A stretch of DNA of 64,000 nt from Octopus vulgaris. Lineage: Eukaryota. The first letter of the stretch is position 1; the number at the start of each line of letters is the position of its first letter. The stretch lies in assembly GCA_951406725.2 (NCBI GenBank), contig OX597843.1:1550001-1614000 (forward strand), given 5' to 3'. Under the pieces are notes generated by a model. The model was not told the origin of the DNA, searched no databases, and saw nothing but the letters and a program-made list of their open reading frames with translations. Position numbers and translations under genes: made by a program. Positions 1-64,000 of this stretch are shown piece after piece.

Positions 1-159
1 CTGCGCATGCGCGGGTTGAGTACTGCATGCGCGAAAGAATAAGTCCTGAGTCGATCGATAAGCTGCTGCCATGAGTGAATGCGCGAAAGTGTGAATGCGC
101 ATGCGCGAAGGTGTGACTGCGCATGCGCGAACGTGTGAATGCGCATGCGCGAGAGCGCA

Positions 160-2020
160 TGGCCGCAGTGAAAGGTGCTCTAGCATGGCTGCAGTGAAAT
201 GACTGAAACAGATTAAAGAGAGTATATACAGGCACAGGAATGGCTGTGTGGAACCACATGATTCCGGGTTCAGTACTGGGCTTACAAAAGAATAAGTCCT
301 GGAGTCGAGTTGCTCGATTAAAGGCGGTGCTCCAGCATGGCCGCAGTGAAATGACTGAAACAGAGTAAAGAGAGTATATACAGGCACAGGAATGGCTGTG
401 TGGAACCACATGATTCCGGGTTCAGTACTGGGCTTACAAAAGAATAAGTCCTGGAGTCGAGTTGCTCGATTAAAGGCGCGTGTGAGCATGCGCATGGCGA
501 AAAAGTGGAGTGGCATCGCAGTGATGGCTGGGAACTGAAACCGCGATGGCAAAAGATAACTGGCAGGCGAAAGGATGAGTGCTGCATGGAACGTGAAATG
601 TGATCATGGTTCAGGTGGACTGGGACAACGTGTGACTGGAGCAAGATAAGTCCTGGAGTCGAGTTGCTCGATTAAAGTGTGCTGCAGCATGGCCGCAGTG
701 AAATGACTGAAACAGAGTAAAGAGAGTATATACAGGCACAGGAATGGCTGTGTGGAACCACATGATTCCGGGTTCAGTACTGGGCTTACAAAATAATAAG
801 TGACTGGAGTCGAGTTGCTCGATTAAAGGCGGTGCGCACTGCGCATGGCCGCAGTGAAATGACTGAAACAGAGTAAAGAGAGTATATACAGGCACAGGAA
901 TGGCTGTGTGGAACCACATGATTCCGGGTTCAGTACTGGGCTTACAAAAGAATAAGTCCTGGAGTCGAGTTGCTCGATTAAAGGCGGTGCTGCAGCATGG
1001 CCGCAGTGAAATGACTGAAACAGAGTAAAGAGAGTATATACAGGCACAGGAATGGCTGTGTGGAACCACATGATTCCGGGTTCAGTACTGGGCTTACAAA
1101 AGAATAAGTCCTGGAGTCGAGTTGCTCGATTAAAGGCGGTGCGACTGCGCATGGCCGCAGTGAAATGACTGAAACAGAGTAAAGAGAGTATATACAGGCA
1201 CAGGAATGGATGTGTGGAACCACATGATTCCGGGTTCAGTACTGGGCTTACAAAAGAATAAGTCCTGGAGTCGAGTTGCTCGATTAAAGGCGGTGCGACT
1301 GAGCATGGCCGCAGTGAAATGACTGAAACAGAGTAAAGAGAGTATATACAGGCACAGGAATGACTGTGTGGAACCACATGATTCCGGGTTCAGTACTGGG
1401 CTTACAAAAGAATAAGTCCTGGAGTCGAGTTGCTCGTTTAAAGGCGGTGCTCCAGCATGGCCGCAGTGAAATGACTGAAACAGAGTAAAGAGAGTATATA
1501 CAGGCACAGGAATGGCTGTGTGGAACCACATGATTCCGGGTTCAGTACTGGGCTTACAAAAGAATAAGTCCTGGAGTCGAGTTGCTCGATTAAAGAAGGT
1601 GCGACTGCGCATGGCCGCAGTGAAATGACTGAAACAGAGTAAAGAGAGTATATACAGGCACAGGAATGGCTGTGTGGAACCACATGATTCCGGGTTCAGT
1701 ACTGGGCTTACAAAATAATAAGTACTGGAGTCGAGTTGCTCGATTAAAGGCGGTGCTCCAGCATGGCCGCAGTGAAATGACTGAAACAGAGTAAAGAGAG
1801 TATATACAGGCACAGGAATGGCTGTGTGAACCACATGATTCCGGGTTCAGTACTGGGCTTACAAAAGAATAAGTCCTGGAGTCGAGTTGCTCGATTAAAG
1901 GCGGTGCTGCAGCATGGCCGCAGTGAAATGACTGAAACAGAGTAAAGAGAGTATATACAGGCACAGGAATGGCTGTGTGGAACCACATGATTCCGGGTTC
2001 AGTACTGGGCTTACAAAAGA
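160..2020 (+). repeat. 152/154-bp tandem monomer array (mini-SINE satellite)
   Basis: Unit ggcacaggaatggctgtgtggaaccacatgattccgggttcagtactgggcttacaaaagaataagtcctggagtcgagttgctcgattaaaggcggtgctgcagcatggccgcagtgaaatgactgaaacagagtaaagagagtatataca recurs every 152-154 bp; garbled at ~480-640. Confidence 0.95.
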
Positions 2021-2095
2021 ATATATATACGATGGTCTTCTTTCAGTTCCGTCTACCAAATCAACTCACAAGGCTTTGGTCGGCCCAATGTGCCA

Positions 2096-3710
2096 CGCAT
2101 GCGCGAAAGTGTGACTGCGCATGCGTTAACGTGTGACTGCGCATGCGCGAAAGTGTGAATGCGCATGCGCGAAAATGTTAGTGCGCATGCGCGAACGTGT
2201 GACTGCGCATGCGCGGAACGTGTGAATGCGCATGCGCGAACGTGTGACTGCGCATGCGCGGAAGTTTGAATGCGCATGCGCGAAAGTGTGACTGCGAATA
2301 AGCTAAAACGTGTGAACTGCGCATGCGCGAAAGTGTTAGAATGCGCATGCGCGAAGGTGTGACTGCGCATGCGCGAACGTGTGAATGCGCATGCGCGAGA
2401 GCGCATGGCCGCGAGTGAAATGACTGCAGAGTAAAGAGAGTATATACAGCGCACAGGAATGGCTGTGTGGAACCACATGCATTCGCGGGTTCAGTACTGG
2501 GCTTACAAAAGAATAAGTCCTGCGATGCGAGTTGCTTGCGATTAAAGTGTGACTGCGCATGCGCAATATGGCCGCATGCGCGAAGTGAAATGACTGAAAC
2601 AGAGTAAGAGAGTATATACAGGCACAGGAATGGCTGTGTGGAACCACATGATTCCGGGCGCATAGTACTGGGCTTACAAAAGAATATATATACGCATGCG
2701 TCTTCTTGTCAGTGCGCGTCTACGAAATCAACTGCGCATGCGCTAAAGTTTGGTCGGCGCGAAAGTGTGAGTGCGCATGCGCGAAAGTGTGACTGCGCAT
2801 GCGCGAACGTGTGAGTGCGCATGCGCGAATGTGTGAATGCGCATGCGCGAAAGTTTAGTGCGCATGCGCGAAAGTGTGACTGCGCATGCGCGGAACGTGT
2901 GACTGCGCATGCGCGAAAGTGCGACTGCGCATGCGCGAAAGTTTGAGTGCGCATGCGCGAAAGTGCGACTGCGCATGCGCGAACGTTTGACTGCGCATGC
3001 GCGGAAGTGTAAGTGCGCATGCGCGAAAGTGTTACTGCGCATGCGCGAACGTGTGAATGCGCATGCGGAACGTGTGACTGCGCATGCGCGAAAGTGTGAG
3101 TGCGCATGCGCGAAAGTGTTACTGCGCATGCGCGAACGTGTGAATGCGCATGCGCGGAAGTGCGACTGTGCGCATGCGCGAACGTGTGACTGCGCATGCG
3201 CGAACGTGTGACTGCGCATGCGCGGAAGTGTGAGTGCGCATGCGCGAAAGTGTGACTGCGCATGCGCGAACGTTTGACTGCGCATGCGCGAAAGTGTGAG
3301 TGCGCATGCGCGAAAGTTTAACTGCGCATGCGCGAAAGTGTGAATGCGCATGCGCGAAAATGAGTGTGCATGCGCGAAAGTTTAACTGCGCATGCGCGAA
3401 AGTGTGACTGCGCATGCGCGAACGTGTGACTGCGCATGCGCAAATTATTAACTGCGCATGCGCGAACGTGTGACTGCGCATGCGCAAAAGTGTGACTGCG
3501 CATGCGCGAAAATGTTATTGCGCATGCGCGAACGTGTGAATGCGCATGCGCGAACGTGTGACTGCGCATGCGCGGAAGTGTGAGTGCGCATGCGCGAAAG
3601 TGCGACTGCGAATAAGCTAAAGTGTGAATGCGCATGCGCGAAAGTGTGAATGCGCATGCGCGAAGGTGTGACTGCGCATGCGCGAACGTGTGAATGCGCA
3701 TGCGCGAGAG
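2096..3710 (+). repeat. 22-bp minisatellite (gtgtgactgcgcatgcgcgaa[a/c])n, interrupted at ~2400-2755 by hybrid 152-mer sequence
   Basis: Direct reading of tandem units with constant core tgcgcatgcgcg. Confidence 0.93.
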
Positions 3711-4738
3711 CGCATGGCCGCAGTGAAATGACTAAAACAGAGTAAAGAGAGTATATACAGGCACAGGAATGGCTGTGTGGAACCACATGATTCCGGGTTC
3801 AGTACTGGGCTTACAAAAGAATAAGTCCTGGAGTCGAGTTGCTCGATTAAAGGCGGTGCTGCAGCATGGCCACAGTGAAATGACTGAAACAGAGTAAAGA
3901 GAGTATATACAGGCACAGGAATGGCTGTGTGGAACCACATGATTCCGGGTTCAGTACTGGGCTTACAAAATAATAAGTCCTGGAGTCGAGTTGCTCGATT
4001 AAAGGCGGTGCGACTGCGCATGGCCGCAGTGAAATGACTGAAACAGAGTAAAGAGAGTATATACAGGCACAGGAATGGCTGTGTGGAACCACATGATTCC
4101 GGGTTCAGTACTGGGCTTACAAAAGAATAAGTCCTGGAGTCGAGTTGCTCGATTAAAGGCGGTGCTGCAGCATGGCCGCAGTGAAATGACTGAAACAGAG
4201 TAAAGAGAGTATATACAGGCACAGGAATGGCTGTGTGGAACCACATGATTCCGGGTTCAGTACTGGGCTTACAAAAGAATAAGTCCTGGAGTCGAGTTGC
4301 TCGATTAAAGGCGGTGCTCCAGCATGGCCGCAGTGAAATGACTGAAACAGAGTAAAGAGAGTATATACAGGCACAGGAATGGCTGTGTGGAACCAACATG
4401 ATTCCGGGTTCAGTACTGGGCTTACAAAAGAATAAGTCCTGGAGTCGAGTTGCTCGATTAAAGGCGGTGTGACTGCGCATGGCCGCAGTGAAATGACTGA
4501 AACAGAGTAAAGAGAGTATATACAGGCACAGGAATGGCTGTGTGGAACCACATGATTCCGGGTTCAGTACTGGGCTTACAAAAGATTAAGTCCTGGAGTC
4601 GAGTTGCTCGATTAAAGGCGGTGCTGCAGCATGGCCGCAGTGAAATGACTGAAACAGAGTAAAGAGAGTATATACAGGCACAGGAATGGCTGTGTGGAAC
4701 CACATGATTCCGGGTTCAGTACTGGGCTTACAAAAGAA
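3711..4738 (+). repeat. 152-bp monomer array
   Basis: About 6.7 tandem copies of the same monomer. Confidence 0.95.
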
Positions 4739-4814
4739 TATATATACGATGGTCTTCTTTCAGTTTCCGTCTACCAAATCAACTCACAAGGCTTTGGTCG
4801 GCCCAAGGTGCCAC

Positions 4815-5505
4815 GCATGCGCGAAAGTGTGACTGCGCATGCGTTAACGTGTGACTGCGCGAAAGTGTGCTGCGCCTGCGCGAAAGTGTGAATGCGCATG
4901 CGCGAAAATGTTAGTGCGCATGCGCGAACGTGTGACTGCGCATGCGCGGAAAGTTTGAATGCGCATGCGCGAAAGTGCGACTGCGCATGCGCGAAAGTGT
5001 GACTGCGCATGCGCGAAAGTGTGAGTGCGCATGCGCGAACGTGTGAGTGCGCATGCGCGAAAGTGTAACTGCGCATGCGCGAAAGTGTTACTGCGCATGC
5101 GCAACGTGTGACTGCGCATGCGCGAAAGTGTGAGTGCGCATGCGCGGAAGTGTAAGTGCGCATGCGCGAAAGTGTCGACTGCGCATGCGCGAACGTGTGA
5201 CTGCGCATGCGCGAACGTGTGACTGCGCATGCGCAAAAGTGTAACTGCGCATGCGCGAACGTGTGACTGCGCATGCGCAAACGTTTGACTGCGCATGCGC
5301 GAAAGTGTGATTGCGCATGCGCGAAAGTGTTACTGCGCATGCGCGAACGTGTGAATGCGCATGCGCGGAAAGTGTGAGTGCGCATGCGCGAAAGTGCGAC
5401 TGCGCAATAAGCGAAAGTGTGAATGCGCATGCGCGAAAGTGTGAATGCGCATACGCGAAGGTGTGACTGCGCATGCGCGAACGTGTGAATGCGCATGCGC
5501 GAGAG
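4815..5505 (+). repeat. 22-bp GCGCATGCGC minisatellite block
   Basis: Tandem 22-mers with the same start and end variants as the other blocks. Confidence 0.95.
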
Positions 5506-6682
5506 CGCATGGCCGCAGTGAAATGACTAAAACAGAGTAAAGAGAGTATATACAGGCACAGGAATGGCTGTGTGGAACCACATGATTCCGGGTTCAGTAC
5601 TGGGCTTACAAAAGAATAAGTCCTGGAGTCGAGTTGCTCGATTAAAGGCGGTGCTGCAGCATGGCCGCAGTGAAATGACTGAAACAGAGTAAAGAGAGTA
5701 TATACAGGCACAGGAATGGCTGTGTGGAACCACATGATTCCGGGTTCAGTACGGGGCTTACAAAATATTAAGTCCTGGAGTCGAGTTGCTCGATTAAAGG
5801 CGGTGCGACTGCGCATGGCCGCAGTGAAATGACTGAAACAGAGTAAAGAGAGTATATACAGGCACAGGAATGGCTGTGTGGAACCACATGATTCCGGGTT
5901 CAGTACTGGGCTTACAAAAGAATAAGTCCTGGAGTCGAGTTGCTCGATTAAAGGCGGTGCTGCAGCATGGCCGCAGTGAAATGACTGAAACAGAGTAAAG
6001 AGAGTATATACAGGCACAGGAATGGCTGTGTGGAACCACATGATTCCGGGTTCAGTACTGGGCTTACAAAAGAATAAGTCCTGGTGTCGAGTTGCTCGAT
6101 TAAAGAAGGTGCTCTAGCATGGCTGCAGTGAAATGACTGAAACAGATGAAACAGAGTATATACAGGCACAGGAATGGCTGTGTGGAACCACATGATTCCG
6201 GGTTCAGTACTGGGCTTACAAAAGAATAAGTCCTGGAGTCGAGTTGCTCGATTAAAGAAGGTGCTCTAGCATGGCTGCAGTGAAATGACTGAAACAGAGT
6301 AAAGAGAGTATATACAGGCACAGGAATGGCTGTGTGGAACCACATGATTCCGGGTTCAGTACTGGGCTTACAAAATAATAAGTCCTGGAGTCGAGTTGCT
6401 CGATTAAAGGCGGTGCGACTGCGCATGGCCGCAGTGAAATGACTGAAACAGAGTAAAGAGAGTATATACAGGCACAGGAATGGCTGTGTGAACCACATGA
6501 TTCCGGGTTCAGTACTGGGCTTACAAAAGAATAAGTCCTGGAGTCGAGTTGCTCGATTAAAGGCGGTGCTGCAGCATGGCCGCAGTGAAATGACTGAAAC
6601 AGAGTAAAGAGAGTATATACAGGCACAGGAATGGCTGTGTGGAACCACATGATTCCGGGTTCAGTACTGGGCTTACAAAAGA
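5506..6682 (+). repeat. 152-bp monomer array
   Basis: About 7.7 tandem copies. Confidence 0.95.
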
Positions 6683-6756
6683 ATATATATACGATGGTCT
6701 TCTTTCAGTTTCCGTCTACCAAATCAACTCACGGCCCAAGGCTTTGGTCGGCCCAA

Positions 6757-7357
6757 AGTGTGAATGCGCATGCGCGAAAATGGTGCCACGCAGCGCGGAA
6801 GTGTGGTGCGCATGCGCGAAAGTGCGACTGCGCATGCGCGTGAATGCGCATGCGCGAAAGTGTGAGTGCGCATGCGCGAAAGTGTGACTGCGCATGCGCG
6901 AAAGTGTGAATGCGCATGCGCGAGAGTGTGAGTGCGCATGCGCGAAAGTGTAACTGCGCATGCGCGAAAGTGTGACTGCGCATGCGTCAACGTGTGACTG
7001 CGCATACGCGAACGTGTGACTGCGCATGCGCGAAAGTGTGAGTGCGCATGCGCGAAGGTGCGACTGCGCATGCGCGAACGTGTGACTGCGCATGCGCGGA
7101 AGTGTAAGTGCGCATGCGCGAAAGTGCGACTGCGCATGCGTTAACGTGTGACTGCGCATGCGCGAAAGTGTGAGTGCGCATGCGCGAAAGTGTTACTGCG
7201 CATGCGCGAACGTGTGAATGCGCATGCGTGGAAGTGTGAGTGCGCATGCGCGAAGGTGCGACTGTGCATGCGCGAACGTGTGACTGCACATGCGTGGAAG
7301 TGTAAGTGCGCATGCGCGAAAGTTCGACTGCGCATGCGCGAAAGTGTGAGTGCGCAG
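6757..7357 (+). repeat. 22-bp GCGCATGCGC minisatellite block
   Basis: Tandem 22-mers ending at the inversion junction ...gtgagtgcgcagt|ctgtgcctgtat. Confidence 0.95.
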
Positions 7358-7358
7358 T

Positions 7359-10300
7359 CTGTGCCTGTATATACTCTCTTTACTCTGTTTCAGTCATTTC
7401 ACTGCGGCCATGCTGCAGCACCGCCTTTAATCGAGCAACTCGACTCCAGGACTTATTCTTTTGTAAGCCCAGTACTGAACCCGGAATCATGTGGTTCCAC
7501 ACAGCCATTCCTGTGCCTGTATATACTCTCTTTACTCTGTTTCAGTCATTTCACTGCGGCCATGCTGGAGCACCTTCTTTAATCGAGCAACTCGACTCCA
7601 GGACTTATTCTTTTGTAAGCCCAGTACTGAACCAGGAATCATGTTGTTCCACACAGCAAATCCTCTGCCTGTATATACTCTCTTTACTCTGTTTCAGTCA
7701 TTTCACTGCGGCCATGCGCTCTCGCGCATGCGCATTCACACGTTCGCGCATGCGCAGTCACACCTTCGCGCATGCGCATTCACACTTTCGCGCATGCGCA
7801 TTCACACTTTAGCTTATTCGCAGTCGCACTTTCGCGCATGCGCACTCACACTTTTGCGCATGCGCAGTCACACGTTCGCGCATGCGCAGTCACACGTTCG
7901 CGCATGCGCAGTTACAATTTTGCGCATGCGCAGTCACACGTTCGCGCATGCGCAGTCACACTTTCGCGCATGCGCAGTTAAACTTTCGCGCATGCGCACT
8001 CACACTTTCGCGCATGCGCATTCACACGTTCGCGCATGCGCACTCACACTTTCGCGCATGCGCAGTCAAACGTTCGCGCATGCGCAGTCACACGTTAACG
8101 CATGCGCAGTCGCACTTTCGCGCATGCGCACTAACACTTCCGCGCATGCGCAGTCACACGTTCGCGCATGCGCAGTCGCACCTTCGCGCATGCGCACTCA
8201 CACTTCCGCGCATGCGCATTCACACGTTCGCGCATGCGCAGTAACACTTTCGCGCATGCGCACTCACACTTTCGCGCATGCGCAGTCAAACGTTCGCGCA
8301 TGCGCAGTCACACGTTAACGCATGCGCAGTCGCACTTTCGCGCATGCGCACTTACACTTCCGCGCATACGCAGCAACACGTTCGCGCATGCGCAGTCGCA
8401 GCTTCGCGCATGCGCACTCACACTTCCGCGCATGCGCAGTCACACGTTCGCGCATGCGCAGTCACACGTTGACGCATGCGCAGTCACACTTTCGCGCATG
8501 CGCAGTTACACTTTCGGGCATGCACACTCACACTCTCGCGCATGCGCATTCACACGTTCGCGCATGCGCAGTCACACTTTCGCGCATGCGCACTCACACT
8601 TTCGCGCATGCGCATTCAAACTTTAGCGCATGCGCAGTCGCACTTTCGCGCATGCGCACTCACACTTCCGCGCATGCGCAGTCACACGTTCGCGCATGCG
8701 CACTAACATTTTCGCGCATGCGCATTCACACTTTCGCGCCGGCGCAGTCACACGTTAACGCATGCGCAGTCACACATTCGCGCATGCGTGGCACCTTGGG
8801 CCGACCAAAGCCTTGTGAGTTGATTTGGTAGACGGAAACTGAAAGAAGACCATCGTATATATATTCTTTTGTAAGCCCAGTACTGAACCCGGAATCATGT
8901 GGTTCCACACAGCCATTCCTGTGCCTGTATATACTCTCTTTACTCTGTTTCAGTCATTTCACTGCGGCCATGCTGCAGCACCGCCTTTAATCGAGCAACT
9001 CGTCTCCAGGACTTATTCTTTTGTAAGCCCAGTACTGAACCCGGAATCATGTTGTTCCACACACCAAATCCTGTGCCTGTATATACTCTCTTTACTCTGT
9101 TTCAGTCATTTCACTGCGGCCATGCTGGAGCACCTTCTTTAATCGAGCAACTCGACTCCAGGACTTATTCTTTTGTAAGCCCAGTACTGAACCCGGAATC
9201 ATGTTGTTCCACACAGCCATTCCTGTGCCTGTATATACTCTCTTTACTCTGTTTCAGTCATTTCACTGCGGCCATGCTGGAGCACCGCCTTTAATCGAGC
9301 AACTCGACTCCAGGACTTATTCTTTTGTAAGCCCAGTACTGAACCCGGAATCATGTGGTTCCACACAGCCATTCCTGTGCCTGTATATACTCTCTTTACT
9401 CTGTTTCAGTCATTTCACTGCGGCCATGCTGGAGCACCGCCATTAATCGAGCAACTCGACACCAGGACTTATTCTTTTGTAAGCCCAGTACTGAACCCGG
9501 AATCATGTGGTTCCACACAGCCATTCCTGTGCCTGTATATACTCTCTTTACTCTGTTTCAGTCATTTCACTGCGGCCATGCTGCAGCACCGCCTTTAATC
9601 GAGCAACTCGACTCCAGGACTTATTCTTTTGTAAGCCCAGTACTGAACCGGAATCATGTGGTTCCACACAGCCATTCCTGTGCCTGTATATACTCTCTTT
9701 ACTCTGTTTCAGTCATTTCACTGCGGCCATGCGCTCTCGCGCATGCGCATTCACACGTTCGCGCATGCGCAGTCACAACTTCGCGCATGCGCATTCACAC
9801 TTTCGCGCATGCGCATTCACACTTTCGCTTATGCGCAGTCACACTTTCGCGCATGCGCACTCACACGTTCGCGCATGCGCAGTCACACGTTCGCGCATGC
9901 GCATTCACACGTTCGCGCATGCGCAATCTCACCTTCGCGCATGCGCAATAACATTTTCGCGCATGCGCAGTCACACGTTCGCGCATGCGCAGTCACACGT
10001 TCGCGCATGCGCAGTTACACGTTTGCGCATGCGCAGTCACACGTTCGCGCATGCGCAGTCACACTTTCGCGCATGCGCAGTTAAACTTTCGCGCATGCGC
10101 ACTCACACTTTCGCGCATGCGCATTCACACGTTCGCGCATGCGCAGTAACACTTTCGCGCATGCGCACTCACACTTTCGCGCATGCGCAGTCAAACGTTC
10201 GCGCATGCGCAGTCACACGTTAACGCATGCGCAGTTGCACTTTCGCGCATGCGCACTAACACTTCCGCGCATGCGCAGTCACACGTTCGCGCATGCGCAG

Positions 10301-11651
10301 TCGCACCTTCGCGCATGCGCACTAACACTTTCGCGCATGCGCACCAACACGTTCGCGCATGCGCAGTCTCACCTTCGCGCATGCGCACTCACACTTTCGC
10401 GCATGCGCAGTCAAACGTTCGCGCATGCGCAGTCACACGTTAACGCATGCGCAGTCGCACTTTCGCGCATGCGCACTTACACTTCCGCGCATGCGCAGTC
10501 ACACGTTCGCGCATGCGCAGTCGCACCTTCGCGCATGCGCACTCACACTTCCGCGCATGCGCAGTCACACGTTCGCGCATGCGCAGTCACACGTTGACGC
10601 ATGCGCAGTCACACTTTCGCGCATGCGCAGTTACACTTTCGCGCATGCGCACTCACACTCTCGCGCATGCGCATTCACACTTTCGCGCATGCGCACTCAC
10701 ACTTTCGCGCATGCGCATTCACACTTTAGCGCATGCGCAGTCGCACTTTCGCGCATGCGCACTCACACTTCCGCGCATGCGCAGTCACACGTTCGCGCAT
10801 GCGCACTAACATTTTCGCGCATGCGCATTCACACTTTCGCGCAGGCGCAGTCACAGGTTAACGCATGCGCAGTCACACTTTCGCGCATGCGTGGCACCTT
10901 TGGCCGACCAAAGCCTTGTGAGTTGATTTGGTAGACGGAAACTGAAAGAAGACCATCGTATATATATTCTTTTGTAAGCCCAGTACTGAACCCGGAATCA
11001 TGTGGTTCCACACAGCCATTCCTGTGCCTGTATATACTCTCTTTACTCTCTTTCAGTCATTTCACTGCGGCCATGCTGCAGCACCGCCTTTAATCGAGCA
11101 ACTCGACTCCAGGACTTATTATTTTGTAAGCCCAGTACTGAACCCGGAATCATGTGGTTCCACACAGCCATTCCTGTGCCTGTATATACTCTCTTTACTC
11201 TGTTTCAGTCATTTCACTGCGGCCATGCTGCAGCACCTTCTTTAATCGAGCAACTCGACTCCAGGACTTATTCTTTTGTAAGGCCAGTACTGAACCCGGA
11301 ATCATGTTGTTCCACACAGCAAATCCTGTGCCTGTATATACTCTCTTTACTCTGTTTCAGTCATTTCACTGCGGCCATGCTGGAGCACCGCCTTTAATCG
11401 AGCAACTCGACTCCAGGACTTATTCTTTTGTAAGCCCAGTACTGAACCCGGAATCATGTGGTTCCACACAGCCATTCCTGTGCCTGTATATACTCTCTTT
11501 ACTCTGTTTCAGTCATTTCACTGCGGCCATGCTGCAGCACCGCCTTTAATCGAGCAACTCGACTCCAGGACTTATTCTTTTGTAAGCCCAGTACTGAACC
11601 CGGAATCATGTGGTTCCACAGAGCCATTCCTGTGCCTGTATATACTCTCTT
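7359..11651 (-). repeat. Inverted block of the composite satellite (152-mers 7359-7715, 8864-9732, 10967-11651; 22-mers 7716-8788, 9733-10891)
   Basis: All units are the reverse complement of those in 1-7357. Confidence 0.95.
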
Positions 11652-11766
11652 GTGTGACTGCGCATGCGCGAACGTGTGACTGTGCATGCGCCAAAGTAAG
11701 ACTGCGCATGCGCTAAAGTTTGACTGCGCATGCGCGAACGTGTGACTGCGCATGCGCGAACGTGTG

Positions 11767-12052
11767 GGAAGAAGGGGGAGAAGCAACATAGGTGCAGGTG
11801 TGACCATGGACGCCAACTCCGCCGCCATCGTCACACGAAAATATATGCGTTAAAATGGAAAAAAATGATGTTAAATTATTTTTATATCGTAGACTCATCG
11901 TAGACGCGCGCTAATACCCAGAAGGGCTCGATATGAATCACGACTACAAGATACCCGCTTTTGGTTAAACTGCACCGCAAAATGTGGGAGTATTTAGGAA
12001 TTTAAATCGTAGGAGACAGACACTCACACAACTACTGTTTTATATATATAGA
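11767..12052 (-). mobile_element. 5' part of non-autonomous Helitron running into the 22-bp minisatellite (copies end at 15083 and 18120)
   Basis: Minus strand starts A|TCTATATATATAAAACAGTAGTTGTGTG; ~190 bp are homologous to the 5' end of the complete Helitron at 12188. Confidence 0.75.
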
Positions 12053-12187
12053 TTTTGTGAAATTTGATTTAGTATTTCTAAATTGAATTTTTCCCTGTAA
12101 GTTATGAATAATATTCCCTCAAATTATATATATATATATATACTGTATATATATATGTGTATGTGTGTATATATATATATATATATA

Positions 12188-12588
12188 TCTTTATATATAA
12201 AAGTGAAGTTGTGTGTCTGTCCCCTACGATTTAGATTCCTAACTACTCCCTCATTTTGCGGTGCAGAGTAACCAAAAGCGGGTATCTTATAGTCGTGATT
12301 CATATCGAGCCCTTCTGCGTATTAGCGCACGTCTACGATGAGTTTACGATTAAAAAAAAAAATTTACCATCATTTTTTCCGCAGTTTTAATGCATTTTCG
12401 CTCGGTTTATATAAGGGAAGTAACTCTCTAAAAATGTATTATTAAATCTCAGAATGTAAAAAGCTACAGTAACACCCCCCCCCTTTGTGGGTAGCCATAT
12501 TGAGATGGCTATTATACTTTACATCTCTAAAAATGCTTATATAGTTATTTCCCTTACAAACCCGAGCAACGCCGGGCGACACTGCTAG
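12188..12588 (+). mobile_element. Non-autonomous Helitron (~400 bp)
   Basis: A|TCTTTATATATAAAAG 5' end; 3' subterminal hairpin CCCGagcaacgcCGGG followed by CTAG|T; inserted at AT with no TSD (canonical Helitron termini). Confidence 0.85.
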
Positions 12589-12667
<79 letters not shown>

Positions 12668-12669
<2 letters not shown>

Positions 12670-12790
12670 TCTTTCATTCTTTTATTTGTTACAGTCATTT
12701 GACTTTCGCCATGCTGGAGCACTGCCTTTAGTCGAGCAAATCGACTCTAGGGATTATTCTTTGTAAGCCTAGTACTTATTCTATTTTGCC
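12668..12790 (-). mobile_element. SINE 3' fragment (same family as the parent of the 152-mer); also in duplication copies 2 and 3
   Basis: cagtcatttgact..gccatgctggagcactgcctttagtcgagcaaatcgac..ttattctttgtaagcctagtacttattc matches 51060-51160. Confidence 0.8.
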
Positions 12791-13350
12791 ACACACACAT
12801 ACATATACACACACACACACATACATATATACACATACGCACACACACTCACACACGTATACACACATACATCCTGCTGCTTCTTGGGAGGGTCATTGTG
12901 CCAATAACGATATGGTTACACATCTGACCAACTTCGTAATCAATCATTTGTTTAACGTGCTGGTTAAACAATCAAAGATTTATTTCTTCGTGAAAGTCCG
13001 TTCATCGCTATTTTTCGCGACCTTTTCAATAGCTTGTCCTTTCTCTTCAACGTCTGCCCTGAATTTGGCCGCGAATTAATCTTATGTCTGCGTGCATGCA
13101 TGCCTTTCTATGTGTGTGTAGATGTGTGTTTGCTTAGAAGAATAAGGGTGAGAGGAAAGGAGATTATGTCCGTGCGTGCGAGTGTGTATGTGTGTGTGTG
13201 TGTGTGCGTGCGTATGTGTGTGGTTGTGTGTACACTCGTGTGACTACTTGCATGTGTATGTGTACGTGTGTGTTAGTGTGTGTAGCCATCCATGACTAGG
13301 TATGTGTATGTATAACTGTGTCTATATACGCACATAGATTTATATGCAAG

Positions 13351-13582
13351 AGGCGGCGAGCTGGCAGAAACGTTAGCACGCCGGGCGAAATGCTTAGCAG
13401 TATTTCGTCTGCCGCTACGTTCTGAGTTCAAATTCCGCCGAGGTCGACTTTGCCTTTCATCCTCTCGGCGTCGATAAATAAAGTACCAGTTTCGCACTGG
13501 GTCGATGTAATCGACTTAATCCGTTTGTCCGTCCTTGTTTGTCCCCTCTATGTTTAGCCCCTTGTGGGTAGCAAAAGAAATA
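13351..13582 (+). mobile_element. tRNA-derived SINE with Nin/Deu-like core (copies ~16383-16613, ~19426-19657)
   Basis: Head ggcggcgagctggcagaaacgttagc, B-box-like gagttcaaattc, core gccgaggtcgactttgcctttcatcct...gtcgataaataaagtacc; homologous to 48005-48142 on the minus strand. Confidence 0.8.
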
Positions 13583-13608
13583 TATACCATGTATATATGT
13601 GAATAGAA

Positions 13609-13842
13609 GCAGGCGTGACTGTGTTGTAAGCCGTTCCGGGTTCAGTCCAGCTGCGTGGCACTTTGAGCGGGTGTTTCTACTATAGCCCTGGGTCGACTAA
13701 ACCCTTGTGAGTAGATTTGGTTGACAGAATCTGAAAAAGCTCGTCATATATGTCTTTATCAATATTTAGCAGAAGCAACAGAGTGACTCGAGGGGCGAGA
13801 GTTTCGTGTATTGACACTTGTCAAACTACACACAGACACACA

Positions 13843-13883
<41 letters not shown>

Positions 13884-14032
13884 CCATACATATGCATGAG
13901 TGGCCGTGTGGTAAGTAGCCTGCTTACCAACCACATGGTTCTGGGTTCAGCCTCATTGCGTGACGCCTTGGTCTTCTCCTAGAGCCTCAGGCCAACCAAA
14001 GCCTTGTGAGTGAATTTGGTAGACGGAAACTG
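13609..14032 (+). mobile_element. Two degenerate SINE 5' halves (13609-13748, 13897-14032)
   Basis: gtggccgtgtggtaag..aaccacatggttctgggttcag..ccttgtgagtgaatttggtagacggaaactg matches the reverse complement of 51300-51471. Confidence 0.75.
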
Positions 14033-15224
14033 TGTGTGTGTTTGTGTTTGTCCCCCCGATGGTGGCATGTATATACATAATACTGATACGTAACTGGACA
14101 GAATAAATTTAAAATCTATAAATGTCTTCGAATAACCAGTCACTCATCTGGGAAAGCCTTGAAATCAATGTTACCATCTGGGGACTATGTGTGACCGAGT
14201 GATAATAAAAAGACTGAAAGGAGGTCTGCAATCAAATAAATTTTACTCTACACTTTGCAACTGAATCAGTGGAGGCAAAGATGCCTCTCATTTACTTGAC
14301 AATTTATGCAGCACATTGCAGAAATCACAATGTAAGTGTATGTCAAAACAAACTGTTACACTGTTGTACCATTGAATTACAAATAATGCTCATCTTTTAT
14401 GCTCGGGTAACCCTACAGCTTCCAAGAGCACAACTGTATTCATTTTTGCTTAGATAAAATGACAAAATTGTAGATGTTAAGTCCCCATGGAGGGGTCTTT
14501 CTAACTTTGTAAGATGAAATTTTATAGATATTACTTCATTTGTGTCTAATCACTGCGGCCATGCTGCAGCACCGCCTTTAATCGAGCAACTCGACTCCAG
14601 GACTTATTCTTTTGTAAGCCCAGTACTGAACCCGGAATCATGTGGTTCCACACAGCCATTCCTGTGCCTGTATATACTCTCTTGTGTGACTGCGCATGCG
14701 CGAACGTGTGACTGTGCATGCGCCAAAGTAAGACTGCGCATGCGCTAAAGTTTGACTGCGCATGCGCGAACGTGTGACTGCGCATGCGCGAACGTGTGGG
14801 AAGAAGGGGAGAAGCAACATAGGTGCAGGTGTGACCATGGACGCCAACTCCGCCGCCATCGTCACACGAAAATATATGCGTTAAAATGGAAAAAAATGAT
14901 GTTAAATTATTTTTATATCGTAGACTCATCGTAGACGCGCGCTAATACCCAGAAGGGCTCGATATGAATCACGACTACAAGATACCCGCTTTTGGTTAAA
15001 CTGCACCGCAAAATGTGGGAGTATTTAGGAATCTAAATCGTAGGAGACAGACACTCACACAACTACTGTTTTATATATATAGATTTTGTGAAATTTGATT
15101 TAGTATTTCTAAATTGAATTTTTCCCTGTAAGTTATGAATAATATTCCCTCAAATTATATATATATATATATATATATACTGTATATATATATGTGTATG
15201 TGTGTATATATATATATATATATA

Positions 15225-15622
15225 TCTTTATATATAAAAGTGAAGTTGTGTGTCTGTCTCCTACGATTTAGATTCCTAACTACTCCCTCATTTTGCGGTG
15301 CAGAGTAACCAAAAGCGGGTATCTTATAGTCGTGATTCATATCGAGCCCTTCTGGGTATTAGCACACGTCTACGATGAGTTTACGATTAAAAAAAAAAAT
15401 TTACCATCATTTTTTCCGTAGTTTTAATGCATTTTCGCTCGGTTTATATAAGGGAAGTAACTCTCTAAAAATGTATTATTAAATCTCAGAATGTAAAAAG
15501 CTACAGTAACACCCCCCTTTGTGGTTAGCCATATTGAGATGGCTATTATACTTTACATCTCTAAAAATGCTTATATAGTTATTTCCCTTACAAACCCGAG
15601 CAACGCCGGGCGACACTGCTAG
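15225..15622 (+). mobile_element. Non-autonomous Helitron, copy 2
   Basis: Same termini as 12188-12588. Confidence 0.85.
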
Positions 15623-15699
<77 letters not shown>

Positions 15700-16874
15700 T
15701 CTTTCATTCTTTTATTTGTTACAGTCATTTGACTTTCGCCATGCTGGAGCACTGCCTTTAGTCGAGCAAATCGACTCTAGGGATTATTCTTTGTAAGCCT
15801 AGTACTTATTCTATTTTGCCACACACACATACATATACACACACACACACACATACATATATACACATACGCACACACACTCACACACGTATACACACAT
15901 ACATCCTGCTGCTTCTTGGGAGGGTCATTGTGCCAATAACGATATGGTTACACATCTGACCAACTTCGTAATCAATCATTTGTTTAACGTGCTGGTTAAA
16001 CAATCAAAGATTTATTTCTTCGTGAAAGTCCGTTCATCGCTATTTTTCGCGACCTTTTCAATAGCTTGTCCTTTCTCTTCAACGTCTGCCCTGAATTTGG
16101 CCGCGAATTAATCTTATGTCTGCGTGCATGCATGCCTTTCTATGTGTGTGTAGATGTGTGTTTGCTTAGAAGAATAAGGGTGAGAGGAAAGGAGATTATG
16201 TCCGTGCGTGCGAGTGTGTATGTGTGTGTGTGTGTGTGCGTGCGTATGTGTGTGGTTGTGTGTACACTCGTGTGACTACTTGCATGTGTATGTGTACGTG
16301 TGTGTTAGTGTGTGTAGCCATCCATGACTAGGTATGTGTATGTATAACTGTGTCTATATACGCACATAGATTTATATGCAAGAGGCGGCGAGCTGGCAGA
16401 AACGTTAGCACGCCGGGCGAAATGCTTAGCAGTATTTCGTCTGCCGCTACGTTCTGAGTTCAAATTCCGCCGAGGTCGACTTTGCCTTTCATCCTCTCGG
16501 CGTCGATAAATAAAGTACCAGTTTCGCACTGGGTCGATGTAATCGACTTAATCCGTTTGTCCGTCCTTGTTTGTCCCCTCTATGTTTAGCCCCTTGTGGG
16601 TAGCAAAAGAAATATATACCATGTATATATGTGAATAGAAGCAGGCGTGACTGTGTTGTAAGCCGTTCCGGGTTCAGTCCAGCTGCGTGGCACTTTGAGC
16701 GGGTGTTTCTACTATAGCCCTGGGTCGACTAAACCCTTGTGAGTAGATTTGGTTGACAGAATCTGAAAAAGCTCGTCATATATGTCTTTATCAATATTTA
16801 GCAGAAGCAACAGAGTGACTCGAGGGGCGAGAGTTTCGTGTATTGACACTTGTCAAACTACACACAGACACACA

Positions 16875-16918
<44 letters not shown>

Positions 16919-18259
16919 ACCCATACATATGCATGAGTGGCCGTGTGGTAAGTAGCCTGCTTACCAACCACATGGTTCTGGGTTCAGCCTCATTGCGTGA
17001 CGCCTTGGTCTTCTCCTAGAGCCTCAGGCCAACCAAAGCCTTGTGAGTGAATTTGGTAGACGGAAACTGTGTGTGTGTTTGTGTTTGTCCCCCCGATGGT
17101 GGCATGTATATACATAATACTGATACGTAACTGGACAGAATAAATTTAAAATCTATAAATGTCTTCGAATAACCAGTCACTCATCTGGGAAAGCCTTGAA
17201 ATCAATGTTACCATCTGGGGACTATGTGTGACCGAGTGATAATAAAAAGACTGAAAGGAGGTCTGCAATCAAATAAATTTTACTCTACACTTTGCAACTG
17301 AATCAGTGGAGGCAAAGATGCCTCTCATTTACTTGACAATTTATGCAGCACATTGCAGAAATCACAATGTAAGTGTATGTCAAAACAAACTGTTACACTG
17401 TTGTACCATTGAATTACAAATAATGCTCATCTTTTATGCTCGGGTAACCCTACAGCTTCCAAGAGCACAACTGTATTCATTTTTGCTTAGATAAAATGAC
17501 AAAATTGTAGATGTTAAGTCCCCATGGAGGGGTCTTTCTAACTTTGTAAGATGAAATTTTATAGATATTACTTCATTTGTGTCTAATCACTGCGGCCATG
17601 CTGCAGCACCGCCTTTAATCGAGCAACTCGACTCCAGGACTTATTCTTTTGTAAGCCCAGTACTGAACCCGGAATCATGTGGTTCCACACAGCCATTCCT
17701 GTGCCTGTATATACTCTCTTGTGTGACTGCGCATGCGCGAACGTGTGACTGTGCATGCGCCAAAGTAAGACTGCGCATGCGCTAAAGTTTGACTGCGCAT
17801 GCGCGAACGTGTGACTGCGCATGCGCGAACGTGTGGGAAGAAGGGGAGAAGCAACATAGGTGCAGGTGTGACCATGGACGCCAACTCCGCCGCCATCGAC
17901 ACACGAAAATATATGCGTTAAAATGGAAAAAAATGATGTTAAATTATTTTTATATCGTAGACTCATCGTAGACGCGCGCTAATACCCAGAAGGGCTCGAT
18001 ATGAATCACGACTACAAGATACCCGCTTTTGGTTAAACTGCACCGCAAAATGTGGGAGTATTTAGGAATCTAAATCGTAGGAGACAGACACTCACACAAC
18101 TACTGTTTTATATATATAGATTTTGTGAAATTTGATTTAGTATTTCTAAATTGAATTTTTCCCTGTAAGTTATGAATAATATTCCCTCAAATTATATATA
18201 TATATATATATATACTGTATATATATATGTGTATGTGTGTATATATATATATATATATA

Positions 18260-18657
18260 TCTTTATATATAAAAGTGAAGTTGTGTGTCTGTCTCCTACG
18301 ATTTAGATTCCTAACTACTCCCTCATTTTGCGGTGCAGAGTAACCAAAAGCGGGTATCTTATAGTCGTGATTCATATCGAGCCCTTCTGGGTATTAGCAC
18401 ACGTCTACGATGAGTTTACGATTAAAAAAAAAATTTACCATCATTTTTTCCGTAGTTTTAATGCATTTTCGCTCGGTTTATATAAGGGAAGTAACTCTCT
18501 AAAAATGTATTATTAAATCTCAGAATGTAAAAAGCTACAGTAACACCCCCCCTTTGTGGTTAGCCATATTGAGATGGCTATTATACTTTACATCTCTTAA
18601 AAATGCTTTATAGTTATTTCCCTTACAAACCCGAGCAACGCCGGGCGATACTGCTAG
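18260..18657 (+). mobile_element. Non-autonomous Helitron, copy 3
   Basis: Same termini as 12188-12588. Confidence 0.85.
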
Positions 18658-18738
<81 letters not shown>

Positions 18739-19917
18739 TCTTTCTTTTATTCTTTTATTTGTTACAGTCATTTGACTTTCGCCATGCTGGAGCACTGCCT
18801 TTAGTCGAGCAAATCGACTCTAGGGATTATTCTTTGTAAGCCTAGTACTTATTCTATTTTGCCACACACACATACATATACACACACACACACACATACA
18901 TATATACACATACGCACACACACTCACACACGTATACACACATACATCCTGCTGCTTCTTGGGAGGGTCATTGTGCCAATAACGATATGGTTACACATCT
19001 GACCAACTTCGTAATCAATCATTTGTTTAACGTGCTGGTTAAACAATCAAAGATTTATTTCTTCGTGAAAGTCCGTTCATCGCTATTTTTCGCGACCTTT
19101 TCAATAGCTTGTCCTTTCTCTTCAACGTCTGCCCTGAATTTGGCCGCGAATTAATCTTATGTCTGCGTGCATGCATGCCTTTCTATGTGTGTGTAGATGT
19201 GTGTTTGCTTAGAAGAATAAGGGTGAGAGGAAAGGAGATTATGTCCGTGCGTGCGAGTGTGTATGTGTGTGTGTGTGTGTGCGTGCGTATGTGTGTGGTT
19301 GTGTGTACACTCGTGTGACTACTTGCATGTGTATGTGTACGTGTGTGTTAGTGTGTGTAGCCATCCATGACTAGGTATGTGTATGTATAACTGTGTCTAT
19401 ATACGCACATAGATTTATATGCAAGAGGCGGCGAGCTGGCAGAAACGTTAGCACGCCGGGCGAAATGCTTAGCAGTATTTCGTCTGCCGCTACGTTCTGA
19501 GTTCAAATTCCGCCGAGGTCGACTTTGCCTTTCATCCTCTCGGCGTCGATAAATAAAGTACCAGTTTCGCACTGGGTCGATGTAATCGACTTAATCCGTT
19601 TGTCCGTCCTTGTTTGTCCCCTCTATGTTTAGCCCCTTGTGGGTAGCAAAAGAAATATATACCATGTATATATGTGAATAGAAGCAGGCGTGACTGTGTT
19701 GTAAGCCGTTCCGGGTTCAGTCCAGCTGCGTGGCACTTTGAGCGGGTGTTTCTACTATAGCCCTGGGTCGACTAAACCCTTGTGAGTAGATTTGGTTGAC
19801 AGAATCTGAAAAAGCTCGTCATATATGTCTTTATCAATATTTAGCAGAAGCAACAGAGTGACTCGAGGGGCGAGAGTTTCGTGTATTGACACTTGTCAAA
19901 CTACACACAGACACACA

Positions 19918-19966
<49 letters not shown>

Positions 19967-20809
19967 CCATACATATGCATGAGTGGCCGTGTGGTAAGTA
20001 GCCTGCTTACCAACCACATGGTTCTGGGTTCAGCCCCATTGCGTGACGCCTTGGTCTTCTCCTAGAGCCTCAGGCCAACCAAAGCCTTGTGAGTGAATTT
20101 GGTAGACGGAAACTGTGTGTGTGTTTGTGTTTGTCCCCCCGATGGTGGCATGTATATACATAATACTGATACGTAACTGGACAGAATAAATTTAAAATCT
20201 ATAAATGTCTTCGAATAACCAGTCACTCATCTGGGAAAGCCTTGAAATCAATGTTACCATCTGGGGACTATGTGTGACCGAGTGATAATAAAAAGACTGA
20301 AAGGAGGTCTGCAATCAAATAAATTTTACTCTACACTTTGCAACTGAATCAGTGGAGGCAAAGATGCCTCTCATTTACTTGACAATTTATGCAGCACATT
20401 GCAGAAATCACAATGTAAGTGTATGTCAAAACAAACTGTTACACTGTTGTACCATTGAATTACAAATAATGCTCATCTTTTATGCTCGGGTAACCCTACA
20501 GCTTCCAAGAGCACAACTGTATTCATTTTTGCTTAGATAAAATGACAAAATTGTAGATGTTAAGTCCCCATGGAGGGGTCTTTCTAACTTTGTAAGATGA
20601 AATTTTATAGATATTACTTCATTTGTGTCTAATGTCTATGGTTAAAATTTCATCAACAGCAAAAATATATGAATTGTCATGGGGGTTATGGCCCTTATGC
20701 ATAGAATATAATTTCCAAATTTCATAAAGATTCATTCAGTACTTTTGACCAAGTTTTGGATCATAAAAGAAATTACTAAAATTTGGGATTTATGGCTCCC
20801 ATTAGGGTG

Positions 20810-20860
<51 letters not shown>

Positions 20861-21140
20861 TACACACACACAAAGATAAATTGATAGATACAACTGAGTG
20901 GGCAAACAAAAATATGAGACACAGCCTAGTGCTTTTTTATGTTGATAAGCCTAGTACTTACTCTATTAGTTTGTTCTTGTGAAACCAGTAAGTTATGTGG
21001 ATGTAAATAAGTGAACAGCAGTTGTGAAGCAGTGATGAGGGCGAAACACAGAGACAAAGACACACACATACACTTACATATATACATACATATATATACG
21101 ATTTATTTGTTACAGTTCCTGTCTACGAAATCCATATATA

Positions 21141-23844
21141 TTGTTGTTGGCATCCTTTTTGTCTCAGGAGACAATGGAGTTGCGCATAAAATAATCTAGT
21201 CCGGCTTTTACATTTCATGTCCTAATACATCTCTTGCTGTGGCTGTGTAGTCCTATCCGGGACAAACACTCCCTCTGGCAGGTGCCGTAAATGTAGCGAA
21301 GACTTTGCCTGACTGGTTGTAATGTCATAGTTTTTTGTTGACGTCTTTTCTTGTCTTTCCATTTCTCCTTTCTCACTATGTCACTCCTTTGTGTTCCCTC
21401 TTTTACGATACATCGCCAATCTCCACGGTTGGTGGCAACTGCTTCCCAGTTGGTAATATTGATGTTGCAGGCATTCATGTCCCTTTTGCAAACATCCTTG
21501 TATCGTAAGAATGGTCTTCCCACAGACCTAGTACCCCTAGCAAGCTCTCCGTTGAGTATGTCCTTGGGGATTCTGCCATCTTCCATACGGCTAACATGTC
21601 CAAGCGATCTCATACGTCTTTGTGTGAAGAGTGCAAACATGCTTGGTATTCCTGCTTGCTTGAGGACATCTTTGTTAGGGACATGATTCTGCCATTTGAT
21701 GCGATGGATTTTCCGGAGACAGCGCAAGTGAAAGATATTTAGGCGACGTATGGCGTCGTATGGCGTGTGTATGGCGTCAAAGTCATACAGTAGAGTGCTA
21801 AGTACACATGCCTGGTAAATCTTCATTTTTGTGGTCTTGGTCAGCTTATTGTTGTCCCATGCGCGTTTGATGAGTTGGGCTATCACAGCAGCTGCCTTGC
21901 CAATGCGTATATTGAGCTCAGCATCAAGGGATAGGTTGTAGGTGACGGTAGAGCCAAGATAGGTAAACTTCTCCACCTCCTATACTCTGTGGTCTCCAAT
22001 ATGTATGTTTGGGATGTCCGATGTAGCCTGACCCATGATGTTGGTATTCTTGAGGCTGATAACTAAGCCAAAGTTGCCAAATGCTTGCTCAAAACAGTTG
22101 CTGAGCCTTCGTAGGGCTTCTTCTGTGTGTGATACCAGAGCGGCATCATCAGCAAATAGCATCTCCTTGATCAGGACGCTTCTGAGATTTTGATCTTGGC
22201 ACGCAGACGCGAGAGATTAAACAGTTTCCCATCACTTCTACTGTGCAGAAACACTCCATCATTTGATGTCTCAAAGGCATGTGACAGCAGCAGCGAGAAG
22301 AAGATGCCAAATAATGTAGGAGCAAGGACACAACCTTGCTCTACCCCATTTTTTATTTGGAAGGCGGCTGATGTTGAACCATTGTGCTGTATGGTGCCTT
22401 GCATATTAGCTTGGAATGATTTGATGATCCTCAGCAGCTTTGGTGGACATCCGATTTTTTGGAGCAGGATGAAGAGGTCTTTTCTACTTACCAAGTCAAA
22501 GCCCTTTGTCAGATCAATGAAGGCCATATATAATGGCATGTTCTGCTCTCTGGACTTCTGAAGTTGGCGTATGGAGAATATCATGTCAATAGTTGATCTG
22601 CTTCTAAAGCCACACTGCGATTCTGGATAAATTCGAGAAGCAATTAGTTGCAGCCTGGACAGGATAATGCGAGCAGAGGCCTTTCCAACTGTGCTTAGAA
22701 GAGATATTCCACGGTAATTGTTACAATCATCACGGTCACTTTTATTTTTGTAAAGCGTAATGATGTTAGCATCCCGCATATTCTGAGGGACTGTACCCTC
22801 TTACCAGCACTGACACAGAAGCTCATGAATGTGCCGAAGCAGGATGGTATTTTTGCCGGTTTTGATGATCTCTAAGGGGATGCCGTCTTTCCCCGGAGCC
22901 TTGTTACTTGCTAGGGAGTCAATAGATTTGGTGAGCTCTGCTATAGATGGTAGACTGTCAAGTTCACACATGACTGGCAAGATCTTGACACCCTCGATTG
23001 CAGCCTCAGCTACGTCTCGTGTGTAAGGATCCTGGTAGTACTCCATCCATGTATCCATTTGCTTGCTTTGGTCCTTGATGAGATCTCCAGTAGTTGATTT
23101 CAGAGGGGCTGAGGTGGTTGCGGATGGACCGAGGGCCTTCTTCAAACCGGCATACATCCCACGGGTGTCACCACTGTCAGCATCTGACTGGATACTCTGA
23201 CAGATTTCCTGTCAATACCCATTTGCACAGCGTCTGGCAGTGAGTTGGGTTTTATTTCTTGCCTTTCTGAGTTCTTCGAGTGACTTTGTAGAAGAAACAC
23301 TCATGTATTGCATCAGAGCTGCACGCTTTGCTTCGATAACTGTTTCCAGCTCTGAGAGCCCAGCACTGAACAAAATCTGGGTTTTACCTTTCTCTCATTC
23401 CGAAAGTATCTATTGATGTGGTATACAAAGCTTCCCTGATATAATTCCACCTACTTTCAGCAGAGGAGGTTGGGCAGCTACTGAGGGCAACCTTGATAGA
23501 AACAGCAAAACATTGTCGCAGTGTAGGGTCCGAGGTTCTGGCAGTGTTAATGCGTGGTTGGCTCATTTTCTTGGAGTGATGGACTTTTTAGGCAGAATCC
23601 TCACCCTTCTTATTAGTGAATGATCTGTGTCACAATCCGCGCTACGGGTCAGTTGAACAGAATTCAGAAAGGATCTTCGTGTAATGATGAGATCCAACTG
23701 ATGCCAGTGGTGAGATCTTGGATGTCTCCAAGATGCCTTGTGGGATGTCTTGTTGGGAAAGAATGTGTTGGTGATGCACAGGTTATGGTATGTGCAAAAT
23801 TCAAGTAGTCTCTGGCCATTGTCATTCATGTTGCCAATACTAAA
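21141..23844 (-). mobile_element. 5'-truncated, frameshifted RTE-clade LINE (partial APE endonuclease, reverse transcriptase, C-terminal Cys/His motif)
   Basis: ORF fragments carry SWRHPRSHHWHQLDLIITRR (endonuclease), NYRGISLLS, FIDLTKGFD, GVEQGCVLAPTLF, LFADD, FTYLGS and CQRECLSRIGLHSHSKRC; short (CAA)n tail at 21141-21150. Confidence 0.92.
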
Positions 23845-23921
23845 ACACATACACTTACATATATACATACATATATATACGATTGATTTGTTTCAGTTCC
23901 TGTCCACGAAATCCATATATA

Positions 23922-24245
23922 TGTGAGACACTGCGTAGAGCTTTTTAAATTTTGATAAGCCTGGTACTTATTCTATCAGTTTCTTCTTGTGAAACCAGTA
24001 TGTTATGGGGATGTAAATAAACGAACACCAGTTGTGAAGCAGTGATGAGGGAGAAACACAAAGACACACACACAGACTTACATACATACATAGATATATA
24101 TACGATTGATTTCTTTCAGTTTCTGTCTACAAAATCCACTGACAAGGCTTTGGTTGGTCTCAGGCTATAGTAGAAGACACATGCCAAGTTACCACACAGT
24201 GGGGCTGAACTGAGAACCATGTGTTTTGGAACCATATGAATACTT
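23922..24245 (-). mobile_element. Degenerate SINE
   Basis: tttcagtttctgtctacaaaatccactgacaaggctttgg..ggctatagtagaagacac..gaaccatgtg homologous to 51140-51471. Confidence 0.75.
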
Positions 24246-24572
24246 ATGCATAAATCTAAAATCTTAAATAATTTCTTTGTTATCAGTAAAAAAATGGAAT
24301 ATTCCCAAAATTGCATGATTAACTTAAATGATTTTCATTTCTTATTTAAATGTGGTAATTCTCTTGAAAATATTATTTATCGATACACAAAAACTGAACT
24401 TTCACAACTTGAATACTCACTATGTAGTGCCTTACTGCTGGATTTTACCTCGAGAAAGGAACCCTGAGGAAGGAGGGCTGAATTTCGAATACTTCGTACA
24501 ACAAACGGCTGCAGGTTAGGAAAAAAATTTAATCGCCTCTTTCAATTTAGGTTTTTATTTTTCATGTTTATA

Positions 24573-25139
24573 TTGGGTTGTCCGGAAAGTTCGTTCCGAT
24601 TTTTAAAGGAAAGTACATGGTCACTAAATACTTGCCATTACATTTTTAATGAACCAAATCTGAACCATTTCGTTGCACAATACGTCTCCATCTTACATTT
24701 ACCTTAAAAATACCCTCTTCCCAGAATTGGGGTGGTTTCAAGGCAAATAATTCATCAAGGTATCTTTTTACGTCATCTAAGGAATTGAAATTTTCACCAT
24801 TAAGACTATTCTGCAGAGACCTGAATAAGTGGAAATCCGAAGGAGTAATATCTGGTGAATATGGAGGGTGGGGTAAGTCACCCCAGCCAAGCTGCAGCAA
24901 TTTTTGTCTGGTTCCCAAAGCATCAAATGCCGATAATGAATTTTTCTCATCTTTTAATTTAAAGGGTTACAGAATTAACACAGGTTATTGGAACATGAAC
25001 CTTCTTCCACGAAAAGATAGATTAAACTGTGCTCCAAATGGAGGTGTAGTCAAATCCTATTTTATGGACTCAAACATGTTCTAAAATAAGTCGAAATATA
25101 AGCTACTATAAATCTGCAAGAACTTTCCGGACAACCCAA
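24573..25139 (-). mobile_element. Internally deleted mariner element with TIRs and TA duplication
   Basis: TA|ttgggttgtccggaaagttc ... gaactttccggacaacccaa|TA; transposase C-terminus at 24646-24918 (PHPPYSPDITPSDFHLFRSLQ). Confidence 0.92.
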
Positions 25140-25613
25140 TATTTCTATATTTTTATCATGAAATTTTTAATATAAATATGTGGATATTCGTATGGAATAA
25201 TACCTCATGTGCTACATCTGAATTTTCTTGTCTGAATGTTTTAAGACAAATATCCGAAATTTTTATCGTATACCACATTTTATTAATACTTAGCTCATAT
25301 ACGGAGACAAAAATGTTGTACTATATACTGCAGGTTATCTCCATTAAAATTATATTTAGCATTAGAATTCTTCAAGTTGTATAAAAATGGTTATTGTCTG
25401 CATCATTCGAAAGCAAAATAAATTTTGCATAAGGTGTAAAAGATAAAAATAATTTGTATGGTGTTAGTAACAAAATATTTTGTAAGAAATAGAACTTTTA
25501 TCGTCTGTCTTAAATATATTTTCGCCAGTGTATATATCTCAGGTCATCCCATAAGTTCTGTTTGAATTTTGGATAAATAATACAAGTGATCAAATGTTAT
25601 ATTTAATTGAAAG

Positions 25614-26610
25614 TTAATCATCAATGTACTTTCCCTAATTATCTATGACTTACCTCCATCTATTTACAAGCTTTTTAATCCCATCAACGTAAAACTCTTT
25701 TGGTTTCAAAGCGAAGAACTCTGAAATGTCAGGTTCGACCTCCCCCTGGTTTGCCAAAGTTGTATCCCCCTACTAATTCTGTAAACTATGAAACAAATGG
25801 TATCCCGAGGGAGTAAGGTCGGGAGAATAAGTTGGATGAAGAAATTTTTCCAAACCGAACCCTTCGATCTTCTGTGATGTGATCTTTGCAGTGTGGGGTT
25901 GCGCATTGTCCTGATGAAACATCACTCGTTTTCGACTCACTAAAGCGGCTCTTTTTTCCTTCAAAGCTTGGTTCAAACGCTCTAATTGCTGACAGTAGAC
26001 TTGAGCATTGATTGTTGCATTAGGTGGTAACAATATAAAGTGAATTACGCCTTTGCAATCGCACCAGATAGAGAGTAGAACCTTTTTCCCATGAAGTTCC
26101 CTTCTCAGTTGTGGTTGAGAATTTCCCCTTTTACCAAACCACTATTTACGACGTCTAACATTTCGATAGAAAATCCATTTTTCATCACAAGTCTATCGAA
26201 AAATGGTGAAATGAGTTTGCGAGAATGGAGAGAAGAGCAGATGCCAACTCGGGATTTGCGGTTGCTTTCGGACAATACATAAGGCACCTATTTTCCAAGT
26301 TTAGGAATCTTTCCACGTTGTTGTAGATGACGATGAACTGTTGTATGGTTTGAAGTAAGCTTTATTGCCAATTCTTCAACTGATAATGACGGATTTTCTT
26401 CAAGTAATGCCTCAAGGAGCTTGTCAAACTCAACTGGACATCCTGTTCGATATTCATCTTCAATTTTGCAGACGATCTCCTGCAAGTTCTTTCATTCGAG
26501 CACTTTGCTATAAACTGAGTGTATGTTTCGAGTCACTTCGGCAGCAGAGTTACCTTTATTGTACTCATAAAGAATTATATGTGCCTTAAATGCTCCTTGG
26601 ATACTTCCAT
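25614..26610 (-). pseudogene. Mariner (DD34D-type) transposase pseudogene
   Basis: Starts MEVSKEHLRHI; fragments EDEYRTGCPVEFD, HTTVHRHLQQRGK, FHQDNAQPH, HPTYSPDLTPSGYHLF; ends GKYIDD*; several stops and frameshifts. Confidence 0.9.
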
Positions 26611-26641
26611 GTTGAAAGGGGTTTTAATCAAAGCAATTTTA

Positions 26642-27926
26642 GGGTGTCCACGAAGTCTGGGTTTATGGAATAAAATCATAACATAAGAAATAATAATTTT
26701 CCTTTTTTACTTTTGTTTAAATTAAATAAAAAAAATACTTTACTTTTCTAAATTTATTTGTTATTTTTTCTACAGATGATCGAATGATGGCTCTGTCTAA
26801 AGAAGAAAGAATCCCAGATCGAATCGAGTTAGTATTATTAAGTGGACGAGAGGGATGGTCTTATCGCAAAATTGCGGAAGAATTTAATCTTCCACACCCT
26901 TGTAGGCAACCTATTTATTTTACTGCCGTCAGGAAATTGATCAAGACATTTAAAGAAACAGGCAGTGTTTCGGATAAACCCCGTTCCGGGCGACCAAAGA
27001 CTTCAGATGAAACTAAAGAGGCTGTCGAGGCTAAAGTTTCTGCTAGCTAGCCCCAAAAATCACTTCGTCGGACATCTACGGTGTTAGGTGTTCCAAAACC
27101 AACCATCCACAAAATGCTGGTTGAGGAAAAGTTTCATCGATACAACCTACAGATATTGCATCACTTAAATGAAGACGATACTGGTAGACGAATGTAGACG
27201 TGCGAATGGTTTTCAGATAAATTGGATGAAAATATCAATTTTACGAAAAACTTTGTGTTGTTTAGTGACAAAGCTACGTTTTATGTAAATGGTGAGGTCA
27301 ACAGACAGAATCTTCTATACTGGTCTCGAGGTAATCCACATTGGATGGATCTATCCAAACAGCAAAAAGGTGATGGTGTGGTGTGGTTTTTGGAAAGATC
27401 ATGTTCTAGGACCCTTCTTCATTGAACATGTAACGGATGAGACTTATGCAAATATATTGAGAGACAAATTAATATCTTAAATTGAGCGCCTAGGCGAGGG
27501 CCTTCCGAATTGGTTTCAGCAGGATGGGGCCCCTACCCATTTTGCCACAACTGTTAGAGATTGATTTAATGACACTTTTCCTCCTCACTAGATTGGAAGA
27601 AGGGGTCATATGGAATGGTCCCCTCGTTCACCAGACCTTTCTCCCCTTGATTTCTTTTTCTGGGGTATGTTGAAAGAGAAAGTTTACTCAATAAAGATTA
27701 CAGATTTAAAACACACGAGAGAACGCATTACCAGTCAGTGTGCTTAAATTGATGGCAATGTAGACTTATTTAATCAAGTTCACCTGAATTTTGCAAGGCG
27801 CATCAAGTTATCCATTGAAAATGATGGAAATCACTTTGAAAATATTATTTATTATAATTAAATAAAATTGTTTTGTTTTAAAAGTATGTGTTAATTCCCA
27901 TGTACGCAGACTTGGTGGACACCGTC
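26642..27926 (+). mobile_element. Tc1/mariner DD41D (rosa/Visitor-type) transposon nested in the mariner 5' region
   Basis: TIRs ggtgtccacgaagtctg / cagacttggtggacacc with TA at both flanks. Confidence 0.88.
26784..27861 (+). pseudogene. DD41D transposase pseudogene
   Basis: FKETGSVSDKPRSGRP; LFSDKATF; WFQQD-x41-D (hand count) in WSPRSPDLSPLDFFFWG; in-frame stops. Confidence 0.9.
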
Positions 27927-28782
27927 TATTATTATGTAAAACAATATTGAATTAGTTTAAACGTACACAAATGCATAAAAATAATTTTTAATTGAATTAA
28001 ACATTTGCAAATACTATTAAATTTCATTCAAATCTAAAAAAAACAGGTAAAATTGGACAGAACTGACTGGATGACTTGATATATATAATCTATGATATTC
28101 TAGTAAGTTTCAAGTTTATAACACTTTGATATCTCATGTTATCTCATTTTATATGCCTAAGACGTTTATTTTCTATTCTGGTTTTTATATATTTCTATAC
28201 ATTATATTTGTATCTATAATTTATTTTAAGCCGAAACATAATACGATCCTTGTACGAACGAAAGAACAAGAATGTCCTCTGGAACGTTTATCTTCCACCG
28301 GCATTTGTAATCGATGGTGACATGTGCAATGATTTTGCGACAATCTGATATTTTACAGAGAAATTGGAAGCCCCGAATGTAAGTCAGCGCTTTATGCATA
28401 ATTCAATATTTATAGTTCTTTATTTCTAACAGAAATAATAACTATAGATCTATTTCTAAATGTAATTCTTTTTCTTTTCGTTCATGCATTCCCGTCTGTC
28501 TCTTGACGAAGCTTTCTTTCTGCAGCGTTCACCACCTCAAGGGTTAAACATCCCTTAGCGAAAATTTTGACTGTCCTGATTTTGTTAGCAGCTTTGACGT
28601 TCCACGTATTTCAAATTTTACCTAATTTGCTTTGGGGGAGCAATTGCTTTAACGAATACACATCTTGTTGCAATGCGGAGCAGGTAAGACTGCCAACATC
28701 TGAGGAAGAGTTGTTTCTTTTTTATATGCAGCCTTCACGTTATAGTTCTCTATGAAATTAAAATTCTTCTTTCTCTCCTTCA

Positions 28783-29035
28783 GAAGCGAAGCGAAGCGAA
28801 GCGAAGCGAAGCGAAGCGAAGCGAAGCGAAGCGAAGCGAAGCGAAGCGAAGCGAAGCGAAGCCAAGCCAAGCCAAGCCAAGCCAAGCCAAGCCAAGCCAA
28901 GCCAAGCCAAGCCAAGCCAAGCCAAGCCAAGCCAAGCCAAGCCAAGCCAAGCCAAGCCAAGCCAAGCCAAGCAAAGCCAAGCCAAGCCAAGCCAAGCCAA
29001 GCCAAGCCAAGCCAAGCCAAGCCAAGCCAAGCCAA
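28783..29035 (+). repeat. Compound pentanucleotide microsatellite (GAAGC)n then (CAAGC)n
   Basis: Direct reading; switch at ~28860. Confidence 0.97.
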
Positions 29036-29683
<648 letters not shown>

Positions 29684-29689
29684 ATGCGA

Positions 29690-30305
29690 TAGCCATAGCG
29701 CTCACTGTTGTCTCGTAGCCGCGGACATTGAGCCCAATGGCGCCCAGAGCGAGCTCTGGTCGCCATAGCGCTCACTGTTGTCTCGTAGCCGCGGACATTG
29801 AGCCCAATGGCGCCCAGAGCGAGCTCTGGTCGCCATAGCGCTCACTGTTGTCTCGTAGCCGCGGACATTGAGCCCAATGGCGCCCAGAGCGAGCTCTGGT
29901 CGCCATAGCGCTCACTGTTGTCTCGTAGCCGCGGACATTGAGCCCAATGGCGCCCAGAGCGAGCTCTGGTCGCCATAGCGCTCACTGTTGTCTCGTAGCC
30001 GCGGACATTGAGCCCAATGGCGCCCAGAGCGAGCTCTGGTCGCCATAGCGCTCACTGTTGTCTCGTAGCCGCGGACATTGAGCCCAATGGCGCCCAGAGC
30101 GAGCTCTGGTCGCCATAGCGCTCACTGTTGTCTCGTAGCCGCGGACATTGAGCCATGGCGCCCAGAGCGAGCTCTGGTCGCCATAGCGCTCACTGTTGTC
30201 CGGCGGGACATTGCCCAGATGGCGCCCAGAGCGAGCTCTGGTCGCCATAGCGCTCACTGTTGTCTCGTAGCCGCGGACATTGAGCCCAATGGCGCCCAGA
30301 GCCCA
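29690..30305. repeat. 70-bp GC-rich minisatellite, ~8.7 copies
   Basis: cgccatagcg starts at 29761, 29831, 29901, 29971, 30041 and 30111. Confidence 0.97.
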
Positions 30306-30420
30306 GCTCAACACACTCCTTATACCCTAAGGAAGGCATGTGTAAAATTTGAATGAAATTGGTTGAGTAGTTCTCAAGTTATAGGGAAATACACAGACAG
30401 ACAGACACACATTCTCAGAT
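30306..30420 (-). mobile_element. Helitron-like 5' end fragment
   Basis: Minus strand gagaatgtgtgtctgtctgtctg...ctcaaccaatttcattcaaattttacacatg resembles the (GTCT)n-containing 5' ends of invertebrate non-autonomous Helitrons. Confidence 0.5.
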
Positions 30421-30491
30421 ACATAAAAGAATGAGAGTGGGTGATGTTTTATATATACACACATTTATATACACATATTTATATATAGAAC

Positions 30492-30538
<47 letters not shown>

Positions 30539-30540
30539 TT

Positions 30541-30696
30541 ATAGCGTGAGTGAGGAAGATGGCCCCTAGCAACCACACCTTTTAAGATGGATTTCTAAGG
30601 TAGCCCAGGAGCATCGTCACCTCATTCTACATGTCCCTGTAACCTTTGGAGCGAATCGGACGGGATGTAGTGGCATTGAAAGCGATCCAAGCGGTA
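30541..30696 (+). repeat. Left copy of ~156-bp direct repeat bracketing the AT-rich satellite
   Basis: atagcgtgagtgaggaa...gtagtggcattgaaagcgatccaagcggta aligns with 46937-47094. Confidence 0.92.
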
Positions 30697-30719
30697 AAAA
30701 CGCATTTCAGTTCTATATA

Positions 30720-33700
30720 GAGATATATATATAGATATATATATATAAATATATAAAAATTATATATATATGTATACAAATATATACAAATTATATAGAT
30801 GTATACAAATATATACAAATTATATATATGTATACAAATATATACAAATTATATAGATGTATACAAATATATACAAATTATATATATGTATGTAAATACA
30901 TCCAAATTATATACATGTATGTAAATATATACAAATTATATACATGTATTTAAATATATACAAATTATATACCTGTATGTAAATATACAAATTATATATA
31001 TGTATACAAATTATATATATGTATATAAATATATACAAATTATATATATGTATATAAATATATACAAATCATATATATGTATATAAATGTATACACATTA
31101 TATATATGTATATAAATGTATACAAATTATATATATATGTATATAAACGTATACAAATTATATATATGTATCTAAACATATACAAATTATATATATGTAT
31201 ATAAACGTATACAAATTATATATATGTTTATAAACGTATACAATTATATATATGTATATAAATGTATACAAATTATATATATGTATATAAATATATACTA
31301 ATTATATATATGTATATAAATATAAACATTATATATATGTATATAAAGATATACAAATTATATATATGTATATATATATATATACAAATTATATATATGT
31401 ATATATATATATACAAATTATATATATGTATATAAATATATACAAATATATATGTATATAAATATATACAAAATATATATATGTATATAAATATATACAA
31501 ATTATATATATGTATATAAATATATACAAATTATATTTATGTATATAAATATATACAAATTATATATATATGTGTATAAATATATACAAATTATATTTAT
31601 GTATATAAATATATACAAATTATATATATGTATATAAATATATACAAATTATATATATGTATATAAATATATACAAATTATATATATGTATATAATATAT
31701 ATACAAATTATATATTATGTATATAAATATATACAAATTATATATATGTATATAAATATACACAAATTATATATGTATATAAATATATACAAATTATACA
31801 TATATGTATACAAATATATACAAATTATACATATATGTATACAAATATATACAAATTATATATATGTATACAAATATATACAAATTATATATATGTATAC
31901 AATATATACAAATTATATATATGTATACAAATATATACAAATTATATATATGTATACAAATATATACAAATTGTATATATGTATACAAATATATACAAAT
32001 TCTATTATATGTATACAAATATATACAAATCATATATATGTATACAAATATATACAAATTATATATATGTATACAAATATATACAAATTATATATATGTA
32101 TACAAATATATACAAATTATATATATGTATACAAATATATACAAATTATATATATGTATATAAATATATACAAATTATATATATGTATATAAATATATAC
32201 AAATTATATATATGTATACAAATATATACAAATTATATATATGTATACAAATATATAAATTAATATATGTATACAAATGTATACAAATTATATATATGTA
32301 TACAAATATATACAAATTATATATATGTATACAAATATATACAAATTATATATATATACAAATATATACAAATTATATATATGTATACAAATATATACAA
32401 ATTATATATATGTATACAAATATATACAAATTATATATATGTATACAAATATATACAAATTATATATATGTATACAAATATATACAAATATATATATGTA
32501 TACAAATATATACAAATTATATATATGTATACAAATATATACAAATTATATATATGTATACAAATATATACAAATTATATATATGTATACAAATATATAC
32601 AATTTATATATGTATACAAATATATACAAATTATATATATGTATACAAATATATACAAATTATATATATGTATACAAATATATACAAATTATATATATGT
32701 ATACAAATATATACAAATTATATATATGTATACAAATATATACAAATTATATATATGTATACAAATATATACAAATTATATATATGTATACAAATATATA
32801 CTTTTATATATTATACAAATATATACAAATTATATATATGTATACAAATATATACAAATTTTTATATGTATATAAATATATACAAATTATATATATGTAT
32901 ATTAATATATAGAAATTGTATATATGTATATAAATATATACAAATTATATATATGTATACAAATATATACAAACTATATATATGTATACAAATATATACT
33001 TTTTATATATGTATACAAATATATACAAATTATATATATGTATACAAATATATACAAATATATGTATGTATATAAATATATACAAATTATATATATGTAT
33101 ATAAATATATACAAATTATATATATGTATATAAATATATACAAATTATATATATGTATATAAATATATACAAATTATATATATGTATATAAATATATACA
33201 AATTATATATATATGTATTTAATTATATACATATTATATATATATAATATATATATATACAAATTATATATATGTACAGAAATATATACAAATAATATAT
33301 ATGTATGCAAATATATATAGAAATTATATATGTGTATACAAATATATACAAATTATATATATCTATACAAATATATACAAAGTATATATATGTATACAAA
33401 TATATACAAATTATATATATGTATATATATATATATACAAATTATATATATGTATACAAATATATACAAATTATATATATTCATACAAATAAATATAATT
33501 TGTATATATTTATATACATACATATAATTTGTATATATTTGTGTACATATATATAATTTGTATATATCTGTATACATATATATAATTTGTATATATTTGT
33601 ATACATATATATAATTTTCTATATATTTGTATACATATATATAATTTGTATATATTCGTATACATATATATAAATTGTATATATTTGCATACATATATAT

Positions 33701-36700
33701 AATTTGTATATATTTGTATACATCTATATAATTTGTATATATTTGTATACATATATATAATTTGTATATATTTATGTACATATATATAATTTGTATATAT
33801 TTATATACATATATATAATTTGTATATAATTATATACATATATATAATTTGTATACATTTATATACATATATATAATTTGTATACATTTATATACATCTA
33901 CATAATATGTATACATATATATAATGTGTATATATTTGTATACATATATATAATTTGTATATATTTGTATACATATATATATTATTTGTATATATTTGTA
34001 TACATATATATAATTTGTATATATTTGTATACATATATATAATTTGTATATATTTGTATACATAATATAATTTGTATATATTTGTATACATATATATAAT
34101 TTGTATATATTTGTATACATATATAAAAGTATATATTTGTATACATATATATATTTTGAATATATTTGTATACTATATATAATTTGTATATATTTGATAC
34201 ATATATATAATTTGTATATATTTGTATACATAATATATAATTTGTATATATTTGTATACATATATATAATTTGTATATATTTGTATACATATATATAAAT
34301 TGTATATATTTGCATATATATATAATTGTATATAATTATATACATATATATAATTTGTATATATTTATATACATATATATAATTTGTATATATTTATATA
34401 CATCTACATAATATGTATACACATTATATACATGTAAACAAATATATACAAATTGTATATATGTATACAAATATATACAAATTATATATATGTATACAAA
34501 TATATACTTTTTTATATATGTATACAAATATATACAAATTATATATATGTATATAAATATATAAAAATTATATATATGTATATAAATATATACAAATTAT
34601 ATATATGTATATAAATATATACAAATTATATATATGTATATAAATATATACAAATTATATATATGTATTTAATTATATACAAATTATATATATATATATA
34701 AATATATACAAATTATATATATGTATATAAATATATACAAATTATATATATGTATGCAAATATATACAAATTATATATATATGTATAAATATATACAAAT
34801 TATATATATGTATACAAATATATACAAATTATATATATGCATACAAATATATACAAATTATATATATGTATACAAATATATACAAATTATATATATGTAT
34901 ACAAATATATACAAATTATATATATGTATACAAATATATACAAATTATATATATGTATACAAATATATACAAATTATATATATGTATACAAATATATACA
35001 AATTATATATATGTATACAAATATATACAATTATATATGTATAGAAATATATACAATTTATATATATATGTATACAAATATATACAAATTATATATATGT
35101 ATACAAATATATACAAATTATATGTATGTATATAAATATATACAAATTATATTTATGTATATAAATATATACAAATTATATATATGTATATAAATATATA
35201 TACGAATTATATATATGTATATAAATGTATACAAATTATATATATGCATATAGATATATACAAATTATATATATACGTATATAAATATATACAAATTATA
35301 TATATGTACATAAATATATAAATATTATATATATGTATACAAATATATGGAAATTATATATATGTATAAAAATATATTCAAATTATATATATGTATAGAA
35401 ATATATACAAATTATATATATGTATACAAATATATACAACTTATATATATGTATACAAATATATACAAATTATATATATGTATACAAATATATACTTTTT
35501 TATATATGTATACAAATATATACAAATTATATATATGTATACAAATACATACAAATTATATATATGTATACAAATATATACAAAGTATATATATGTATAC
35601 AAATATATACAAATTATATATATGTATACAAATATATACAAATTATATATATGTATACATATATATAATTTGTATATATTTGTATACATATATATATTTA
35701 TATATGTATACAAATTATATATATTTGTATACATATATATAATTTGTATATATTTGTATACATATATATAATTTTATATTGTATACATATATATAATTGT
35801 ATACATATATACATATATATATGTATATATTTGTATACATATATATAATATATGTATATATTTGTATACATATATATAATTTGTATATATTTGTATACAT
35901 ATATATATATTTTACATATATATATTATGTATACATATATATACATATTTGTATATATATTATGTACATATATATAATTTGTATATATTTATATACGTAT
36001 ATATATAATTTGTATATATTTATATGCATATATATAATTTGTATACATTTATATACATATATATAATTCGTATATATATTTATATACATATATATAATTT
36101 GTATATATTTATATACATAAATATAATTTGTATATATTTATATACATACATATAATTTGTATATATTTGTATACATATATATAATTTGTATATATTTGTA
36201 TACATATATATATAAATTGTATATATTTCTATACATATATGAATAGTATATATTTGTATACATATATATAATTTGTATATATTTGTATACATATATATAA
36301 TTTGTATATATTTGTATACATATATATAATTTGTATATATTTGTATACATATATATAATTTGTATATATTTGTATACATATATATAATTTGTATATATTT
36401 GTATACATATATATAATTTGTATATATTTGTATGCATATATATAATTTGTATGTACAGAAATATATTTGTATACATATATATAATTTGTATATATTTGTA
36501 TACATATATATAATTTGTATATATATGTATACAAATATATACAAATTATATATATGTATACAAATATATACAAATTATATATATGTATACAAATATATAC
36601 AAATTATATATATGTATACAAATATATACACATTATATATATGGATACAAATATATACTTTTTTATATAGGTATACAAATATATTTTTTTTATATATGTA

Positions 36701-39700
36701 AACAAATATATACAAATTATACATATGTATACAAATATATACAAATTATATATATGTATACAAATATATACAAATTATATATATGTATACAAATATATAC
36801 AAATTATATATATGTATACAAATATATACAAATTATATATATGTATACAAATATATACTTTTTATATATGTATACAAATATATACAAATTATATATATGT
36901 ATACAAATATATACAAATTTTTATATGTATATAAATATATACAAATTATATATATGTATAATAATATATAGAAATTGTATATATGTATATAAATATATAT
37001 AAATTATATATATGTATACAAATATATACAAATTATATATATGTATACAAATATATACTTTTTAAATATGTATACAAATATATACAAATTATATATATGT
37101 ATACAAATATATACAAATTATATGTATGTATATAAATATATACAAATTATATTTATGTATATAAATATATACAAATTATATATATGTATATAAATATATA
37201 CAAATTATATATATGTATATAAATATATACAAATTATATATATGTATTTAATTATATTTGTATAATATATATATATACGTATATATATAATTTGTATATA
37301 TTTATATGCATATATATAAATTTGTATATATTTATATACGTATATATAATTCGTATTTATATTTATATACATATATATAATTTGTATATATTTATATACA
37401 TAAATATAATTTGTATATATTTATATACATACATATAATTTGTATATATTTGTATACATATATATAATTTGTATGTATGTATATAAATATATACAAATTA
37501 TATATATTTGTATACATATATATAATTTGTATATATTTGTATACATATATATAATTTGTATATATTTGTATACAAATATATAATTTGTATATATTTGTAT
37601 ACATATATATAATTTGTATATATTTGTATACATATATATAATTTGTATATATTTGTATACATATATATAATTTGTATATATTTGTATACATATATACAAT
37701 TTGTATATATGTATACAAATATATACAAATTATATATATTTGTATACATATATATAATTGTATATATTTGTATACATATATATATTTGTATATTTTATAC
37801 ATATATATAATTGTATAATTTGTATACATATATATAATGTATATATTTATGTACATATATATAATTTGTATATATTTATATATATATATATATAATTTGT
37901 ATATATTTATATGCATATATATAATTTGTATACATTTATATACATATATATAATTCGTATATATATTTATATACATATATATAATTTGTATATATTTATA
38001 TACATAAATATAATTTGTATATATTTATATACATACATATAATTTGTATATATTTGTATACATATATATAAATTGTATATATTTGTATACATATATAAGA
38101 AGTATATATTTGTATACATTTATATAATTTGTATATATTTGTATACATATATTTAATTTGTATATATTTGTATACATATATATAATTTGTATATATTTGT
38201 ATACATATCTATAATTTGTATATATTTGTATACATATATATAATTTGTATATATTTGTATACATATATATAATTTGTGTATATTTGTATACATATAGATA
38301 ATTTGTATATATTTGTATACATATATATAATTTGTATATATTTATATACATATATATAATTTGTATATATTTATATACATATATATAATTTGTATATATT
38401 ATATGTATACAAATATATACAAATTATATATATGTATACAAATATATACAAATTATATGTATGTATATAAATATATACAAATTATATATATGTATATAAA
38501 TATATACAAATTATATATATGTATATAAATATATATACAATTATATATATGTATATAAATGTATACAAATTATATATATGCATATAAATATATACAAATT
38601 ATATATATACGTATATAAATATATACAAATTATATATATGTACATAAATATATACAAATTATATATATGTATACAAATATATGGAAATTATATATATGTA
38701 TACAAATATATACAAATTATATATATGTATACAAATATTTACAAATTATATATATGTATACAAATATATACAACTTATATATATGTATACAAATATATAC
38801 ACATTATATATATGTATACAAATATATACAAATTATATATATGTATACAAATATATACAAAATATATATATGTATACAAATATATACAAATTATATATGT
38901 GTATACAAATATATACACATTATATATATGTATACAAATATATACAAATTGTATATATGTATACAAATATATACAAATTGTATATATGTATACAAATATA
39001 TACAAATTATATATATGTATACAAATATATACTTTTTTATATATGTATCAAATATATACAAAGTATACATATATAAAAATATATATATATTGTATACATA
39101 TATATAATATGTATATATTTGTATACATATATATATATTTGTATATATTTGTATACATATATATAATATGTATATATTTGTATACATATATATAATTTGT
39201 ATATATTTGTATACATATATATAATTTGTATATATTTATATACATATATATAATTTGTATATATTTATATACATATATATAATTTGTATAAATTTATATA
39301 CATATATATAATTTGTATATATAATTTGTATATATAATTTGTATATTTGTATACAAATATATAGAAATTGTATATATGTATACAAATATATACAAATTAT
39401 ATATATGTATACAAATATAAACAAATTATATATATGTATACAAATATATACAAATTATATATATGTATACAAATATATACAAATTATATATATGTATACA
39501 AATATATACAAATTATATATATGTATACAAATATATACTTTTTATATATGTATACAAATATATACAAATTATATATATGTATACAAATATATACAAATTA
39601 TATTATGTATATAAATATATACAAATTATATTTAGTATATAAATATATACAAATTATATATATGTATATAAATATATATACGAATTATATATATGTATAT

Positions 39701-42700
39701 AAATATACACAAATTATATATATATACATATAAATATATACAAATTATATATATACGTATATAAATATATACAAATTATATATATGTACATAAATATATA
39801 CAAATTATATATATGTATACAAATATATGGAAATTATATATATGTATACAAATATATACAAATTATATATATGTATACAAATATATACAAAGTATATGTA
39901 TGTATACAGATATATACAACCTATATATATGTATACAAATATATACAAATTATATATATGTATACAAATATATACTTTTTTATATATGTATACAAATATA
40001 TACAAATTATATATATGTTTACAAATATATACAAATTCTTTATATGTATGTAAATATATACAAATTATATATATGTATATAAATATATACAAATTATATA
40101 TATGTATATAAATATATACAAGTTATATATATGTATATAAATATATACAAATTATATATATGTATACAAATATATACTTTTTACATATGTATACAAATAT
40201 ATACAAATTATATATTTGTATACAAATATATACAAATTATATATATGTATAAAATATATACGAATTATATTTATGTATAAATATATACAAATTATATTTA
40301 TGTATATAAATATATACAAATTATATATATGTATATAAATATATAAAATTATATATATGTATATAAATATATATAAATTATATTTATGTATATAAATATA
40401 TACAAATATATATATTATAAATATATACAAATTATATATATGTATAAATATATACAAATTATATATATGTATATAAATATATACAAATTATATATATGTA
40501 TACAAATATATACAAATTATATATATGTATACAAATATATACAAATTATATATATGTATACAAATATATACAAATTATATATATGTATACAAATATATAC
40601 AAATTATATATATGTATACAAATATATACAAATTATATATATGTATACAAATATATACAAATTATATATATGTATACAAATATATACAAATTATATATAT
40701 GTATACAAATATATACAAATTATATATATGTATATAAATATATACAAATTATATATATGTATATACAAATATATACAAATTATATATATGTATAAAATAT
40801 ATACAAATTATATATATGTATACAAATATATACAAATTTATATATGTATACAAATATATACAAATTATATATATGTATACAAATATATACAAATTATATA
40901 TATCTATACAAATATATACAAATTATATATATGTATACAAATATATACAAATTATATATATGTATACAAATATATACAAATTATATATATATATACAAAT
41001 ATATACTTTTATTTATATATGTATACAAATATATACAAATTATATATATGTATATAAATATATACAAATTATATTATGTATATAAATATATACAAATTAT
41101 ATATATGTATATAAATATATACAAATTATATATATGTATATAAATATATACAAATTATATATATGTATATAAATATATACAAATTATATATATGTATATA
41201 AATATATACAAATTATATATATGTATATAAATATATACAAATTATATATATGTATACAAATATATACAAATTATATATATGTATACAAATATATACAAAT
41301 TATATATATGTATACAAATATATACAAATTATATATATGTATACAAATATATACAAATTATATATATGTATACAAATATATACTTTTTATATATGTATAC
41401 AAATATATACAAATTATATATATGCATACAAATATATACAAATTATATATATGCATACAAATATATACAAATTATATATATATGCATACAAATATATACA
41501 AATTATATATATGTATACAATATATATATATATTGTATACAATATTATATATATATGTATACAAATATATACAATTATATATATGTATACAAATATATAC
41601 AAATTATATATATGTATACAAATATATACAAATTATATATATGTATACAAATATATACAAATTATATATATGTATACAAATATATACAAATTATATATAT
41701 GTATATACAAATATATACAAATTATATATATGTATACAAATATATACAAATTATATATATGTATACAAATATATACAAATTATATATATGTATACAAATA
41801 TATACAAATTATATATATGTATACAAATATATACAAATTATATATATGTATACAAATATATACAAATTATATATATGTATAAAATATATACAAATTATAT
41901 ATATATGTACAAATATATACAAATTATATATATGTATACAAATATATACAAATTATATATATGTATACAAATATATACAAATTATATATATGTATACAAA
42001 TATATACAAATTATATATATGTATACAAATATATACAAATTATATATATGTATACAAATATATACAAATTATATATATGTATATAAATATATACAAATTA
42101 TATATATGTATACAAATATATACAAATTATATATATGTATACAAATATATACAAATTATATATATGTATACAAATATATACAAATTATATATATGTATAC
42201 AAATATATACAAATTATATATATGTATACAAATATATACAAATTATATATATGTATACAAATATATACAAATTATATATATGTATACAAATATATACAAA
42301 TTATATATATGTATACAAATATATATAAATTATATATATGTATACAAATATATACAAATTATATATATGATATACAAATATATACAATTTATATATATGT
42401 ATACAAATATATACAAATTATATATATGTATATAAATATATACAAATTATATATATGTATACAAATATATACAAATTATATATATGTATATAAATATATA
42501 CAAATTATATATATGTATACAAATATATACAAATTATATATATGTATATAAATATATACAAATTATATATATGTATACAAATATATACAAATTATATATA
42601 TGTATACAAATATATACAAATTATATATATGTATACAAATATATACAAATTATATATATGTATACAAATATATACAAATTATATATATGTATACAAATAT

Positions 42701-45700
42701 ATACAAATTATATATATGTATACAAATATATACAAATTATATATATGTATACAATATATACAAATTATATATATGTATACAAATATATACAAATTATATA
42801 TATGTATATAAATATATACAAATTATATATATGTATACAAATATATACAAATTATATATATGTATACAAATATATACAAATTATATATATGTATACAAAT
42901 ATATACAAATTATATATATGTATACAAATATATACAAATTATATATATGTATACAAATATATACAAATTATATATATGTATACAAATATATACAAATTAT
43001 ATATATGTATACAAATATATACAAATTATATATATGTATACAAATATATACAAATTATATATATGTATACAAATATATACAAATTATATATATGTATACA
43101 AATATATACAAATTATATATATGTATATAAATATATACAAATTATATATATGTATACAAATATATACAAATTATATATATGTATATAAATATATAAAATT
43201 ATATATATGTATATAAATATATACAAATTATATATATGTATACAAATATATACAAATTATATATATGTATACAAATATATACAAATTATATATATGTATA
43301 CAAATATATACAAATTATATATATGTATACAAATATATACAAATTATATATATGTATACAAATATATACAAATTATATATATGTATACAAATATATACAA
43401 ATTATATATATGTATACAAATATATACAAATTATATATATGTATACAAATATATACAAATTATATATATGTATACAAATATATACAAATTATATATATGT
43501 ATACAAATATATACAAATTATATATATGTATACAAATATATACAAATTATATATATGTATACAAATATATACAAATTATATATATGTATACAAATATATA
43601 CAAATTATATATATGTATACAAATATATACAAATTATATATATGTATACAAATATATACAAATTATATATATGTATCATATCAAATATATATACAAATTA
43701 TATATATATTGTATACAAATATATACAAATTATATATATGTATACAAATATATATCAAATTATATATATGTATATAAATATATACAAATTATATATATGT
43801 ATATAAATATATACAAATTATATATATGTATACAAATATATACAAATTATATATATGTATAAAATATATACAAATTATATATATGTATACAAATATATAC
43901 AAATTATATATATGTATACAAATATATACAAATTATATATATGTATACAAATATATACAAATTATATATATGTATACAAATATATACAAATTATATATAT
44001 GTATACAAATATATACAAATTATATATATTATACAAATATATACAAATTATATATATGTATATAAATATATACAAATTATATATATATATGTATACAAAT
44101 ATATACAATTTATATATATGTATACAAATATATACAAATTATATATATGTATACAAATATATACAAATTATATATATGTATATAAATATATACAAATTAT
44201 ATATATGTATATAAATATATACAAATTATATATATGTATATAAATATATACAAATTATATATATGTATACAAATATATACAAATTATATATATGTATATA
44301 AATATATACAAATTATATATATGTATACAAATATATACAAATTATATATATGTATACAAATATATACAAATTATATATATGTATACAAATATATACAAAT
44401 TATATATATGTATACAAATATATACAAATTATATATATGTATACAAATATATACAAATTATATATATGTATACAAATATATACAAATTATATATATGTAT
44501 ACAAATATATACAAATTATATATATGTATACAAAATATATACAATATTATATATATGTATACAAATATATACAAATTATATATATGTATACAAATATATA
44601 CAAATTATATATATGTATACAAATATATACAAATTATATATATGTATACAAATATATACAAATTATATATATGTATACAAATATATACAAATTATATATA
44701 TGTATACAAATATATACAAATTATATATATGTATACAAATATATACAAATTATATATATGTATACAAATATATACAAATTATATATATGTATACAAATAT
44801 ATACAAATTATATATATGTATACAAATATATACAAATTATATATATGTATACAAATATATACAAATTATATATATGTATACAAATATATACAAATTATAT
44901 ATATGTATACAAATATATACAAATTATATATATGTATATAAATATATACAAATTATATATATGTATACAAATATATACAAATTATATATATGTATACAAA
45001 TATATACAAATTATATATATGTATATAAATATATACAAATTATATATATGTATACAAATATATACAAATTATATATATGTATACAAATATATACAAATTA
45101 TATATATGTATACAAATATATACAAATTATATATATGTATACAAATATATACAAATTATATATATGTATACAAATATATACAAATTATATATATGTATAC
45201 AAATATATACAAATTATATATATGTATACAAATATATACAAATTATATATATGTATACAAATATATACAAATTATATATATGTATACAAATATATACAAA
45301 TTATATATATGTATACAAATATATACAAATTATATATATGTATACAAATATATACAAATTATATATATGTATACAAATATATACAAATTATATATATGTA
45401 TACAAATATATACAATTATATATATGTATACAAATATATACAAATTATATATATGTATACAAATATATACAAATTATATATATGTATACAAATATATACA
45501 AATTATATATATGTATACAAATATATATACAAAATTATATATATGTATACAAATATATACAAATTATATATATGTATATAAATATATACAAATTATATAT
45601 ATGTATATAAATATATACAAATTATATATATGTATACAAATATATACAAATTATATATATGTATATAAATATATACAAATTATATATATGTATACAAATA

Positions 45701-46803
45701 TATAAAATTATATATATGTATACAAATATATACAATTATATATATGTATACAAATATATACAAATTATATATATGTATACAAATATATACAATTATATAT
45801 ATGTATACAAATATATACAAATTATATATATGTATACAAATATATACAAATTATATATATGTATACAAATATATACAAATTATATATATGTATACAAATA
45901 TATACAAATTATATATATGTATACAAATATATACAAATTATATATATGTATACAAATATATACAAATTATATATATGTATACAAATATATACAAATTATA
46001 TATATGTATACAAATATATACAAATTATATATATGTATACAAATATATACAAATTATATATATGTATACAAATATATACAAATTATATATATGTATACAA
46101 ATATATATAAATTATATATATGTATACAAATATATACAAATTATATATATCTACATAAATATATACAAATTATATATATGTATACAAATATATACAAATT
46201 ATATATATGTCTACATAAATATATACAAATTATATATATGTACATAAATATATACAAATTATATATATGTACATAAATATATACAAATTATATATATAGA
46301 TTTAAATATATACAAATCATATATATGTATTTAAATATATACAAATTATATATATGTATTTAAATATATACAAATTATATATATGTATTTAAATATATAC
46401 AAATTATATATATGTATATAAATATATATAAATTATATATATGTATACAAATATATACAAATATATATATGTATACAAATTATATATATGTATACAAATA
46501 TATACAAATTATATATATGTATACAAATTATATATATGTATACAAATATATACAAATTATATATATGTATACAAATATATACAATATATATGTATACAAA
46601 TATATACAAATTATATATATGTATATAAATATATACAAATTATATATATGTATATAAATGTATACAAATTATATATATGTATATAAATGTATACAAATTA
46701 TATATTTGTATATAAACGTATACAAATTATATATATGTATATAAACGTATACAAATTATATATATTTTTATAAACGTATACAAATTATATATAGGTATAT
46801 AAA
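30720..46803. repeat. 29-bp AT-rich satellite (TATATATGTATACAAATATATACAAATTA)n, ~16 kb, with multiple orientation switches
   Basis: Direct reading; highly homogeneous at 41.2-46.1 kb, diverged and inverted segments at 33.5-39.4 kb. Confidence 0.97.
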
Positions 46804-46936
46804 CGCCGATGTAATGGGAAGGTAAGAAATAGACTGAGTGAAAAAGAGAGGAAATAGCGAGAGTGACAGTTACTTTAAATAACGGTAGTGGAACCTCGAA
46901 GTTGTAAATGAAGGGGAGTGAGAGGTACTGTAGGAA

Positions 46937-47091
46937 ATAGCGTGAGTGAGGAATATGGCCCCTAGCAACCACACCCTTTAAGATAGGGATTTCTAATGTA
47001 GCCCACGAGCTTCGTCACCTATTCCTACATGTCCCTGTAAATTTTGGAGCAAATCGGACGGGACGTAGTGGCATTGAAAGCGATCCAAGCG

Positions 47092-47094
<3 letters not shown>
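46937..47094 (+). repeat. Right copy of ~156-bp direct repeat
   Basis: Aligns with 30541-30696 with scattered substitutions. Confidence 0.92.
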
Positions 47095-47122
<28 letters not shown>

Positions 47123-48004
47123 TATAGATATATATATATAAAGCTGAAGGTGTCTGGATATATGTATGTATGTATGTGTGTGTGCGTATACGTATGTATG
47201 TGTAGAGACCTCTTTTGGCTCCCACTGAGTTTTGAAACTGAATGGGTAAATTTCCCCCTAACTATAGAGCCTGATTGTTCTGTTGAGGAACAATGTTGTT
47301 TTATTCAACCGATGGCCTTCCCAACGTTTGATTGATGTATTTTCCTCTTGACCCATAACTCTTGTAGTTTGTATAGTGTTGGTGTTTTTGTAGAGGTGGT
47401 GGTGGTGGTGGTGGCAGTGGATGATGATGATAATGATGATGATAGTAGTAGTAGCATTGATTATGTTAGGATGTCTCATGGATGGTAGTGTTGGTGTGTG
47501 TGTGTGTGTGTGTGTGTATGTATGGATCAAAACAGTTTGATTCAATATCTGTGGTTCTTATATATTCATACATACATATACATGTAGATGTATATAACAT
47601 ATATATATTGTATGTAAACATCTTTTATATATATATATATAATGTATGCATCTATAATACACACACATTATAAATATATACACATATATGCATATGCATT
47701 AATGATAAGCGGAGATGTTTACATTTTAGTTAGCTATTTACATGTTTACGTTAACCACGTCACAAAATAGCTGTTTACGTCACAGTAACAATATTTTGAG
47801 AAGCAGTAAATAATATGAGGCCGAAAGAAAGAATATCATTGGTTAAAATTCGAATTTTTAAACAACGTTAAACTTAGAAATTACAATTCCGTTTTCATTT
47901 TGGTTTACAATTATGTTTTCTTTTGACACATTCTACCAGTATACGAAGTTTCAAATTGTTTAGTTAACTAGGAAAATCTGGCTTTCAAAAAGAAAAGATC
48001 CCGT

Positions 48005-48142
48005 AACTGGTACTTAATTTGTCGACCCGGAAAGGATGAAAGGCAAAGTCGACCTCGGCGGAATTTGAACTCAGAACGTAACGGCAGACGAAATACGGCT
48101 ACGCATTTCGCCCGGCGTGCTAACGATTCTGCCAGGTCGCCG
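48005..48142 (-). mobile_element. tRNA-derived SINE with Nin/Deu-like core
   Basis: Reverse-complement homolog of 13351-13495. Confidence 0.8.
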
Positions 48143-48362
48143 TTGCAAAAACTGAATAGACAACTCAACGGACGGATGACATCATCCATGGTCAGCCATG
48201 ACCAACGGAGGCCCTAGAAAGATTCGTAGTTATTTTCGAGAAGGCTAAGTGTCCTACAGCTAACTCAAGGAATATGGACACGCATGCATCTCAGTTTCCA
48301 AGCGCTATCGACATAAGGGTATTTAAAAAAAAAAAATAAATAAAAGCATAAATATAATTTAT

Positions 48363-48441
48363 CGCATGAAGGATTCGAAACCGCGAAAGTGTAACACATT
48401 GAATTTCAATACCAACACCTTAACCACACAGCCACCACAGC
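48363..48441 (-). pseudogene. Degenerate tRNA-Ser pseudogene
   Basis: Diverged match to the tRNA at 49236-49317; flanking DNA (48225-48330) is also homologous to 49095-49200. Confidence 0.75.
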
Positions 48442-49235
48442 AACCGGAAGTTGGCTTCTCCAAATATGAAAACCTACCTACCTACCTACATACATACATA
48501 CAAAATACATACATACCTACGTATATACATACATACATACATACATACATACACATACCTACCTACCTACATACATACATTCATACTTACATACATACAT
48601 ACACACACACACATAAATTCCTGCATACATACATACATAATACATACGTTCGTACATACATACATACATACATGTATGCGTACATACATACATGCATGCG
48701 TACATACATACAAACATACATACATACACACACACATAAATTCATACATACATACATACATGCATACATACATAATACATACGTTCGTACATACGTACAT
48801 ACATACATACATGGTGGTGGCTGACCCCTCGTTATCGAGTATGGCCATTGCATGAAGCTTAATCAATGTTGTTATCGCGCAATGTTTGTGCAAGAAGATT
48901 TTTTTTTAAGTGAGAAAAGGCTGTGCACTGAGTCAATCGCAAAATGTGATGTGACAACCGGTGCAGATATTGAACTGAAGATATCTTCAGTTATTGATAC
49001 CTGGCAATGCTGGGGCATTATCTTAAAAGTTTCAGTCGATTAAATAGAACCCTCTTGTTAGACCCTATTAATTCATCAGTATTTTACTAATATGTCGTAG
49101 TTATTTTAGCGAAGACTAAATGTCATACTGCTAATGTACGGAATATGAACACACAGGAATCTTACTTTCCAAGCGTTGTCGTCATACAGGAATTAAAAAA
49201 AAAAAAAAAAAAAAAAACCCCAGGAAATTTGAAAT

Positions 49236-49317
49236 CGCTGCGGGCAGGATTCGAACCTGCGCGGGTATAACCCATTGGATTTCAAGTCCAACGCCTTAAC
49301 CACTCGGCCACCACAGC
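49236..49317 (-). tRNA. tRNA-Ser, anticodon TGA
   Basis: 82 nt; A box tggccgagtgg, anticodon arm TTGGA-CTTGAAA-TCCAA, long variable arm, B box ggttcgaatcc, acceptor stem pairs; downstream T run. Confidence 0.95.
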
Positions 49318-49705
49318 AGCACGAAGATATTTCCTGAACACCGAAGATATCACCCACATTATAAGTATGTTTCCAAAAATGTCATCTTGGTATTATCGAC
49401 CACTTCTTTTCCAAAGACTTACTCTTTACTCTTTTACTCTTTTACTTGTTTCAGTCAGTTGACTGCGGCCATGCTGGAGCACCGCCTTTTGCGTCGCAAC
49501 CTCGTGATCTCCAGTTCGATTCTATGACGTGGCGTCTTCGGCAAGTGTCTTCTACTAAAGCTTTGGGCTGATCAATATCTTGTGAAGAGATTGACGAGAG
49601 ATTGGGGAAAGAAGCAAAAGAAAGAGAGAAAAGAAAAGAAAGAGAAGAGCTAATCAATTAAATAAAATCGTATCAAATAATATTTGTAGGTCACTTCTAT
49701 CAGCT

Positions 49706-49787
49706 TCTGTGGTGGCCGAGTGGTTAAGGCGTTGGACTTGAAATCCAATGAGTTATACCCGCGCAGGTTCGAATCCTGCCCGCAGCG
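49706..49787 (+). tRNA. tRNA-Ser(TGA) variant (G1>T, variable-arm mismatch)
   Basis: tctgtggtggccgagtgg...tgagttataccc...cccgcagcg. Confidence 0.82.
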
Positions 49788-49928
49788 GTTCGTTTCGTGC
49801 TTGTTTTTTCTATTGCTTCTTTAGTACTTTTAATTACTTTACTGATTTTTTCAATGGATTTAAATTGATTTATTCGCTTTCATTCTTTAGAGAAATATTA
49901 AGACATTTGCGGAACCGAACAATCAGCG

Positions 49929-50010
49929 GCTGTGGTGGCCGAGTGGTTAAGGCGTTGGACTTGAAATCCAATGGGTTGTTCCCGCGCAGGTTCGAATCCT
50001 GCCCGCAGCG
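49929..50010 (+). tRNA. tRNA-Ser(TGA)
   Basis: Complete cloverleaf with T-run terminator downstream. Confidence 0.95.
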
Positions 50011-50259
50011 GTCTGTTTCGTGTCTTTTTTTTTTCTATCGCTTCTTTAGTACTTTTAATTACTTTACTGATTTTTTTAATGGTTTTAAATCGCTTCATTC
50101 GCTTTCATTCTTTTTAAATATTAGATGAAAGTGCGGTTGAATAACTAAGAATTTGCTTTGCAGTTTCGTCGTCTCGAGTTCGATTCCTCAACGTTGTGTT
50201 ATCGGTAACATCTTCTAATAAACGTTTGGGAAAACAGACATGCACACGCACACACGTAC

Positions 50260-50305
<46 letters not shown>

Positions 50306-50876
50306 AATATTATGGAATAAATCCAAACTTACTGGGAAAAATCAGATTTAGGATTGAATCCAATTTTATAGTAAAATATTATATTATATTAAATTAGAGA
50401 CAAAACCACTATTAGGCAAATCAAACAATGAAAAACTTAAGCCAATACATATGATTATTTAATTTATATTATTTAAATACAACAAAATTATTAAAAAAAT
50501 ATAATTAATATAACACTTAATTATATTTTTTTAATAATTTTGTAATATTAAATAATCTTATGTATTGGCTTAAGTTTTTCATTGTATGATTTGCCTAATA
50601 GTGGTTTTGTCTCTAATTTAATATAATATAATATAATATATAATATATATATATATATATATATGCACATACAAATGTATATACACACACATACGTATAT
50701 ACATATACGTGAGAGGCAATAGTAAGAAATTGAGAAAGGAAAAGGAAGAGAGCCAGTGAGAGGGAGAGAGAGAGAGATTGAGAGTGAGAAGGAGAAAGAA
50801 AGTGAAAGTTAATCAGTTACGAACTTCCAAATTAAATCAGAGAAATATTTATACATTTTAGATCGCACTACCAACT

Positions 50877-50958
50877 GCTGTGGTGGCCGAGTGGTTAAGG
50901 CGTTGGACTTGAAATCCAATGGGTTGTACCCGCGCAGGTTCGAATCCTGCCCGCAGCG
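50877..50958 (+). tRNA. tRNA-Ser(TGA)
   Basis: Complete cloverleaf. Confidence 0.95.
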
Positions 50959-51035
50959 TCTTAGTTTTGGTGTCTTTTTGTCGATTTTTTTTTTGTTTTT
51001 GTAGTTTTACTTTCTCCACTTCTTTTCCAAAGACT

Positions 51036-51249
51036 TACTCTTTACTCTTTTACTCTTTTACTTGTTTCAGTCATTTGACTGCGGCCATGCTGGAGCACCG
51101 CCTTTTAGTCGAGCAAATCGACCCCGGGACTTATTCTTTGTAAGCCAAGTACTTTTTCTATCGGTCTCTTTTGCCGAATCGCTAGGTGACGGGGACGTAA
51201 ACACACCAGCATCGGTTGTCAAGCAACGCTAGGGGGACAAACACAGACA

Positions 51250-51297
<48 letters not shown>

Positions 51298-51471
51298 CAT
51301 ATACATATATACAACAGGCTTCTTTCAGTTTCCGTCTACCAAATCTACTCACAAGGCATTGGTCGACCCGAGGCTATAGCAGAAGACACTTGCCCAAGAT
51401 TCCACGCAGTGGGACTGAACCCGGAACCATGTGGTTGGTTAGCAAGCTACTTACCACACAGCCACTCCTGC
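51036..51471 (-). mobile_element. Full-length ~430-bp octopus-type SINE
   Basis: Head ggcaggagtggctgtgtggtaag..ccgggttcagtccc, internal (CA)n/(TA)n, tail (taaaagag)n. Confidence 0.85.
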
Positions 51472-51739
51472 CACGTATTCGCTTTTTTAAAATATTTTTT
51501 TAAAGCTTTTAAAGCTAAGAATTTTGCTTCGCAACCTCGTGGTCTCCAGTTCGATTCTATGACGCGGCGTCTTCGGTAAATGTCTTCTACTAAATCTTTG
51601 GGCTGATCAATATCTTGTGATCGGATTGACGAGAGATTGGGGAAAGAAGCAAAAGAAACAGAGAAATGAAAAGAAAGAGAAAGCCAATCAATTAAATAAA
51701 ATCGTATCAAATAATATTTGTAGGTCACTTCTATCAGCT

Positions 51740-51821
51740 GCTGTGGTGGCCGAGTGGTTAAGTCGTTGGACTTGACATCCAATGGGTTATACCCGCGCAG
51801 GTTCGAATCCTGCCTGCAGCG
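51740..51821 (+). tRNA. tRNA-Ser(TGA) variant, possibly pseudogene (D-stem G>T, loop CTTGACA, acceptor C>T)
   Basis: ggttaagtcgttggacttgacatccaa...cctgcctgcagcg. Confidence 0.75.
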
Positions 51822-52186
51822 ATTTATTTTTAGTAATTTAAAAAAAATTTTGTTTCAGTCATTAGACGGCGGCCATGCTGGGGTACCACGTTGATAAACT
51901 TTTAGTCGAATGAATCGACCCTAATACTTAATTTTTTTTTAAGCTTTGTACTTATTCTATCGATCTCTTTCTGCTGAAAGAGAAACAGAAAGAAGAAGAA
52001 AAAAAAAAAGCTAATCACTTAAACAAAATCGGAAACTTTTCGGTTTGAACGGCAGTTTTTTCTAGCGGTGTCAAATGAAATTGTCACCCATGAAAACACA
52101 GGAATCTTTCTTTCCAAGCGTTGTCGTCATACAGGAATTTAAAAAAATCGACCCCCCCACCCAAAAAAAAACAGGAACTTTGAAAT

Positions 52187-52268
52187 CGCTGCGGGCAGGA
52201 TTCGAACCTACGCGGGTATAACCCATTGGATTTCAAGTCCAACGCCTTAACCACTCGGCCACCATAGC
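52187..52268 (-). tRNA. tRNA-Ser(TGA) variant (G4>A, T-stem C>T)
   Basis: Reverse complement gctatggtggccgagtgg...cgcgtaggttcgaatcctgcccgcagcg. Confidence 0.85.
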
Positions 52269-52636
52269 AGCACGAAGATATTTCCTGAACACCGAAGATA
52301 TCACCCACATTATAAGTATGTTTCCAAAAATGTCATCTTGGTATTATCGACCGATGAGGCATGATGTTGTATTTAGGAAACTGTATAACAGAAATTGCAT
52401 CTACTCAATCCGGATTATAAGATCAAGTTTCTACTTGTAATTAATAAGGATTTCTAACACACCGCCTAAATACCAATCGTGGGAAATTAGGCTTCTCAAA
52501 ACCAGAAAGGCGAAAACTGGTTTGAAGACTACAGATCCAATCCATCACTGGAACTGTAGAAATCTGTAAAACTTTCCAGAAGTTTAGCACTTAAATATAT
52601 ATGAGCATGTCTACACATACAATTATATGCATGAGG

Positions 52637-52748
52637 GGATACAGGCATCCAGCAATAGGACCTCCGTAATGCCATGATGGACCGTGAAGTCTGGCGTAGC
52701 ATGGTAAATTCAATTGTCTCGACCACGGTCGAACAATGATGATGATGA
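52637..52748 (+). mobile_element. LINE 3' fragment with (TGA)n tail
   Basis: Inverted homolog of 53985-54095. Confidence 0.8.
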
Positions 52749-52815
52749 TATGCATGAGAATACACACATAAAACAAAACATACAAATGTGTACGTATACA
52801 AACGTACATTCACGC

Positions 52816-53604
52816 ATACATACATACATACATACATACATACATACATACATACATACGTACATACATACGTACATACATACATGCATACATACATACA
52901 TGCATACATACATACATACATACATATATACATACATGCATGCATGCATACATACATACATACATACATGCATGCATACATGCATACGTACATACATACG
53001 TACATACATACATACATATATACATACATATATACATACATGCATGCATGCATACATACATACATACATACATGCATGCATACATGCATACGTACATACA
53101 TACGTACATACATACGTACATACATATATACATACATGCATGCATGCATACATACATACATACATACATACATACATGCATACATGCATACATACATACA
53201 TACGTACATACATACGTACATACATACATACATACATACATACATACAAGCATACATACATGCATGCATACATGCGTACGTACATACATACATACATACA
53301 TACATACATACATACATACATACATACATACATACATACATACATACATACATACATACATACATACATACATACATACATACATACATACATACATACA
53401 TACATACATACATACATACATACATACATACATACATACATACATACATACATACATACATACATACATACATACATACATACATACATACATACATACA
53501 TACATACATACATACATACATACATACATACATACATACATACATACATACATACATACATACATACATACATACATACATACATACATACATACATACA
53601 TACA

Positions 53605-53635
<31 letters not shown>

Positions 53636-53797
53636 GCATACATACATACATGCATACATGCATACATACATACATACATACATACGTACATACATACATA
53701 CATACATACATACATACATACATACATACATACATACATACATACATACATACATACATACATACATACATACATACATACATACATACATACATAC
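52816..53797 (+). repeat. (TACA)n microsatellite, ~1 kb
   Basis: Direct reading; TGCA/TACG variants in the 5' half, pure in the 3' half. Confidence 0.97.
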
Positions 53798-53984
53798 AAG
53801 CAAGCAAAAATACCCTGTTGTTGATGTTGAAATTCCAATGAAGAAGCCTTGAATCTGGGTTAGAAACCGACTCTTTCTCTAATGGCAAAAAAATCTCGAA
53901 TAAAACTAAACAAAAACATACATACACACAACAAACATGCATAAATACATGCACATACAACTACATATATACATATATCTACAT

Positions 53985-54362
53985 CATCATCATCATTGTT
54001 CGACCGTGGTCGAGACAATGGAATTTACTCTGCTACGCCAGACTTCACGGTCCATCATGGCATTACGAAGGTCCTGTTGCTGGATGCCTGTATCCCTGGA
54101 GATTACATCAGGGTAGGAGAGTGTGCGCCCTCTGGTATCGCGAGCAGATGGCTTCCAGAGGAGAAGAGTAGAAATTGCTTCGTTTTCAGCTCTACAACAA
54201 TGTCCAGCAAACTGGACTCTCCTACCTTTCACCAGAGATGACACAGGTGGTAGTTTCCCATATATTTGCATTTTGGTTGGATGGCGCTTCCACGAGAGAT
54301 TTTGAGCTCTCATAAGGAGGCGAGTGTAGGTTCCATCCAACCGCCTCTCAAGCTTCTTTATG
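53985..54362 (-). mobile_element. 5'-truncated RTE-like LINE 3' end
   Basis: ORF 53993-54340 (DGTYTRLL..NLSWKRHPTK..RRVQFAGHC..AMMDREVWR) is a typical non-LTR ORF2 C-terminus, followed by (TGA)n. Confidence 0.82.
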
Positions 54363-54520
54363 TCTACGGGATGTGTTAGTGAGAAGTTAGTGAGAGGTTG
54401 GAGAGGAAAAGTTGGAGATACAGAGAAAGAGAAAGGAGCGTAGGAGCTAATCAGTTAGGAAACTCCAGATGAAACTAAATAGAGAAATATTTGGACATTT
54501 ACAGAACCGGACTGACAGCT

Positions 54521-54602
54521 GCTGTGGTGGCCGAGTGGTTAAGGCGTTGGACTTGAAATCCAATGGGTTGTACCCGCGCAGGTTCGAATCCTGCCCGCAG
54601 CG
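54521..54602 (+). tRNA. tRNA-Ser(TGA)
   Basis: Complete cloverleaf. Confidence 0.95.
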
Positions 54603-54632
54603 ACTTAGTTTTGGTGTCTTTTTGTCGATTTC

Positions 54633-54822
54633 TTGTTTCAGTCATTTGACTGCGGCCATGCTGGAGCACCGCCTTTAGTCGAGCAAATCGACCCCGGGAC
54701 TTATTCTTTTGTAAGCCCAGTACTTATTCTATCGGTCTCTTTTGCCCAACCGCTAAGTGACGGGGACGTAAACACACCAGCATCGGTGTCAAGCAACGCT
54801 AGGCAGACAAACATAGACACAT

Positions 54823-54853
<31 letters not shown>

Positions 54854-55021
54854 CATATATACGACAGGCTTCTTTCAGTTTCCGTCTACCAAATCTACTC
54901 ACAAGGCATTGGTCGACCCGAGGCTATAGCAGAAGACACTTGCCCAAGATGCCACGTAGTGGGACTGAACCTGGAACCATGTGGTTGGTTAGCAAGCTAC
55001 TTACCACACAGTCACTCCTGC
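54633..55021 (-). mobile_element. Octopus-type SINE
   Basis: Homolog of 51036-51471. Confidence 0.85.
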
Positions 55022-55289
55022 CACTTATTTGCTTTTTTAAAATATTTTTTTAAAGCTTTTAAAGCTAAGAATTTTGCTTCGCAACTGCGTGGTCTCCAGT
55101 TCGATTCTACGACGTGGCGTCTCCGGCAAGTGTCTTCTACTAATGCTTTGGGCTGATCAATATCTTGTGAAGGGATTGACGAGAGATTGGGGAAAGAAGC
55201 AAAAGAAACAAAGACAAGAAAAGAAAGAGAAAGCTTATCAATTAAATAAAATCGTATCAAATGATATTTGTAGGTCACTTCTTTCAGCT

Positions 55290-55371
55290 GCTGTGGTGGC
55301 CGAGTGGTTAAGGCGTTGGACTTGAACTCCAATGGGTTATACCCGCGCAGGTTCGAATCCTGCCCGCAGCG
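55290..55371 (+). tRNA. tRNA-Ser(TGA) variant (loop CTTGAAC)
   Basis: Complete cloverleaf with A38>C. Confidence 0.88.
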
Positions 55372-55925
55372 GTCCGTTTCGTGTTTATTTTTTCTATTGC
55401 TTCTTTAGTACTTTTAATTACTTTACTGATTTTTTTAATGGTTTTAAATCGCTTCATTCGGTTTCATTCTTTTTAAATATTAGATGAAAGTGCGGTTGAA
55501 TAACTAAGAATTTAGCTTTGCAGTTTCGTCGTCTCGAAGTTCGATTCCTCAACGTTGTGTTAAACATCTTCTAATAAACGTTTGGGAAAACAGACATATA
55601 CATATAATAAATATAAACTTACAGGGAAAAATCAGATTTAGGATTGAATCCAATTTTATAGTAAAATATTATATTATATTAAATTAGAGACAAAACCACT
55701 ATTAGGCAAATCATACAATGAAAGACTTAAGCCAATACATAAGATTATTTAATTTATATTATTTAAATACAACAAAATTATTAAAAAAATGTAATTAATA
55801 TAACACTTAATTATATTTTTTTAATAATTTTGTTATATTAAATAATCTTATGTATTGGCTTAAGTTTTTCATTGTATGATTTGCCTAATAGTGGTTTTGT
55901 CTCTAATTTAATATAATATAATATA

Positions 55926-55992
<67 letters not shown>

Positions 55993-56214
55993 GCGCATAC
56001 AAATGTATATACACACATATACACACACATACGTATATACATATACGTGAGAGGCAATAGTAAGAAATTGAGAAAGGAAAAGGAAGAGAGCCAGTGAGAG
56101 GGAGAGAGAGAGAGAGTGAGAGTGAGAAGGAGAAAGAAAGTGAAAGTTAATCAGTTACGAACTTCCAAATTAAATCAGAGAAATATTTATACATTTTAGA
56201 TCGCACTACCAGCT

Positions 56215-56296
56215 GCTGTGGTGGCCGAGTGGTTAAGGCGTTGGACTTGAAATCCAATGGGTTGTACCCGCGCAGGTTCGAATCCTGCTCGCAGCG
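56215..56296 (+). tRNA. tRNA-Ser(TGA) (acceptor C>T variant)
   Basis: Complete cloverleaf ending cctgctcgcagcg. Confidence 0.9.
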
Positions 56297-56376
56297 TCTT
56301 AGTTTTGGTGTCTTTTTGTCGATTTCTTTTTTTGTTTTTGTAGTTTTACTTTCTCCACTTCTTATCCAAAGACTCA

Positions 56377-56804
56377 CTCTTTACTCTTTTACTCTTTTAC
56401 TTGTTTCAGTCATTTGACTGCGGCCATGCTGGAGCACCGCCTTTTAGTCGAGCAAATCGACCCCGGGACTTATTCTTTGTAAGCCAAGTACTTTTTCTAT
56501 CGGTCTCTTTTGCCGAATCGCTAGGTGACGGGGACGTAAACACACCAGCATCGGTTGTCAAGCAACGCTAGGGGGACAAACACAGACACAAACACACACA
56601 CACACACACATACACACACACATATATATACATATACATATATACAACAGGCTTCTTTCAGTTTCCGTCTACCAAATCTACTCACAAGGCATTGGTCGAC
56701 CCGAGGCTATAGCAGAAGACACTTGCCCAAGATGCCACGCAGTGGGACTGAACCCGGAACCATGTGGTTGGTTAGCAAGCTACTTACCACACAGCCACTC
56801 CTGC
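56377..56804 (-). mobile_element. Octopus-type SINE (duplicated with its flanks from 51036-51471)
   Basis: Near-identical to 51036-51471. Confidence 0.85.
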
Positions 56805-57072
56805 CACGTATTCGCTTTTTAAAAATATTTTTTTAAAGCTTTTAAAGCTAAGAATTTTGCTTCGCAACCTCGTGGTCTCCAGTTCGATTCTATGACGCGG
56901 CGTCTTCGGTAAATGTCTTCTACTAAATCTTTGGGCTGATCAATATCTTGTGATCGGATTGACGAGAGATTGGGGAAAGAAGCAAAAGAAACAGAGAAAA
57001 GAAAAGAAAGAGAAAGCCAATCAATTAAATAAAATCGTATCAAATAATATTTGTAGGTCACTTCTGTCAGCT

Positions 57073-57118
57073 GCTGTGGTGGCCGAGTGGTTAAGGTGTT
57101 GGACTTGAAATCCAATGG
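57073..57118 (+). pseudogene. 5' half of tRNA-Ser(TGA), truncated by the satellite
   Basis: gctgtggtggccgagtggttaaggtgttggacttgaaatccaatgg|ctgtgtggaaccacatg. Confidence 0.9.
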
Positions 57119-59259
57119 CTGTGTGGAACCACATGATTCCGGGTCAATACTGGGCTTACAAAAGAATAATTCCTGGAGTCGAGTTGCTCGATTAAAGCGC
57201 TAAAGTGTGAATGCGCATGCGCGAAAAAGTGTGAGTGCGCATGCGCGAACGTGTGACTGCGCATGCGCGAACGTGTGACTGCGCATGCGCAAAATTGTAA
57301 CTGCGCATGCGCGAACGTGTGACTGCGAATGCGCAAAAGTGTAACTGCGCATGCGCGAAAGTGTGAGTGCGCATGCGCGAAAGTGTGAGTGCGCATGTGC
57401 GAAGGTGCGACTGCGCATGCGCGAACGTGTGACTGCGCATGCGCGGAGGTGTAAGTGCGCATGCGCGAAAGTGCGACTGCGCATGCGTTAACGTGTGACT
57501 GCTAATGCGCGAAAGTGTGAGTGCGCATGCGCGAAAGTTTTACTGCGCATGCGCGAAAGTGTGAGTGCGCATGCGCGAAAGTTTAACTGCGCATGCGCGA
57601 AAGTGTGACTGCGCATGCGTCAATGTGTGACTGCGCATGCGCGAACGTGTGACTGCGCATGCGCGAAAATGTGAGTGCGCATGCGCGAAGGTGCAACTGC
57701 GCATGGCCGCAGTGAAATGACTGAAACAGAGTAAAGAGAGTATATACAGGCACAGGAATGACTGTGTGGAACCACATGATTCCGGGTTCAGTACTGGGCT
57801 TACAAAAGAATAAGTCCTGGAGTCGAGTTGCTCGATTAAAGACGGTGCTGCAGCATGGCCGCAGTGAAATGACAGAAACAGAGTAAAGAGAGTATATACA
57901 GGCACAGGAATGGCTGTGTGGAACCACATGATTCCGGGTTCAGTACTGGGCTTACAAAAGAATAAGTCCTGGAGTCGAGTTGCTCGATTAAAGGCGGTGC
58001 TCCAGCATGGCCGCAGTGAAATGACTGAAACAGAGTAAAGAGAGTATATACAGGCACAGGATTTGCTGTGTGGAACCACATGATTCCGGGTTCAGTACTG
58101 GGCTTACAAAAGAATAAGTCCTGGAGTCGAGTTGCTCGATTAAAGAAGGTGCTGCAGCATGGCCGCAGTGAAATGACTGAAACAGAGTAAAGAGAGTATA
58201 TACAGGCACAGGAATGGCTGTGTGGAACCACATGATTCCGGGTTCAGTACTGGGCTTACAAAATAATAAGTCCTGGAGTCGAGTTGCTCGATTAAAGGCG
58301 GTGCGACTGCGCATGGCCGCAGTGAAATGACTGAAACAGAGTAAAGAGAGTATATACAGGCACAGGAATGGCTGTGTGGAACCACATGATTCCGGGTTCA
58401 GTACTGGGCTTACAAAAGAATAAGTCCTGGAGTCGAGTTGCTCGATTAAAGGCGGTGCTGCAGCATGGCCGCAGTGAAATGACTGAAACAGAGTAAAGAG
58501 AGTATATACAGGCACAGGAATGGCTGTGTGGAACCACATGATTCCGGGTCCAGTACTGGGCTTACAAAATAATAAGTCCTGGAGTCGAGTTGCTCGATTA
58601 AAGGCGGTGCGACTGCGCATGGCCGCAGTGAAATGACTGAAACAGAGTAAAGAGAGTATATACAGGCACAGCATTTGCTGTGTGGAACAACATGATTCCG
58701 GGTTCAGTACTGGGCTTACAAAAGAATAAGTCCTGGAGTCGAGTTGCTCGATTAAAGAAGGTGCTCCAGCATGGCCACAGTGAAATGACTGAAACAGAGT
58801 AAGAGAGTATATACAGGCACAGGAATGGCTGTGTGGAACCACATGATTCCGGGTCCAGTACTGGGCTTACAAAATAATAAGTCCTGGAGTCGAGTTGCTC
58901 GATTAAAGGCGGTGCGACTGCGCATGGCCGCAGTGAAATGACTGAAACAGAGTAAAGAGAGTATATACAGGCACAGGAATGGCTGTGTGGAACCACATGA
59001 TTCCGGGTTCAGTACTGGGCTTACAAAAGAATAAGTCCTGGAGTCGAGTTGCTCGATTAAAGGCGGTGCTGCGCATGGCCGCAGTGAAATGACTGAAACA
59101 GAGTAAAGAGAGTATATACAGGCACAGGAATGGCTGTGTGGAACCACATGATTCCGGGTTCAGTACTGGGCTTACAAAAGAATAAGTCCTGGAGTCGAGT
59201 TGCTCGATTAAAGGCGGTGCAGCATGGCCGCAGTGAAATGACTGAAACAGAGTAAAGAG
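57114..59259 (+). repeat. Second locus of the composite satellite (22-mers ~57200-57700; 152-mers ~57700-59259)
   Basis: Same monomers and orientation as 1-7357; runs into the gap. Confidence 0.95.
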
Positions 59260-59359
59260 NNNNNNNNNNNNNNNNNNNNNNNNNNNNNNNNNNNNNNNNN
59301 NNNNNNNNNNNNNNNNNNNNNNNNNNNNNNNNNNNNNNNNNNNNNNNNNNNNNNNNNNN
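59260..59359. other. Assembly gap (100 N)
   Basis: Run of N. Confidence 0.99.
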
Positions 59360-59554
59360 ATACACCTTTATGTATAAACACACTATTTATATATATATAT
59401 ATACATATACACACACATACAATCCTGTGCTCTCTCGTACGTAGGGGAATCTATACACGTTAATTTAGAGAAACTGCTATCTCTTTCCATGCGTGTGTAC
59501 ATGTGTGTGTGTGTATATATATATGTGTGTGTGTGTGTGTATGTATGTGTATAT

Positions 59555-59609
59555 AGATAGACAGACAGGTAGACAGGTAGATATATATAGAGAGAGAGAG
59601 AGACATAGA

Positions 59610-59690
<81 letters not shown>

Positions 59691-59736
59691 TGGTAGATGG
59701 CTGGATAGATAGATAGACAGATATATAGATAGATAA

Positions 59737-59784
<48 letters not shown>

Positions 59785-59810
59785 ACAGACAGATAGATAG
59801 ATAAACAGAC

Positions 59811-59882
<72 letters not shown>

Positions 59883-59889
59883 TGATATG

Positions 59890-59930
<41 letters not shown>

Positions 59931-59937
59931 TGATATG

Positions 59938-59996
<59 letters not shown>

Positions 59997-60165
59997 ACAG
60001 ACAGATAGATAGAGAGATAGATAGATTGATAAACAGACAGATAGATAGAGAGATAGATAGATTGATAAACAGACAGATAGATAGAGAGATAGATAGATTG
60101 ATAAACAGACAGATAGATAGAGAGATAGACAGATAGATAAACAGACAGATAGATAGACAGAGAGC
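59555..60165 (+). repeat. (GATA)n microsatellite with 36-bp higher-order variants
   Basis: Direct reading; attgataaacagacagatagatagagagatagatag repeated at ~60025-60130. Confidence 0.95.
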
Positions 60166-60486
60166 GATACCACTTATGATACAAATGGTCGAGAATTTCA
60201 GCAAGTCCTAAATTTAACGGCTACACGGAAAGAAATCTCTGACAAACATGGATTATTGAATAACTTGCCTTGCAAGCGTGTATGTATACAACTGTCTGCT
60301 TGCATGCGTGCACACACACACACACCTACATATATACATGCAAGCTATTCTGCAATCAAGATTACACATTAAGCGTGTGATTATACATTATGTGTGTGTG
60401 TGTGTGCATGCGTATATATCTAGAGATAAATATACACACAAATATATATGTATATCTTTCTCACTTTCTCTGAAATATATATATAC

Positions 60487-60551
<65 letters not shown>

Positions 60552-60693
60552 CGTTATTCAAGAAGCAAAATTTCCAATTCTGCCGCGTATATTTACAGAC
60601 AGATAGATAGATACACAAAGCTCTCTCTTTCTATGTGTGTGTGTGTATATATCTATATATATACACACACACACACGCGCGTTATTTAGAATC

Positions 60694-60752
<59 letters not shown>

Positions 60753-60779
60753 TTTTCGAAATCAAGATTATATATTATG

Positions 60780-60811
<32 letters not shown>

Positions 60812-60945
60812 CATATGCATATATATATATATATACATGTTTTTCGAAATCAAGATTATAGATTATGCGAATGTGTATATATGTGTATATATATATATAC
60901 ATGTTTTTCGAAATCAAAATTATAGATTATGCGTATGTGTGTATA

Positions 60946-60978
<33 letters not shown>

Positions 60979-60980
60979 GC

Positions 60981-61023
<43 letters not shown>

Positions 61024-61029
61024 TATATA

Positions 61030-61152
<123 letters not shown>

Positions 61153-61214
61153 GCATATATATATATATATGCATATATATATATATATGCATATATATAT
61201 ATATATACATACAC

Positions 61215-61249
<35 letters not shown>

Positions 61250-61876
61250 TAGGTAGCTGGATATTCCACACGCACGTGTTTCTGTACGGTTTTCCTAACA
61301 TAGAATCAAAGGCGATAGAATGCGTGGAGACAGTTCCAATGAACGGTTTTTCAAGCGCATTCACTCTTTCCGACGGGCTTCCATAGTTTTTCCCCCATAT
61401 CGCCGAATTCCAGGTCAAACGCGTATTACGTTTGTTTATTTTTAGCCCCTCTCCCCATGACCATCACCCCCGTCTTGTTCAAGAATTTTTTGGGGGTCTT
61501 TTTTTTTTTTTAATACTTAAGAAACGAATAGTAATCGGGGAATCAAGAGTTCTAAACTGCTAATTATTCATTATTTAATAAAACGTTTAAAATAGAAAAC
61601 ACAACGGTGACGAGTGGAGGTTTGCTTTCTTCAATTTATATAAACTTATTCCATTCTGCATCCCGGGTGCATTGTAGGAACATTGAAGGAAAATCTACCC
61701 GATCCTGTTATCAGGCACATAGACGCATACATACGAAGACACCCGCCAAATTCTTGGTCTTTGTGAGAGACGGAACTTGAGCTAAATAAATGTTTTATTC
61801 TAAATTTACAACTTATTAATATTATTATTATTATTATTATTATTATTATGCCTGTTTTTTTTTCTTTTTAGATTTA

Positions 61877-61921
<45 letters not shown>

Positions 61922-62314
61922 CTATCTTCGACTGTAATAAGAACCCGAAATTTAAAATCAGTTTTGAGAGAGAAAAATATATTTACATATACGTAAATAT
62001 AAGCCGGTGGTAACGACCTCGACTGGGTTACAAGCAGGGAACATAAATAATAATACTAAAGAAACTGGGAGAAGAGAAAAAAAAAGGCTTGTTAGCTAAT
62101 GAAATACCAGACCAAGTATTTTTGTTGCGACGACAACATGAAGTCGACCCGTCGCCCTAATTTAAGGGAGAAAATTTTGGTGGAGGTAAAAAGAGAAGAA
62201 AAAGAGGGTGTGGACAACTGAGATGAAGGGCGACAGACGAAGATACGGGAAAGGAGGGATTAGGCTGTTGTTTCTAGCAGTAAAAAATGATTACATAAGA
62301 AAAACAAAACACAT

Positions 62315-62365
<51 letters not shown>

Positions 62366-62512
62366 TATAAAAGAAGAAATGAGGTACTTAGAAAATTGGA
62401 TGGTTTTATATTTACAGATATTTATTTGTATATTACATTTTTATACGTCATATAACTTAGATCATGTATTAGCCCTTATATATATACATGCATATATATA
62501 TATATATATACA

Positions 62513-62550
<38 letters not shown>

Positions 62551-62670
62551 CGCTAATACATGATCTAAGTTATATGATGTATAAAAAATGTAATATACAA
62601 ATAAATATCTGTAAATATATATATATATATATATTATCTGATGTATAAAAAACATGTAATATACAAATAA

Positions 62671-62726
<56 letters not shown>

Positions 62727-62807
62727 TATAAAAACATGTAATATACAAATAAATATCTGTAAATATAAAACCATCCGAATTTCTGAGTACCTCATTTCTT
62801 CTAATAT

Positions 62808-62872
<65 letters not shown>

Positions 62873-62995
62873 TATATACATATATATATACATATATATA
62901 TACATATATATATACATATACATATATATATATACATATATATATACATATATATATATATACATATATATACATATATATATAGATATATATAT

Positions 62996-63036
<41 letters not shown>

Positions 63037-63059
63037 TACATATATATATACATATATAC

Positions 63060-63102
<43 letters not shown>

Positions 63103-63707
63103 GTGTGAAAGACTTAAACATGAGCCCCTGGTCATAGCTTAACGCGAGCACCTTCCCAAAGACAGAGGTGGGAGTTAATTGCATAAATATCCACAGAAAA
63201 AAAAACCAATGATTAAAAATAAATCCTTACAATAATAATAATAATAATAATAATGAACGGATAAATAAAAAAAAGAGGCAAAGTAAGAATACTTACTACA
63301 TGCATCCAGTTAGAATCTCTGTAAGCTGTATGTATATATATGTGTGTATATGCGCGTGTGCGAATGCGCGAGTGTGTGCGTGTACATTCACGCACTTGCT
63401 GTGTGTTTTCCTTTTTTTCGTTTTTGCTTCGCTTAGTCCGTGTACATCTTCTTAATTTTTACAACAGCGGCAGTAAAAGTGTCTTAGTATTACTAGTATT
63501 AACCAATAACTATTATTATTATTACTAATTACTAATTAATTAGTAAAAAACAAACGATGGTTGTTTTCTTTCTCTCTCTCCCACTCTCTCTCTCTCCTTC
63601 TTTTCCCCGAACACGGTGAACATGAACAAATGGTTTATAACAGTGAACAGTTAACTTCTCTTCGGAATAAGTTAGCGTCAGTCAACACGCACATATTATA
63701 TACACAT

Positions 63708-63760
<53 letters not shown>

Positions 63761-64000
63761 TGTGCGTGTGTGTAGATGTGGTGATCTTATCTCTCAATAT
63801 TCACAGGCGAACAACGTGAAGACTGAAGCAAGCTAGAGATGACAGGATCATCGACTGTATATATATGTGTGTATAATTGTATATACACACATATATATGC
63901 GTGCGTATATATGTATATACAGTCTTAACTTCTGAGCCACTCTCCTGCAACATACATACACAGAACGTCAATCAGTCCGGCTGACTGCCTGTTCGAAAGT

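Follow-up and report, generated by a model that had tools for sequence, protein, structure and literature searches.

The window, a stretch of 64,000 nucleotides analysed over its whole length, is rich in satellites and remnants of transposable elements (TEs), and its start falls inside a tandem array. Between positions 160 and 6682, we found 28 heads of a monomer of 152 bp, all on the plus strand and grouped into blocks (174-478, 646-2023, a garbled block at ~2400-2690, 3712-4740 and 5507-6685) that occupy 4,179 bp of the interval. A 22-bp minisatellite on the same strand (blocks at 79-152, 2096-2398, 2757-3707, 4814-5502 and 6755-7356) occupies another 1,943 bp of the interval, and inverted pieces from the middle of a SINE are also present. 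One of these pieces, on the minus strand at 4740-4813, is 88% identical to the SINE over 69 bp and is itself internally deleted; others lie at 2023-2086, 6685-6754, 8794-8862 and 10902-10965, with a garbled one near 2690-2755. Together these parts form a repeated composite unit, some 2 kb long, in which 152-mers are followed by inverted SINE middle and then by a CpG-rich array of palindromic 22-mers. The preliminary description had presented the interval as a 152-mer satellite, but the array is not pure: it is interspersed with 22-mers and with the very SINE middle that was said to be deleted.

The array extends past 6682 to 11766. At a fold-back point (7351-7360, inversion at 7356/7357) the array changes strand at TGCGCA, a 6-bp palindrome within the 22-mer, and the inverted half (7357-11651, minus strand) again consists of 152-mers (7359-7717, 8862-9732 and 10965-11651) and 22-mers (7722-8788 and 9737-10891). 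A second satellite block on the plus strand (57115-59259) contains a partial monomer, 23 22-mers and 10 monomers, and ends at an assembly gap at 59260. At its start (57073-57118, plus strand), a 5-bp microhomology, AATGG, links the 5′ half of a tRNA-Ser gene to a monomer head. Each 22-mer has a 10-bp palindromic core, GCGCATGCGC, and the CpG observed/expected ratio is 1.83; the palindromes may be of the NRF1/EWG type, a motif with 212 matches in the window. A 3.03-kb tandem triplication on the plus strand (11520-20632), with units 99% identical, has one breakpoint inside the terminal monomer and gave rise to the two isolated partial monomers found at 14552-14683 and 17589-17720. These lone monomers, considered as possible seed copies, were ruled out as such, being breakpoints of the triplication; contigs at 14550 run on into a non-satellite repeat.

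As a reference monomer we used positions 891-1042 on the plus strand (152 bp, 48% GC), the commonest variant, with 6 exact copies among the 42 complete head-to-head monomers in the window. These monomers measure 151-156 bp and have a mean identity of 97.8% to the reference. The monomer aligns in two parts to a SINE on the minus strand at 51475-51035. The head part (891-934, 44 bp including an AGT join) is identical to the SINE at 36 of 41 positions (17/21 and 19/20), which flank a blunt 17-bp deletion after position 911; this deletion is exactly the one named in the preliminary description. Against three SINE copies the head match scores 48, 38 and 48, values reached by none of 2000 dinucleotide shuffles (maxima 24, 21 and 25.5). 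The tail part (932-1035), with four small hairpins, is 92-93% identical to full SINE copies (82/89 to the copy above, 85/91 to that at 55020). Head and tail are fused at a 3-bp AGT microhomology inside the B box, with 263 bp of SINE body (51416-51154) removed.

The two-part alignment and the shuffles thus bear out the proposed fusion of SINE head to SINE tail at this AGT, and with the junction they support the conversion of a SINE to a satellite; at the level of sequence, the 152-bp monomer is confirmed as a head-tail fusion. Two details of the proposal need correction. A body deletion is present, but the ~280 bp given for it is the sum of both deletions, because 263 and 17 make 280. Also, the monomer is not made of head and tail only: the last 7 bp (1036-1042), linking each tail to the next head, are not SINE, and by analogy with the TSD-(SINE-TSD)n arrays discussed below they are likely a remnant of the target site. 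The repeated unit is homologous to parts of a SINE and shorter than the SINE, as in SINE-derived satellites, and monomer runs comprise 2-11 copies, with head-to-tail tandems of up to 9-10 similar units, where four would suffice for such a satellite.

The parent family is represented in the window by three full copies on the minus strand (51035-51472, 54617-55029 and 56369-56813) and by fragments; its copies are dispersed and abundant and end in a short tandem tail. The A and B boxes of the SINE align to those of the local tRNA-Ser, and Rfam gave no tRNA match on the head. In Rfam searches of the satellite no family reached the gathering score, and the monomer and SINE head had only chance-level matches. 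Presumably, the parent SINE and its repeat-rich surroundings resemble the octopus tRNA-derived SINEs OK, OR1 and OR2. An existing repeat library for O. vulgaris comprises 80 satellite families. All pieces of the composite except the 22-mer and the 7-bp linker map at 88-93% to this one family in the same window. For the 22-mer, a post hoc comparison with the SINE tail (score 25, null mean 18.7, p 0.027) weakly suggests that it, too, may derive from the tail.

The junctions within the composite recur exactly: 22-mer to 152-mer six times, 152-mer to inverted SINE six times and inverted SINE to 22-mer four times. The blocks also have a common order of 22-mer variants (for example, starting D..MA and ending FLC). 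Microhomology of 3-6 bp is present at 6 of 14 junctions, whereas any one random join would have it with a probability of 5.1% (binomial p 3.6e-5), a statistic in which the junctions are partly non-independent, the donors were chosen among window copies and a 15th junction of unknown donor is excluded. At the other 8 of 14 the overlap is 0-2 bp, including the head deletion (0), the junction from monomer to inverted middle (1), and that from 22-mer to 152-mer, which was anchored on another 22-mer site and entered as 2 bp. In a 154-bp monomer variant, each edge is a 5-bp overlap with the 22-mer.

We also compared one stretch with public contigs from four of 24 sequencing runs (X1, X2 and X5, from organisms A, B and C, and X15), leaving out organisms D-H. 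In X2, 61 contigs pass into another monomer at each monomer end, and one more joins end to start. The repeat therefore occurs beyond one locus and one sample: the window has a second block, and a run with another organism label yields head-to-tail contigs. In the preliminary description, restriction to a single locus, together with the absence of CENP-A, TFIIIC or transcript signal, would have refuted the functional part. The satellite-specific head bin amounts to 3.1% of the SINE-tail bin in X1, 29.9% in X2 and 0.49% in X5, a rough abundance index that spans about 60-fold across the three organism labels and represents sums over contigs rather than copy numbers. The share of one CpG-type change is 31% in X2 but 5% in X1 and X5, and may reflect a variant homogenised in organism B. 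In X15, an RNA run by guess and of uncertain library type, the satellite-specific bin is 0.012% of the SINE-tail bin; contig depth being a poor measure, we place this value on neither side of the question of transcription. Exact-pattern scans of metagenome, viral and prokaryotic genome contigs gave 0 loci; the shared-SINE control also gave 0 in metagenomes, and the blank scans are therefore uninformative. Four short motifs from the window were absent from the published full texts searched.

These observations lead us to favour, with a probability of roughly 0.6, a composite satellite that was put together and spread at the DNA level, through recombination or template switching between short stretches of shared sequence, and that has no dedicated function. 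The lack of such a function is likely, judging from one window with no positive signs of it. In the proposed sequence of events, 17 bp of head and 263 bp of body were first lost from one SINE copy, leaving the AGT join inside the B box, as the alignment shows. The shortened SINE, with 7 bp of flank, may then have been put in tandem in the manner of TSD-(SINE-TSD)n arrays. A monomer run would next have been joined to inverted SINE middle and to a 22-mer array; here the junctions can be read directly and the mechanism is our suggestion, as it is for three later events, in which the array would have folded back at a 22-mer palindrome, 22-mer letters would have been swapped into monomers to give the 154-bp variant, and the array would have entered the tRNA-Ser gene at AATGG. 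That the composite itself was copied as one unit is shown by its junctions and 22-mer variant order, which recur. Finally, by the rough index, the satellite may have expanded to very different amounts among related organisms. On this account, the Helitron-like 5′ end at the end of the first block would be a chance or later join.

Several other readings assign the repeat a function or another mode of spread. The preliminary description had proposed a centromeric satellite, based on the ~152-bp size, and TFIIIC binding or Pol III multimer RNAs, based on a B-box-like motif in each monomer. The size argument finds no support in the features examined, and the deletion breakpoints alone account for the length. 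Moreover, the window has no long homogeneous array, its short runs being interrupted by CpG-rich 22-mer arrays, and the monomer, at 48% GC, is not the AT-rich unit with 10-bp WW phasing or a CENP-B box that is a common, though non-universal, feature of centromeric satellites: it has no 10-bp WW periodicity (p=0.62), and its best match to the CENP-B box has 6 of 9 bases, with 3 missed. The CENP-B box test carries little weight outside mammals. In reptiles there are SINE satellites measuring 126-151 bp, of which the one described as mapped is subtelomeric, not centromeric. A pericentromeric role has a precedent nonetheless: the limpet satellite PcH-sat (179 bp), derived from a Nin-SINE, is reported to be pericentromeric and to make up 0.3-10% of the genome among congeners (PMC11121367). 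That the 152-mer is a major centromeric or pericentromeric satellite in some related species, with the window holding a small outlying or degraded block, would agree with this precedent, the high monomer identity, the bin ratio of ~30% in organism B and the satellite- and TE-rich window that opens inside an array, but on balance we consider it improbable. The B-box-like motif itself is largely retained: of 53 monomer heads, 49 carry GGTTCAGTAC unchanged, 41 have the exact A-box-like word and 38 have both. Each box (901-911 and 927-936, plus strand) is one mismatch off consensus, with the same mismatches as the parent; in the B box this is a G at the conserved A position, a departure from GWTCRAnnC. 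The AGT join preserves the final C among the conserved B-box positions, neither the monomer nor the whole composite unit has a T4 terminator on the sense strand, and the tail folds better than its shuffles (z -2.5), much like the parent tail (z -2.4). These features would suit a working mini-SINE that yields Pol III multimers, is reverse transcribed by a partner LINE via its tail and binds TFIIIC at its B boxes; the array would then expand in part by way of RNA. Within a monomer, however, the boxes are only 15 bp apart, compared with 32 in the parent, ~35 in tRNA genes and a working range of some 30-40 bp, above which longer gaps are tolerated; pairing of an A box with the B box of the next monomer (167 bp) is possible, because separations of up to about 365 bp have been reported as functional. 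Recent origin alone predicts retention of the boxes, and satellite-specific changes both strengthen and break the tail stems; selection for RNA structure was ruled out, the hairpins being largely inherited from the SINE tail. Furthermore, every lone monomer in the window is a duplication breakpoint, the X2 contigs leave a monomer head into another tail (agreement 0.95) and not into varied flanks, and one Pol III multimer cannot yield the inverted and 22-mer parts. A working mini-SINE is accordingly a quite improbable explanation. We would give little credence, too, to a wider version, in which boxes, LINE-recognition tail and lack of a terminator, with multimers read via the next B box and alternating with NRF1/EWG-type palindromes, would make a self-feeding retro-satellite that is a major, possibly pericentromeric, satellite in a sister species; if true, it would be a SINE-to-centromere transition caught in progress.

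Alternatively, the array could be internal cargo of a non-autonomous Helitron that captured SINE pieces and carried or amplified them by rolling-circle transposition, as in the Cg_HINE elements, which hold one or two consecutive tandem arrays in the oyster (PMC7492417). The first block does end with five 22-mers (11652-11766) directly before a Helitron-like 5′ end (feature 11652-12052, minus strand), with the 5′ TC after A at 12053-12051. This end is 87% identical over 213 bp to an adjoining complete, non-autonomous Helitron-like element of 401 bp (12188-12588, plus strand) that has canonical ends (TC after A, a 16-bp imperfect palindrome, and CTAG before T) but is free of satellite. The window, from which the left end of the array and the right end of the second block are out of view, contains no 3′ palindrome with CTRR before T that bounds the array: the hairpin with CTAG occurs only at 12561, 15595 and 18630, in the three copies of the satellite-free element, and its stability is unremarkable (z 0.62). 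A tRNA gene contains the start of the second block, public contigs hold the Helitron-like part in great abundance, and among the loose ends listed, those at 14798 and 14821 lead to non-22-mer sequence. The three copies of the join in the window trace to the one 3-kb triplication. Helitron carriage therefore strikes us as unlikely. A further concern is that, although the monomer is real, the unit number, fold-back and tRNA join could be largely assembly artefacts of collapsed or chimeric long reads. Garbled stretches (1-60, 480-645, 2400-2760 and 6715-6800), the fold-back at 7356, the gap at 59260 and the 99%-identical triplication invite this suspicion; no match to the monomer occurs in 480-645, identity in 2400-2760 is 87%, and both stretches, with 1-60, look like assembly-consensus noise. 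On the other hand, the junction motifs repeat to the letter on both strands, an independent run shows head-to-tail monomers, an 83-bp contig is identical to the Helitron-adjacent 22-mers, and in one X15 contig the joined 22-mer and monomer lie on opposite strands of the stretch compared, which is how they meet in the composite. We regard a largely artefactual layout as very improbable, and retain recombination or template switching as the preferred reading.

The satellite is clearly a new case of a path already known to lead from mobile to satellite DNA; SINE-derived satellites have already been reported in reptiles (PMC10702118) and molluscs (PMC11121367). The sSat1-3 repeats of squamate reptiles, whose tandem units measure 67-290 bp and come from a tRNA-type SINE, are similar in their short-to-long arrays, high identity, alternating variants and strongly differing abundance among species, and some retain a B box (PMC10702118). 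As described in the text of that report, each unit is an uninterrupted stretch of SINE and a SINE end borders the array, whereas here head and tail are joined across a 263-bp deletion, neither box is lost and the unit alternates with a second repeat in a 2-kb composite. In the limpet Patella caerulea, PcH-sat is likewise molluscan, derives from the 3′ part of a SINE, has a nucleosome-range monomer and differs in abundance among congeners, but is described as 179 bp long, AT-rich, without A and B boxes and pericentromeric by FISH (PMC11121367), compared with 152 bp, 48% GC and both boxes here. The TSD-(SINE-TSD)n arrays reported for S. broughtonii, a blood clam, are also close, with 4-15 identically truncated head-to-tail SINEs, a constant short linker and palindromic arrangements (PMC11481361); their truncation is described as terminal, whereas ours is internal, with the arrays nested within a repeated composite that includes a minisatellite. 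The non-autonomous Cg_HINE Helentrons of the Pacific oyster have short arrays resembling satellites, in some cases two successive kinds, by the ends of a rolling-circle element, but according to their description both ends flank the array and subTIRs are present (PMC7492417), while here a single 5′ end of canonical-Helitron type lies at one of two visible array ends. Finally, the ‘TE graveyards’ account of composite satellite DNA similarly has a repeated unit made from several rearranged TE remnants; it is presented as a hypothesis for degraded monomers of multiple TEs (PMC12628747), whereas here one SINE family is involved and the junctions can be read to the base.

The origins of satellites are usually blurred by age, whereas here the parent SINE lies in the same window at 88-93% identity and most junctions are readable to the base. 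The present evidence identifies neither a centromere nor a functional RNA. The repeat does offer a tractable case for asking how a composite satellite arises from scraps of TEs, and whether it makes a difference that Pol III boxes are left in it. If the host is an octopus, this easily probed, species-variable repeat would also serve as a cytogenetic marker.

Tandem Repeats Finder placed arrays of the 152-bp monomer at 174-478, 646-2023, 3712-4740 and 5507-6685, with further ones on the minus strand within 7359-11651 and another at 57697-59259. The window holds 42 monomers that are complete from one head to the next, each 151-156 bp long, whose mean identity to the commonest variant (891-1042) is 97.8%. 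This reference monomer aligns to the SINE at 51475-51035 (minus strand) as two separate parts: a head (36/41 identical) flanking a 17-bp deletion, and a tail identical at 82 of 89 positions, or at 85 of 91 when the copy at 55020 is used. Head and tail share the 3 bp AGT where they meet, 263 bp of SINE being skipped, and the final 7 bp of the monomer are non-SINE. In 2000 shuffles the head score was never reached, whichever of three SINE copies served as the target. The alignment thus bears out the head-tail anatomy and supports the SINE origin proposed in the preliminary description, while the body deletion of ~280 bp given there holds as the sum of both deletions and not as a single event. 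Parent copies in the window are still 88-93% identical to the satellite pieces, and the parent is a candidate member of the OK/OR SINE families of octopus. (These families are cited in PMC4758252.) The SINE copy at 13600-13770, with its triplicated copies, has its own, different deletion of ~20 bp between the A and B boxes, so spacer loss is recurrent in the parent family. Nine tRNA-Ser(TGA) genes lie on both strands at 49235-57141, several of them adjoining SINE copies, and a truncated tenth is fused to the satellite; the segment ~50300-51700 recurs at ~55600-57000, a spacing of 5.3 kb.

The stretch 160-6682 had been described as an array of the monomer, which is true of 4,179 bp; a further 1,943 bp belong to blocks of a second repeat, 22 bp long, whose core is a 10-bp palindrome. 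Every monomer run terminates in an inverted ~70-bp piece from the middle of the parent SINE (88% identity), giving the order monomers, inverted SINE middle, 22-mers, monomers. Identical to the letter, the three junction types are found 6, 6 and 4 times, and the order of 22-mer variants is common to the 22-mer blocks; what is repeated is therefore a composite unit, ~1.3-2.2 kb long and in most cases close to 2 kb. At 7356 the array turns back on itself through the 22-mer palindrome. Nine monomers correspond to a variant of 154 bp, where the SINE letters lying between two 5-bp overlaps have given way to letters of the 22-mer. The 22-mer blocks (79-11766, 57197-57705 and the triplication copies) carry a palindromic motif, a putative site of NRF1/EWG type, with 212 matches in the window, and CpG is not depleted in them (observed/expected 1.83).

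Garbled mosaics of monomer and 22-mer at 1-60, 480-645, 2400-2760 and 6715-6800 are probably assembly-consensus noise, so copy counts taken within the window call for caution. That the array layout as such is an artefact is highly improbable. Of the 24 public runs listed, 20, from 14 studies, contain words of 880-2100; the runs whose share is 0.23 or higher carry organism labels A-H. Contigs from four runs were compared with window 14100-15110. In run X2 (organism B), 61 contigs run on into another monomer at each monomer end and one links monomer end to monomer start, so the tandem arrangement is real independently of the window assembly. The ratio of the satellite-specific head bin to the SINE-tail bin, a rough index since summed contig depth is not copy number, was 3.1% in X1 (organism A), 29.9% in X2 and 0.49% in X5 (organism C). 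The share of a CpG-type substitution is 5% in both X1 and X5 and 31% in X2; as the 31% matches the satellite share, this suggests a variant that may have been homogenised in organism B.

Given the observed SINE deletions, junctions and unit repetition, we favour, at a probability of about 0.6, an origin in which a single SINE copy suffered deletions and was put in tandem together with a short flank, for which the TSD-(SINE-TSD)n arrays reported in blood clam (PMC11481361) are a precedent. Monomers would then have been fused to the inverted SINE-middle piece and the palindromic 22-mer, and the composite amplified as a whole; later shuffling and spread may have proceeded by microhomology-guided recombination or template switching. 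We infer this enzymatic route, as well as the absence of a dedicated function. Microhomology of 3-6 bp is found at 6 of 14 junctions, where 5.1% is expected per join (p 3.6e-5), and the other eight overlap by just 0-2 bp; the count leaves out a 15th row, which has no known donor, some of the junctions depend on one another, and the donors come from among the window copies. The second block (57115-59259) begins at a 5-bp overlap that lies within a tRNA-Ser gene. The first ends at 11766, in sequence leading into a Helitron-like 5' end; across 213 bp this end shares 87% identity with the complete 401-bp element located at 12188-12588 (A|TC, 16-bp imperfect palindrome, CTAG|T), whose ends are canonical for Helitrons according to PMC4067079. 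This boundary would suit an array carried as Helitron cargo (PMC7492417), an explanation that we consider unlikely: no Helitron 3' end bounding the array was found in the window, the Helitron-like part occurs at very high abundance in public contigs, and the loose ends listed lead out of it into non-22-mer sequence. A 3-kb triplication (99% identical) is the source of two further satellite/Helitron-like joins and two lone partial monomers. The Helitron-like elements at 12188-12588 and 11767-12052 are related, non-autonomous and back to back, their 5' ends ~135 bp apart, and the abundance of the family is about that of the SINE tail in public contigs.

That the repeat is a (peri)centromeric satellite (its size had earlier been called typical of centromeric ones) is distinctly improbable. 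The monomer has 48% GC and lacks both a 10-bp WW periodicity (p 0.62) and a CENP-B box, a motif that carries little weight outside mammals, and its runs in the window are 2-11 copies long. SINE-derived satellite units of 126-151 bp are reported in reptiles, where sSat3, the one mapped, is subtelomeric (PMC10702118), and a limpet satellite derived from a SINE is pericentromeric (PMC11121367); size thus neither predicts nor excludes such a role. Retro-amplification of the monomer through Pol III is very unlikely. Of 53 monomer heads, 38 carry exact A and B boxes, with one-base deviations common to monomer and parent. No T4 run occurs on the monomer sense strand, the hairpins of the tail come from the parent without improvement, and the A and B boxes are 15 bp apart, compared with 32 bp for the parent and ~35 bp for tRNA genes (PMC4333407). 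An A box could pair with the B box of the following monomer, 167 bp off, which is conceivable since activity is reported at separations to ~365 bp (PMC12498455) and which counts against our own reading. Overall, TFIIIC binding, Pol III transcription and a centromeric role would be putative functions of the monomer.

Elsewhere in the window, a broken LINE at 21140-23900 (minus strand; reverse-transcriptase piece PF00078, E 1.6e-22) has an end that does not match the SINE tail, and broken transposase pieces lie at 24646-27050 (PF01359, 25776-26141, minus; HTH_32, 26730-27047, plus). Adjoining simple arrays occupy 28784-30302 (a 5-bp repeat with a variant switch midway, a 4-bp repeat x162 and a GC-rich 70-mer x8.8). 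The largest array, a 16-kb AT-rich 29-bp satellite (30723-46803; 10% GC), changes the sign of its GC-skew near the middle and has similar repeat pieces on either flank.

An O. vulgaris annotation gives 80 satellite families (3.12%; PMC13282606). Neither this repeat nor any cephalopod SINE satellite was described in the literature searched, which lay outside subscription journals, Repbase and Dfam. SINE-derived satellites are known as a class, and composite monomers derived from transposable elements have been reported (PMC12628747, PMC12692304). Unlike the described cases, the head-tail fusion here retains both boxes, the composite is nested with a palindromic minisatellite, and the parent SINE is still 88-93% identical.

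Follow-up and report, generated by a model that had tools for sequence, protein, structure and literature searches.

A 22-bp minisatellite with NRF1-type palindromes in the Octopus vulgaris genome and candidate explanations for its conserved core

Repeats as carriers of factor-binding sites

It is already known that NRF1 sites can lie in a minisatellite, that satellites can act as platforms for factors and that Helitrons can hold dense clusters of binding sites. Human Satellite 3 (HSat3) is a tandem repeat with very many factor motifs and has been proposed to gather factors (PMC11526998). Regarding NRF1, its binding is on record at a human promoter made of tandem repeats, namely the subtelomeric 29-bp repeats of the TERRA promoter, a minisatellite whose units each contain NRF1 sites and on which NRF1 binding increases upon demethylation (PMC6600276). 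In Caenorhabditis, heat-shock elements form dense homotypic clusters of sites for a single factor within Helitron repeats and recruit HSF-1 (PMC6927752), and in the oyster the Cg_HINE Helentrons carry dispersed tandem arrays of a mollusc type, sometimes two unrelated ones in a row (PMC7492417). Human NRF1 prefers GCGCATGCGC with an AT spacer (Kd 0.31 µM), any base change in GCGC lowers its affinity, and its named homologs are EWG and P3A2, the binding domains being common to all three (PMC10810270).

The repeat described here lies in a 64-kb stretch of Octopus vulgaris DNA, analysed as a whole and called the window below. With HSat3 it shares the many motif copies (250 units in the window); HSat3, however, extends over megabases, its binding and function having been shown, whereas the arrays here span 0.1-1.2 kb, contain an NRF1 palindrome and are described from sequence alone (PMC11526998). 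The TERRA sites depart by two bases from the consensus and belong to a known promoter, whereas the 22-bp arrays hold the exact consensus site, in hundreds per locus (PMC6600276). As a further likeness to the Caenorhabditis clusters, one array of the window abuts a Helitron-like end, but the worm clusters lie inside Helitrons, whereas in the octopus this junction appears local and rare and the sites are predicted (PMC6927752). The HINE arrays are bordered by conserved sequence on the left and on the right (PMC7492417); no such flanks were found around the large arrays of the window, which adjoin pieces of SINEs. In the mainly open-access literature on octopus Helitrons and satellites and on NRF1 sites, repeat databases aside, we found no description of the 22-bp repeat.

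Such a repeat bears on an open question, whether binding shapes the sequence of a satellite or merely follows it, and it brings a built-in control in each unit, one half being a textbook site and the other half free. Bound arrays could set thousands of high-affinity sites in competition with promoters for NRF1; unbound arrays would offer a clean case of palindrome-biased homogenisation.

Organisation of the arrays and their neighbours

An earlier note on this DNA had described, at 2096-10891, a 22-bp minisatellite with roughly 200-250 units in the window, each with an NRF1-type palindrome. The estimate of the number was accurate: wrap-around alignment finds 250 full units of 79 types in the window, 213 of them in 2096-10891, and GCGCATGCGC has 218 exact occurrences in the window (mean of shuffles 0.09; none of 100 shuffles reaches 218), 185 of which fall within 2096-10891. 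The distance between successive sites of the window is exactly 22 bp in 165 of 217 cases. The units are indeed 22 bp long, and they make up six arrays (13-52 units) between which lie copies of a 152-bp repeat together with a short spacer. In Tandem Repeats Finder the 22-bp arrays alternate with the 152/154-bp repeat, as set out in the following list.

79..152, forward strand: 22-bp array A0, 3 full units
646..2023, forward strand: 152/154-bp SINE-derived tandem repeat, with more copies at 174-478
2096..2398, forward strand: 22-bp array A1, 13 full units
2757..3707, forward strand: 22-bp array A2, 43 full units
3712..4740, forward strand: 152/154-bp SINE-derived array between A2 and A3
4735..4830, forward strand: spacer of ~96 bp heading 22-bp arrays, a reversed SINE middle (62/69 identical to the SINE at 54620-55025); further copies at 2018-2112, 2681-2790, 6680-6782, 8772-8867 and 10875-10970
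4814..5502, forward strand: 22-bp array A3, 31 full units
5507..6685, forward strand: 152/154-bp SINE-derived array between A3 and A4
6755..7356, forward strand: 22-bp array A4, 26 full units, terminating at the inversion point
7351..7356, no strand: self-complementary hexamer TGCGCA, the strand-switch point, in the order forward linker, hexamer, reverse linker
7359..7717, reverse strand: 152-bp SINE-derived array, inverted
7722..8788, reverse strand: 22-bp array A5, 48 full units, inverted
8862..9732, reverse strand: 152-bp SINE-derived array, inverted
9737..10891, reverse strand: 22-bp array A6, 52 full units, inverted
10965..11651, reverse strand: 152-bp SINE-derived array, inverted, forming the right edge of the inverted block
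11652..11766, forward strand: short 22-bp array H1, 5 copies, recurring at 14684-14798 and 17721-17835 through a 3-kb triplication
57197..57705, forward strand: 22-bp array A7, 22 full units; 152-bp units then continue up to an N gap at 59260

The repeat with which the six arrays of 2096-10891 alternate derives from an internally deleted SINE: the head is fused to the tail and the middle is missing. When compared with the dispersed element at 54620-55025, the tail of the 152-bp unit is identical at 82 of 93 bases and the head matches as two short pieces. The junctions between arrays and SINE repeat use core-like microhomology. Ten SINE-derived 152/154-bp units, against 41 plain ones, carry a patch of 22-bp unit; this patch, converted from a 22-bp unit, introduces half of an NRF1-type site.

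The inverted block extends over 7357-11651, with its left edge at the TGCGCA hexamer, the sole strand switch found in the window with the pattern used. A simple artefact of mirror reading at 7356 was rejected because the arrays on the two sides differ in length. A6 copies A5 at the higher-order level (identical units: 29 of the 39 aligned), and shuffling of units between arrays is seen. The composite block of A7 and 152-bp units begins inside a truncated tRNA-Ser gene (57068-57197), to which it is joined via a short match to the SINE head. At 481-660, 2400-2760 and 6732-6800 the letters of 22-bp and 152-bp units are interleaved, probably through consensus or polishing errors, so that variants seen once may include assembly noise. 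Rfam gave no match at the gathering score in 1-15200, and a two-core pattern had no match in viral contigs and none in metagenome contigs.

On its other side H1 adjoins part of a Helitron-like element; the features that we take to be Helitron hallmarks are an A/TC start, a 3' hairpin and a CTAG/T end.

11767..12052, reverse strand: 5' part of a Helitron-like element, with its A/TC start at 12052, running into H1; a matching 3' end was not found in the window
12188-12588: non-autonomous Helitron-like element, complete with 401 bp and lying within a TA run, present also at ~15225-15625 and ~18260-18660

The 401-bp element has all three features, and its 3' hairpin folds no better than shuffles (z -0.84). 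It stands head to head with the related 5' fragment, the 286-bp part adjoining H1, whose far end is 87% identical to it over ~209 bp. This region belongs to three near-identical tandem copies (~11500-20630) of a 3.03-kb unit with satellite ends, Helitron-like elements and SINEs.

Variation in core and linker

For the comparison of variants, positions 1-11 of the unit were taken as linker and positions 12-22 as core, and 238 of the 250 units were retained; excluded were 8 copies that belong to the 3-kb triplication and 4 broken units with at least 2 gaps. The core, TGCGCATGCGC, is intact in 204 of these 238 units, and only 19 show the majority form of the 11-bp linker. A kept core with a variable linker, as claimed earlier, is thus what the units display, except that linker positions 3, 6 and 10 are near-invariant, their variation being about as low as that of the core. 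Relative to the majority unit there are 46 differences in the core and 363 in the linker, over 11 positions each. On minimum spanning trees of the 75 unit types, 20.7 changes fall in the core and 58.5 in the linker, counts that are inflated by recombination, the four gametes being present in 31 of 52 pairs of common alleles.

The contrast lies in how far variants have spread. Novel variants confined to types seen once are as numerous in the core (12) as in the linker (11), which indicates that the core is not cold to mutation. Among alleles found in at least 10 units, by contrast, one lies in the core and ten in the linker, against 11 and 11 rarer alleles (Fisher p 0.027). The p value depends on the cut-off, being 0.022 at 8 copies and 0.16 at 5 copies, the latter largely because one complex change is common to the end units of several arrays; with inner units only (n=161), it is 0.033, 0.043 and 0.09 at three cut-offs. 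Several linker positions have two common alleles and ten core positions have none. The only common core variant is C22>T (16 units), a CpG transition at the outer base. Core mutants are commoner at array ends (11/70 versus 6/161), a count that includes shared end units of one origin and was set aside for that reason.

When positions were permuted, the best windows of 10 and 11 bases both began at position 12 (p 0.006-0.026 for any window); windows of 12 bases were not significant (p 0.10-0.19). Neutral simulations were run on a single array of 238 units, not on several related ones, and runs of similar diversity were retained. The observed share of changes in the core was reached in 2/577, 0/466, 2/564 and 0/568 runs when the window was fixed, and in 10/577, 0/466, 36/564 and 3/568 runs when any window was allowed. 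The positions of the NRF1 site are hence constrained relative to their flanks, with a significance that varies with the cut-off and with whether the window is fixed beforehand. The earlier note had asked that core and linker be compared after correction for relatedness, and by the spectrum of spread, the simulations and the inner units the core is still the more conserved part. Some influence allows linker variants to spread and halts core variants.

Beyond the window, 24 runs were returned for the query 11652-12060; they carry four organism labels, and 20 of them contain a part of the query. In four runs, 1562, 1318, 465 and 1734 contigs were placed on 14684-14800, and the 22-bp unit is therefore a widespread family. 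Among the 40 of 81 contig variants listed, 34 lie in the linker, 3 at position 22 and 3 at positions 12-21, one of the last three being the query's own, and seeding may favour intact cores. This pattern agrees with that of the window. Of the raw reads of runs X22 and X23 only 10 and 116 could be placed, too few even on the SINE part, and these runs were left out.

Two arguments made earlier from these units fare less well. The first concerned helical phasing of the sites, 22 bp being close to two turns of the helix. At 10.5 bp per turn the unit makes 2.10 turns, a slip of 34 degrees per unit, and for 10.6-10.2 bp per turn the period overshoots two turns by 27-57 degrees, so that it does not come to a whole number of turns. 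With a slip of ~34 degrees the phase is only local, between neighbouring units, and after about five units a site lies on the opposite face. The other argument was that CpGs in the core rarely decay. This is true of the two inner CpGs, with 4 and 1 changes in 238 units, but not of the outer CpG, with 16 C>T and 9 G>A. Rare decay is moreover expected in invertebrate repeats and lends little force to a case for binding: methylation in Octopus bimaculoides is low in intergenic DNA and in transposons, and relatively higher in satellites (PMC9476566), and given that octopus repeats are mostly lowly methylated, intact CpGs alone say little. In the 152-bp unit, transitions affect 2 of 10 CpG positions against 4 of 63 other C/G positions, numbers too small for an inference on methylation. 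Of the earlier interpretation as a whole, motif identity and core conservation are retained; phasing beyond neighbours and the CpG argument are not.

Binding, DNA structure, neutral history and transposition

The explanation that we prefer, tentatively and at somewhat under an even chance, is that binding by a protein of the NRF1/EWG family filters which unit variants spread. The 218 exact GCGCATGCGC matches have GCGC half-sites around a 2-bp AT spacer, which bears out the identity of the motif as the preferred NRF1 site (PMC10810270). T12, which lies outside the palindrome, starts the best conserved window, with 0 changes in 238 units; an invariant T12 would fit a protein site better than a hairpin, and palindrome repair would not protect it. 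It counts against binding that 213 of 250 units have G directly after the palindrome, where the symmetric crystal site has A. New mutations strike core and linker equally, and those that spread are nearly all in the linker. As a possible mechanism, an NRF1/EWG-family protein would occupy the core and help units with an intact site to spread or to be retained; a bound, open array may exchange or amplify more readily, or may lose units without a site. The copying process would presumably combine unequal exchange and conversion. By symmetry with the tested G3>A, C22>T would be expected to cost human NRF1 about four-fold in affinity (PMC10810270). This variant is tolerated under the binding and the palindrome-repair models alike.

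A sink that benefits the host would be a further, putative step beyond spread filtered by binding. A wider reading appears unlikely, in which an NRF1/EWG ortholog would occupy thousands of perfect sites across the repeat family, its binding would drive the spread of the repeat, and array size, differing between individuals and species, would thereby titrate a factor for mitochondrial and neuromuscular genes. Two other motif readings were dropped. What we take to be an E2F-like motif, TTTSSCGC, overlaps the end of the core (89 occurrences in 2096-10891) and was not adopted because its A-run includes the most variable linker position. The second, AGGTGTGA, presumably T-box-like, occurs only 4 times in the same range.

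The main rival, which we hold to be somewhat unlikely, is that DNA structure rather than a protein protects the core, with the single-stranded palindromic cores of neighbouring units pairing antiparallel, the linkers left free, and template switching mending mismatches in the cores and initiating exchanges there. Core-core pairing is consistent with the predicted fold of three units (-21.3 kcal/mol, z -2.4), and the strand switch of the inversion at a self-complementary hexamer, a symmetric double change that restores the palindrome in one unit (type 50), the core-like microhomology at the SINE-repeat junctions and the patched SINE-derived units all point in the same direction. The strand switch and the double change, however, are single events each, and conservation is asymmetric about the palindrome, with 0 changes at G13 against 16 at C22, a difference that CpG mutability at C22 could explain, and with the outlying T12 invariant as well. 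A purely neutral history, by which some eleven early variants fell in the linker by chance and were then amplified, the match to NRF1 being the coincidence of a GC-rich palindrome, we regard as distinctly unlikely. The arrays do share a common ancestry, the core/linker signal is carried by just 11 common alleles, and with a window chosen post hoc the neutral probability rises to as much as 0.017 if all sites mutate at a uniform rate and 0.064 if their rates are uneven. Against this, with the window fixed the probability is at most 0.004 in four neutral models, two common alleles are found at several linker positions and none at ten core positions, and a like pattern recurs, among the 40 of 81 contig variants listed, under four organism labels. 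Furthermore, GC- and CpG-rich sequence is expected to mutate more, not less, and the core is such a sequence.

It is very unlikely, in our view, that the arrays are internal repeats of a non-autonomous Helitron, their NRF1 sites kept as the element's own enhancer in the manner of the heat-shock elements of Caenorhabditis Helitrons. Tandem arrays do occur within Helitron or Helentron elements of oyster and worm (PMC7492417, PMC6927752), and H1 joins a 5' part whose complete neighbour, 87% identical, has the hallmark ends. Yet a 5' TC end stands upstream of an array only at H1 to H3, and this is a single junction, one event that was triplicated. Moreover, no array of the window is flanked by a Helitron 3' end (hairpin and CTRR), their far sides being pieces of SINEs. 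In the contigs of four runs, summed depth, which is no copy number, falls from unit peaks of 851,000, 276,000, 17,000 and 497,000 to 940, 0, 18 and 0 just past the junction, i.e., to ~0.1% or zero. The Helitron linker is absent from the 24 of 116 loose ends listed. In run X3 it is abundant yet joined to other sequence; one contig of this run matches 14684-14798 without a difference and then stops at the edge, which is support for the units but none for a junction with the Helitron. The rarity of the junction in contigs argues against the Helitron as a general carrier of the arrays, although they may have an old Helitron origin.

The remaining window holds microsatellites, a 29-bp AT-rich satellite, tRNA-Ser genes and relics of a reverse transcriptase and of a transposase. 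Near the arrays, no other protein gene was seen in the list of open reading frames for 11.7-30.7 kb, nor by eye in the remainder. The segments 21215-23800 and 24560-27900 comprise a broken LINE that retains a reverse-transcriptase domain (PF00078), together with relics of Tc1/mariner type (PF01359 at 25773-26141). Nine tRNA-Ser(TGA) genes (49235-56298, both strands) are interleaved with SINE copies in repeated blocks. A GC-rich 70-bp minisatellite (29692-30302, 8.8 copies, 96% matches) adjoins (AAGCG/AAGCC)n and (ATAA)n runs and contains CCAAT and ATGGCG words, which we assume to be putative factor motifs. Finally, the 29-bp satellite, with 10% GC, forms a 16-kb array (30723-46803) in which the GC skew switches strand and which has related sequence on either side (30540-30710 and 46940-47095).
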